Positions 1 through 64,000 of a stretch of 64,000 nt of DNA are shown here, in pieces (position 1 is the stretch's first letter; the number at the start of each line of letters is the position of its first letter). Location of the stretch: the NCBI RefSeq assembly GCF_037042905.1, contig NC_087251.1, positions 23,746,001 through 23,810,000 on the forward strand, read 5' to 3'. The translations under genes and the position numbers were made by a program. Source of the DNA: Lytechinus pictus (lineage: Eukaryota). The notes under the pieces were generated by a model. It was given only the letters and a program-made list of their open reading frames with translations. It did no database searches and was not told where the DNA came from.

Positions 1-479
1 TAGGTAAAAGTTGATGCCCTAATTTTCAGAATTTATTATTAAATTGACAGTCTGCTCTGGACTTTATGGCTTATTATGCGAACATGTAAATAATGTAATA
101 GCAATCAGTCTCAATCTCAACAGGAAGGGGGGAGGGGGTGGCTAAATGTTCTGTTGACCCTTGTCCAATCAACCTATTTCACCCACTATCTCACCCCTAA
201 CCATGCATGCTAACCCCCTATTCTCCTGCGTGACTCCCATGAACCCCATTCTGATTCTGAGAACCATATTACATATATTGATAAGTTAAAATGCGTTAAT
301 CATGTTAATGCTGCGCTAAAAACTGCAATTCATGTTCACTCGTACTCATGCATTAAATATTTTCTCAAACAACCAAAAATGATCACGACTGACCATTACT
401 TTATCACAACACATAACACCAAAACCAGATTTCAACACCGTACTAAATTAGCTAGTAAGAGCAGCTACATGTAGCCTCG

Positions 480-950
480 AAATGTGCCGCCGGTACAAGC
501 CGGGGGAGCACCGGTCTGCGTGCTCGCTAGATCCAGTTCATGAGTTGGGTCGATCTTACACTCGTATTTTGAATTGATGTTGAACCCCCCACCCGAATGC
601 TAACACTTAAAATAATCTCACAGATTAATGCCATTTTCTTTCCTTGAAATTTTCAATTAATCTTACTCAAGTTCCCTTTCCTGGCTGTTGACAGGATGAC
701 TTTGGTGAGAGAATTCATGATGATCTCGTGCCGTCCACGGGCGCGGGCGTGGTATAAAAAAGGCGTACCGCTGTGGCTAGCTCGATCACAAAATTTTCCG
801 GTACCGGTACCGGGCCCGGTATCCGTGTATCATATCGATAGCTAGCTGACGTCGACGTGTCTTGCTATGCTCGGCTAGCTACCGGTACCGACAAGGCCAG
901 GCGACACAGTCAACATCACTCTAACTGTAACTGTAACTGTAAGATCTAGA
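480..950. promoter_or_regulatory. CpG-rich, probably bidirectional promoter region
   Basis: CG-dense and palindrome-rich (CCGGTACCGGTACCGGGCCCGG, GACGTCGACGT, GGGCGCGGGCG) against a CpG-poor background; lies between the 718 exon and SLC35B2. Confidence 0.55.
667..718 (-). CDS. Putative first coding exon of a leftward-transcribed gene (MNSLTKVILSTARKGNL..., mitochondrial-presequence-like); remaining exons presumably left of the window
   Basis: Minus-strand ATG at 718 reads open to a strong donor A|GTAAGA (666-661). It lies in the CpG-rich island. The peptide is basic/hydroxylated with no acidic residues. No homology recognised. Confidence 0.45.
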
Positions 951-1502
951 TCTACTGTAAAATCTGGAAATTGGTAATGTCCAATACGTATAAATATTTA
1001 TGTAGGCCTCATTTTTTCTTGCATAGTTATAACGTTAAACATTTCGTTTTCAGATTCCAATTCCACCGAGCTGAGAGTGAGACTGAGATCGAGAGAAGGC
1101 TGAACTGCTGAAGCATGAAGGCAGCTGAACAGTCAACATGAACAACAGTCCCACGAGCTTACTTTAGTGCGGTTTCATGATATCAGCTTTCGTTTATAAA
1201 CTTAGCTTTACTCTTTAGTTTATATTATAGTCGCGCCAGTCAATCTTTCAGTTTCTTATTATTATTACCGGATGTACTGGAAAAATGCAGAAAGCTGCAG
1301 CCAAGTTTCCAGGTCTAGCTTTCGTCCAAGCTTAATCTTCTTCCACAACTTAATCAGTTTAATTTATATTTTTCCTCAAGAAATCAGACAAGATACATAA
1401 AATACTTTATAGACAGTGAATAAACAACTATAAATATGATGGTGTGCCCTTGCCCCGGGGACCTCGACACGTCTTTCACAGTACACTGTGTTCGGGCTGC
1501 CG

Positions 1503-1980
1503 CAGTAAGGTGGGCCCCAAGTCTGCGCACCTAACAGTAACAATTTGAGTTGAGATTTAACATGAATTTCTTCTTATTTCACAAAATCTTTCAGTTAAAA
1601 TAATAAAAACTTAAAATAATGTTCCTTATCATGCTTATATTATTGAGAGTAAGTGTACCAAATTTCTCATTAAAAAATGAAAGAAAATATAGGATTTTCT
1701 TGAAAAAACCTCTGGCAGTCATTTTCAGATTGAAAAAAAAATGATACTCCATGTCTGCGCACTCATTCACTTTGCACACGATTCTGGGATTTTGATGAGA
1801 AAGGCTGCATTTTGAGGCCGTCACATGAAATGCCCTGAATTTATTATTTTTCCACCATTTTGAGTCGGATTTTTCAATGAATACCTGTCTATGTATTGCA
1901 TGTTTAAAGTCTCGTTGCGTATCTTCTTTTACTAGAATCGCGCAGACAAGGGGGACTGCGCAGACTTGGGGGAACTTGCC
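1503..1980. mobile_element. MITE with terminal inverted repeats (TIRs) CCCCAAGTCTGCGCA
   Basis: 1515-1529 is the exact reverse complement of 1957-1971; an internal GTCTGCGCA copy lies near 1753. Outer ends approximate. Confidence 0.6.
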
Positions 1981-2329
1981 ATAATTGTTCATCAAACAAA
2001 GGATATGACATGAATGAGGAGGAAAAATGGCCGAAAAGGCTTGGCTTGTGTCTGTTGTGATACTAGGCTAGACAGCTGGCAGCCGTCTGTTTCGAGGAGT
2101 TTTTTAACATTTTTAATTTTTTTTTAATTTCTCCTTGTACACAGACGGCTTGCTATCGTGCAGCCACCGTTAGGGGGTTAACAATGCAAGGAGAGAGAGA
2201 GCTAGAGAGCCAGAAATAAGTTTAAGTTATATTTAGATTATGAACTTGACAATTAAAATGTTTTGTAGACTATTTCCTTCTAAAAACAGATACCGAAGAG
2301 CTTAAATCTAATTGAATATGGGAAGGGAT

Positions 2330-3110
2330 TGAATTAGAATTTTGAATTCCAATAATTGGTCCTTGATAATATATGCCATTTTTAAAGAGAGAAGTATTGC
2401 ACTGTGGGATATGAATATTTCAAGCATTTTCAGTGGAATGAGTATGTACAGATGTGTTTGATAAAAAATAATTTTTGAGGGAATTCGGCAAGATATTTTA
2501 TAATATAAGAAAAAATTAAAACTGCAATATTCATTTTGTTCAAATACATTATATTTAGAATTTTCAAAGATTTTAAACAATGGTCCAGAATGACACAGAT
2601 ATGAGGAGTGAGTAATAATTAATTCTCATTGTCCTTTTTTGTAAAAGAAATATGTTAATATGTGTTTATTACCCCAGACTATATTGCAGAAGTTCAAATA
2701 AGGTAAAATCAGTGTATTATATAATAAAAGATGAATCATCTTCGGTAACGTGCAGTTTATATGACAGTGATGTTTTGGCAACTTTGCCGCAGATGACACC
2801 AGCATGCTCATTCCATGTTAACCTATTATCAAGATTGACATTAACACCTAAAAGGTAGTAAATGCTACTTCATTAATTGGCATCTCATTTAAATAAACAT
2901 CAACTTTGAGTAATGATCTATTTTTATTTGTGAAAACCATAAAAAAAAAACATTTTCGAGCATTTAAAGTTAATTTATTTACAGTAAGCCAGTTTGATGT
3001 ATATTTCAATTCATTATTAAAGAACATTTTGTAAAGTTTCAACATTTTTATGGGACATGAACAAGCTGGAGTTATCTGCATACAAAATAGAATCCAGAGC
3101 ATTAGAAATG
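2330..3110 (-). mobile_element. Degraded CR1/L2-group LINE fragment (RT C-terminal part)
   Basis: Frameshifted peptides LYADNSSL, NWLTVNKLTLNARKC, VYLNEMPINEVAFTTF and LLYNTLILPYLNFCNIVWG are typical of CR1/L2-group ORF2. Confidence 0.8.
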
Positions 3111-3823
3111 CATGGTAGCGGCGATGTAGAGGCTGTGAAAAAAACATGTGCGTGTCTTGCTTGATTCATATCGGGCTAGCTCTAGGCACGCTTCTGTGAA
3201 ATGGGAGCATGTCATCATATTACATATTATAAAATAATTTTTAAAAGCACCTTTAGAAGCTTTTAGAAATTGGTTATCAATAGGAAGTAGAGAAAATTTC
3301 TGTTATTTTGATACTTTGAAAATTTCTATAGATTCCAAAATATTTGTGTACAAACTGTATTTTTTTATGTTGATGAAAAAAATTAAAATTTTGGATAAAA
3401 ATGGCATAATAATGTACTCATAACATATACACACTAAATTACACTATAGATGTCCTACAGTATGTTGTGTGTGTTACTTTGGGAAGAACTAATATTGTAA
3501 AAACAACAATTCCAATGATGAGAGTAATTGATAGTATAGAGTGACAACTTTTCATAAAATCATATATTTCAATAAATGAAGATCAACTAGTTTTTATTTC
3601 TCTCAATTAGTGTTAGACAGGTGATTGAACTTTTATATTATTTGTATAATGGAGAAGTCCTTATAATGAACAAGATTCTATAAAATGAGGATCCTGCAGT
3701 TCCCCATCATGATGATCATGTTAACATTTTTAGAATTTAATTTTCAATGAATATCAAGTCTCAACTTATTGAAATAAATAACTTCCTGTGTGTATTTCCT
3801 TTGTCCATAGAAATCAAGTGAAA

Positions 3824-6800
3824 ATGGCTGCTTTCAGACAACCCAATAATACTAGGCCAAGTTGTGTCAGTGCTGCCATCTTAATAAGCCTCTTCATATG
3901 CCTTGCTAGTGTTCATATAGCAAATGCAAAAGAAGAAGATGAAGCTTCTACTGAAGGCTGGATGGACTATTGGTTTATCAGATTGGCGCTAAATGTTCTT
4001 GGCTACCTGTCAGTGATTGTTCCTGCTTGGCTGGTGATTCGCTATGTCAGAAGCTCTGGATACTTGGAAAAGGGAGGTGAGGATCCCTCAGGTACAAGTA
4101 GTGGCATATAAAAAGACAAAGGCATTTCTGCCTTTTTATGCCCACTACTCCTAGGAAAAAAAAGTAATTTTGCACCCTCTCCCCCTCCCCCTTTTCAAAA
4201 TCACAACCTTTTCCTTGTCAAAAATATTTTTAAGAAGTCAGCCTACATGTTTGGGCAACAAAATTTTGGGATTGAATAAAGCTATCTAAATAATCTTATT
4301 TTTAAAAGATTTCTTTAGTTACAAACTCATGTATATGCCCTTTAGAATGATTTTTTTTTTAATTTTTACCAACAATATTAGAAGAACTGTAAGGAGTCTG
4401 AAAACTTCTCATTTACAGGGAGTAAAGCTGGCTGTGTTGTACCAGTACATATGGAAAGGAAGTTAGGGCAGCACAGAAACAGACATTTAACTTATATTGT
4501 ACCAGCACTATCAGAGCTCTACATGTATGTAATAATTAGAACTAGATGAAACTCTATATAGTACCGAGTTGATTTATTTGATAAGAAGATACAGGTACTA
4601 CTTTAAGAAAAATGAAGACTTCACGGTAAAAAGACAATTGTTTTGGCTTTGGGTTTATTAAGTTAATACAGGTAGTAGCTCTTTGAGGTGCTTTTGGAGA
4701 AAAATGTTAGAGGAATAAAATGTTAGATTCAACGTTGATAACAATATCACATCAGATTCAGTTATCCGCATAATGTCATTTGTTGTGAAGTTGACATCTA
4801 GGCAATGATTTACATGTACATGTAATTTATGTAATAATATATTTTGGAGCATATGACGTGAAATACTTGAAATAAAATGTCAAAGTTATAATAAGTTTGG
4901 TTTATGATATACCATATTCTTATGCAAAGCAAATTAGCTTGAAACAAAAAGCTGGCTTACTACTCTGAATCTGTAACCGGAGCTAGTAACATGTGTCATG
5001 ACATTGCCCTTTTTGGGTATTCAACCCTGCGCTTTTATCTGCATTTTTATCTGCCTGAATAACCTGAAATGAGAGGGAGCTAAAGGGCTGCAGGTAATGA
5101 TAATGATATCAGTAGCTCTACTTTATTTGTCCATGTATGCGAAGTACAAATTATGAACTTTGATAATGTAATGGTGTTTGTGATGGTGATGATGATGGTG
5201 GTGGTGATGATGATCATCATCATCATCCCAGCAACAATGATGTTAATGATGAATTGACATAAATGCAATAATTGGTAGCTATTGTTTTTCATGCTGAAGA
5301 ATTCCTAGGAGAGTAGTATTTCTTTGGGATATTTTCCTCTTTCTTCTGAGTCTATGTCCTAATCAGTTACAGTAGGTCTCTTTAAACCTCTTATTTTCTG
5401 AAATATGTATTTTGTGTAGGTCATGGCTGTTGGTACAATACTGTCAAATCATGTGTAACTGGGTCAGACGAAATCAAAGCAAGCTTAGAGGAAGGAGGTA
5501 GCAAGGCTACAGTGACTGAGAAACCAAAGGTAATATTATATGTACATAAAAAGTTTAGCTCCAAAAGGAACTACATCCATATTTATTACTTCACAGAAAA
5601 ACATTGTTGACCATTTTCATCAAAAGGGAATGAAGTACCTTTTGAAACTAAACTTCCTACCACATGAAATGCAAGCGAAAGACAAAAGTTTTTCTTCAGA
5701 CTACATTTTCAACATTCCTTGTATGTGACCATAATGCACTAATGTCACTATTTTGGTCTACTTAACTGTTTTGTATTTGTTGCATGACAGTTTGGTTCAT
5801 GAAAGAGTTCATATATTGACCTGATAAAGTTTACTGATGATATTGGTTTATTTCTTGCGCTTTCTGTTTAGATAGGAATTTGATTCCGGTAAGGTAAATG
5901 ATTGATTTCCAGCAATTGCTGCCAGACCTATAATTTAATGGTTTAGTTTTAAAAAAATGCAGGTGAGATAGATTTACAGCTATCGAGAGGAGTGCTGTCA
6001 GAAATATTTCATGGTTAAGATGCAGATATTAAGCGACTGTTAAAAGCCAGTACTTTAGATTATTAAAAGACTACTTTAATGGTAAACGATCAGAGGACCA
6101 ATGACCATACACTTTCTGATGGATCAGAGAGCAGAAAGAGTTGCAATCAGTCACAACTTTAAAAATCAAACATTTTTATTTTCAACCAATAAATTAGAAG
6201 CATGTATTTAGGACTAGCAATTGATTAGTAAGTAAGTATTCAGTTGCTACTCTAATTGCTATTGGCCCCCGGTAATGAGGACATTTAACTTACCAAAGGG
6301 CAATAGGACTAGGCCTAAATAGTACATCAAATTTTATTTAAGCCCAGGTTACCAGATTTCAAGACTATTGCCCTTCATATGAATATATATCTTGCCCCTC
6401 AACCTACACAATATTGTCAATGCTACTCTAACTTTTGAGGAATATGAATTTGAAATGAATACTGTAAATGATATTAATCATTGGATGGATGGACGGCCGG
6501 ACGGACACTTTTTATTGCTTTTTGAAAATGAAAATTTTAGTATTCTGACTATAGTAATGTGTAATACTCTATTCATTTCCAGATGAACCGTAGTTTTGTG
6601 CTGCTGTTTTGCGTAGCTGGCCTGCAAGGGTCATACCTTACATGGGGAGTCCTTCAAGAACGTATAATGGCACATGAATATGGCAAAGATGCACATAATC
6701 CAGGAGAAACGTTCACCAACTCCCAATTCCTAGTGTTCATGAACCGCATTCTCGCTTTCATGGCTGCTCTGGTTTTCATGAACTTCACTGCTCAACCTCG

Positions 6801-7578
6801 TCACACTGCACCCCTCTACAAGTACTCCTACTGCTCTTTGTCCAATATCATGAGTAGCTGGTGCCAGTATGAGGCTCTCAAGTTTGTCACCTTTCCCACC
6901 CAAGTCCTGGCCAAAGCTTCCAAGATCATTCCTGTGATGCTGATGGGGAAGGTCATATCTGGGAAAACATACGAGTACTACGAGTACATCACAGCTGTGA
7001 TGATCTCTCTTGGTGTGGCACTGTTCTTGTTGTCCCAGGGAGGGGATCACAAAGGATCAACTGTGACAACATTATCAGGGGTCATCATCTTGGTTGGTTA
7101 CATGGCCTTTGATAGCTTCACCTCAAATTGGCAGGCAGACCTGTATAAGACATACAGTATGTCCAGTATTCAGATGATGTTTGGTGTCAACCTCTTTTCC
7201 TGCCTGTTCACCAGTTGGTCTCTTATAGAACAGGGTGGGTTCTTTGAGGGAATTGGCTTCATGCTCAAGTACAATACCTTCATGTTTCATGTAGGACTTC
7301 TCTCACTGTTCTCAGCCACTGGACAGCTCTTTATCTTCTACACCATCTCCCAGTTTGGTGCGGTCATCTTCACCATCATCATGACCACCCGTCAGGCCCT
7401 GGCTATCCTCCTTTCATGCATCATTTATGGCCATCCTCTCAATTTCCAGGGCATCATGGGTGTCATAGTGGTATTCATTGCCCTCTTCCTCAGGGTATAT
7501 GCAAGACAGCGCAAGTCTGGGCAGAAGCCCAAACCTCCCCCTGCTCAAGAATCATCCCTGGCTCCGACCAAGACATGA
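3824..7578 (+). CDS. SLC35B2: PAPS transporter 1; coding exons 3824-4076, 5420-5529, 6583-7578 (~452 aa)
   Basis: Motifs [80 protein letters not shown] and TIIMTTRQ match SLC35B2. GT-AG introns join in phase (1, 0). Confidence 0.95.
5166..5250. repeat. (GAT/GGT)n-(ATC)n trinucleotide microsatellite, partly palindromic
   Basis: gatgatgatggtggtggtgatgatgatcatcatcatcatc. Confidence 0.8.
5420..5529 (+). CDS. SLC35B2: SLC35B2 coding exon 2 ([20 protein letters not shown]...), absent from the ORF track
   Basis: tgtag| acceptor and AAG|gtaata donor; phase-compatible with both neighbours; similar to the vertebrate GRGLCFPLVKACVFG segment. Confidence 0.85.
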
Positions 7579-8409
7579 CTAGGCAGTCATAGATCTAGTC
7601 GTACTCACCATTTGTAAGCCTGTGCTGTGACTAAAGTGCTCACCTTGTGCCATGATCTGATAAAAGCTCTCCTTTTTAAAGAAATTTTCAGAAATATTAC
7701 CCTGTAAATGCATGTACCAAAGATTAGTTCTCCTCAAACACCGAAATTATTTATTGAGTCACGCTTTTGGGGGAAACTGCAATGTTAGATCCTCCAGAAA
7801 ATGAAATTGCATTTAATCCATTTGATTAATTGGAAAAAAGAAATTTAGCCTCTGAATGCATTTTGTGAATATCCAAGAGCTTCAATCATACCGGGTGAAT
7901 CAAGTATGAATTGTGTACATATATTAAATATTATTGTTTTGTGGTGGTTTAAATTATTTGTACTTGTTTTCCACATTTGTTCTTCAAGATTTACAGCGTG
8001 CTGTCAAGGTTTATTTCTTTCAAAAGTGAGACAATTATCTAGACATGGCTTCAAAGACATTTGTAAATAACTAACTGTATATTTGAGCATAGGAGTATTT
8101 CATATCAAGTCTCGACATTGAAAAATTGTCTTTCCGCTGAATGTCTAAATGTTATTTTGGTAAAATTGAGAATGATACACATTTAATGCCAAGAATGAAC
8201 TTGAATTGTACAAAAGAAAAAAAATGGAATTAATGTCTACTTTCTTAGATTGTAATTTGTATTTAACTTGATATTATGACAATGGAAGTAGTCTTACTTT
8301 GCAATATTTCTATGAATTTTGGAAATTTACATTTTCATTTGTAGATTTGCATATCATGGTAGCCTAGCCTACTTATTTAGTATTTTTTCTGAAGCGGAAG
8401 TAGATTTAA

Positions 8410-9003
8410 AGGACAAGTCCACCCCAACAAAAAGTTGATTTGAATAGAAAGAGAAAAATCCAACAAGCATAACACTGAAAATTTCATCAAAATCGAATGT
8501 AAAATAAGAAAGTTATGAGTTATGACATTTTAAAGTTTTACTTAATTTCACAAAACAGTTATGTGCACATCCTGGTGGGTATGCAAATGAGGAGACTGAT
8601 GACATCATCCACTCACTATTTCTTTTGTATTTTATTATATAAAATAGGGAATATCCTATTTTTCTCCTCATTGTCAAGTGAAACAACGATTAATTTCTCC
8701 CTGAACATGTGGAATGAGCATCGTTAAATACTATATGATTCTGTCAAGTTGGTCCTTATTGTCAAATCTATTAAAAAATGAAATATTGTATAATTCAAAC
8801 AATAAAAAACAAAGGAAATAGTGAGGGACATCGACTCTCCCATTTGAGTTGTGCATATCACTGTTTTGTGAAAAGTAAGCAAAACTTTAAAATGTCATAA
8901 CTTTCTTATTTTACATTCGATTTTGATGAAATTTTCAGCAAATTGCTAGTTTGATTTTTCTCTATTTATTCAAATCAACATTTTTGTGGGGTGGACTTGA
9001 CCT
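8410..9003 (+). mobile_element. ~600-bp TTAA-targeting MITE (Kolobok/T2-like), family A copy 1
   Basis: TTAA|AGGACAAGTCCACCCC ... GGGGTGGACTTGACCT|TTAA, with long subterminal inverted repeats. Confidence 0.9.
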
Positions 9004-9320
9004 TTAAGAGAAGCTTCCATACCTACCTTGAAAAATTGCAACTGATTTTATCGCAAGTTGCAGATATTTATATAAATGTGGCAAATTGGCTGAAACTGTT
9101 TGGAATTATCAATGATATCAGCTGTGCACTAGACAATCCATACTTGTTACAATGTGTGTAACCAAGGTAAATTGCAATTTGTGTAAATTACAGTTGGATG
9201 TTAAAATAGAGAGACCTCATCAATGTACCTCTGTTGGACCTGTCTTACAGATGCAGATGTCCACTATTGTCATTGTTAGCCTCCCCCCCCCCCCTTAGGG
9301 GCAGTTTTACAAAGAGTTAA

Positions 9321-10063
9321 AGGGCAAGTCCACCCCAACAAACATTTAATTAGAATATAAAGACATTGAAAATTTCATCGAAATTGGATGTAGAATAAGA
9401 AAATATGATTTTTTTTTAATTGCTTAATAATATAAAAAAGTCACAGTATATGCACATACTGGTCAGTATGCAAATGAGGCCCAGGGGAATAATGACATCA
9501 TCCACTATTTCTTTTTTCTTTTTTTTTATATGATAGATGAAATACTTTCATTTTCTTTATTGTCATGTGAAAGAAAGTTTTGTTCCTCCCTGAACATGTG
9601 GAATTACCATTGTTATAACATTTTGTGGTTCCATCAAGAGGGTCCTAATTGTCAAATCTGTAAAAGTTTAAATATTGTATAATTCAAACAATTAAAAAAA
9701 ACATAATGAGTTGTGCATAAACTGTTTCATGAGAAATAATTAAAAATTTAAAATGTCATAGCTGGGCGATTCCATAAAATAATCCACATTTTGGTACGTC
9801 TTACCTCCATTTTTCTCAAGTTTTACTTCACTTCATAAAGTGACCAAGTCATGGTCCTTTGAGAACATTACAGGCTGTCAAAAGAACAAGAAATCAGAGA
9901 CAGAAAAGTTCATGAAGGTCCCACACATAGGGGTCAGACGTACATATTTAATGGAATTGCCCAGCATTTTTATTTTACATCCAATTTTGATGAAATTTCC
10001 AGCAATGTGCTTGTGTGATTTTTTCCTGTATTAAAATCAACGTTTTTCTTAGGTGGACTTGAC
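9321..10063 (+). mobile_element. Family A MITE copy 2 (diverged, with nested insertion)
   Basis: TTAA|AGGGCAAGTCCACCCC start; interior homologous to 8410-9003; degenerate right end GGTGGACTTGAC. Confidence 0.85.
9764..9962. mobile_element. ~200-bp MITE nested in the family A copy
   Basis: TIRs GGGCGATTCCATAAA / TTTAATGGAATTGCCC; flanks AGCT and AGCA (probable 4-bp TSD). Confidence 0.75.
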
Positions 10064-11735
10064 ATCTGATAATTTAAAGGGTGATTAAAAGTCATCCATC
10101 AGTGTCATTGAATGGTATGAACTTCAATGGAAATGACGCTCAGCAACTAACAGAAAGAAATAGAGGATTTAATATCAGTTACCATTAGATGGAAGAATTA
10201 ACACAACTATCAAAGAAAGAGTTGCAATTAAAAACAAGTTGATCTTCAACCAATCAGGAGAATGCATTTTTTACATAAAGTTTAATGAAACTCTTTCTGC
10301 ATCAGGGCCCAGGTCTCCACAGTGACTCTTTTGATAATATTAAGAGTTTGTTTTCAAGAGGCTGACGGGTTTGAGGGTAGGAATGTGAGTGTTGGTGCCA
10401 AGATGGGGACCCACATGAAAAGAACTTGCGTCTTTCCCATTATGGTAACACATTGCTACAATTTCACTGTTATAGAAGAAACATTTAGATTTGATAAATG
10501 CTATGTATTTTATACTGAATTTATGTACTCAATATAGTTAATTTGAGTTTTTTCTACATTTTAGAAATGTATATTAGGTAAGAAAATATGATTTATTTTC
10601 ATTTGAATTTGCAGAGTGACTATTTTTAGCAATTGCCTCTTATGCTTTTGATAAAAAAAATGGAAAATAAATCATGAAATCATGGCAGGAGATATTTGAA
10701 CCATGTAACGTACTCTTTTAAAATCATTATCTCCTATTCTGTTGATCTAAGCAAGAATCAACCTAGAATATTAAAATAGAAAGTCAAAAGGGGCCTAAGC
10801 TTTCGATCCTAGCAGAATCTTCGTATTAAGTTGTGAGGAAAACCCAAGTTTGAAACAAATTATTATGAAGGTTGATTACAAAAATTCAGTCACAAAAAAA
10901 CAGGTCTTTACAACATATACTTGATTATACTAGTGTGCTTGGCAGTAGTGTTTTTAGACAAGACATTGACATCTGTAGCATGTCTGTAAATTAAAACATT
11001 TACTTTGATATATTGGAATTCCAATTCTTGTATTCAAGTTTTTATCTCCCTGATGATCATTTGCAAGAATGTTATCCTGAAGATGTTTAATATAAATATT
11101 TTTTGACAATCAAATCTACCATTTTGTATCCAAAGAAGCTTTTCAAGAAGGAATCTGTTCTATTTTTGCTTACAAGCTACTCAAAATCTTTACAAGCATT
11201 TGGCCAAGAACAAATTGGTCAATGAAAATCACTGGCAAAATGTTTCATGAAAAGCACACTTGACCCGCCATTTCCCGTATTTCTAATTTTTCTGGATTAA
11301 CATTTATTCACTGACATGGCCTATTTATAATTTTGTTAACATTTGATGTGAGACTTGTGTATTTTTATTTTCATAAACAGTAGTTGGGGCTTATATGTGT
11401 GTGTATTGTCTTGAACTAGGCACCTTGACACTTTCACATACATTCAGTATTAGTGTGGTAACAATATCTTCTGCTAGATGTATTTCATGTAGATATGAGC
11501 TGCCTTTTGAGTACAAATCTGAGAATATATTTATTCTTTAGGATTCATTCAAGTATATGTATTTTCACTTAGAACAGATTAAGAAAGTGTTTTGTTTCCT
11601 TTCTTGGAGGTGTATCAATATATTCAAAGAATAAATAAATATATACAAATGTAATTAAATGGCTGTAACTTGAATTAATTTTTGTGTTGTAGAATTCAAA
11701 GTTTGTGTTAAAAACCTTACATTAACCCCACCCCC

Positions 11736-11853
11736 TTCTGTCTCTGTTCATCTCCCCTCTCTGTTTCTCTCTTCCACTCTGTCTCTCTACATCTCTGTTT
11801 CTCTCTTCCACCCTGTCTCTCTCCATCTCTGCACTCTTCTCCTTTTCTCTTTC
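11736..11853. repeat. CT-rich low-complexity/short tandem repeat
   Basis: Repeated tctctgtttctctcttccac..tgtctct units. Confidence 0.7.
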
Positions 11854-12990
11854 TAGGAAGATATAAGAATGCACACATACCTTTTTTCAGAATTATTAAT
11901 CATGGATAAATATTGATTTTTAATCTTTGAAAAGTAAATACATTATGAAAACATGAAATGAGGGGGAAAATAAGTGTAATTTTCCTTAGACATCTTCCAA
12001 AATTTTACCATTAAGTGTTTCACAGACTTTATTTTATTGACTACTTTTTCAAGTAGGCACTCTTGAAAGGGTAAAATTTTTAGATTTGAAAAAAAAATTC
12101 TTATATTATTTGAAAACTAAAATCTGCATTACTTTTCAGTTACTTAACAGCTGTTGCTTTTCCCTTGTTCGATTTGAAGGGGGAAAAAAGATATGGTCAC
12201 TTTAAAAATGGTGTGAACATTTGAGTTAGTTTAAAAAGACCAATCAGAATGTCTCAAGTTGTAATATTCATGGGAATTCTTTTTGAATGGAAATACTGAG
12301 CCAATAGAAATCTTCAGGTTTCCTGACAATGATGCAGAATCATCTGATTTTGAGACATCAGCCTTACTGCATATGAAATAGTGGAGAGTGCAGTGTTGAG
12401 GGATGGAACGTTCAGTGTCGTGTGCTATTAATCTGAAGCTCCCTAATATTTGGGGGAAAAAAATACAAATATGACCAACAATCAATCTTTCCAGAAGATT
12501 TGTTGAATTTTCTCTCTAAATGAGGAATTCTATCTTTCAATGAGAAATTTACACAACATCACTGTTTGAAACCTCTCCAATGCATTTCATCCTAATATAT
12601 GGTTGGTTTCATGATTTGTCATACTACATACATGTATTTTTATCTGAGTTTAACTTTGAATTATTTATGTGTTCAAATCATATAGCATTTTATATAATCA
12701 GCAAATAATGATAGAGTTTACACATAGCAATAACTTGAATCAGCATATATTAATGAAAATGACGGAGAAATCGACTTAGTAATGCAAAAATAAATATGTT
12801 TATGAATGCAAGAGACCAACATCAAGAGCAGTAGGCTACATAAATACAGTCATGTGTTTTAAAAAGATCCAAAACCTTTCATCAAATCGTAGGTATAAAT
12901 CTGGCATAAATTGTTCACAATGAAACAAGTAGAAAGTTGGACGCTGACTGTAGATTATCCATTGGCATGTTTTTTTGAGTTGTGCATCAT

Positions 12991-13116
12991 TTATTCTTTA
13001 ACAGCACAAAGCCATGTTAGAGGAACTTGGTATGAGAATCGTGGATGACCATCATCATAGGGGATGTGCCAACTCCTTTCTGTTGACTGTATCACAGTGT
13101 CATGAGCCAGATTTTG
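12991..13116 (-). CDS. PRORP: PRORP last coding exon ([22 protein letters not shown]...WLCAVKE*)
   Basis: ttgcag| acceptor; His/Cys zinc ligands; stop TAA. Confidence 0.9.
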   Translation of the reverse strand, partial: QNLAHDTVIQSTERSWHIPYDDGHPRFSYQVPLTWLCAVKE

Positions 13117-16100
13117 CTGCAAAAAAATAACAGAAGAGTAGCATTAATAATCCAAGCATTTTCTAATACAACGCATCTCAAAATAAAGATAAACCAAATT
13201 CACAAGGCTAATATTAAAGTTTTGAATATTACCAGGATATGAAAAAGCAACAGACATGCACAACTGAATGAATGCATCTGAAAGATAACGGGTATATATA
13301 TTCTTTTTGCAAGTTTTTTTGTGAAAAAGGTTAAGTGAATAGAAAGTAAGCAGTCAATCGGAATAAGCATCCTTTCAACCTTGCATTCATGAACACAGCA
13401 ATCAAAAGGCTTGACAAAAACACCATGTCCAGGGACTAAGAAATCACTCAGCTGAGGCATTAGAAAAACTTCCATCTCAGCCTAAGTTTTTGTACCTGTC
13501 CTCTTCAACTCTGATTATTTAGTTGAGTCATGTGAGGTGTCTGATGGTATATGGTATATCAATGAAATGCTGAAAAGTTGTCCTTTCATATTTTACAGCA
13601 ACATTAATTCTTCTCTGAATATTAGTCCTGTAATCAGATAACCTTTTAAAGATAAGCACTGTATATTTTGAGTGTTGACTCAATAGAGTATGATTTCAGA
13701 CAGTGCCCTTAAGGACGTTCCACAGTTATGTTTGTGCGCATAGTTTACACTCTGCGCGCTGACGTCACAATGGATGAACAGGTGATTAATTAGCTGCGGG
13801 TATGAGCTGATTTTCTCATCTTCTGCACTTTAACTGCAGATCCAATGTGTTATTTCATGAAGCTAAAAAGTGGAATTATTCCATGGACGATTTAAAAAAA
13901 ATTCTCTACAATTTCAAAATACTTTACTCTGCAGTGCTGCCAAGAATCACGAATATTACCCCGAGTTTGAATAAATGGTAGAGTGGTTTTGATTTTTTCT
14001 TCACATAGATACAAAGTATTCGGCGCATTTTTGGTGTTTTAAAAAGCACATTTGCTCTAATAAAAATGCTGATAGTTTAAAAACAAGCACATGAACCCCT
14101 ATTTTTTAATGTGTGTACCTCTTAGGTATACCTTCCTTTACAACTCTGCAAATTTTGGTGAAAATGACATGGATTTTGAATAAAGTGCAGCATTTATTGT
14201 ACGTTTGTAATTTGTTACTGAAATTTCACATTTTTTAGATTGGGATTTTGTTATCTTTTACGCCATTTTTAAGAACTGGCAGTGCTGTTAAGCTTAAAAT
14301 TGCAGACAAATAGCACTATAAATAGATTCTCCATTCTAACGATACAATTATTAACTCTCTTGCGAAATTTTATGACTTTTTCATGTATTTTGACTAAGTA
14401 ATAAAGGTTTAAACTCATTGTAGTAATCTTGGGCGGTCTAAATATGCCAAATTCTTTTGAATGCTCAATTTTTAAGAACATCAATTTTAATAGGTGAACT
14501 TTGAAGCTCTATAGCAAAAAATCAAGCACATGGACCTATGTTAATTTTTGCATATTTCGAATATTAAGGTTCTAAAGTATCTATGTGCAAAGTTTGGTGA
14601 AAATGACATGGATTTCACTTTAACTGTGGAACGTCCTTAAAATATCCAAGATTTCCAAGGATGACATTCAAATCGTATCAACACACAATGTATTAAATAA
14701 TGATAACTAGGCACAACTAACTCATGATTTCTATGCTCAATGCAAGGTTCTAAATTTGACAAATAAAGAACAAAAATACACTTTGAGTAAATAATGTGAC
14801 GTACATTCAAGTATTAATCTCACATTTACATTTTAAAAATACACAGAACCCAACATGATTTTTAACTGATTAATTCTTTGTTAAAATTAATATCAGATTA
14901 AAAGTGAAGATACTATTGAAATGATTTCCTCCTATTCTATGAGCGTAAAGGTTTTTTATACCCAAAGAACAAAAAGATAATTTTGGAGACCTATTTTTTT
15001 TTAGTAGATTAAAATGTAAATTTTATTAATTCATTAGTTTTATGTTGCACAATTTACCAACATGTATTTTCTAATGTCATATCTAATTTTATCTAATAAT
15101 TAATTCAATTAATTGAAGCTTCGTTGACATGTCCATGGCAAAAGTATAACCATTACCTTAAAGATCGCCTGTCCATCTCTGAAGTCCACAGGAGTGAGCT
15201 GTTGCATACGTTGCCATTTAATGAAAGACAGATGAGCTTCTGGACTGAGTAAGGCTTTGTGGTCACGAAGTAGATCTCTACTGACATACTTGGTCTTGGT
15301 ACCACTGTGCATGGTGGCATACAACATAAAAGGGTCATCTTCTGACCTGTATGGTAAGAGGCAAGGGATCAAAGGTCATTTGGCTGCAGAAGAGTGATGA
15401 AATGCAATAATCTTCAATATTTTCATCACAACGATGTAGATCAGAATAAAATATCAGTTTGAATAGAACATTGAATTACACATCATTTGTTTTTGGCCAG
15501 CAGCATGGGCTGAACGGGTCAATTTACAAACTGTTCAATGAGGTTGAAACAAAAAATATAATTCAAGAGCAACATAGTAACAACATATAAGATATAAGAG
15601 ATTACATGAAAATAATGGATTTCTAAGGCTATGTACTGGAAATACAATTTTATGAAAGGAGTGGTAGAGAGAAGAGGAACAGTGTAATGTAGCATGCAAA
15701 CAGTGTCTTTTGTTTCAATGCACAGAGTTTGCAAATGGTACAATTGATATTTTTACTGTAAAAAAAAAATCTATTAGCTATTTAGAAACTATTAGATAAG
15801 CTCCAGGTAAGCTCTTTAATATTTGTCATTTGAGATATTCCATAAATGTACATCCTACTCGCCATGTTTGGACCTTCCCAAAGTGATTTGTCCCTGTTTT
15901 GTGCTTCATATCAAAAGGTGTATGGTTTTTTAATAATTATAGCTTGTGCTTGAGTATTTAATTAATAGAAGTACAAAATTAAGAAAAATGGCAGTCGGAT
16001 GAACAGAAAGATTCATCATTTAACAGTATACAATACTTTTGCATTGGATACTTACATATTTTGGGTAAAGAAGCAGTCAGCCAAGTCTTGTATAACACCC

Positions 16101-18962
16101 AAGTCATTTTTATCATACTGAGATCTTTGTTTCAACATATGATGTCTTCCAAGGACAAGACAGCGGTAACCACGGTTCTTGGTAAGGTATTCCACAAATT
16201 GTCTCAGCTGGGACACCAAAACATAAACCATAATATGAACACTGAAATAATCATCTCATTTATTGTAGCATTGTGTCTTTGAAGGGTCTTATAGATAAAT
16301 ATTATCATTAATCAGGTCTAGCAACCATCAAGTATGGCAAACAGAATGTAGGCTATATGTTAGGTAATATCTAGCAAAAGCATTAATTGCTTGTAATTTA
16401 TGGTAATACATTCAACCAAATATTTTGTGGAATTTAAAGCATTGCTTTAATTAGAATTATGCTTTTACATGATTTATAAACTTAACTATGACTGACTTGG
16501 ATGCACACAAACGTTCTAGCCTTCAATTTTAGAAAATAAAGGCCAAACTATTCAGACAAAATCATTGCTTTTTATCATAAGTACCAAGACACATTTGGGA
16601 GATTTTTAACACACCACTTTTCCTGGTGACTTTCTCTTCTTGAGTTTTGCAACGTTGAGTCCATCTATGACAATGTCATATGAGGGTCCAGAATCAATGA
16701 AATCCATGAATGCATCAAGTTCCTTTGGAGTGGTCTTCCTGAAGATATCCTTACCTCTTATTACCTAACATAAAGGAAGAAAGAAAGAGAGAAAGAATGT
16801 ACACTATGACTAAAGAATAAATACGAGTAAAATATGACACATTTTAAAAGGAGATAAAATAATCATGCAGGGACACAGGAAACGTGTATAACTTGATTTT
16901 TGCAAAGTCTTAAAGAAAAGAACAAAAATGCCTATTCAGATTTAGCAAGTTACAAATATAACAAAGACTTTATATCAACCAAATCAAATATTGAAAATAA
17001 TGCCAATATGGTGACACCAATAAGAGTGAACATAATTTTTTTCCAAAAAATTATCTCTATACACTGTTTTTTACTTGAATACCTTGCTAAAGATCTCTTC
17101 TCTAAGATTGATGAACTCTTCCTCACTTATCTGCAGAGGTTCAAGATGACTGGAGCAAGACTTACAAACCCCTGTAGGGCTCATCTGGGTGAAAGAAACT
17201 CGCCATGTCTCATGTTGCTTGCTAAGATAAAGTAGAGACAAAAATAAAATTATATTACATATATGTAAGAATTATTGGAATTCATTGATTTTAGTTGACA
17301 TTACAAAAATCTTTCATCATATAGAATACAGATCAAATTCTGGCCTTTCATAATGAGTTGGTGACTGACATAATACTAATAGTTGAGAGAACATACTCCA
17401 TAGCTCAATGAAATTCTAGAATACAAAGAAATAATAATCCTATATCACATTTCAAGCAATCATAGATATACTGAGCACATATTAGCCATCTTCTTTCTAA
17501 ATGCCCCCCCTGAAGAAATGGAAATGTTACAAGATTAGGGGGGTGCTTCACAAAGAGTTTTAGCATGACTTAGAGTCGCACGTAAATGTCCAGTTGCTTG
17601 CTGAATAAAGGCATCACCATATTGGTCAAATCATGCTATTCACATGCTAAGTACTGCAAATTATTTATATCATATATCATCTCGGCATCAGTCACACTTA
17701 ACTCTTTGTGAAACACCTCCAGGGGTATTGCACTCTGTGATTCAATGTCCTCTATCTTCATTTGCTATTTTGTTTTGTTGTTTTTAAAACAAAATTTTCA
17801 AGTATATGATACATACTCTGAATTACATATATTAGAAACTCAGAAGTTAATTAATTTAGACAATTCTAACTATCAGTGGAACTTTAATGAAAAATAACTT
17901 ATCATGAATTCACCTCTTGAACCAGTAACCCAGTTCCTTTGCAACATCATGTGAAGGAAAGTGCCTCTTCGCCCTCTGATAATTCAAGAGTCCAATCACC
18001 ACATCCACATTGTCCTGTAGAACAGAATGGTCCTCAACGCTGCTAGTAAAGGATGAGAGCATCTCTATAACACTGGCATCTGTTGGTATGAGATCTCTTC
18101 TGTAGTGGTCTTCCAGCAGAGATCTGGCAAGACATTTATCACCATGCTGACAAGAAGCAATCAGGTAAGGTTCTAGGATTCTTGACGTCACGCAATCGGC
18201 ATCATTTGCCTTCGCAAGAAACCTGCTGCTCTCCTTCCATCGGTCTGTCATACACAAACCAGATACAGCATTGGCTATGGTTCCCTTATCCATCATCCTA
18301 TGGTTCTCCTCTAACCAATCAACACACCAGAGAATTCCTTCAAGATCCTGACACGTTGTACACATGAAGAGACATTTACTCACTAACTGATACTTCAAGG
18401 CAGAGGGTTCATCCTTGATGAAGGCAACAAGAGACTTCGCAGACACCGATAGCCCTTGTGCAGCAATTGATTCCATGGCCCGCAGTTCATATTCAAAAGT
18501 GCTTCTTGCTATGTAGTGCTTTTTCTGTCGCTTCTGCTCTTCCATCCACTTGATTTTCATGTGGTTCCACTGTTCTACTGTAAACCATTGGTCTTCAGTA
18601 AAATCAAGTAGTTTTCTACTTCTCCTCCTTGACCCACTTTCTTCTGTATGCTTATCATCTTGCATCAAAGTACTTTCATGTGTCACTGTCCTCTGATGCA
18701 TGAAAATTGAAGATGGGACAGCATTTACACTCAAGTGACAAGGATATAGGAATCCACATTTTCTTCCATGGTTTGTGAATATTGACTGAAGAGTACTAAT
18801 TTGTGAAATATACAATGAAGTTCTACCACAAAATCTGAATGATTCAGCTCTTCTTCCAAATAATATCTTCATGCCAAATGACTTCAGTTGATTGCCTCTA
18901 GGAGCCACTTGCTTCATGCTACATATTGATAAAAGAAGAGCCATATTCTTTGGCACAAGCAT
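12991..18962 (-). CDS. PRORP: Mitochondrial protein-only RNase P catalytic subunit (MRPP3); exons 18962-17914, 17221-17083, 16764-16615, 16207-16056, 15346-15157, 13116-12991 (~601 aa)
   Basis: Basic N-terminus and PPR-like helical region. Zn ligands CKSC and WHIPY..WLC. NYN catalytic motifs [33 protein letters not shown] and [10 protein letters not shown]. All introns GT-AG and phase-consistent; TAA at 12993-12991. Confidence 0.95.
13713..14636. mobile_element. 924-bp non-autonomous TTAA DNA transposon (Kolobok-like) in the last PRORP intron
   Basis: Perfect 16-bp TIRs GGACGTTCCACAGTTA with TTAA on both sides; internal direct repeat TTTGGTGAAAATGACATGGATTT present twice. Confidence 0.9.
15157..15346 (-). 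CDS. PRORP: PRORP coding exon 5 ([11 protein letters not shown]...RDLLRDHKA...FIKWQ)
   Basis: Catalytic aspartates present; AAG|gtaatg donor. Confidence 0.92.
16056..16207 (-). CDS. PRORP: PRORP coding exon 4 (LRQFVEYL...LVLGRHHML...DCFF)
   Basis: cccag| acceptor and |gtaagt donor. Confidence 0.9.
16615..16764 (-). CDS. PRORP: PRORP coding exon 3 (...[11 protein letters not shown]...[12 protein letters not shown]...)
   Basis: 150 nt in frame; first catalytic Asp motif. Confidence 0.9.
17083..17221 (-). CDS. PRORP: PRORP coding exon 2 ([36 protein letters not shown]...)
   Basis: cttag| acceptor and AAG|gtattc donor; CxxC zinc motif. Confidence 0.9.
17538..17720. mobile_element. Short MITE in a PRORP intron
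   Basis: GGGGGGTGCTTCACAAAGAGTT ... AACTCTTTGTGAAACACCTCC inverted termini. Confidence 0.7.
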
Positions 18963-21628
18963 ATCAATATCTCAATTGTTAAATGTAAAACAATACAAGA
19001 TATTAACATAACCAGTCTTGGTAGAACTTTGGCAGACACACTCCATATAAGAACATCAGTTCTGAAATAGCAAAAACAATTGATCAAATTAAATGTCTGA
19101 CAGTAAATTGGAATTAATATAAATAAAAATAGGAAACATATTTGGTGAATTTAATGAAGCTGGATAGCAAATTTATGAATTTTTTAAACATTTTATCTTT
19201 ATGACTAGAAAACTGTTCCCCAATGTATTGACATTAATTGGTGATTTGTGACAATCATGAGAAATTGTGTATCTCCTAATTCATCCTCAAGTCTGTATGT
19301 CCCTAGGAGTTCAATACTGTAGTTTGTCCCAGAAAAAAAAAAAGATATGAGAATCATTTATGCTTCATCATAACTCAATATGATTAAAAAATGACACATC
19401 ATGGTAAAGCTTAGAGTCTCCTCTCTCATCTGATGTAAATAAAATGATGCCACATCATTTAATAATGATTTGAAAAAAAATCTAAAGATAGCAAAAAGTA
19501 ATTTCGCGTACAGTATCTCAATGTAAATTATAAAATCACATGCCTTCAAAGTTCCTTATCTGCTCCATATCATATAGAGTGATCTGCTCTTTATATTAAT
19601 GCCCAGGCCAGTGCAGAGACCATAAAAGATGCCAGATCAAAATTGTCTCTACCTTTCACGTTTGCATATTTTTGCTTTTGTATATTAACACATCGTATGG
19701 AGATGGAAGACTGTAAATCAGATGGAGTGATCAAGTTGAACAGGATTACCTCACCTCATAACATTATGATGATAATATTTAGCCTTGTTTCTTGTATTTA
19801 TTGTCAAAAGTTCACCATTTTCAAGTCTAATTTCAATCAATTTATTAGAAAAATTTTTTAGCTTTCAAGCTATTTAGAACCATGCCATTGCGTTAGTGTA
19901 GCATAGAGCTTTGACGTGACCTGTTTTTTTAATTTTACTGCAAGTCAAGAGTCCATTTGATGGCAAAAAATTAGTTTTTTTAATTTTCTCTATAGAAATT
20001 CTATACCTCAGATTTGCTATATTTTTAAATATATATATATATATATATTACAGGTGGACTAGGATATGTTGCCATTTCAAGGTATTTTCACATTCATAAT
20101 CAAAGAAAATTACTAAACTAATTTAAGAATAACAAAAATCTACTTCTTTAAATTAAACCAATTCTTGCATTGATTTTTTTTCTTGAGCACTTGAGTGGAT
20201 AAATGCTTTTTTTAACCCAGTCAGTTTGGCCAAAAGCTAAATGATTTCTTTCAAATATTTTTTTTTGTAGGAAAGAAAGAAACCGTAAAAATGTCGGACT
20301 ATCATGATCACGCTCACAACGCGTCTCACGAACACATCCTCTCACACGTATTGCGAGGTTAGTATTACTGGTATACTAACACATCACATACGCATTGAGT
20401 TACACAGCATCGACGCTCCAACTAAAAAATAAACATATGGGACCGTGATAAGAGCAAAAGTGGATAGCGGACGACGCGGTTTTTTAGAACACAGATTAAC
20501 TTGGCATTTTGGAGTGATATATCAGTCTCTTTTGATATAAATTATACAAGAGAAATCAAAAATCGTGATATAGGCCCCGCTCGAGAAAAACTTGTAATCG
20601 ATCATACCTCAATATCTAGGTTGCTAACTTCAGCTCACTATATATACTCGTGATATAGGCCCCGCTGCTGTGTTGAATGGCTTAGAATGTCCGTTCGCGG
20701 GGCCTGTTTCACGAGTATATACTATAACCGTTATATAGGCCCCGCATACGGCACTTCAGACACTCCAACACAGTAGCGGGGCCTATATCACGAGTATATT
20801 ATTAAGCTTGCATCCTAAGATAGTCGCGAAACTGGCCCCGTCCAATGCGCTTTTCCCAGCATTCGCACGTGTGTGGGGCTCGGATGACGGCTATTAGTCT
20901 ACTCGTTATCGAGGCCCCTTACACTGTTATATCATGGAAAATAACGTGGTTGTGGAGCTTGTTTCCCCGGCCGGTGAGAATTATCATGGGCGGCGCTGGA
21001 GGGGGGGGAGGGCCTCAAATTCATTTTCCAAATAACCAAGGAGAGAGAATAATAAAAATGTGTATGTGTTTATTTGTCGATTTACTTATATATTAATATA
21101 GTTATTAATTTGTATTTATTTATTTATCAATCTATTTCTATTGCCATGTATTTCATTCATCTTTTAATTTTTTTGTATTATTTATTTTTCTTTTGTGATA
21201 TAGAGAGTCAGAGGTATCATTCGTTTTTAATTCTTTTTATGTGTGGAAGTTCATTTATTTATTTATTATCTATATATTTATTCGTTTATATTTTTTAATT
21301 ATTTTTCGTTATCTGAGAGGCGTGCGTAGGCCTAGGTCTTATGTTGATACAGGCTCGTACATTTCATTCATTTTTATTCATTCTGTAAGTTCTTGTGGAT
21401 ATACAAAATGATGACGGCAATCAACGTAAAGCTCAGAATATTTACTCTTTCACCTGGTATCCTCAGAAGATTCCTCGATCATTCAGGCATGAATGACTCT
21501 AACAATTTGAAGAAAGTATTATAATCAAAATTTAAAAATAATCGTTTACCTTTTTTGAATTAGTCGTGGTTGAAGGGTGTTATAACCTTATTTTTTCGTT
21601 ACATAAAATGAATTTATAGTTTATTTAA

Positions 21629-22209
21629 AGGTCAAGTTCACCCCAGAAAAATCTTGATTTGAATAAATAGAGAAAAATCAAACTAGCATAACGCTGGAAA
21701 TTTTATCAAAATCGGATGTAAAATAAGAAAGTTGTGATATTTGAAAGTTTCGCTTATTTTTCACAAAACAGTGATATGCACAACTCATATTGCTTGCAAA
21801 TGATACAGTTGATGATGTCCCTCGCTATTTCTTTTGTTTTGTTATTGTTTGAATTATACAATATTTCAATTTTCACAGATTTTACAATAAGGGCCAACGT
21901 GACTGAACCATATATTCCACATGTTCAGAGAGGAATTAATCATTGTTTCACTTGACAATGAGGAGAAAATTTGAAAATATATTTCATATAATAAAATACT
22001 AAAGAAATAGTGAGTGGGTGGCGTCATCAGTTTCCTCATTTGCATACCGACCTGGATGTGCATATATAACTATTATTTTGAATTAAACTAAACTTCAAAA
22101 TGTTATAACTTTCTTATTTTACATCCGATTTTTATGAAATTTTCAGCGTTATGATCGCTCGATTTTCCTCTTTTTATTCAAATCAAATTTTATGGGATGG
22201 ACTTGTCCT
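21629..22209 (-). mobile_element. Family A TTAA MITE copy 3, nested in the foldback element
   Basis: TTAA|AGGTCAAGTTCACCCC ... GGGATGGACTTGTCCT; opposite orientation to 8410-9003. Confidence 0.85.
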
Positions 22210-25200
22210 TTACATTAATTTTGTTATTCATGTATTTGTTTGTATTAAACTTTTTGTTTTATTTGATGTTAGACCAACAATTATCGTTAATTTCTCTTTT
22301 TTGTGTATGGATTTGATCTCTCTCTCTATACCGTATATTATTATCTATATAACAAACTATATTTTGTTACCTTATAATACCACTGAAGGCAATACGTGAA
22401 ACGTTTATATATTGATATATATATATATAGAGAGAGAGAGAGAGGGGGGGCCTAATACATTACTATTTCAAGTTCTCCTTCGTATTGCTTCACTTATTCA
22501 TTTCCTGGTTTATTCATTTATTCGTTCATGTTTGTGCTGTTTTGGGAAAAAAATGTTGTCTATTAATTGACACGATAGGCCTACCCCGAGAGGGGGCAGT
22601 ATACCCTGACGTAAAGTTGATGATAATTAAAGCAGAAACTAGAAAAAATATTCTTAAAGGTTTGCTGAAAATATATTTTTTTAATTGCCACGCATTTTGG
22701 TTAAGAAGTTCGCTATTCTCTAATCAAATATTTCCATTCTCACACTTTAATTAATGTTTATTATATTAAATTGTATTCTACTCATTTATAATGTAATGAA
22801 TGACTTGCTAAGATCAATTGTAACGTCACTTTCACCTGCCCAGTAACCTGCACAATCAAGGTACTAATGGATAATTTGTTTTTCTGTTCCAATCATGAAG
22901 AAGCGTAAATGAAAATCAGCCCCTTAGTTTGGGATTTTGAAAACACAAAAACGAAATCACAACGAGAATAACGTGTTGTGATTTGGTTTTTGTATATCAA
23001 AAAACAGAAAAATTAAATTAGAAAAACTTTTGTGCTTTATCTGATTTCTCATGCTAAATTTGTGTTTGTATATATATAAAAAAAAAACAATATCAGAACA
23101 TGCCACGATTCGTGACCTCACTGTCAACTGCATGAAAAACAGCACCTATAGAATTGTTGGATGTCGCCTAGCAACAGGATACTATGTTAGTGGTAATTAA
23201 ACTACATGTAAATCGATGTAAAATATTGATATTCACAGATGAATCCAACATGACCAAGCAATATCATTTTGGTTATATATCCTAAATATAATGCTAATCA
23301 AATAAAGCTAATTTCTTACCCTACAGAAACTATATTAGACGAAACTGACAAGGTAACAAATGTCACTTAAACACAACAGTCATATCATTTTGTCTTCAAA
23401 AAATTTAATCATACAAACAAAGAAATTTATGAAGCATGATTTGATTATTAAATCAAGTTATGTAAATCTCAAATATAGAGAAATTAAAAAAAATATCCAC
23501 GCAAATCATATTCGATAAACGATCAAGCAGGGCACTGGGAACGATTTTTAGTAGGGGGTGCTGTGGGTTTTGTTTGAAAAAATTGCAAAAAAGAAGAAAA
23601 AACATTACACTCCAAGATGATGGGGATTTTGGTAAAAAATTATTGCTCCCAAATAAAAAAGAATTACAATCGATTATAGACCTATAATTTTATGCTCCCA
23701 TCAATTCAAACAAAACGATTCAAGGAAAACGTCAATTATACTAAAATCATTTAAAATGCATTATTATCCTTTGTAATGGATCAAATTCGACAAGGAAAGT
23801 TAAGTGTTGAACAAGATGCCCCCCCCCCTCCTCTCTCACTCCTACATGTCAGCAGTGTTTAAAAACATAACCTTTTCGTGTCGATATAAATTATATCAAC
23901 AAAATTCATCTCGAACTTCGATTGCATTCGCATGCTATTTTCAAGTGTGAAAATAAAATCAGCTCGTGCTCCTCTTTCACATCCTGTTCATGCGTCACTG
24001 TAAAGTCCTTTTCCCATTTTCAGTTCAGTAATTAAAATATTAAATAAACGTTTGTTGTTTAGGGTTTATAAGAGCTTAGTGTGCTCCATTCATAGCTTTT
24101 AACACATGGATTATAATTAATTTTTTTTTTCACAGTTAGCGTTCTCGTTTAGTTCGACCGTATAGTCATGGTAGGCCTATCTTGTTGGTAAATATTAAAG
24201 TAAAATGTACATAAACTTCCCTATCACAACGCCCCCCCCAAAAAAAAAAAAAAAAAAAAAAAACTTACCTTTTCCTCTTTGAGTGGCCGACCAGGGATTT
24301 CATGAATGGCAATGTGTCCAACCGGCCTGTACGGCTGTACCCCCGCCCCTTTAAAAATACTGAACCCGTACCTGTGTGTATATTTTTTTCTGACGCATTC
24401 AACCAGACAGACCTATGCGCCACCAACTGTCTTCTCAAATTTGCGCCCCCCCCCCCCCCCCCCCCGCTACGAAATCTCGGATCTGGGGGACACATTAAAC
24501 TCCTGAAATAAAATATCACAGATAAGGAAATAGTAGAATAATTCGTGCATGAAAATAAATTATAAGAACACATTGAGACACTTTTCCGGAATTATTAAAT
24601 CTTTTAATAAAATCGGGGGCGAGGGTGTATGAATTAGTAAATAAATGAATACCATATAGGCGAAGAAAAAAAATGCAATATTTGGATGGCGAATTAATGA
24701 AATGACGATCGATCAATAAATGTTTTTTATAATAATTTGTTGATGCGATATGCCGTTATTTCAGGCCTACTATACCATGTATACCAGCAAACAATCGAAA
24801 TCCATCATTTTTAAAACCATACCATCAAATACAGTTACAAACAATCTTCAAGTGGATTGATTAAAATGAATGCAGGATGAGAAAATAATTTAAGTTGATA
24901 GGTTAATTTGCTGAAGAAATACTGGGATATCGATGAACGGTAAATTAGTAAGCTTTTAAAAAAATAAAAGATTAATAAATTGATATTTAGGTAAGAGAGA
25001 AAACGTACTTAACGTACTTAGATAATATAGATATTGATAGGCCTATCCCCAATTGTGGGGGCCGGGAGGGGGATAAGTCACAGTAAAATATAGATTAAGT
25101 TAATTATAGCGTAGATATCCCTCAAGCAATTATAAAATTGACCAAAAGAAAATTAATACATTTTCCCCGAATGAATATGCCTATTCGTTTTCTTTTCTGA

Positions 25201-25835
25201 ACTTAAATGGATGAAAAGTGGGGAAGCGGGGGGGGGGGTTTATGAAAGGAATGAAAAAAATACAAATTGATAATACGCAGGAAGCCAGATGAATGATTCA
25301 ATATTGAATAAGAGAAGAAAGCCGATTTGAAAAAAATGTATATTGACTTCTTACATCCAGGTGATTATAAATAGATTATGATACATGAATGAATAAATGG
25401 ATTCATTCGCAGCATTACGTCAAGTGAAAGATTGGGGGAAATTATACACGAACTATACAATTTAATAATTAATGACACCTCCCTCCCCGCAAAAAATTAT
25501 TCAAATGAAATGCTGAATAAAACGAGGTTATCAAATAACTAGCAAATACAAATTACGATGGATAATGGAACAAAAATAACTATATATAGGCCTAACGTTA
25601 CATCGAAAACACTCCAAAAAGATTAGCAAATGAATGAATCATTCACGGATTTATCAAAAGTTATTCAGAGAGCAGATCTTTAAAAGCAAAATATTAGCAA
25701 CACGAGGGCGGCGTCAGGTTGTGAGGGGTCTGGTTGATTTTTCTCTGAAAACTGGAAGGATAACATCATGCCTAAAACAAGTCGCCCATATGGATCCTAC
25801 TCCATTGTCATGCAGAGTTTTTATACTCACTTCTT

Positions 25836-26037
25836 TATTATTCCCTTGTTCTTTTGAAAATAAATTGGAGCCCCCCGGGCCCCTACAGCGCCGCGCATGA
25901 TACCACTCACCGGGGAATCAAGACCCACGACCACGCTATTTTCCATGATATAACAAGTGTAAGGGGCCTCGATAACGAGCTCAATAGCCGTCATCCGAGC
26001 CCCACACACGGCGAATGCTGGGACAAGCGCATTGGAC
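25836..26037. repeat. Diverged third, partial copy of the foldback TIR inner segment
   Basis: Direct repeat of ~26430-26659 (TTTTCCATGATATAACA..GTGTAAGGGGCCTCGATAACGAG..AATAGCCGTCATC..GCGCATTGGAC). Confidence 0.85.
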
Positions 26038-26039
26038 AT

Positions 26040-26430
26040 CACAAAAAAACTGAAAACAAATAAATTAAATGATTAATGAATAAATATAAATACATTAATT
26101 AATCAACATAAATACATTAATTAATCAATTAAAATAGATTGAAATAAGTGAACTTCCACACATAAAAATAATTAAAAACGAATGATACCTCTTACTCTCT
26201 ATATCACAAAAGAAAAAAAAACTGAAAACAAATAAATTAAATGATTAATTAATTAATTAAAATAGATTGAAATAAATGATACCTCTGACTCTCTATATCA
26301 CAAAAGAAAAAAAACTGAAAACAAATAAATTAAATGATTAATTAATCAATTAAAATAGATTGAAATAAATGATACCTCTGACTCTCTATATCACAAAAGA
26401 AAAAAAAAAGAAAACAAATAAATTAAAATT
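26040..26430. repeat. AT-rich ~93-bp tandem array (about 3 units plus partials)
   Basis: Unit TGATACCTCTGACTCTCTATATCACAAAAGAAAAAAAACTGAAAACAAATAAATTAAATGATTAATT... at ~26183, 26277 and 26370; one inverted copy at ~21180-21260. Confidence 0.85.
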
Positions 26431-26995
26431 TATTATTCTCTCTCCTTGTTTATTTGGAAAATAAATTGGAGTACCTCCCCCCCCCCCCCCCCACCCACTC
26501 CAGCGCCGCCCATGATAATTCTCACCGGCCGGGGAAACAAGCCCCACGACCACGTTATTTTCCATGATATAACAGTGTAAGGGGCCTCGATAACGAGTAT
26601 ACTAATAGCCGTCATCGGAGCCCCACGCACGTGCGAATGCTTGGAAAAGCGCATTGGACGGGGCCAGTTTCGCGATTATCTTAGGATGCAAGCTTAATAA
26701 TATACTCGTGATATAGGCCCCGCTACTGAGTTGGAGTGCCTGAATTGCCGTAGTGCGGGGCCTATATAACGATTATAGTATTATACTCGTGAAACAGGCC
26801 CCGCGAACGGACATTCTGAGCCATTCAACACAGCAGCGGGGCCTATATCACGAGTATATAGAGTGAGCTGAAGTTAGCAACCTAGATATTGAGGTATGAT
26901 CGATTACAATTTTTTTCTCGAGCGGGGCCTATATCACGAGTATGCCGAAATCAATTAATAACATTAAAAATGTGTTGAAAGTTCGCAGAACTCAC

Positions 26996-27150
26996 CTAAG
27001 TTGATCTAAAATGCTTATTTTTGTCTCCTGCTTAGGCTTAGCCTAGGCTTTTTCAACAAATCAACGGTAGAACACCTGAGAGGATGGTGGAGTCGATTCA
27101 ACAAATTAATAAAGAAAACCAATACACAACAAAATATCGCGAGCAAAATG
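26996..27150 (-). other. Candidate non-coding first exon of PRORP
   Basis: Perfect donor AG|GTGAGT (26995-26990). The ATG exon of PRORP has an acceptor at 19063-19062 that needs an upstream exon. 5' end unknown. Confidence 0.4.
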
Positions 27151-27789
27151 AAAACCAAATTTTCATGTTACCATCTTTTCAAAATACTTTCACTTTCTAA
27201 CCGAACGATTTTTAATAAAATTATTTGGTGAGAGTATTGCTACATTTTTTTTTAAATAACATCCGTGTGAATTAATAACTTCCGTGTGAATTTTAATAAC
27301 ATCCGTTTGTACTGTATTATATTGAATATGTATTGTTACTTTGATTATATTTTGAAAAATTTGTTGAACGGAAATAAATAAATCTAAATCTAAAATTATA
27401 CTGACCTGTCTCGAGTCATGCACGAGTGTTTACTTTTACCCCAGATTATGTTACCTTTAATTGAAACCGAGTCATGGGGGGTCGGGCCGGGGGGGGGGGG
27501 GTTAGTGAACATTGTGCACTCATTGGCTCCTGATATCTCCAGACGCCTGTCACATCTTTACTGGTCAATTATCTCAAATTTTTAAACGTAAAATCTATTC
27601 ATAATTTTGACATTGTAAGATATAAAAAATAAACAATTACAGATTAAAAAGGCAAAGCAAAGTATATGTTCATATAGGCGTGATTTTTCTTGCACGAAGA
27701 TTAGCACACGGTGACTTTTGGCACGCTCATGCACTCACGTAGAGCCTACGTGTTAGTCAAAATTACTCAAAATAACCTTGCCTAATTCA

Positions 27790-28391
27790 AGGTCAAGTCC
27801 ACCCCAGAAAAACGTTGATTTTAATAAATAGAGAAAAATCAAACAAGCATAATTCTGAAAATTTCATCAAAATCGGATGTAAAATAAGAAAGTTATGACA
27901 TTTTAAAGTTTCGCTTATTTTTCACAAAACAGTTATATGCACAACTCAGTGACATGCAAATGAGGGATTCGATGTCGTCCATCACTCACTATTTCTTTTG
28001 TTTTTTATTGTTTGAATTATACAATATTTCCATTTTGAGATTTGACAATAATGACCGACTTGACTGAACCATCAAATGTTAAAACAATGGAAATTCCACA
28101 TGTTCAGGGAGGAATAAAACTTTGTTTCACAAAATAATAAGGGGAAAATTAGGATATTTTATATAATAAAATACAAAAGAAATAGTGAGTGGATGACGTC
28201 ATCAGTCCCCTCATTTTCATACCAACCAGGATGTACATATACTGTTTTACCGGTGAAAGTAAGCTAAACTTTAAAATGCCATAAATTTACACATAACTTT
28301 TACATCCGATTTTGATGAAATTTTCAGTGTTATGCTTGTTGGATTTTCTCCTTTTTTTCAAATAAACTTTTATCAGGGGTGGACTTGTCCT
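27790..28391 (-). mobile_element. Family A TTAA MITE copy 4
   Basis: AGGTCAAGTCCACCCC ... GGGGTGGACTTGTCCT|TTAA. Confidence 0.9.
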
Positions 28392-28510
28392 TTAATTTGC
28401 TCAAATTGTTTCATTGAAATCTTGTGGTTTTTGGAAAAAGTTTTCTTGTGTTGTTTTATCCAGAAAAGAGTGTTATTTTCCGTAATGTCTTCTACGCATA
28501 TTGCCAATAA

Positions 28511-28727
28511 CAGGGGCGGATGGATTTTCCAAAAGGGGTCGGGGCACATTTTCCCGAGGAATATTTGGCAAGCAAAAAGAAAGTCCTCACTTGTGTTTGA
28601 TAGACATAATTTGGGGCATGTTGTGTAAGATGGCATATTTACATTATAAATATTGACTATGGCTCTCACAAGGGGGGGGGGGCACGGGCCGGATGTGCCC
28701 CCCCCCCCCCCCCTGGAACCGCCACTT
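28511..28727. mobile_element. Short hAT-like non-autonomous element
   Basis: CAGGGGCGGAT... CCTGGAACCGCCACTT, flanked by the 8-bp duplication GCCAATAA (28503-28510, 28728-28735). Confidence 0.75.
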
Positions 28728-29943
28728 GCCAATAAAGCCTTTAGAGCCGATGAGCTTATATAGTTTTCAACATGGCTCGTAATGCTGTATTATATCAGCT
28801 TTTACCCCCGGGCCCCCTCCCCCAAAAATTTCATTTTAATTTCAAATAAACATTTATGTTCCTCCATTTTACAAAATTTCTTCATTTTTGTTAACAAGAA
28901 TTGAAATCAATTACCATAAAGAATATAAATATATAAAACTTATGTGTACAGAAGAAGGCGTAGGTCCCTAGAAGCACATGCTTGTGGCGGGATACGCCTG
29001 TGGACATATAAATATATACAATACACAAAATACAATACAAAGATAAGAAGGGCGAGAAAAAGAGAAGAGAAGAAGAGAAGAAAACGAGAGAGGGAGAAGT
29101 GACTCAAGAAGGCGGGCATGAGTTACCGAGTACCAAGCAAATAGAGCGTACAACAATGTATGATGGAGAAGAGAGAGGGAGAGATAAAAAAAAATAAAAC
29201 CGCAGCAACAGTTGCACATTATTCATGTTATCATGTTAACTTAAGATCAAAAGGAATATAAGGTATGAGGATATTCATGCATAGGATGATAAAATCTTTT
29301 TTTTTTCATCTTAAATTTTAAGCTAGTTGCTGACACGGATTTTTTTTATGTAGTCCGGAAGATCATTCCATATTTTCGGACCAGAATAACGGATGTTGTG
29401 TTGAAAGTTATCTTTCTATGTTTAGGAATATATATTTGGTTATTTGTTCGGGTATCAAAATGATGTATTTTTTATACATGTGTAAAGAAATTACGAACAT
29501 TTTCTGGAATTTGAGAATTGAAACACCTGTACATAAAATTACATTGCTGAAGTTTATTGATGTCGTTTAAGTTCAGCAGTTTCTGGGAATGAAATAAAGA
29601 TTTCGTGTCTGTTGGTGGTATTATTCTCAGAAATTATACGCACAATTTTATTCTGAAGGGAGCATAATTTTTTAAGTTGGGTTTGGTATGTGTTAGCCCA
29701 TACCAAATTACAATAATAAAAATATGACAGGATTAAAGAGCAATATAATGTACGTATAGGACCGGTTAGGAAGATAAAAGCTTAGGCGAAATATAATTCC
29801 GATATTTTTCGCTACCTTGTTTTCAATTTTATTTATGTGATGTGACCAAGTTAAATTACTGTCAATGATAATACCAAGAAATTTTGTATTTTCAACTCTG
29901 GGAATAATTTGGTTATTAGGCCTAACTTCTACATGATTAAAAT

Positions 29944-30041
29944 GAATAATACTGGTAACAACAATGATAAAAACAATGATAATAATAATGATGATGATGA
30001 TAATAATAATAATAATAACAATAGAAATGATAATAATGATT
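29944..30041. repeat. (AAT/GAT/AAC)n microsatellite
   Basis: aataataatgatgatgatgataataataataataataac. Confidence 0.75.
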
Positions 30042-32049
30042 AACAGTCAATTAATTAGTTACTAAATATAAATAAACAAATAAATAAATAAAAGGAAGTG
30101 CTCCATGCAAGTTTTGAAAACTACATTTACTAAACATATAAGTCAACAACCCATAAATTAAACTTATTCTTGCGACTTCTATATAGATTTGACATCTTTA
30201 ATTATGTGGAATCTAAAGCTGGAAATCGTTTATGAGAATTCGACCAACAGGTATACAGTCTGAGCGATGATATCCAATCATAGAAGGGCTTAGAATTAAA
30301 CCCGAAAACATAGCTAACAAGCACAGAGATCGAGTAGTCTGCTGTGCAAACCCTTCACTCGAGTAAAGGGTCTGAATTGCAGCCTACTCATGACTGTACT
30401 CATGTACTGAAGGCCCTCTCGCACAGCAAGTTTTGTATGTGCTAGTCTTTTTTGGAGACACACTTGTTGATCAAAGTTTCAATCAGGGTCTGTGCATGCA
30501 CACTAGAGATCGAGTGGGTAATATAAATTCGAACTATCATTTTCACACAAAGTTTACATTACTACAAAGTTGTGGACTGTAGCTGGCGCTATAACACGTT
30601 TAACCTTCAGTTAATCTAAATTAAACAGAAATGGCCAAAAGAACAATTACAACATACAACAAAGGTATAAGACAACTAAATATTCTTACTTTCATCATTT
30701 ACTCCATTCTTTCATCTTGAAAAAAACATTTTCATGGAAAAATAACTCTTTTGATATTGTTTATTCAAACAATATAATGTTTGTAACTAGAGATGGCGCT
30801 ATACAACTTTCTCCAGGGTGTTGTGACAATACTCCCGTGTAAAATGTTGAATGAAGATTTGTCGGGTGAAATTATTATTTTAATATTTTGAAGGATAAGT
30901 AATTAAGATAATTACCTTCACCAAAGTTTTTTTTTATACAGGCAAATAAATTCATGAATTACAAAATCTTGGAGCATTATCTGCAAAATTAAGATAAAAA
31001 ATAAATAAATGAAAATGTTCAGGGATTCTCAAAAAGGACAGTGGTTCAATGTGATTTGTTTTAATGACTTCGATATTATGTGCAAAATGAACAATAAAAA
31101 TAGGTATAGAAGAGGTAAATCAATTTTTTTTTATTGGCTGCATTCTTTCAATATGAAGAAACTGTTTTCAGTAGCACTTTTGATGTTTATTAAGACAATG
31201 TAATGTTTGTAACTGGAGATGGCGCTAGACCACTTTCGTCAGGAAAGCCTGACTAAGTTGATGTGACGTTACTTCCTGGTAAATATTGAAAGAAAAATCG
31301 TCGGGAGAATTGTTAGGCCTTTTATAAAAATAGTAATATTATTATGATTTTCAATAATTATATGGAACAGTTCAATTAACCATCTTCACTCAACATTTCA
31401 AAGATTTTTTTGTTTTCATCCTATCAAACAAATTCACATAACTATACTATCAACATATAGTGAAATCAAAATGGGATTTGATCCAAAATCAATTTTTCAA
31501 GAAAATATCAGTCATGGATTTTCAAAAAGAATGATTGCCTCTATTCGAAGTAGCACATCAAGTAAACAATATTTACATCTTCAGAAATCATGATAGTGAT
31601 TTGATATAGAAAATAAGGGGAGTAGTTACTAGTTCCCCCCCCCCCCCCCCCAGTTTCTATTCAATCAGTCACTATAGGCCTACAACAAGTTGATTTTGTT
31701 TAATGAATTTGATTTACATTGCAAAACCAAAGGCCACAAGAATTTACTGATACTTAAATTAAGTGTCAAAACATTTATATCTATTTCAATACACCTTCTA
31801 GTTTGATTTTATTATTTCAGATCAGGTGATATCATATCAAATCGACATTTTAGGTTAAAGATGCTACATTATTCTTTTGAGGTGGTTTTTCTTAGCATAG
31901 AGTCTTTCGAAAAACAAGCATGTTGAATTTATTGTTACCAAACCAAAATACTAAAAAATATATGCATAAGTTCATTCCATTTTTTATTGTACAGACAAGA
32001 TTGCAAATCACATTCTGCTATTTCTTTCATGCGTGTAATCATCATTATA

Positions 32050-32394
32050 AAAACAAGCGTGTACGGCAAGTTGTGTGAAAAATACTATCTATAAGGTTGC
32101 ACGGGCCTAATTACAACTAGCAGGCAAAAGATATTCATTCTGTTTCTGTTTGTGGTAACTCCCGTAGGAACTCGGCAGGACAGCATTTTGCTGGTAAACG
32201 CCAAGCTGGTATGTCACCAATTACCTAGGAAACATTTTACGTCTAGGTTAATCAGTCACAGTGGCTGACCTTATAGACGACAGGTATTACTCTTGGGCCT
32301 TTTTATCAAAGTGGAGACAATAGCAGAGTTGGGATCCGAACTCACAACCTTGCGATTATGAGTCCAATGCTCTAACCACTGGACCACACGACCC
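32050..32394 (-). mobile_element. tRNA-derived SINE (head at 32322-32394)
   Basis: Minus strand GTGGTCCAGTGGTTAGAGC (A box) ... GAGTTCGGATCCC (B box); imperfect anticodon stem; body extent approximate. Confidence 0.65.
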
Positions 32395-33959
32395 ACACGA
32401 GCCAACCCATTTTCAATTATAAAATTTGATATTGCTGATTGACAAAAATGAATGAATATGATTGACAATCTAACACTGATTCTAGGGAGGGTACCTACTT
32501 AACTTCCTTTTTCCAAATTAGAAAGATAAATCACCTCTTTGTAACTATTCTTTTTTTACTGGCAGAAGAATTAGGGCCATTTTACTGTCTCAATTAAGTG
32601 ATGAATTTGATCCTGTCAGGTGCAGTTCTCATAAATGCCGATTTATTTTTAAAATGAGCCTGTCGAGGTACCCTTTTCTGGTCAGATATGGATCGTCAGA
32701 CATATATCCTATCCACTGGTAGTAAACATTAAACCCTCGAATTTCATCCTTATTTTATTAAGATTTTTTTTTTAGTGCCACTTTAACACACGAGTCTATG
32801 GGAAATGTTTTAGGTCTGTGATACCATTTTTTTTTTTTTTTTAAATAATATTTTATTTTCTTCCTCTTTCAAATCAATAAGTTGACAATCACAATTCATA
32901 TAAATAAAGATTCTTTGCATGTATACAATCAATAAAACAATCAAACAAATAAATATATCAATATCAATGAGATTACAAATATTTAAAAAATGATTACAAA
33001 TGAAATTAAACTGCCAAATTTCTCTTCTATGACAATGTGAAACATTTTTTTTATGTGAAAAAAAAAAAAAAAAACTCTTATAACTTTCCCCCAAAAAGTA
33101 CATAATATAGCATAAAATTATTTCAATATTTAATATCAAAATTTAATATAAAAAATACCATAACTCGGTAAAAACCTGTCTAGCGCCATCTCTAGTTAGA
33201 AACATTACATTCGTTTTACAGTTTTTAATGAATCTCCATATTTTAATTCGTATTTGAATTATGTTAGAAATAGCAAACAAGTAATAATAAAAAAATCGTT
33301 AGCTTGTTATTTTACATTAGGTATACTTCTACATTCTTCCGGAAAGCTATGAAGTTTGTTATTAAAAAACCGAAATTTTAAAGCTGTATAGCGCCATCTA
33401 TAGTTAAAGATATCAAAGGTTAGAGCATAGAGATATATGTACTAATACCGTTCAATAATTATTTGTCATTATATTTTTGTTGAACATTTTCGTAATCAAA
33501 ACATTTTTAAACCTGATGATTTGAATTATTTATAATTATTTATTTGTTTTGGATTTGTTCTAATCACTCTCATCATTGTATAGTCTTCAAATATTGAAAG
33601 CTAGTTTTTGTTTTCGTCCCATGCGTGAATATTTGTTTAAAAACTTTTGTCCCCTCCACAGGGATTTTATTGGCAATAAAACAGCAACAGATACATAATA
33701 GAATAAATAATAATGTAATCACTGATAGAAACAATGAACTGACAGGTATAACAAAATAATTTTATATGCAACAATCAAACAATAAAGAGATTTTTCACTC
33801 GAAACCACATTTTATCAATTTGCGTTGTTTGTAATTTAGTTGGGTAATGTTTTTCTCATTTTTGCAGTGTTTTTTTTTTTAAACAAGTGCACACCAAGTT
33901 ACCAACATTGCATATAGCATTTCCATTTATTTGAAAGCAGGATAAAAGAGCATTGTACA

Positions 33960-34052
33960 TTAAATGCTTTGCTCATAAGCACGGGCATAGGTACCGCGGC
34001 CAGGATCGAACCCCGGACTTTCTATGTATAGCCAGACCACTCGGCCACGGCC
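33960..34052 (-). mobile_element. tRNA-derived SINE fragment with CORE-like tail
   Basis: GTGGCCGAGTGG ... GGTTCGATCC ... TGAGCAAAGCATTTA on the minus strand. Confidence 0.6.
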
Positions 34053-34139
34053 ATGGTTATTGAGGATTTAACGATACTGAAAAGAGGAATCGTTTTGTTT
34101 ATTTTACAATCACAGTTTTTCTTATTATAATTAAAATAC

Positions 34140-34460
34140 ATTCAGTGCACAATTAGTTTTCCCAATAAATCCAAATATTTTATTTTCAGCTGAAAAATGT
34201 ATTATCCCACTGGTTTTTTGTCATAATCCAGTTCTCTAACTTCAATGATTAATGTGCCTTCATTCCCAATATAGATGCAAAACCCTTTCGATTTCTTCCC
34301 TACAGAAGGTACATTAATTTTGTTTACTGAAAATAATTTCAATTTAAAAAGCAAATCATTTGTAAATAAAATACGTTGCACAACCTTATATTGAAACCAA
34401 CGCAATATCCCAATGAGCAATAAGATTCCCACCTTTTATCGTTTAGATCAATATGTTTTT
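34140..34460 (-). mobile_element. L1/Tx1-clade LINE remnant (region after RT)
   Basis: ILRWFQYKVVQRILFTNDLLFKLKL matches the Tx1/L1 FQYK..HRIL.TN motif that precedes the Cys-rich domain. Confidence 0.65.
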
Positions 34461-34749
34461 GTTTCTGTTTTCGTCGTTTCCATAAAATGAAAAACTGAAA
34501 TATGCGAGCATCCCTTTTTACGTTTAGTAATAAATGATAGCACATCTGGAATTAATGGTTGGGGGTTATATTAATGTGGATCTTTCGAACATTTTTTTGA
34601 TAGCACACACAATGAATGATAAAAGTGAAATTTAATCTGACATCATAAATATCCTGAAAATCATTAAAAGAAAAAAAAATGCCTCGATTTAGTCTAATTG
34701 GAGGCCTATACTCACTAGCAAATTGGGGGGGGGGGGGTTTAGAGGGTCT

Positions 34750-34990
34750 TCTATTTTTACAGATTTGACAATAAGGACCAACTTGACTGAACCATAAACA
34801 ATGGTAATTCCACATGTTCAGGGAGAAATAAACCCTTTTTTTCACAGGACAATGAGAAGAAAATGAGAATATTTCATATTTCAAATAATAAGATACAAAA
34901 GAAATAGTGAGTGATGTCATCAGTTCCCTCATTTGCATATACCGACCGGGATGTGCATATAACTGTTTTGTGAAATTAAGTGAAACTTAA
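34750..34990 (-). mobile_element. Internal fragment of a family A MITE
   Basis: CAGATTTGACAATAAGGACCAACTTGACTGAACC...CTCATTTGCATA...GGATGTGCATATAACTGTTTTGTGAAATTAAG matches 8410-9003 inverted. Confidence 0.8.
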
Positions 34991-36039
34991 ATGAGTATAT
35001 TTATCTCTTTATGGTGTGAACATTTTTTTTTCAGACAGAATTGAATCTCGATGGAATGTCATTTTAATTTTGAAAATAATGCTACAAGATTTTGTAATTA
35101 ATGAATTTATTTGCCTGTATAAAAAGAAAAACTTTGAATTTTTTTAGTGAAAGTGTTTATCAATTGTACTTTTCCTTCAAAATAATACGCGGGAGTATTG
35201 TCACAACACCAAGGAGAAAGTTGTATAGCGCCATCTCTAGTTACAAACATTATATTGTTTTAATAAACAATATTAAAAGAGTTATTTCTCAATGAGAATG
35301 GTTTTCTCAAGTTGAAAAAATTGAGTTAATGATGAAAGTCAGATGATTTCGTTGTCTTGTACCTTTATTGTATGTTGTAATTGTTCTTTTGGTCATTTCT
35401 GCTTTGATTTAGATTAACTGAAGGAGAAAAGTGGTATAGCGCCAGCTACAGTCCAAAACCTTATAGTAATGAAAACTTCGCGGCGCGGGGAAAAGATTGT
35501 TCGCTATCCAGAGATTAAAAATTGAAAAAATTACAAATTCAAAGTTACCTTAAATATAAGCATCTTGTTAGTTCTACGTTGATATCTAATTTGTACATTT
35601 ATCATCATACGTGACCAAATAAATCGATATGTAATTTAAAAAAAAGTATTAACCAATATAATACTGCATCATTTTTCCTTTCCTTTTTCCATCATTATCA
35701 TGATAATGATAGGATGATAATAATAATAATGTGTTAGAAATCAACAATGAAAAACTAATAATAATGAATCATTTGAACATCAAGGGCCTATTAATTGCTT
35801 TTCAATCGCCCAAGCGTGCACACGGTCCATGCACCTGTGATTAATTCATTTAGGCCCTATACATCCAATCCGTTCCTATTTGCTGTACACAATATTTACC
35901 TCTCTATTAATATTGGATAGCTTCCACAATTCCATATTACATTTTCTACGACAATTTAGTTCAATGTCAGACGACTATCTTGTAATTTTATCTTTTATAA
36001 ATACATGTTACATAATAGCTATCTGTTATCAGGTTTTTC

Positions 36040-36660
36040 TTTCACCGCGGCATGTTGACTGTTAACCCCAATCAAGGATAAACACCAACCACAGACACCC
36101 CTCATTTCATTGTCTTCTCCCTAGCAACGGGCATTGCTACACACGCTATATGGAGTCAACATGTGTGTGTACGTTGTACCGGTACGTGCATATCGGATAA
36201 GCAGCAGCAAATTGACGCTGTCCGCTGTGTTTAATTCCCCCGACCTTTATTTTGGGAACCGTACGTAGAACACCACAAAATCAAAAGGAACAAACTAAAT
36301 CAAAAGATTAGTAGACTATAATCTAGTTTTCGACGTAACAGAATTGGCAGCTGATCGGACATTGAAATCACTTCTTTCTGGCCAGTGTAGTAAAATTGTG
36401 GAATCAATTTCTCTTCCGGATATCGGAGCGACAACCCCTTCCCACGACAGCCGAGATAGCGGAAGCGACAGGTGTAAATTTGGAGCATGTCACAGCTAAG
36501 GAGAATAACATCTGAAACGTGATGGTGTGATTGTTAACGATTTTAGTGGATTTTTCTAATAATATCAATACTAGACCTACGGTACAAGATCTAAGAGACA
36601 AGACCGGAGAAGTTTTTATAATTTCTTAAAACTGAGTGAGTCGATCCAGGGACGTTCATT
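36040..36660 (+). promoter_or_regulatory. CpG-rich ANKEF1 promoter/5' region with RFX X-box-like site CCTAGCAAC (36120-36128)
   Basis: CG-dense segment directly upstream of the ATG; RFX half-site consensus. Confidence 0.5.
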
Positions 36661-36872
36661 TCAGTTTCAATTGTCAGTATCATTTCTTATGAGTTTGATC
36701 ATGCAATTGCAAATAACTCGAGTTTTTTGTACTCGACAGTGAGAAAGTTGACTTGAAGATGAAAGTACAAGAAGATTTTTAATTATATGACCACCACCTT
36801 TCATTATTGAAATAAAAGCAGATAGGGTCTAATTAAACAAGGATTTAATATAGAAACAACCCAGTGTCAACA

Positions 36873-39800
36873 ATGCCAGTTGCACAAACCAGACTTGAAA
36901 TCTTGCAAGTTCACAAGTTTCTGCAGTGTGTACGATCGAAGGACAAAGCGCAGATTGAGAAACTGTGCTCAAATGGAGTCCCACATCTTGTCAACTATAG
37001 TGAACCAGAGGAAGGTGAAACAGGATTGCATTTGGCAGCAAGGGTCAATGATGAGGAGATGGTGCGATTTCTTCTTGACTTGGGAGCCCATCCCAATGTC
37101 ATCGATCTTAAAGGGAGAACAGCTGCAATGAGAGCTGCAGAGTTTGGCCATGTCCAGACGCTTGAAGTATTAGCCACTGCTGGCTCGGACATGAAGATAA
37201 AAGACACTGATGGAAAAGGTAAAGAAGTGTTTCAACAATAAATTTTTCATAATTAAAAGTGATGTCTTCATAATATTTATTAAATAAAATTAGAACAGTT
37301 AAGATTTATGGATTGACAACAAAATCAAGTGCTTTTTAGTCTACAAATAATACATTGTATGATAGAGGTACATGTAGACCCCTTTTTTCAGAAAATTCCA
37401 CTTTCATTTTGTTGGGCAAGTGATTCATTTTTTAAGTCTGTTTAACAATTTTCTAGTGGTTTCACAGGTTTGTAAAGTTTGTCTTCAAATTGAATGTTAA
37501 AGCTCAAAACTCAACACAATGTCTAACAGTCTATTTTTTTCTTCAATTTTGCAGGTATTTTATTCTACTGTATTTTGCCAACCAGCCGTCATGCTCGCTG
37601 TACATCAATAGTAATTGAGAACGGAGCAGAATGTAACAACATGTCTAATGATGGCATGCCTCTTCTGGTTGTAGCCTGCCTGGAAGCAAAAGAGAATGAA
37701 GAAATCTGTAAGAAACTCCTTGACCATGGTGCCGATCCAAACAGCACCCATCCAGTAAGTTTAATCTCAATCCCTCAAGCAGGGGCGGATCCAGGATTTT
37801 TCAAAAGGGGGGGGGGGCACACTTCTGATTTAAGTTTATTTTACATTACAAATTTTAATTGTGCCCCCTGGATCCGCCAGTGCCCTCAAGGGTTAAACAT
37901 GATTATTATGAGCAAGGAGTGCTTGGTGAGGACAAAGCCAAACCAAGGAGGTGTATATTCAATCGCAGGAAATCAAATATCAAAATGTATAGTCTATGGT
38001 ACCGGTAATATGAATATATGAATATAAGATGCAAATTTGAGTAGTCAATATAAAGACAGAACCGGAGCTAGTGTTATAAAAAATAAAATGTACTGAATAG
38101 TGAGTTGGTACTTTTGGGGTCCAAATCCACTTTCTCAAGCATCAAGAATCACATAAAGTACTATGAACTAAATAAAGGTTTTTATCTAGAAGATAATGAA
38201 ATAGATAGGTATATTCCTTGATACCTCTGTTGTTTGTTAGCTCACCTGTTTGTTTAAATTGTGATTGCTGACTAATTGTGCAATTTGATTTCAAATCTAA
38301 TTTTATCTTCTATTTATACAGTCAACTGGAAGAACAGCTCTGAATGCTGCAGCTGGTAGTGGTAGCGTTGAAGTCGTCAAGAATATCCTCACTAAAGGGG
38401 GTGATGTGAACACACCCGACAAGAACATGTTGACTCCTACGCTCAGAGCATCCATGCGAGGCCATTTTGAAGTTCTTCAAGTATTAGCGAGCTACGGGGC
38501 TGACTTTGGATGTGTTGATGTCATCCTGAACACACCTGTACACTATGCTGCAGAGGGTGGTCATGCCTTGTGTTGTAGATACCTTGCACAAAGAGGTAGG
38601 TTGAAGTTAGTCAAGATAGTAAATAGGCTTCATCAATGAATTGTGTGCTTGCGGGCTAAACTAAAGCCTAAAAGAGTGTTTATTCTCTAAGCTACGATCA
38701 GGTCTGTATCCAAACCAAACAAATTTGAATTGGATACCATTGAAATGCTAGATTTCGTCTCCCTCCAATATTCATTACAAAGATAATCTAGGCAATACAT
38801 TTTTAAAAAGTTAGTTGATATTGATGTTGTTTTTCTTCCAGTTGTCAACAGGCAATCTGTAAAAATGTCAACTACTTTTAAAAGGTCTATTTTATAAGTG
38901 CGCTTTTATCACATTTCCACTTTGATGATTCAAATCCAGTCCAGACAGACTGCTAAATCCTGTGTTGTATGTGAATGTGCCCCTATGATGGGAACCCTAA
39001 GGAATTAAATCCTTATGCAATATCAGAGAGTATTTTACATTTTTCTTGCTGACTTAGATTTAATACTAATTACATGTACTTAATTTGATTCTAAAAAGAA
39101 CAGGTCGTATTTTTATAACTTACAGTAGCTTCTGATGAATTACATTTACATGTATATTCATTGTTTTTCAAGTTACATTCATGTACAAAATCATTTTGCA
39201 TGAAATAAGAAATTGATTGCTTTAATGACAGATGCCAGCTCTAAGTTATTTTCATTGTTATTGTTGAATACTAATCTACTCAATATTTTCTTCTATCTTA
39301 AACAGGCGCCAAAGCACATATGAAGAATGAGGATGGCCTCCTTCCCAAGGTAATTGCCAAGAACTATGGATTCAAGGATGCGCTGAAGGAATGCAAGAAG
39401 GCTGAGAAACTTGCCAAAAAGATCCACACGGGTGGTAAACTCCCCACTGAGCCATGGGCTGTCAGAGTGTACGATTGGGCAAATGCCAGGCAAGACGAAC
39501 TCTCAAAGAAGTTCATGGAGATGGACCCTGAGATGAATGAAGTTGTGTCAAAGGAACAGTTCTACGATGTCCTCATGTCGCTAGATGCACCCATCGATGA
39601 AGAAGACTTTAAGAAACTATTCCAACTTCATGACAAGACAAAAGAAAACGTTATCAACTACAGTGACTTTTTAGGAGCCAAGAAGTATGTTCACAAAACG
39701 TATCTCATGTCAGCGTACGCCAAAAAAGAAAAGAAAAAGAAGGGCAAGAAGGGAAAGAAGAAGAAGGGTAAAACCAAAGTGCCAATGCCAATTTGTTTAG

Positions 39801-42600
39801 GACCAGAAGGTGATAGGACAGAAAGGGGTGGACCTCCGCCTGTATTCATTGAGAGACATGTTCCATTCACTGATACTGGTCGGTTTGATCGTGATAGACC
39901 ACCACTTCATCCCATTCAGGATGACTCAGCGTGGTATCTTAGTCATCCAGATAAAACTTACATTAATGTCAACGATGCTGCAAAGATGGGTGATTTAGAC
40001 TCGTTACGACAGGCATACATACATGGTAGGAGTGTGGATGTACGAGATAAATACTTCAAGACTGCTCTTATGATCGCGTGTGGTCAGGGAAACCTGCAGA
40101 TTAGCAAGTTTCTAATTGACAATGGGTAAGTGAATTTGCATGTGATTTGCAGATTATAAAAAAAATTGGAATAGGATGAAATATTGTTCAAGCAAGTCAA
40201 TAGATTCAAAACCCCTTCCATCTGATAATTTTCTCCTTTACCCCATTAATTATAATTGTTATTCCATGTCAAAGCATTTGAAAATGCTTGAAATTGTACT
40301 TATGCACATTGACTTTTTTACCCTGAATATCTGCTTGTGCTGAGATATTTTCTTAAATCACTGTAGTTTACATGAACATAAAAAGTGTACAAAAACAGCT
40401 TGCTAAGTCTGATAAGTCACTTGGGAAAAAAAGATGGATATGAAGTGTAATCAAGACACTTCAAAGAAAAATTTAGAGATTGAATTTATGCTATGACTTG
40501 CATGTATTTTTCAAGATCGAACATTTCGTAGTAGGTCCATTTCCATTGCATATATGTAGTAATAATAATTATTTTATTTTATTAAATTCTTCTTGCCCAG
40601 GGCCCAGGTCAACACTTGTGATAACTTCAAATGGACCCCTCTTCACCACGCCTGTCTCTCTGGTCAAATAGATATCGTCCAGCGGTTAGTAGAGGCTGGT
40701 GCAGACATGAATGCTCAGGCATTGAATGGAGGAACACCTCTCATGAGAGCTATACAAACAGGATCTCCAAACATTGTACAATATCTCATCAACAAAGGCT
40801 GTAATGTCCAACTTGAAAATAGGAAAGGTAAGATTTAAAAGAAAGTGTGTGCATTGGTTTTTTTTTTTTTCAATTTTCAAATATGTAATCTGCATAATTT
40901 AAATCAGAACTTTTTATAATTACGAGTTCATTTCGTAAGTGAGGGGAAAAAAATCCATATTTGATTTTGGTAGCTATTCTTGGGTATTAGAAATCAAACA
41001 TATTTTCAAATTACTACTTAAGAGCAGAAAATCTTGCAACATTTATAAATTTCAATAAGATTTTTAGAATCGATATCATTAGTCAAATCTGTCTGTTTTA
41101 TTGCAGTCAGTGTTTTTCATCAAAATCAAAAGTGTAACTAATTCCTATAGACATCCATTTGATCATTTCTCTCACTTGCATAAATACTCCTTGACCATTT
41201 TATTGATTCTTGCCCCCCCCCCTTCCTTCTTCATGTAGGTATTTGATTCATGAATTTTGTAATAAGATTAGTCAAATCTTTGTTCTTTCTACTCAGGGGA
41301 CACGGCTATGGAGGTAGCAAGGTGGTGGGCCGATCCAAGGGTTCTTCAAATCGTCTCAGATAAGTTTGACACCATTCCAGCTCCAAAGGAAGGGAAGAAG
41401 AAGGGCAAGAAGAGTGCTGGAAAGAAAAGCGATGGAGGCAAAAGAGCACAGTCTGTACCCCCAATCCCTCAGGGGGGTCTAATATCGCAACCATCAGGGG
41501 TAAGAAAGAAACTCTTGAAATTGCACCTGTGTTTTTTAAAAATGCTTAGTTTATAGATAAATTGAGAATTCAATTTCGACTGAATTATAATAATTAGAAG
41601 ATCTCAGCTTGTAATATTCTAAAATATTTTCAAAAAGTGTCTGTTTCTGTTTGTCAAATATGTTTTGATATACCAGCTTTCTTATTAACATGTACATGTA
41701 TTCCATTTTGATGCATGAACAACATTGTGTTCTTTACATCATAGGAGCTTGCTTATATTCCTTGTCTGACGTAGCAACATATTTTATATGCAAAGTTGAT
41801 TGAGGTATTGCACTTCATTCACCAATGATTAGTTTGTGGAATGCTTTGCTAGGTCCCCAGGAGAAAACTTCTAATAACATTGTGAAGTGGTTAAATGAAC
41901 TCTGCCCTATGTGTTTGTCATTTAAGAAAGGAAATGTTCATTTTAATGTGAATATTAGAGTAAAGTCACATTTTGTGTACGTGGCTCAATTTAGAGTCAA
42001 TGAAAGTTTGCAGATTGGTAAAGGATTAGAGGTCAGTTGATACAGGAGTTTGACTTGAAAAAAAGTTTTATAAGAAAATTACCCTGAATAGGTTTTAAAT
42101 AGCAATCTCAAAAAAGCACTGTGAGGCTAAAGGTGGGGTTGTTCTAAAATATGAGCTTTTGTAATGGCCATTTTGGTCAAGATTTTAATAGCCTTTAAAA
42201 AAAATCTTAGTATCTGCATACCAGTAATATTGAATAAAGACTGCAAATGATCTTAGAACTGGTATGCAGCCTCTAGTGTAGGGGAAATAGTAAAATCTAT
42301 TTTTATCTGTGTTTTCTTTAGACCGACTCCCCAATTACGACACCCCGTGAGCGTAAAGGTTCTGTTCTGCGTGCAGCATCAGCCATGGCTGGAGGTATAG
42401 AACACCAGGAAGATATCACCTATGTACCTCTCAAAGCATGGAGTAATGTACCAAACACAAGGGAGCTTATCATTAAGAAGGAACAACGGAGACAGAGATA
42501 TGGAGACGGTATCGACTTCCCAGATTACAGGCATCCTTTCAATGAAAATTTCATGAAAAAATCAGAAGAACTTGGTGGAGCGGATTCCGATGATGACTGA
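36873..42600 (+). CDS. ANKEF1: Ankyrin repeat and EF-hand domain-containing protein 1; exons 36873-37218, 37555-37754, 38322-38595, 39306-40125, 40601-40827, 41297-41499, 42322-42600 (~782 aa)
   Basis: RLEILQVHKFLQCVRSKDK, GILFYCILPT, STGRTAL, CCRYLAQRG, WAVRVYDW, HPIQDDSAWY, DNFKWTPLH, QLENRKG and DITYVP..W are colinear with vertebrate ANKEF1. All GT-AG introns are in phase. Confidence 0.95.
37780..37882. mobile_element. 103-bp hAT-like element in ANKEF1 intron 2
   Basis: CAGGGGCGGATCCAGG...CCTGGATCCGCCAGTG with a perfect 8-bp TSD CCCTCAAG (37772-37779, 37883-37890). Confidence 0.85.
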
Positions 42601-42912
42601 AATACATGAATATTGATTAAGAACAGGACTGGATGCTTGATCTTGTGATTAAATAAAGAAATTACATTCGAGTATCAATGTATGTACATGAATCCTCTTT
42701 AAAAAAAAAAAGGGGGGGGGGCTTTCAAGATTTGATCAATATGAATGAAGTAATCACACATATAGGCAAGGTGATGAAATTAGGTGGTTGAATCTGGGAT
42801 TTTGTTTGAAGGGCAGAAACATGTTACATGGAATGCTATTACATGTATACTATTCAAAGTGAAGTATGTGTGTCAAGGAGAAGTATGTCGGGAAGTGTAG
42901 GAGTTTGCGTAA

Positions 42913-43064
42913 TGCTGCACTCACATTTTCCCTACGGCGGCCTTATGGCAAGTTGAAAACGGCCGTTTTATTCATTTATATTCAAACCACCTATATGTAG
43001 CTGGAACAAAAAAATATTAAATCGGCTGTTTTTGACTCGCCGTAGGAGAAATGTGACTGAGGTA
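42913..43064. mobile_element. PIF/Harbinger-like MITE in the ANKEF1 3' region
   Basis: Inverted termini CACTCACATTTTCCCTACGGCG / CGCCGTAGGAGAAATGTGACTG; TAA on both sides. Confidence 0.7.
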
Positions 43065-44263
43065 TAAGTAAGTGCAGACTATATTGTTGGGAATTTTAAG
43101 TTTGACTAAGAAGTCTCTAGTAGTTTATAGTTGGTTCCTTACTATGGCAAGAACCAAATTGGATGGATTAATCTATAATTTAATCATGGATACCCCTTGT
43201 CAAAATGCTTTACTCAGATCTCATTCACCTGTGTCATTTGTTTTGATGCTGTACTTTCATTATATATTTCAAACAGGATTTTTTTTTTCAGTGACTTTGT
43301 AATGCATTTTCTCCTTAAGTATTAAATGGAACAAGGTGATGAATTAGCTTTAACTGATCAAATGTATCTGGTCTTTGTGTACTGATCTCATACAATATGC
43401 AATAGTTGAATATACACAATAATATTATTTAAAACTTGAATATGTGTTACTGTGCTAAATTGTAATTTCTTTTGTACCATTGTCTATGGACTTGTACGCT
43501 ATGCTTCGAACCCCACTGAATGCCATACTGAACAATATAAGAAATATAAGACTATGCACCTTTTTCTTTTGCAAAAAATTATATGATCAATCAAACATTT
43601 TTTTTAATTTCATTTAACCAGAGTTTGCATTTATAGTTTCATCATTTAAGGTGCACTACATATGTATTTGTACCTGAGTTTGAATTGTATTTTTCTCCAA
43701 TACCTTAAATCAATGGCAATGGATATCATAAGTATTCAAGTGACAAATGTACTTTAAGTGAAAGTGAATGGTTGATAATATGAATGTTAATCTATGTGCT
43801 GAAATAATCATGTATATTTTAAATTACTTGTACGTTAAAATCAGATATGAATTTGAATCTGGTTCGTTGAAACACCTTGAATGTTCTATCAGCATTATCT
43901 CAGACTATTCTTATTTGTGTATCAGATCTTGATAGTAAGATTTGTAAGTTTTATTTAATCAAAAGCATTATCACAGCCATGTTTGAAGTTGTATGAAATT
44001 ATGCACAGAATTGAAGAAAATCCAACATTTTTATTTTTGTCAAATTTTAAAATAATTTATGGAAATCATGGTGAACAATATTTTGGAACAAAATCAGATC
44101 TGAAAGATCGCTATGTGTACTTCTATTAATTTATTAACTTTTATTTGCTTCCTAAGCTCTGGATTCCGTGTAATAAAATGCCTATATTTTTGTGACATTT
44201 ATTGAAGTAGAGAGATAATCTATAATGTAATTCATTACCATTGTTAAATATCATGTGATTATC

Positions 44264-44269
44264 AATAAA
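44264..44269 (+). terminator. Candidate ANKEF1 polyadenylation signal
   Basis: AATAAA followed ~20 nt later by the GU/U-rich tract TGTTTTCTCTGTTTTGT. Confidence 0.35.
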
Positions 44270-47200
44270 TATTTATGGATATGCATTTGATGTTTTCTCT
44301 GTTTTGTATTAAAATCACTGTATGTCAAGTACCTATGCAGCAACAAAAAACATGCCCTTCATTTATTTAAATGAGATAGAAATGAAAATCATATCTTCTA
44401 TCAAAAGTGCACTTTGGCTCAATAACCTATTAAGGGGCTATGATACAACATTATCTCTTACTCATTCTATAGAAAACAAATTGGTTTTGTCTTACATGCA
44501 ATCCTAGTTTGTAATTCATTATTTACATATACATGTATATGTCCATCATATTAACATGATCTCGATTTCAGATCCATTAAATCTATTATTTTATATCACT
44601 CAAACCCATCCCCAGTCAGTTTAAATCTGTTCTTGACTACACTTTAATTTGTTTAATGCATTTTACCAAAATTCTGCCCTGTCTTTTACACAGTAATCCT
44701 ATATCTTTTCATTGCTAATCCTCATATTAACCAGACAAACAGCAGGGATATTGGGAAAAAAAATGAAGTATACATACATAGCACCTTAATGACTAGATTC
44801 TTGCCCCATTACGTTTGACACCATGCTCGTCCACAACGAGCGATGTACTGTGTGTACGCTTTATAAAAATCTATCAAACTTGCCAAAATCAGGAATAAAA
44901 AGGTACACTTATAAAAGTCTTGTGAGCCTGGAGCGTGGGGAAAGGGATATATTTCACCCTATAATGGAAATATATTTGAGACATTCAAGGTTGGGATACT
45001 TGGCAAAATACTTGTTTCAGGTCCATTTTGAAAGTCCATGGGCGAGCATGGGGTCCACCTTAAGAGTGACAGTGCTGCTTCCAGATTCTTGCTAAAAGGA
45101 GCAGGCTTGCCGATAGGTATCAAATTTCATCAAGGTTGTCTGGAATATTAGACTTGGGCAGACATGCCTGTAATGCCTTGGTTTTAATAGGCTCAAGTTC
45201 GAGAGCACATTTCTCTTAGTCAATCTAAGAATTTCTTTGGAAAAAAAATGGTACTCATTGCCTCTGTTACGAAAGTTTAACTTGATACTACAAACAAAAA
45301 TAAAATGTTGATTAGCATTGTAAATTGAAGTTTCTCAACAATCACAAAGGCACATTTGGGCAGAGGGAAAGTAAGTCACTCCTTTCATAATATCTACATG
45401 TCTTTCCCACCCTCCCTTTCACTATCTCTCTCTCTCTCCCTCCCTCTCTCCCCCTCTAACTCTTTTCTCTGTTGCATATTTTTTTATCTTTTAAAGGAGA
45501 ATCGTGACCATAGAGATGTCTTTACAGTCGTAGCCAACCATATCATGTACTCACAGATCAACCACGTATCAAACTTGTGAAATTGTCAAGCAAGATGTTT
45601 ATTTATCTTTCATTGCAATAGCAGTACATTTGAGCACACAAATAAAAAAACAGAACAGAACAAAAGTCAGAAGATAAACATACAATCTACAAAACAATAT
45701 ACTGGTCTTGAATTCATAGTTCAAAGATTGTCTCAGTGAATGTAACATTATCATCAAATTGAAAATTCATTCATTTCATGAAAAATATCTTGTATCAATT
45801 ACATAATAAAAAACAAACCTTGCAGGATAGTTTACACCAGTAAATAGTGTGTTTTAACAATATGATTGTATTTTCAGCATATAATTGTGACTAGAATTTT
45901 TAATCTTCTAATATAAATGAATAATGAGTTCAGTTATCTTTAGCTATAAATTTTGCTTTAAATTTCACTTTTGTGTGTGTTATTTCATGTAAGATAAAGT
46001 AAGATATCCATGATTATAGTTTAATAATCTATATTCTGAAAAGGTTGAAAAGAGTGCTAAGCATGTCAAAACTTTTTTACAGTGGCCAATGCTTGCTGGC
46101 ATGTTTTCAAACAATATAAAATTCTATGTTATTTGAGGCAGCATTTGAGACCACCAACAATGTAAAAGTGATATAGCCAGATATAAGAGAAATGTAGTTA
46201 GTCATCATTTCTATCAAAATGTACAGGGTATAAGGGTTATTTGTTTTAACACAAACATTTCATCCATGTTGTTTTATGTATATTTAATCAATTATGTCGT
46301 TTTGTTTGTATAATATGAACAAAAATTAAATGAATACATTGCAAGAACGAGATGTTTTTTTAGTTAATTTGATGAAGAGTAAAACAAAAGAGGGGAGCTG
46401 GTTGATACACGGGTCGGTTCGAAGGGAAGTCTGGATAAATGACAGTTTTTAATTTCTTGCTTCTAGACAGTACCATGAATGCTGATAAACCAATCATCTC
46501 CAAATTCAGGCTTGCATCAGATTTAATTACAAATGGGACAATGTTCATAAAGTGACATTTCAAACAAGTAAACAATGGTTTGATTAATCCATTTTAGAAT
46601 ATGGTTCCTTTATAACTTTATTCTACAAATAATGTAATCTTACATTCAATAATTCAAATAGCTTCAACTATACATTTTCATCTAAAAGCTGCAAAGGGAT
46701 TACCAAACTCAAGGTGTGCTCAAAAATAAATAGCAAAAGAAAAAATTGCTACAAATGGAGAAAAAAAATTAGTCTACTATCATTTCTATTTCAGATAAAC
46801 AAAGACAATATTACATGTACATCAATATATACATATAAAATATAAGGTGACCCCTCAAGTTCAGTTTAAAGAAGGCTATATTATTAAAAAAAATATGTAT
46901 CCAGTTATTTAAAGTAAATATCAGCTTTATCTATATTGCAATTATTTGATTTTTTTTTCAATTTGGGAATAATTTCTCATAAAATGATTATCAAATTTTC
47001 AATCCTTTTAAGACTGTGGTTAATCTTGTAATGACACTAAAAATCAAGAACATTCCCCATGAATTCAAAGAGACAACTTACCTACCAAAGAAATGATCAA
47101 TCAATATAATTAATTCTTTCATTTTAAATGAATAAAACATTGTAATATCTTCTAAGCAATATAATTTACCAGCAACATTGCAATTCTTAGCTTCAGCCTT

Positions 47201-49662
47201 TCACAAGTATTTTTATATGGAATATTAGAATCTGAATTCATATTTATATAGCAATCCACACCAGAGTGAGTGTTCTCAAATGAAATCATTCTTAGTACTA
47301 AAATAAGCAATTTCATATTGTGAATACACTTATATTTTTTTGGTAAATGTAAGTCCAATTAAATGAACAATTTGCTTTTATACCATTTCACATACTTGCT
47401 TACATGTACTATCCAGTTTATTGGATCAACAATTCGGTTTAAACAAATATGACAGAGATAATAAACATCTTCATTTTACTTACACAAGCAGGATCAGCTA
47501 CAAGTGATTTCACATACAAGGGAAGATACAATTTATTCTAGTAGCTCATAATACTAATATACTATAAAGAGAGAAGACTTCATTGAGTGTGTATATATAT
47601 ATATACATATGTATAATATTTTGTTTGAACAATAAGTTTGACATGAAGGAGTTTTTCAAAGACATGCAAATTGGTGACTCAACATTTGCTCCTCTTTTTC
47701 ATTTCTGCAAAGAAAAATGCCAGCATTAGACCTTGTATCAAGTCTGCTATAATTGTGGGTGGTCAAAATGTCAAAAATTTGCTTACATAGTATGTTTCTC
47801 TTTATGTTTCCACAGTGAAGATAACTAGGTAAGTTTCATTCTCAAACAACATTTTTAATGAATTTTAGTGCCAAATGTGCTGACAAATCAAACCTGTACT
47901 AACAACTCTTTTAATAAAAAAAAACAGCTGCATTTTAAGCGATTCATTTTGTATTAAAGACAGGGAAAGCAAGAATGCATTGGTCTAAGTTCAGCTGCTA
48001 CAATATATGAAGTTTAAATGCCTATATCATTCTTATCTCTGACTGGAATGATAGGTATATAACAATGGGAACACAAAAAACATCAAATAACACGAGTTAT
48101 GGAATTATTATTTGTATACAACACAATTAAAACTTCACTCAGTGCAACTTTAAGAGACTCTGACCGACTTTCTTATTTTATCAATGACACTTCAGAAAAA
48201 AAAATTGTTGATAAACTGTGCAATTTTTTTCCCAAAGAATAGTGCATATATCCATATAAATAATGAAATAAGGGTTGAGAAATTATTAAGATAAATTCAA
48301 GTATTACATGTAATAATTCAAATCACTAGCAATCATAATAAACTTTCATTAAGTGGTACAGAAGCATTGAATGCCATTTTCATCATAAAAAGGGAAATAA
48401 TGATTTTGATAAATGATAGATGGAAAAACTATTATGACACACGAGTATAGTTCTTCCCAGTACCACTACTCAAATAAATAAATAATTAACATAGGAACAA
48501 AAAAAGAGAAGAACCTGAACTGATTGAGTATAAATAATTTCATATTAGTAATAACATTACTAAAGAATACTTTGGCACAGAGTCAATACATTAAAATCAT
48601 TGTTTTTCACTACAAAATGTTTCAGACTGCCATTTGTGTTTCATTAAACTGAATGTTCATTTTGTTGAAAATAACCCCTCCCATAAAAAAAAAAATTAAA
48701 AAAAAAAATCATAAATTATAAAAGAGATGACCAATATAAGCATGTACAAAAAGGATGTCAAAAGTATATCAAATTCCATATTGAGTATGAGTGGGTCATA
48801 AAAAATCCTATTACAAAGCTGTAAGTTCATCAGTATGACAATTCACTTTTTTAAAAGTGCAACAATTTCAACCTCAATAACGGTATACGAATCTGTCCCA
48901 TAAAAGTCCTTATAGGTAACTTCAAATACAGTGATAAAAATAACAATGATTTACATAATCATATATATATTCAAATGCATCACAGTACTGAGTAATATAC
49001 TGTATTTCTTATAACATAATATATAGCATGGCTATAGCATTTCAAACTTGATGCCAAATATTATGTCAAATCTATGGAGTTGTATGGATGGATATAATTT
49101 CTAAATAGTTTCAAATGAATACACTATCAAATTTTACCATGAATCAATAGGTTTGTGCACGCTGTGCAGTGTATTTTTGGAATGGTGAGATTACATATTT
49201 TAAATAAAACATATACAATTCTTTTTCATCTTTTCCATGCCTTTTGACCTTACATCAAATAAGGAACAACATATCAACAAATTACCACAGTTTCACCAAA
49301 AAAATTAAACGGACACAATTAAGGAAAAAGAATGTCTCATAAAAAATAAAGATATAACATAGTTCTCTTTCAAAAAATAAACTATACTTCCATGTCTTCT
49401 CATTGCATTCATTTTAACACCTGACAAGCAATGACCACTTGGTGGCGCTCTTTCATTGTAAGGACACAATTGTGGTACAATTTTTTTTATATCAAAATTT
49501 GAAAGAAAACAAACATTCAGTACTTCTGATTTTAAAACCTAGTTTATGGTACAACATGATCAGGCAGACTGGTGGTTTTCTCACTCAATTCACATGCATT
49601 ATTATTCTACATATTTACAAAATACAGAAAATCCCATTCACAAAACAAGATTTTCTTTACTT

Positions 49663-49977
49663 GGGCCATTCTTGGTCACGTGTGCGACCGCAATGACAAA
49701 TCTTCACTTTAATAGTTATAAATCTAAAACTTTCAGAGATTTTAAACTTTCAAACTCATACTTCTGCGTGAAGTCACACATGTGACCCACTTCTTTTGAC
49801 CTCTGACTTTGAACCTGCATTTTAGAGACAGCAAAACATATTTCCAAATGATAGCTGACTAAACATGTTAATGTTACATAACCTTTGAATTACAAAATCT
49901 CTAAAATTTTTAGATTTATAACTAATTAAGTCAAAATTTGTTATAAATTCGGTCACACACGTGACCAAGAATAGCCC
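49663..49977. mobile_element. MITE with 4-bp TSD (Sola-like)
   Basis: GGGCCATTCTTGGTCACGTGTGCGACCG / CGGTCACACACGTGACCAAGAATAGCCC, flanked by ACTT on both sides. Confidence 0.8.
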
Positions 49978-50377
49978 ACTTAACAATCAATATCTTTCAA
50001 AGATAGCATTATAGGTCATTCAAGTACTGGAATCTTATCACTGGAATTATCCCTAAATTTAAATCTATCGCCAGATCGTAATTTGAATTACATTTATTCT
50101 GGTCCAGCGTGCAGTTGTTCTATCTGTACCACTAAACTGTACGACTGACAAAATAATAGAATTTTATCAAAGACTACACCTCTTAATGTTCTGAACACAA
50201 TTCATATGGATATAAAGTAATTTCTAATGTCCTTTGGCAGTTCATCAACATGGTGCTATGACTCAAGTCCTTGTGCTTGCAAGGTTGCAGGTTTGAATCC
50301 CAAAATGGGCATGGATTTTAATTTGCAAATTTTGATTTTTCTTGTTTGAAATAAAATTGAGGCAATACGTTGGTATA

Positions 50378-50764
50378 GAGTACCGAAGTGATGATGTCAC
50401 AAAAAACTTTTTTTTTAGAATTTCAGTGTTTTTGATACCATATTTTGGTAGAGCATGATGAAGAACCCCCACTACCAATATTTGGTGGGAATCCGTCCAT
50501 GGGGCCTGAAGATATGACCTCATGAATACATAATTAGCCCAACTGAAGTCAGTGTATTGTTGGCCTGGTTCTAAAAGTTAGGAACCAGGCCAATTATACA
50601 TTGACTTCAATGGGGATAATCATGTATTCATGAGGTCATATCTTATGGACCGATTCCCACCAAATTTTGGTTGAGGGTTTTGTTTTATCGTGCTCTACCA
50701 AAATATGGTATAAAAAACGCTGATATGCAAAAAGTAAAATTGATGACGTCACACTTCGGAACTC
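50378..50764. mobile_element. Almost fully palindromic ~390-bp MITE, copy 1
   Basis: TATA|GAGTACCGAAGTG...CACTTCGGAACTC|TATA; the arms pair up to the central GGCCTGGTTCT-AAAAGTT-AGGAACCAGGCC. Confidence 0.85.
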
Positions 50765-51761
50765 TATAAAGGCCATAAGTGCAAGACTTGTAGCCTGATT
50801 CAGTCTTCAAAACAAATTGGTGATACAGACATTTCTTCCAGCATGTTGTATAATTTAAATGGTGGATACACTAAACAACTTTAAAATTTTCTTTGAATTT
50901 TTTACCATAAAATCTTTATAAAATTTTAAAATATATTTGTATATTGTTCCAATAAATCCATAGAATTCAACAAAACCTTTCAGGTATTTATTAAAAAATA
51001 ACTTTACTTTAAATCGACATCATTGGAACTTTTAAATGATACTGAAATAAAAGTTCAAAGGCATTTTAAATGACCACATGAACACAGAAATACGATTATA
51101 TTTGCCTAGGCATACTTTGTATATAATTGTATTACAATATGCACTATAAAAATATCAAACTCCTTTTTTAAAGCCTCAATCAATTTTTGTCCTAACATGC
51201 ATCTCTAAAATACAACCCTTACTTACAAAAGCATTTTGTTCATTATTACACTTTTCATCACAACCCTCTTCTTGTAATTTACAAAAGAACTTTTCTACTG
51301 ACAGAAAGACATTATTAACTATACAAGCATCGAACAATAAAATGACAGAGTATTCGGTCGATGAATCTACACAATTTTTTATAAACAATATTAACAATTC
51401 AAATTCAATTACACTTTACATCAATATGATACATCAACAGCTTAACGAGAGGACCAAATACATTCCAAACGTTTGGCAAGTGCATAATACATAGCAAAAA
51501 CATGAAGAATGTCATATTTATTCTTTGGTAACAATTTGAATAAAAACTGCTGTTCATTTAAAAGATTTTCAGTGAAATGTCAACTATGAATGGACAAAAA
51601 ATATATTTGAAAAAAAGAAAATACAAAATGTCAAGAAGTTATCAATTCATCCAGGCATGCAAAAAGTATTATAATTTGGTCATGACAAGAGAGAGGTTTT
51701 GGAGGAGAAAGCTCTTCTCAAGAAACAATTTATTAATACAACATTTAGATAACATTCTAAA

Positions 51762-52251
51762 AGGGAGGTTCACCCTGATGATAACTTGGTTAGGATAAAA
51801 GCAGAAAAATTAAATAGAAATATTGAGTTTCTGGAAAACCTATCAAAAAATAAGAAAGTTAGAAATTCTAAAATTTTTAAATATGTTACATGATATGCAA
51901 GCAGCTTTCCCATATATCATGTTCTATATATATTCCATAAATTCATTTTTTATATGTAATATGATAAATACGAATATATTTTTCTTATAGAATGGGGTAT
52001 GAATTGATATTGTGCGTCTGATGATATATTCAACACACATACATGTATAAAACCATTATCAAATGTTTTGGGAAAATGGCAATGGAGAATTTATAACGCA
52101 CAACAATATCGTCTGTGAGGTCACATTATTTCTCAAAATAATAAAATTTCATAACTTATTTATTTATGGATTTTCTTTAAACCTTCGATCAATATTTTTC
52201 TCTAATTTTCTGCTTTCATCAAAACTAACTTATTATCAGGGTGAATTCCCT
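51762..52251. mobile_element. TTAA-type MITE (Kolobok/T2-like), family B
   Basis: AGGGAGGTTCACCCTGAT ... ATCAGGGTGAATTCCCT|TTAA. Confidence 0.75.
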
Positions 52252-53265
52252 TTAATGATACATGAAATCATTAGATAAGCATTGACCATCTTCTCAATAA
52301 TCAGAAGAAAACAGACAACTTCATATCTACAAAGATAAAGCACTCCAACAAGAAGAGTTTACACTTTTAAAGCAACACTTTTTTGGTGCTATACAGTATG
52401 TACAACTGGATTAATGTCACAGGGAAGTTCTGTTCATTACTTGTAAGGAAAATGTACATATTCAAGCAAATACAATAAATTTCAAAAGACATAAATACAA
52501 TTTGTATTTCCATACAATAAATATAAAAATCTGACCAACTGATCACATAAAGCATGCTTATGAAACATAAAAAGAAGGGCACAATTGCACTCCGCACCTG
52601 TGTACTGTCTTGTTTTCATTAAAATATACAAGAAAATCTATGATAAATGCACATAAAATACGTACATATTGCAGAGTCAAGAACAGAGTTCACAAAGTGC
52701 ACTTTTAATATTGAAAATGCACAAGGAACAACCTAAATTTTACAGGGTTTTTTTTTTCGCCAAATCAATTTATCTGAAGATTGTCTCTGCAGTAAACACT
52801 TCTGTTATTTCATAGAATGTGGAAATGTTGGTAAGAAGCTTAAAAGTCTAAGTGATATGTTTTTAATTCGATTACATTACAAAAATAATGTTCAGAAAGT
52901 TGATTATTATTATGTAAGATAAATCTCAAAGAAAATTGTGACCTTTCAGACTGAAGACAAATTTAGATTGAGATAAGATATGCTCTCTTTATACAACTTG
53001 ATAAATGACAATGTAAACATTAATTGGCAACTAAAATTTAAGTTACGATTTCATTCTTAAGACTAAATGCTTTTCTTCAATGACAAAAAACAAAATATAT
53101 TTTTATGCATGGCACTATTCCACCACTTCAGGTACTCTTCAAAGAAATAAACAAAATCTGTTTGTTGACATTCATACATCAAACAATGAAATATTGACTT
53201 ATTTTATTGCCAAGAAAAAGGAATCCTTGACATTACTGGCAAAGTTTATCAATGGAATTCAGTCC

Positions 53266-56200
53266 TTATTCCCTGCGTGGTCTTCGTCTCAAGGTGCCAT
53301 AATCCTCATAATCGTTAGTGGATCGAATTCTCTTGCCGACCTGGACCTGCGATTGGGCCGTCAGCTGAAGGTGGATTGCTGCAGTGTTTAGTTTACCTGT
53401 AGAGGTGAGGATACCACGCAGGCCTTTCATCTTTGCACTCCTCAAGAGGATCTTGGGTACAGGTTGCGGTGGCAGGTTGATGCTGTCCTCAAGATCATCT
53501 TTGGTGTCATCATCCTCATCAACACACCCTGCATCATTAACTTGTTTACTTTCACTCTGTCCTTGTGCACCAGTAACATCTTGTGAAAGCTGCGACTTGA
53601 GACGCCTGTGGAATGCCATTTCTGCAGGACTCTCGGCTTTCATGAGAGATTCCAGGGTCATGCCCGGGAAGGCACTGCCATTCGAACGAGTGCTCAGAAA
53701 GTCACTGAATTCCGTCTTGGTGTCCCAAAGTGACCCTACGCCAGTGAAAGGATCAGAGAAGAGTTCTGGATGAATGTTATCCTCATTGCGTTCACCCTCA
53801 TTCTCCGTCTTACCTTTCTTTCCACAACCATCTGCTTCATCAGGTGCAGAGACCACATTCTTGTTGATATCCTCTTCCTTTTCCTTCCCCGTTTTCTTCG
53901 CTTCACCAGCCTCTCCTTCTCCTTCCTCCTCTTTATCCTCTCCCTCATCCTCCTCCTCATTCTCTTCCACTTCTTCCTTTCCATCAGCATCAATTAACCT
54001 TACATCTAACCGATCCCTAATGCTGCTATCAAACTTGGTTACCGAGGCTACAAAGTGCTTCGCCCACGTGATGTGCAAGACGGGGGTGGAACTGCCTTCT
54101 TCCCACTTACAGATGTTGTCATAGAGACGTAGGTAGAAGCCATAGCATTCAGGGTCTTTTGGGATGTGCCTAGCATCTCTGGAATGGTAAACAGTAGCTT
54201 CCTTCAGGATAGTGGGGATTAGTTCATTGGCCACTTCCATGAATTCCTTGTACACCTCCTCATCTTCGCGTTGGTAGTTGTACCTTCATTTTAAAAAAAC
54301 AAGGAATTTAAAGAAATGAATGAATAAATTTTAGATTATAAAAAAAAATGAAAGTGTATCTTTTGGGGATTAATAATTCTGCAGATTTTATCGATGAGTC
54401 ATCTTTTGTTAAAGCTTTGCAGTGAATTTTAATACACTGGCAGGGATTAAATATACTTTTAATGGGAATTCTTCTCATGAACAATCATGACGATATGAAT
54501 TCTGGATGTTTACATAGCAACAATTTAACTCTTAAAAAGAAATGGCAAATCATGGGGAAATGGATTCTTACAGAATTTGGAGAAGGCTTACTGACTTGCA
54601 CATTACAATCTATCAGTCATGCGAGCCAGTTGGACGAGTGTGATAAAAATTTGGACAATACAAATTCAACTGAACTCAGATTCGTTGTTTACTTCGGGTG
54701 TTTGAATCTTCCAATAACCGTAAGTCCTAGACTTAGCCAGGTCTCATAATTTCCATACCAAAACTAACACCCTGACTCACAAAGTCATGTTTCAAAGTAA
54801 ATTCTGGTTTCTCAGTCTTAAAATTGCTTTGTGAAAGAAAGTGTCTCGAAGTAATTCAATGCACCTATGATGCTTGTTGTATGATATTCGAATCACTACA
54901 GCCGAGTCACATTCACTGCACACATAAATATATGTACTGGAATACATGCAAATATGGTTGGTATTGTGTACATTTGGTAACCAATCATTAATAGCAGAGG
55001 ACTGTTTTTTTTTTTATAATGATAATCTTCCCTGAAAAAGTTTGGAAGATCACAATAATTATTTACATTTTTTTCCAATAACATTTTTTCTTACAAATCT
55101 TGACATGTCTTTTATTTCCTTGATCACTTTATATTGAATTCACATTAACAAAACTGCCATACCTAATGCTTAAAAGCTTAGTAGTTCTACAATGCAAAGT
55201 CATTTCCAACTGAACATGAAATTCAAGTACCCTGTACAGTAGATGTAAATGGGTATACTCTATGTAAAGACATACATATTTCAATGCAATTTAATAAAGC
55301 TGACAGCACTTTAATGGAAGAGCTGCTGCGCAAGAACGTTTATATAAAAGTCTACTCAAGGGCGGATCCAGGATTTTGAATAAAAGGGGCATAAAGAGAA
55401 ATTTGAAAATGGGAGTACCGAAGTGTGACGTCATCAATTTTCCCTTATTGCGTGTCAGCGTTTTGATACCATAATTTGGTAGAGCATGATGAAAAACCCC
55501 CACAACCCAATTTTGGTAGGAATCGGTCCATGGGGCCCTAAGATATGACCTCAGGCTCATGAATACATAATAATTAGCCCTATTGAAGTCAATGTATTAT
55601 TGGCCTTGTTCTAAATGTTAGGAACCATGCTAATAATACACTGACTTCAATGGGGCTAATTATGTATTCATGAGGTCATATCTAAGGCCCCATGGACCGA
55701 TTCCCACTAAATTTGGGTTGTGGGGGTTTTTCATCATGCTCTACTGAAATATGGTATCAAAAACGCTGAAATACCCCCCAAAAAGTTTTTGTGAGATCAT
55801 CACTTCGGTACTCAATAGAGGGGTGCAGATGACAACTTTGTTAGATTATGCTACATTAATCATATAATCAATGAGGGGTTCTAGAAATATATAGGGGCAT
55901 GCATCTCAACACCAAACTCAGAGTTCAACATCTAATTGATAACTAAAGAGTAAGACCGAGTGTCAACCCCAATCCCATCAGCAGCATTGTTATAAGGTGG
56001 GTACTACTGAGACTGGTGTTTGTTATTCCACAAACCAACAACAGAGTCACACATCTTGTGTTATTGACAATTAAATACTGAACGATGTTGACCTCACCAG
56101 CTGTGTCTCTGTTCTAGTTTTGTGCAGTGGCTGGTGTTTGTTTATCACAGCACCAGATCAGAGTCTAATACCTTATATTATTGACAAGTCAACACTGAGT

Positions 56201-57985
56201 GACATCAATATTATCGCAAGCCTCGCTTCAAGTTTGGTGCGAAGGCCAGTAATTTTCAACCCCCCCCCCATGAGGCTGGTGTTTATAAACACCAATTTGC
56301 CTGAAGAAAAGGGTTTCATGACATTTGTTCCGGCAACAATTGCTCCGCTGTAAATTCCACACATTAATGGAATGACCAACTTCAACCCTGGATTTAACAC
56401 TATATCCTACCCTAACGAAGTAAAGCCCGCAGTAATTGTCATGTCACAAAGAAAAGAATATACTTACTGGCTGAGGACTTTTGCTCCTTCTGCCCAGTAT
56501 TGCATCGCTCTCTTGTACTGCTTCTGCCGATAGAGATGACCTCCTAGATATGTGTAGGGATAGACATGATGGTCAGAATAGAACTCTTTACCAGATTGAA
56601 TGGCCTCCTCAAACAGTTCAAGGGTCGTGGGTCGATCAGGACTGGGGTCAATGCTTTCAAGGTCACCAAGATTGCTCAAAGCAAGAGGATATCTATAAGA
56701 TAAGAGAAAATAATATATATAGTTACATTGCTCTAGACTAAAACACTTTACTCTTTCTACATGTATCAACAAAATATGAAATATGACTGCTTTTTTACAT
56801 TGACTATTCACTAAAGTTAGTTCAAACACATCATATCTACATACCAAGATATGAACATATTTGGTCTGAATCAATCAATCAGTTTGAAGAACATTCATCC
56901 AGTTTTTGTAAACAGGCAATTATTGTTAACCCGAGGGGGATTTTTTTTTTAAAACCTTCCCCAAAAATCATTGAAATTTCACATTTCAAATCTTACAGAC
57001 ATGAAATCCAATCTATTGTCCATATTATCTTTGAAAGTATTTTGATTTCGCTGAAAACTACCCAAAAATGAGGACTACTTCGCTTCTTACTTGACTCTGA
57101 AATATCAATGTCTGGAAATGTTGGTGTTATTAAGACACGTGTATACAGGATATGAATTCTGGCAAAGCCTACAGAAATCTGTCATTCTTATACGCATTAA
57201 TCACAGTATATGTCACTGGATAATCATAATAAATTTGAGAATCATTGGTTTTTTAACTGATTTATGCTTTCTTGATTTGGAATAAAATGTATCAGCTCCA
57301 ACTTGAGGTCATAGATTATTTGGATGAAGAAAATGTGGGCTGACTTGCCCTATGACTCAATCTTGGAGCTTTTGTCAAGTAACATTGAAAGTATTTTACA
57401 CAAATCAAAACTTCTCATTAACTAGGATGGTCTGGGCTCCGTAACATGAAAATTAGCGATCAATCGCTATAAATGGACTGACCAATCAATATCAATGTTT
57501 CACCCGCATTTGGTTTAAAATACTGACCAGGAACCAATCAGAAGTGTTCTTTCATATTTGCTATTCATCGATAAGCTTTGTGTTACAGGTTGGTTGATAT
57601 TCTCAAACAAGTTACATGAAAATAGGGTGAGTAGTTCTTGTCTAACTAGCAAGGATATGGTCTCCCACTCAACATGAATTCTCAGAAACTGTGTGGTATG
57701 GAAGGATTTCTTGGTATTGCACAATCTGGATTTTTAGTATGGCTGCTACAAGAAATTTCATTGTGTAGCAATTTTGTTAAATATAGGACTGTACATTATG
57801 TCTATTCCTTAGAGACCAAAACTGTTTTAATTTTAGAATTGTAATTGTTCTCTTCAATACATTCCAAGAAACCTTCACGGGGACTTTATACTACTCACAA
57901 CCTACTGAACATGATATAATTTCACTAAATACTAGAATTCTTACTTTTTCAGATGACCCATGTCATACAATAACCATAGAAGCTC
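53266..57985 (-). CDS. MEN1: Menin, 3' part; exons 57985-57945, 56692-56468, 54283-53266 (upstream exons not found in the window)
   Basis: [99 protein letters not shown] and a basic C-terminal NLS; splice phases consistent. Confidence 0.95.
55413..55813. mobile_element. Palindromic MITE copy 2 (MEN1 intron), inserted next to a GGGCGGATCCAGG element end at ~55358
   Basis: GAGTACCGAAGTG...CACTTCGGTACTC; homologous to 50378-50764. Confidence 0.85.
57945..57985 (-). CDS. MEN1: MEN1 41-nt exon ([14 protein letters not shown])
   Basis: ttttcag| acceptor and AA|gtaaga donor; matches human KLLWLLYDLGHLER. Confidence 0.9.
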
Positions 57986-58445
57986 CTGAAAAGAACAGAA
58001 AGATAAAGAAACATTTATATTAAAAGAAAAGAAATGAACATGGTAACTGATTACTGCCTTCTTCCTGACGATTCCCCACAACACCTTTTCCTGAGGGGGT
58101 TTTCACTAAATAGTAATAATCAATTCTAAATGCAAAAGAGCAACAATCCTAGGATCTATATCAATCTTTGAAGCCATATTTCTAATATACTAGGATCTGG
58201 TTTTGGATAGATTATAGACCTGAGAAAGAGGTCTTGATTCAAATTTTAATGATACATATCTTTGCACTGTTAAATATCAAGGGCCTGTCAGCTTGCCAGT
58301 GGGAAACTACATGCACAATAAAATTTACCCAACAGATGGCAATAAAATGGACAAATATTTGAACTCATTTCAAGATAATTATATGACTCAAATCAATTCC
58401 CAAGAATAGGAATGATATTGATGTCTGGAAGTGAATCATCTCTAA

Positions 58446-58901
58446 TACCGTCTTCGCACTGGTTTTCAAATTTATCCCGGTGCTGTCAAGGGATGGTGAC
58501 AATGCTATAAACTCGCTATAAATGCATTCAGGATAGAAAAGTTATCCTGGCACAGTCCCGGGATAAATCTCATGTATCCATTCACACTGCAGCAGGTGAT
58601 TTTTATGACCTCCGTAACAAAACATGTGTAGGCTTGTGACCCGACTCTGATACACTGGAAATACTTGAGGGCGGGGAATCAAACCCACGTCCTTCAGATT
58701 GAAAGACGAGAGTCATAACCACTAGACCACAACTATTACAATGGCTTGCCTAATGATAGTTTGTTGCAGAGTTAGAGTGAGGCGAGGTTATCCCGGGGTA
58801 GTTTATTGCGGGTACGAGAATTCACACCGAAGGCAACACCGCTACAGTCTCGGGACAGTCCCGGTACTGTAGCGGGGTTTGTGGCCAGTGTGAAGATGGT
58901 A
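58446..58901. mobile_element. PIF/Harbinger-like MITE with a nested tRNA-derived SINE piece (~58665-58730, minus)
   Basis: TAA|TACCGTCTTCGCACTGG ... CCAGTGTGAAGATGGTA|TAA; internal GTGGTCTAGTGG ... GGTTTGATTCC A/B boxes. Confidence 0.75.
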
Positions 58902-61900
58902 TAAGGCTCCTAAAGCCAATGCTTAGTCAAAGACTGTAAAAAGTAAGTATGCTGGGATTAGACAAATCTTCCAGCATTTGCAGTATTATCTGAGAAACCT
59001 CCCACTTCCCTGGTATGATGTACTTATTTACATTAGTTTTTATCCAGACCACATTGGTATCATAATTTTTTTTCAAACTGAACAAAACATTTTGCTGATC
59101 ATTTCAGTGATGTACTTCAGGCAACACTCTACATTTATCTAGAGACAATAACACCAATTTGTACAATTTAATTCAATTTAATTGACATTTTGACTCTGCA
59201 TGGATCTAAACCAAATTAGCAGGATTTAGTGACACCGAATTGATGCGAAATCCACCCTAATAAATATTCACAGATTACATAAAATTTTATGCAAAATTTT
59301 CTTAAACATGATAAAACCCTTTGGTACCGTAATTAAAATGTCGCAGAACTCATTTATCACTCGGTATATGTAGAGCTTGTCATGTAGATGAGATCAAAAT
59401 GACAATCTTCCCATTACTCTTTATGTACCGAGTGACGAACCACATAGTTGTCATGGCTACAGTACCTAACAGTAACCACCCTATGGCAATATCCAAGCAT
59501 ACGCCCACTCAAAATATATTATTACTTAAGAGAAGCACCACAAACTAAAGTACTTTGTACAGTATCTTATTACATAGTTCTACTAATTATTTATTCCCTA
59601 GGAAAAATAGTACATGTAGACTATATCAAACTCTGAGAGTTCCTTTTTTATATAAAGACATGGCTCTGCATAGTTGCCATTGAGCTTTATTTAAAAAAAG
59701 AATGACTGTTTGCTCCAATTCCATGATCACAACACTGCTTAAGAAATGCACATATATATACAGTATTTGTCAATCTTTCTATCATCGAAATGTTTAACTA
59801 TGTTTGCCACTAACACGTTTTTTTTTTTCCTTCTTCTCTCACCATCAAAAAATCAGTTTCTTCAGCGATGTCACATGTGACATTCAAGAATGAGAATAAA
59901 AACAAAAGATAGTTCTCATCTATTTTTAGGTGTTTGTTACCATTATTGAATTCTCCCAAGCCAGTCACAGGGAAGATGATGAAGGCATGGGACATCGCTT
60001 CACGCTCGGACACAAGGACAATTTGCACACAGAATAAACACATGAAAATGAGTCATTTGGTCTGATCGAAGTCTCATGTACACGTGCACTTCAGGAAGCA
60101 TTATGGGCAGAGGAGAGTAAAATCAAATCAGAGATGTTAGAGGCACATTTTCATTCTCTCTTGTCTACTTTCATTATTACTTGCTCTGGGCAGATATGCA
60201 TTAATACAAGTAAGTTTCCCTCTTAATAAAACAAGTCAATGGCCTAGGCAATATATTTGCACCTTCACAAATTCTTAGTGCTAGCTAGCTTCATTGCTAC
60301 CCTCCACTTGTATTCTCTTTCTCTCTACCCCCCCCCCCCCCACTCTCCATAAAACATAAAACACACATATGCACACAGTCCACACTCATAACAAGAAATT
60401 CCCAACACAGAATCAAATCACAAATGTTTGTTTCAGCATTTTTGCATTATTTTTGTGTAAAAAGTAAACATGTAATTCGTGGTGTGATTATACAGTAACT
60501 CCCTACACACATGCAGAATATATTTTTTCTTGTGCAGACTTCACTATGACCTGTGAAATTTGAGATAAATCCTTCATATACGCCATCTTCTTTCTTTACC
60601 ATCAGAAAATAAAATGTAAGGCTATCTTATCACAATTTGTCAATTACATGGTGTGTACACATGTATGCATCAAATTATGAGTGCAATTTTCTCTTAATGA
60701 CCCATGAAAAATATCAGATTATTACAACCCATTTCCAGAATATAAAAAAATTACAAAAGGATCGGACTAAGATATGGAAATTAAAAAAAATAAACATAAT
60801 TATGGCTTCTAACCTATCAAAAACGGTTCCCCCAATACATGAGAAGTCTTGACAAACAAGAGATTAGTCCAAGATGCATGAGACAAATAAGAAAATGGTT
60901 GCAACTTGTAAGGTGTTCAAATCACAACATTGCATGTACATGAAGCATGCTGTATCCCCAATATTGCATGAATTGTCCTACATACAGCCTACATATAATG
61001 TGCTTGAATTTTGAATTTAAAAAAAAAATCATTACTTCATAAAAAAAATACTTATGGGGACTTGGGGAGCACATAACGCATTTATACCATGTCTACCGGT
61101 ACATGTTCACAATTTTCACAATTACCAAATGAGGAAAAAAAAAGAAATGACAAATGATATCATAAATCTGTAACAATTTGATATTAAACAGTGAGGAGAC
61201 TGAAGCAAGTAATATCTCTGAAGCTGCACTTGAGTGAATGGTTTTATTGACAAGATATTGCAGTGGACAAGAAATAGCCATTAGTCAGACTTCGATGATT
61301 CAGTCAATGAGAGATTTGAGAAATGGCGGATGATTCAGGCAGGAGAGCTGCAACTATGAAGTGCATTAGTTTGTAATTCAGACTGTAGAGAAACATACGC
61401 CTGCGATATTTTGAAGGATGAGGACAGCAACACACTTCCAAACCATTATCAAAATTTTCTTCATGAGAAGGCCTAGGCTTTGTGGGGAATTTATAAAAGA
61501 AACAATTTTGAGTATGTTTTACATATAATTCAGTTGAAACGATAATCATAATCGTGAATCATTAATAAATACATGTTAATGTACTTGTAGTTATGAATCA
61601 CATAATGTACACAGATTACTACCAGAGTTAAAATAATGAAAGTTCTTCAAACAAAACATGTCTTTGGAAAACCAAAAGCTTGCCAGACATGAGATTGATT
61701 CCAAATATTACAGTTCATTCATTAGATGTCTGACCCTTTTTACTGTAGTAAGGGAAAGTTATATTGGGAGGGGGATTCATGAATGTTCCACTTTGATGAA
61801 CTCCCCCCCCCCCCCCTTAAAGCCCGTTATTGCCGTTTCTTCATGTAATTTTTTTTAACCCGCCTAAAATCTAATAATTTGTTGTTTTTTTTTTGTTTTT

Positions 61901-61998
61901 TTGTTCCCATTTTCACCATTTCCCATGCATGTGCCATTCCCTAGCTCTTGGTGCAGATGTAAAGTTCCATTCAGACTCTGAATGATTCAATCCTGCAC

Positions 61999-62000
<2 letters not shown>

Positions 62001-62030
<30 letters not shown>

Positions 62031-62496
62031 CTGGGGGCGCTCAGGGGTGTGCCTCAAGAAACCGTGAAATGCGGGTGTAAGGAACTGACCACAAAGGTAA
62101 AATACGAGGTCTTGGGAACCAAAAATATATTGTGAATAACAGAGTCTACTGTGAAAAACGGTCTACGGAACGAGATCGCGGTACAGTAAACGGTGCACGC
62201 TAGCGCTGTGCAAGTATCTGCTGGCGCTAGCGGTGCATGGAGCTGCTAGCTGAGGGAGTTGTGAAGCCGTGCGTGCAGCTCTCGCATGCGGTACTCACGC
62301 TGGACAAATTTGGCAGGGCTAGGGAACTGAGATGTTTCGTAACGGGGGTCTTGCGAGCGGGGCGGGAGGCTTCTGAACTGAACTTTTGTCGTTCGGAGTA
62401 CAGATCTAGAGAACTGAAAATTAGGTCTGAAAAAGGGGGCCATCAAAGCGGCACGTCCCCACACCACCAATATATATGAGTGCCCCCCCCCCTGGG
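62001..62496. mobile_element. GC-rich non-autonomous element with poly-G/poly-C termini
   Basis: CCGGGG(n)...GCGCTCA start and TGAGTGCCCCCCCC..GGG end; internal GGAACTGA repeats. Confidence 0.6.
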
Positions 62497-63479
62497 GTCC
62501 TAGACCCCATTTTTCATTTGCTTCATAGTATAAAAGATTTCTAACACCCGTTTACAGTGCAGGCCCTGGCCAAGGACAGTCTGGATTGCAGCTTCCCATA
62601 TCCCTATTCTGTGTGCTTATACTCAGTGTGGGGCTTGGACCAGCCTAAACTTTTTAATCTTTCTATATTTTGTTACAGTGGCGCTTGACATGCAGGCGTA
62701 ACAAACAATTATTTGGTGGCGCATCGGGGGACACAGTGCAGCGTCATGGGCCGGTCGCATTAAGTTGGTACCACATTTGGGTCTGCATGTGTTTACAAAT
62801 TACAATGAACAAAGGCAAGGCCTAGACAACTTCCAGAGCTGGGCCAAATGCCTGGCTGCTTTGGTACTGTAATTGGCCTTTTGAGCATTTACAGATTTTT
62901 AGGCCCGTCTTTCTTTCCTATGTAAACAGTGTCTTAGAACCCCATTTCGGAGTTGGCTGCAGCATACCTACTTTATCTTTATAATAAAAGTTGAAAGCAC
63001 CCCAGGATTTATGCATCTACATGTACTAAAAGCCTCTGCTGTATGCATATTTCCCTGTATTCATTCAAAGCCCTACCATTGTTCAATTTGATGATCCAAA
63101 ATACAGACAAAGTACAGCATCAGATACAGCGCACATTGTATATTGACAGCCACTTAGAATAGGCCTATCTAATAATTACAAGGATGAAGCAGTAGAGGTG
63201 TGCACAAAATGAAGTTATGATATTGCTTGGCGAGGGGTGAGTGGCCGGGAAACACGATCATCACCTAAGTTAATTTCAATTATGCTCCTGGCATTTGTTG
63301 CTGATGATACATGGAAAGGTTAATAACCATAGCTAATAACCACACCATTCACACAATGCTATGAGTAATGCCAAGACTCTACAGACATGACAATCACCAC
63401 TCATCTTTTATTGTGTGTGTGTTGTAGACATGTTTGTTTGTAATACCATAATTCTTGATAATCTGGCTTGGAGTATTTA

Positions 63480-63800
63480 TCCATTTCAAACTCTCCCTGT
63501 GACTGTGCAATATGTAGAAAACAGGCTTGATCTGGAATGACCTTTAACCTTGACCTTTAACTTGGTAACATGTTATTCGCATCATGTGATATTTCATCCA
63601 ATTGTTTTTACACTGTACATCATGCATGAAATTTTGTCAAATAAATTTTAAAGTTTATTTACCTTGTTCCAGTGACCTGATATTTTTCTCAAATAATTTA
63701 TGATACTTGATGACCATCCACATTTTTTTAAAAGTTTTTAAATGATACCACAATGCAGTCAATATCTGATAACCTGCAATGACCTTAGATATTGATTTTG
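63480..63800. repeat. TGACCTT-rich dispersed repeat remnant
   Basis: TGACCTTTAACCTTGACCTTTAAC, GTGACCTGA, TGACCTTAG. Confidence 0.45.
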
Positions 63801-64000
63801 TAACCCGACTTTTGTCAAATGATTACCGGTAGTGATACTTCAAATTCTACTTTCAATTTTATAGCATTTCTTGAAAAAATTTTATCAGGTCAAGATGTAG
63901 AAGCCACTGCCGTTCTTGCTTCGGATGCTTCCGCTATGCAGGCAAGGCAACAATTAATGTCTGCATTGTGCAATCAATCCTTAAAGAAGATATATTGCAT

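Follow-up and report, generated by a model that had tools for sequence, protein, structure and literature searches.

A non-coding, probably Merlin-type DNA transposon inserted in the 5′ region of PRORP in Lytechinus pictus, with a leader exon from its left arm

The best-documented alternative promoters and first exons derived from transposons come from mammalian LTR elements and plant DNA transposons. Among DNA transposons, the Merlin superfamily is characterized by terminal inverted repeats (TIRs) of 24–462 bp, conserved terminal 5′-GG, and target site duplications (TSDs) of 8–9 bp; in echinoderms, it is represented by eight sequences from two species (PMC8101967). Most foldback elements are assigned to Mutator/Phantom, and the foldback structure may arise independently in separate lineages (PMC4079207).

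The element described here lies in a stretch of 64,000 nucleotides of the L. pictus genome (NCBI RefSeq assembly GCF_037042905.1, contig NC_087251.1, positions 23,746,001–23,810,000 of the forward strand), hereafter the window, whose positions are used below. A preliminary description, made from the sequence alone, had proposed a foldback transposon inside intron 1 of PRORP. A literature search on L. pictus transposons and TU elements returned nothing usable.

The element and its family in Lytechinus pictus

The whole element occupies 20560–26946 (6387 bp) and consists of an A-type end, an interior, and a T-type end. These bounds are taken from the empty site in L. variegatus (see below), and they move the start from 20563, as first described, to 20560. 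The left arm, with the A-type end, is at 20560–21056 (plus strand), is about 50% GC, and is CpG-rich. The right arm, with the T-type end GGCATACTC..., is at 26429–26946 (minus strand) and is intact; its terminal 25-mer matches C7:23772922-23772946 on the minus strand, and the right terminus reads ...CACGAGTATGCC. The octamer noticed at both ends is the 8-bp TSD GAAATCAA, at 20552–20559 and 26947–26954. The left arm lacks its first 4 nt (GGCA), other copies starting GGCAAAATC.... The earlier estimate of about 7 lost nucleotides was too high, because every copy naturally pairs one GGCAAAATC end with one GGCATACTC end and the right end had served as the reference.

The inverted arms of ~500 bp that had been proposed to bound a 6.4-kb element are real. 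Their blocks are 98% (20586–20719/26782–26915), 95% (20747–21012/26487–26752), and 90% (20998–21056/26429–26487) complementary, and over their full length the arms have 56 differences in 533 aligned columns. An ~18-nt motif, ACTCGTGATATAGGCCCC, is seen six times in the left arm, in direct and inverted orientation. This repeated motif would most likely be the transposase-binding site.

Inward of the arms are AT-rich tandem repeats (93 bp × 2.6 units; 26181–26427) with an inverted partner at 21162–21260, and the number of units differs among copies. An extra partial inner-arm copy at 25823–26037 is ~83% identical to 20840–21065, inverted. No transposase ORF lies between the arms, in agreement with the preliminary description: frames in the element reach 108 aa at most, and the ten that were tested have no Pfam match. 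The interior includes a segment of an unrelated, very abundant small MITE-like repeat (21622–22191), which has a second copy at 27783–28356. The summed RNA contig depth of this repeat is 2–3 × 10^4, and the repeat is found in L. variegatus too.

The element is one of about 55 young non-coding DNA transposon copies in L. pictus. The genome contains 110 occurrences of the terminal 25-mer, far above chance, versus 0 of the backwards-read control pattern. At least 40 full-length arm matches are found in the genome, with identities of 93–99%, and at least 12 other contigs carry copies that share the full 6.4 kb (93–98% identity). Perfect 8-bp TSDs flank 12 of 12 other copies (end pairs), each of which has one A-type and one T-type end. 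Other copies with 8-bp TSDs had been named as a check in the preliminary description, and the number of copies excludes a local duplication and an assembly artefact alike. The median divergence of the arms from the consensus is 3–4%.

The non-coding interior of ~5.4 kb is conserved across the ~55 copies, and no transposase remnant was found in the non-autonomous copies. In one copy (L032), the interior is inverted relative to the ends, an outcome that recombination between the long arms would be expected to give. Seven copies of ~10 kb (L038–L043 and L045) carry extra segments that differ and are mutually unrelated. These were rejected as autonomous copies: neither the 462-aa and 327-aa ORFs of L039 nor six shorter ones match Pfam, and the segments are taken as nested insertions.

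Superfamily and candidate transposase source

The TSD is 8 bp in the 12 other copies and in the window copy, within the 8 or 9 bp of Merlin. The consensus ends over ~110 termini, GGCAAAATC... and GGCATACTC..., both begin with the 5′-GG of Merlin. Together with the transposase link given below, these sequence features point to the Merlin superfamily, the element being a non-autonomous DNA transposon of the cut-and-paste type. They favour Merlin over the kinship with the Mutator-type foldback elements FB and TU that had been suggested, and the likeness of the modular arms to foldback and Mutator/Phantom elements is structural resemblance only.

Two other superfamilies were considered. For Mutator, the genome has 17 matches to PF10551 (MULE), and 0 of them fall within the family end pairs, as formed from 100 of the 110 sites. 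hAT transposons have 8-bp TSDs with YARNG-type termini. The TSD length of the family fits hAT, but its termini are GGCA..., and the 13 TSDs lack the combination of a T at position 2 and an A at position 7.

Matches to PF12762 are seen at C3:5966636-5967082 and C3:5969801-5970247 (E 7e-23), each in an intact ORF of 461 aa. Both of these DDE_Tnp_IS1595 ORFs sit within a ~19-kb family end pair, C3:5959341-5978504, which was read except for 2.6 kb and 5.3 kb (7.9 kb) between the ORFs and the ends. This element shares only 556 bp (~84%) with the family interior. In L. variegatus, an element of 9.1 kb has 557-bp TIRs (98% complementary) flanking a DDE_Tnp_IS1595 gene. It ends with GGCATAATCGTGATATAGTCCCC.., which is identical to the terminal 25 nt of the L. 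pictus family at 21 of 25 positions, and it repeats the same motif as the L. pictus arms, with ~80-bp spacing. On this circumstantial link, the element on contig C3 with its two 461-aa ORFs is the likely source of transposase for the family. The 1.5-kb flanks of other Merlin loci (L051, L052, L055, and L057) were searched for TIRs and gave nothing informative. Close orthologues of the 461-aa transposase were not found, the best match being 52–61% identical.

Insertion site and the 5′ end of PRORP transcripts

The orthologous locus of L. variegatus, which had been named as a check, is an empty site. There, the sequence of window positions 26947–27271 is joined directly to that of 20413–20559, the element is absent, and the octamer GAAATCAA is present once (L049 5891-5898). 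The insertion is proven by this empty site. The copy was evidently inserted after the split of L. pictus and L. variegatus, into the CpG-rich 5′ region of PRORP, with duplication of GAAATCAA.

CpG observed/expected changes from 0–0.5 to >1 at about 20250, in keeping with the CpG-rich sequence reported left of the element; L. variegatus has this CpG boundary at the orthologous point. The low-CpG stretch (0–0.5) over the PRORP exons would correspond to a methylated gene body. The ATG exon of PRORP is at 17915–19061 (minus strand; start codon 18962–18960); its 349 residues are identical to the L. pictus XP_063958334-type protein P0004, and the Pfam domain of PRORP is found downstream, at 15112–15375.

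An RNA contig of 1121 nt and depth 20 from run X1 skips 1546 nt (19062–20607, minus strand), the intron spliced out in the observed PRORP transcript. The skipped ends of the junction 19061->20608 are CT..AC, that is, GT..AG on the minus strand. The AG is at 19063–19062; the acceptor at 19062, previously seen without a partner, is used in RNA. The donor GTATGA (TTGAG/GTATGA; 20602–20607, minus strand) is in the left arm, 48 nt from the end of this copy. The intron takes in the 48 nt at the very end of the element, along with the CpG-rich flank 20251–20559. This junction is represented by one contig from one run (X1); the raw-read runs are too shallow to show it (exon 2 depth ~3).

A second X1 contig, of 258 nt, covers 20608–20863. 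Stranded depth at 20600–20799 is 9.7/12.3 on the PRORP strand versus 1.7/0 on the opposite strand; it drops to 1–3 at 20800–20999, and weak PRORP-strand transcription extends to about 20200. The depth peak is not locus-specific, because arm reads at ≥95% identity may stem from any of ~110 arms. The transcribed part of the left arm is accordingly given as 20608–20863 (minus strand), a 5′ exon read outward with an exact 3′ end at 20608 and an approximate 5′ end, since the contig graph may simply be broken at 20863.

The outer ~250 nt of the left arm thus appear to be transcribed outward on the PRORP strand. The GT donor of the arm, 48 nt inside the element end, is evidently spliced to the acceptor of the ATG exon, as seen in one RNA contig and the stranded depth. 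As the arm donor is joined to the ATG exon in RNA, the arm supplies a 5′ leader exon of PRORP mRNA. Transcription would most likely start inside the arm, near 20800–20870, just downstream of a segment rich in CCAAT, E-box, and GC-box motifs. If the start lies in the arm, the transposon arm would be an alternative promoter of PRORP. As a whole, a Merlin element, of which one copy was inserted at PRORP and gives a leader exon from its left arm, is probably the best explanation.

The preliminary description had put PRORP exon 1 at 26996 or beyond, leaving the element inside intron 1 to be spliced out, where a ~500-bp dsRNA stem formed by the two arms might be bound by ADAR or Dicer or might interfere with splicing. 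The perfect donor motif it reported ~45 nt past the right end exists: TTAG/GTGAGT (26991–26996, minus strand), with the exon end at 26996, the GT at 26995–26994, and the motif extending to 26990, lies 49 nt beyond the element and is conserved with its surroundings in L. variegatus. Low-level reads on both strands also cross the element interior. However, the sole junction seen at the exon-2 acceptor starts in the left arm, and transcription is concentrated at 20600–20800: PRORP-strand depth in the interior is 0–2 (summed over ~55 copies) versus 10–12 at the arm exon. The low-CpG stretch over the PRORP exons also stops at ~20250, left of the element. Nothing indicates a transcript containing both arms among reads placed outside 24600–27100, and neither A-to-G nor T-to-C changes cluster in the arm, where the variants at 20683, 20728, and 20760 are letters of the right arm or other copies, that is, copy or allele differences rather than A-to-I editing. 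This intron-1 model is therefore quite unlikely; the conserved donor at 26996 may yet mark an upstream exon. The earlier idea that a mobile element split the CpG-rich start of PRORP intron 1 is supported for the insertion at the CpG-rich 5′ end, and not for the placement in intron 1. Low-level PRORP transcription to ~20200 and the arm junction come close to transcripts starting left of 20550, which the same description had named as contrary to its reading.

Exonisation of intronic transposons is common, and the donor at 20608 in the arm is proven. The segment 20608–~20863 might be an internal cassette exon: transcription would begin at an old promoter to the right of the element, with part of the left arm exonised between an old exon 1 and the ATG exon. 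Against this, the contig has no AG acceptor at its 5′ limit, the minus strand reading ...CGTGCG/AATGC at 20863. Depth is ~5–10-fold lower upstream of ~20800, with no matching exon-level signal deeper in the element. A cassette exon is considered quite improbable.

The native promoter and first exon of PRORP could instead be at ~20250–20450, with the element just upstream and functionally neutral, and with the arm-to-exon-2 junction as a minor by-product of read-through or cryptic splicing. The CpG boundary at ~20250, with its matching point in L. variegatus, suits this arrangement, as does a donor-like sequence, GTTC/GTGAGA, conserved in both species. In X15, the depth is 34 at 20200–20399 versus ~65 in exon 2, none at 20400–20599, and 0 at 19061->20608; the depth of 34 is a hint of a further 5′ exon to the left of the element. 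In X1, on the other hand, the depth of the junction contig equals that of exon 2 (20.1) and the depth at 20200–20399 is 0, so that the arm exon seems to be the predominant form in this run. No junction from 20200–20399 to 19061 is reported. A neutral element beside a native promoter is unlikely.

The preferred reading remains the arm-derived leader exon. RefSeq lists seven PRORP mRNA variants encoding two proteins, and the seven variants are consistent with variable 5′ ends of PRORP. In the S. purpuratus upstream region, there is just a weak match of 27 nt, so PRORP exon 1 is not placeable by conservation. In the exact-protein lookup of transcript contigs, P0004 and a 330-aa partial product were not recorded.

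Family-wide reading and comparison with known systems

The donor motif is intact in 41 of 44 family arms, which is about what is expected without selection at 3–4% divergence (a rough estimate), and so no selection on the donor is claimed. It can be speculated that each family arm carries an outward promoter and a consensus-like donor ~48–52 nt before its end. Every insertion would then be a bidirectional promoter-plus-donor trap capturing the next acceptor, and the ancestral first exon of PRORP would have been replaced or overridden within the last few million years. This extension is doubtful; if true, copies of the family would yield many chimeric transcripts genome-wide. One X1 contig of 2.2 kb extends from an arm across the terminus of another copy, which hints at such an outward trap.

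The assignment would place a foldback-looking sea-urchin element in Merlin, which is scarcely documented in echinoderms, and would provide, in the laboratory model species L. pictus, a candidate master copy whose transposase is intact. At PRORP, an insertion that is lineage-specific, datable, and missing from L. variegatus gives a leader exon to an essential housekeeping gene (mitochondrial RNase P). The locus is a tractable case of promoter or first-exon turnover through a DNA transposon.

The element is no new kind of system. With transposon-derived first exons, it shares a lineage-specific 5′ insertion that provides a non-coding leader exon; this exon has a donor of its own and is spliced to the native ATG exon. 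It differs in that its donor is outward-reading and lies in the TIR of a non-autonomous DNA transposon; promoter activity of the arm is putative.

Like the foldback elements FB of Drosophila, Tetris of D. virilis, and TU of sea urchin (PMC4079207), it is non-coding, has TSDs in the 8–9-bp range, and has long modular arms in which short motifs recur in the outer domain and tandem repeats occupy the inner one, TU being likened by description and not by sequence. Unlike them, it shows the Merlin features given above, and its arms are only ~16% of the element.

With the Merlin superfamily (IS1595/IS1016-like DDE transposase; Feschotte 2004, as summarised in PMC8101967), it shares the 8-bp TSD, 5′-GG ends, long TIRs, and tandem repeats within some copies. 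At ~500 bp here and 557 bp in the relative from L. variegatus, the arms are slightly longer than the 24–462 bp given for Merlin. The window copy and its ~55 relatives have a conserved non-coding interior of 5.4 kb with no gene, and the candidate master copy on C3 holds the transposase gene twice, as a palindrome.

Structure and insertion site of the element

The inverted arms of the element (left arm, 20560–21056; right arm, 26429–26946) are real. Three pairs of inverted blocks are 98% (20586–20719/26782–26915), 95% (20747–21012/26487–26752), and 90% (20998–21056/26429–26487) complementary, and in the end-to-end alignment, 56 of 533 columns differ between the arms. The GC content is about 50% in the CpG-rich arms and about 30% in the surroundings. 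As stated in the preliminary description, the same sequence, GAAATCAA, is found immediately outside both ends, and no transposase is encoded between the arms: the longest open frame does not exceed 108 aa, and none of ten frames tested matches Pfam. The left end lacks 4 nt (GGCA) relative to the family consensus, not about 7 nt as had been supposed. Apart from such small coordinate corrections, the observation is confirmed.

At the orthologous PRORP locus of L. variegatus (L049), the element is absent. Window 27271–26947 aligns with L049:5592–5898 and window 20559–20413 with L049:5891–6035; the flanks adjoin, overlapping by the 8 bp duplicated in L. pictus. This indicates that the element corresponds to 20560–26946 and was inserted after the split of L. 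pictus and L. variegatus. The PRORP 5' region shows a second rearrangement: a 2.4-kb CpG-rich segment of L. variegatus (L049:6035–8448), directly upstream of a GTTC|GTGAGA site kept in both species, is represented by 75 unrelated bases in L. pictus (20413–20338). The neighbors in the window are a UAA-family nucleotide-sugar transporter gene (6565–7575, plus strand) and an ankyrin-repeat gene (36849–40126, plus strand). S. purpuratus and L. variegatus have the same gene order, PRORP/ankyrin (divergent)/transporter.

A small palindromic MITE-like repeat is seen at 21622–22191, inside the transposon, at 27783–28356, and at L049:4720–5153. It has thousands of genomic matches and a summed RNA-contig depth of 2–3 × 10^4. 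One family copy, L033, lacks the segment corresponding to 21789–22305. At the G/C homopolymer around 24465 in the element, 15–20 RNA reads per run terminate in long C runs.

A mobile non-autonomous family

The preliminary description had proposed a foldback family, and other copies of the arm with 8-bp TSDs do exist. In the 812-Mb L. pictus genome, the left arm has at least 40 full-length matches with 93–99% identity on many contigs, typically in inverted pairs spaced by 6–8 kb. The terminal 25-mer is present 54 + 56 times genome-wide (the backwards-read control pattern, 0 times), corresponding to about 55 elements. Each copy has one GGCAAAATC end (A-type) and one GGCATACTC end (T-type), and perfect 8-bp duplications of unrelated sequence flank the copies in 12 of 12 end pairs tested. 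The 5.4-kb interior is common to the copies at 93–98%, indicating that the full 6.4 kb transposes as a unit. The arms diverge from the consensus by a median of 3–4%. In longer copies, the extra length comes from nested inserts of unrelated sequence or from expansion of tandem repeats, and shorter copies of 0.7–2.9 kb are deletion derivatives. No long ORF was found in the family copies; the family is therefore non-autonomous.

In 1 of 14 copies (L032; G000:C1:8780087–8786886), the A-type and T-type ends enclose an interior in flipped orientation, an outcome expected when the long arms recombine. Another copy carries a nested 5.5-kb insert (L039:883–6398) with open frames of 462 aa and 327 aa, neither of which has a Pfam match. 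The tail of the 462-aa frame is acidic and repeat-rich.

RNA evidence for a PRORP exon in the left arm

PRORP lies on the minus strand, with the Pfam PRORP domain at 15112–15375 and the ATG exon (exon 2) from 19061 to about 17915. The RefSeq protein P0004 matches the window over 349 residues, beginning with the ATG at 18962. RefSeq isoforms of 601 aa (ATG at 18962) and 586 aa (ATG at 18917) differ by 15 N-terminal residues, and there are seven mRNA variants. Older L. pictus models (P0006) show differences at about 3% of residues, suggestive of high heterozygosity.

RNA contigs and reads were mapped over 18600–24599. In run X1, a 1121-nt contig (depth 20) passes through exon 2 to 19061 and resumes at 20608, skipping 1546 nt that end in GT..AG on the minus strand. 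The arm-to-exon-2 junction rests on this one contig; since the junction words of a de Bruijn contig must derive from reads, the joint reflects true splicing. Its donor, TTGAG|GTATGA, sits 48 nt in from the end of the element, within the left arm. A second X1 contig spans 20608–20863. In two stranded rRNA-depleted runs, depth at 20600–20799 is 9.7 and 12.3 on the exon-2 strand and 1.7 and 0 on the other; arm reads may originate from any family copy. Depth drops to 1–3 in the neighboring bins and is at most 0.1 in 19200–20199. No acceptor AG is present in minus-strand context at 20863, and what appear to be an ATTGG box, a CACGTG E-box, and a GGGCGG box are located just upstream in the transcription sense. 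Most simply, these observations are explained by transcription that begins within the arm and runs outward, so that the arm provides the PRORP leader exon. A species-specific insertion has been recruited as a PRORP 5' exon, and the arm may also act as the promoter, which would place an outward promoter plus a splice donor within a TIR.

Other 5' ends can be considered. In run X15, from another study, depth is 34 in 20200–20399 and about 65 in exon 2, with none in 20400–20599; this exon-like signal may come from a further 5' exon of PRORP or from a different allele. L. variegatus keeps the candidate donor previously noted at 26996. The boundary of CpG depletion, around 20250 in L. pictus, has its counterpart at the orthologous position in L. 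variegatus, which argues that the old gene body began left of the element.

It had also been suggested that the pre-mRNA could form a dsRNA stem of about 500 bp, open to A-to-I editing. Depth of the interior on the PRORP strand is 0–2 summed over all copies, and similar on the other strand; variant letters in arm reads are those of the right arm or other copies. RNA over 18600–24599 therefore gives no evidence for a two-arm hairpin or hyper-editing, either of which may nevertheless occur.

Relationship to Merlin

Merlin transposons have TIRs of 24–462 bp with conserved terminal 5'-GG, 8–9-bp TSDs, and a DDE_Tnp_IS1595 transposase (PMC8101967). The family shares these terminal features, with arms of about 500 bp, slightly above that range. 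A PF12762 search of the L. pictus genome gave two matches, C3:5966636–5967082 (minus strand) and C3:5969801–5970247 (plus strand), each within an intact 461-aa open frame (Pfam model E 7e-23). These two divergent ORFs sit in a palindrome of 2 × 2.7 kb with 98.5% identity (G000:C3:5965521–5971368; L053/L054/L058/L059), flanked by 185-bp tandem repeats. The L. pictus genome search revealed no further close copy of the transposase gene. Both ORFs are inside a family end pair, from C3:5959341 (A-type) to C3:5978504 (T-type), which directly adjoins a 1.6-kb family copy. About 760 bp past the right edge of the palindrome, 556 bp are around 84% identical to the family interior. This circumstantial evidence makes the C3 element a candidate master copy.

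The nearest L. variegatus homologue of the transposase, P0016, is encoded in a 9.1-kb element that has Piwi and PCNA genes as its two neighbors (L068:6214–15331; CM031032.1). Its 557-bp arms are 98% complementary, its ends, GGCATAATCGTGATATAGTCCCC.., are identical to the L. pictus family termini at 21 of 25 positions, and the ACTCGTGATAYAGKCCCC motif, common to L. pictus family arms, recurs every 80 bp or so in its arms. The transposase frame is broken into parts of 294 aa and 175 aa, and the 8-bp flanks differ from each other. As for Mutator, 17 MULE matches are seen in the genome, none inside family end pairs among those listed (100 of 110 sites).

Foldback architecture can arise in different lineages (PMC4079207). 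Based on the end features, the transposases of C3 and L068, and the MULE result, the family is therefore filed as Merlin-type with foldback-like architecture; as far as found, it is a new, undescribed non-autonomous Merlin family.
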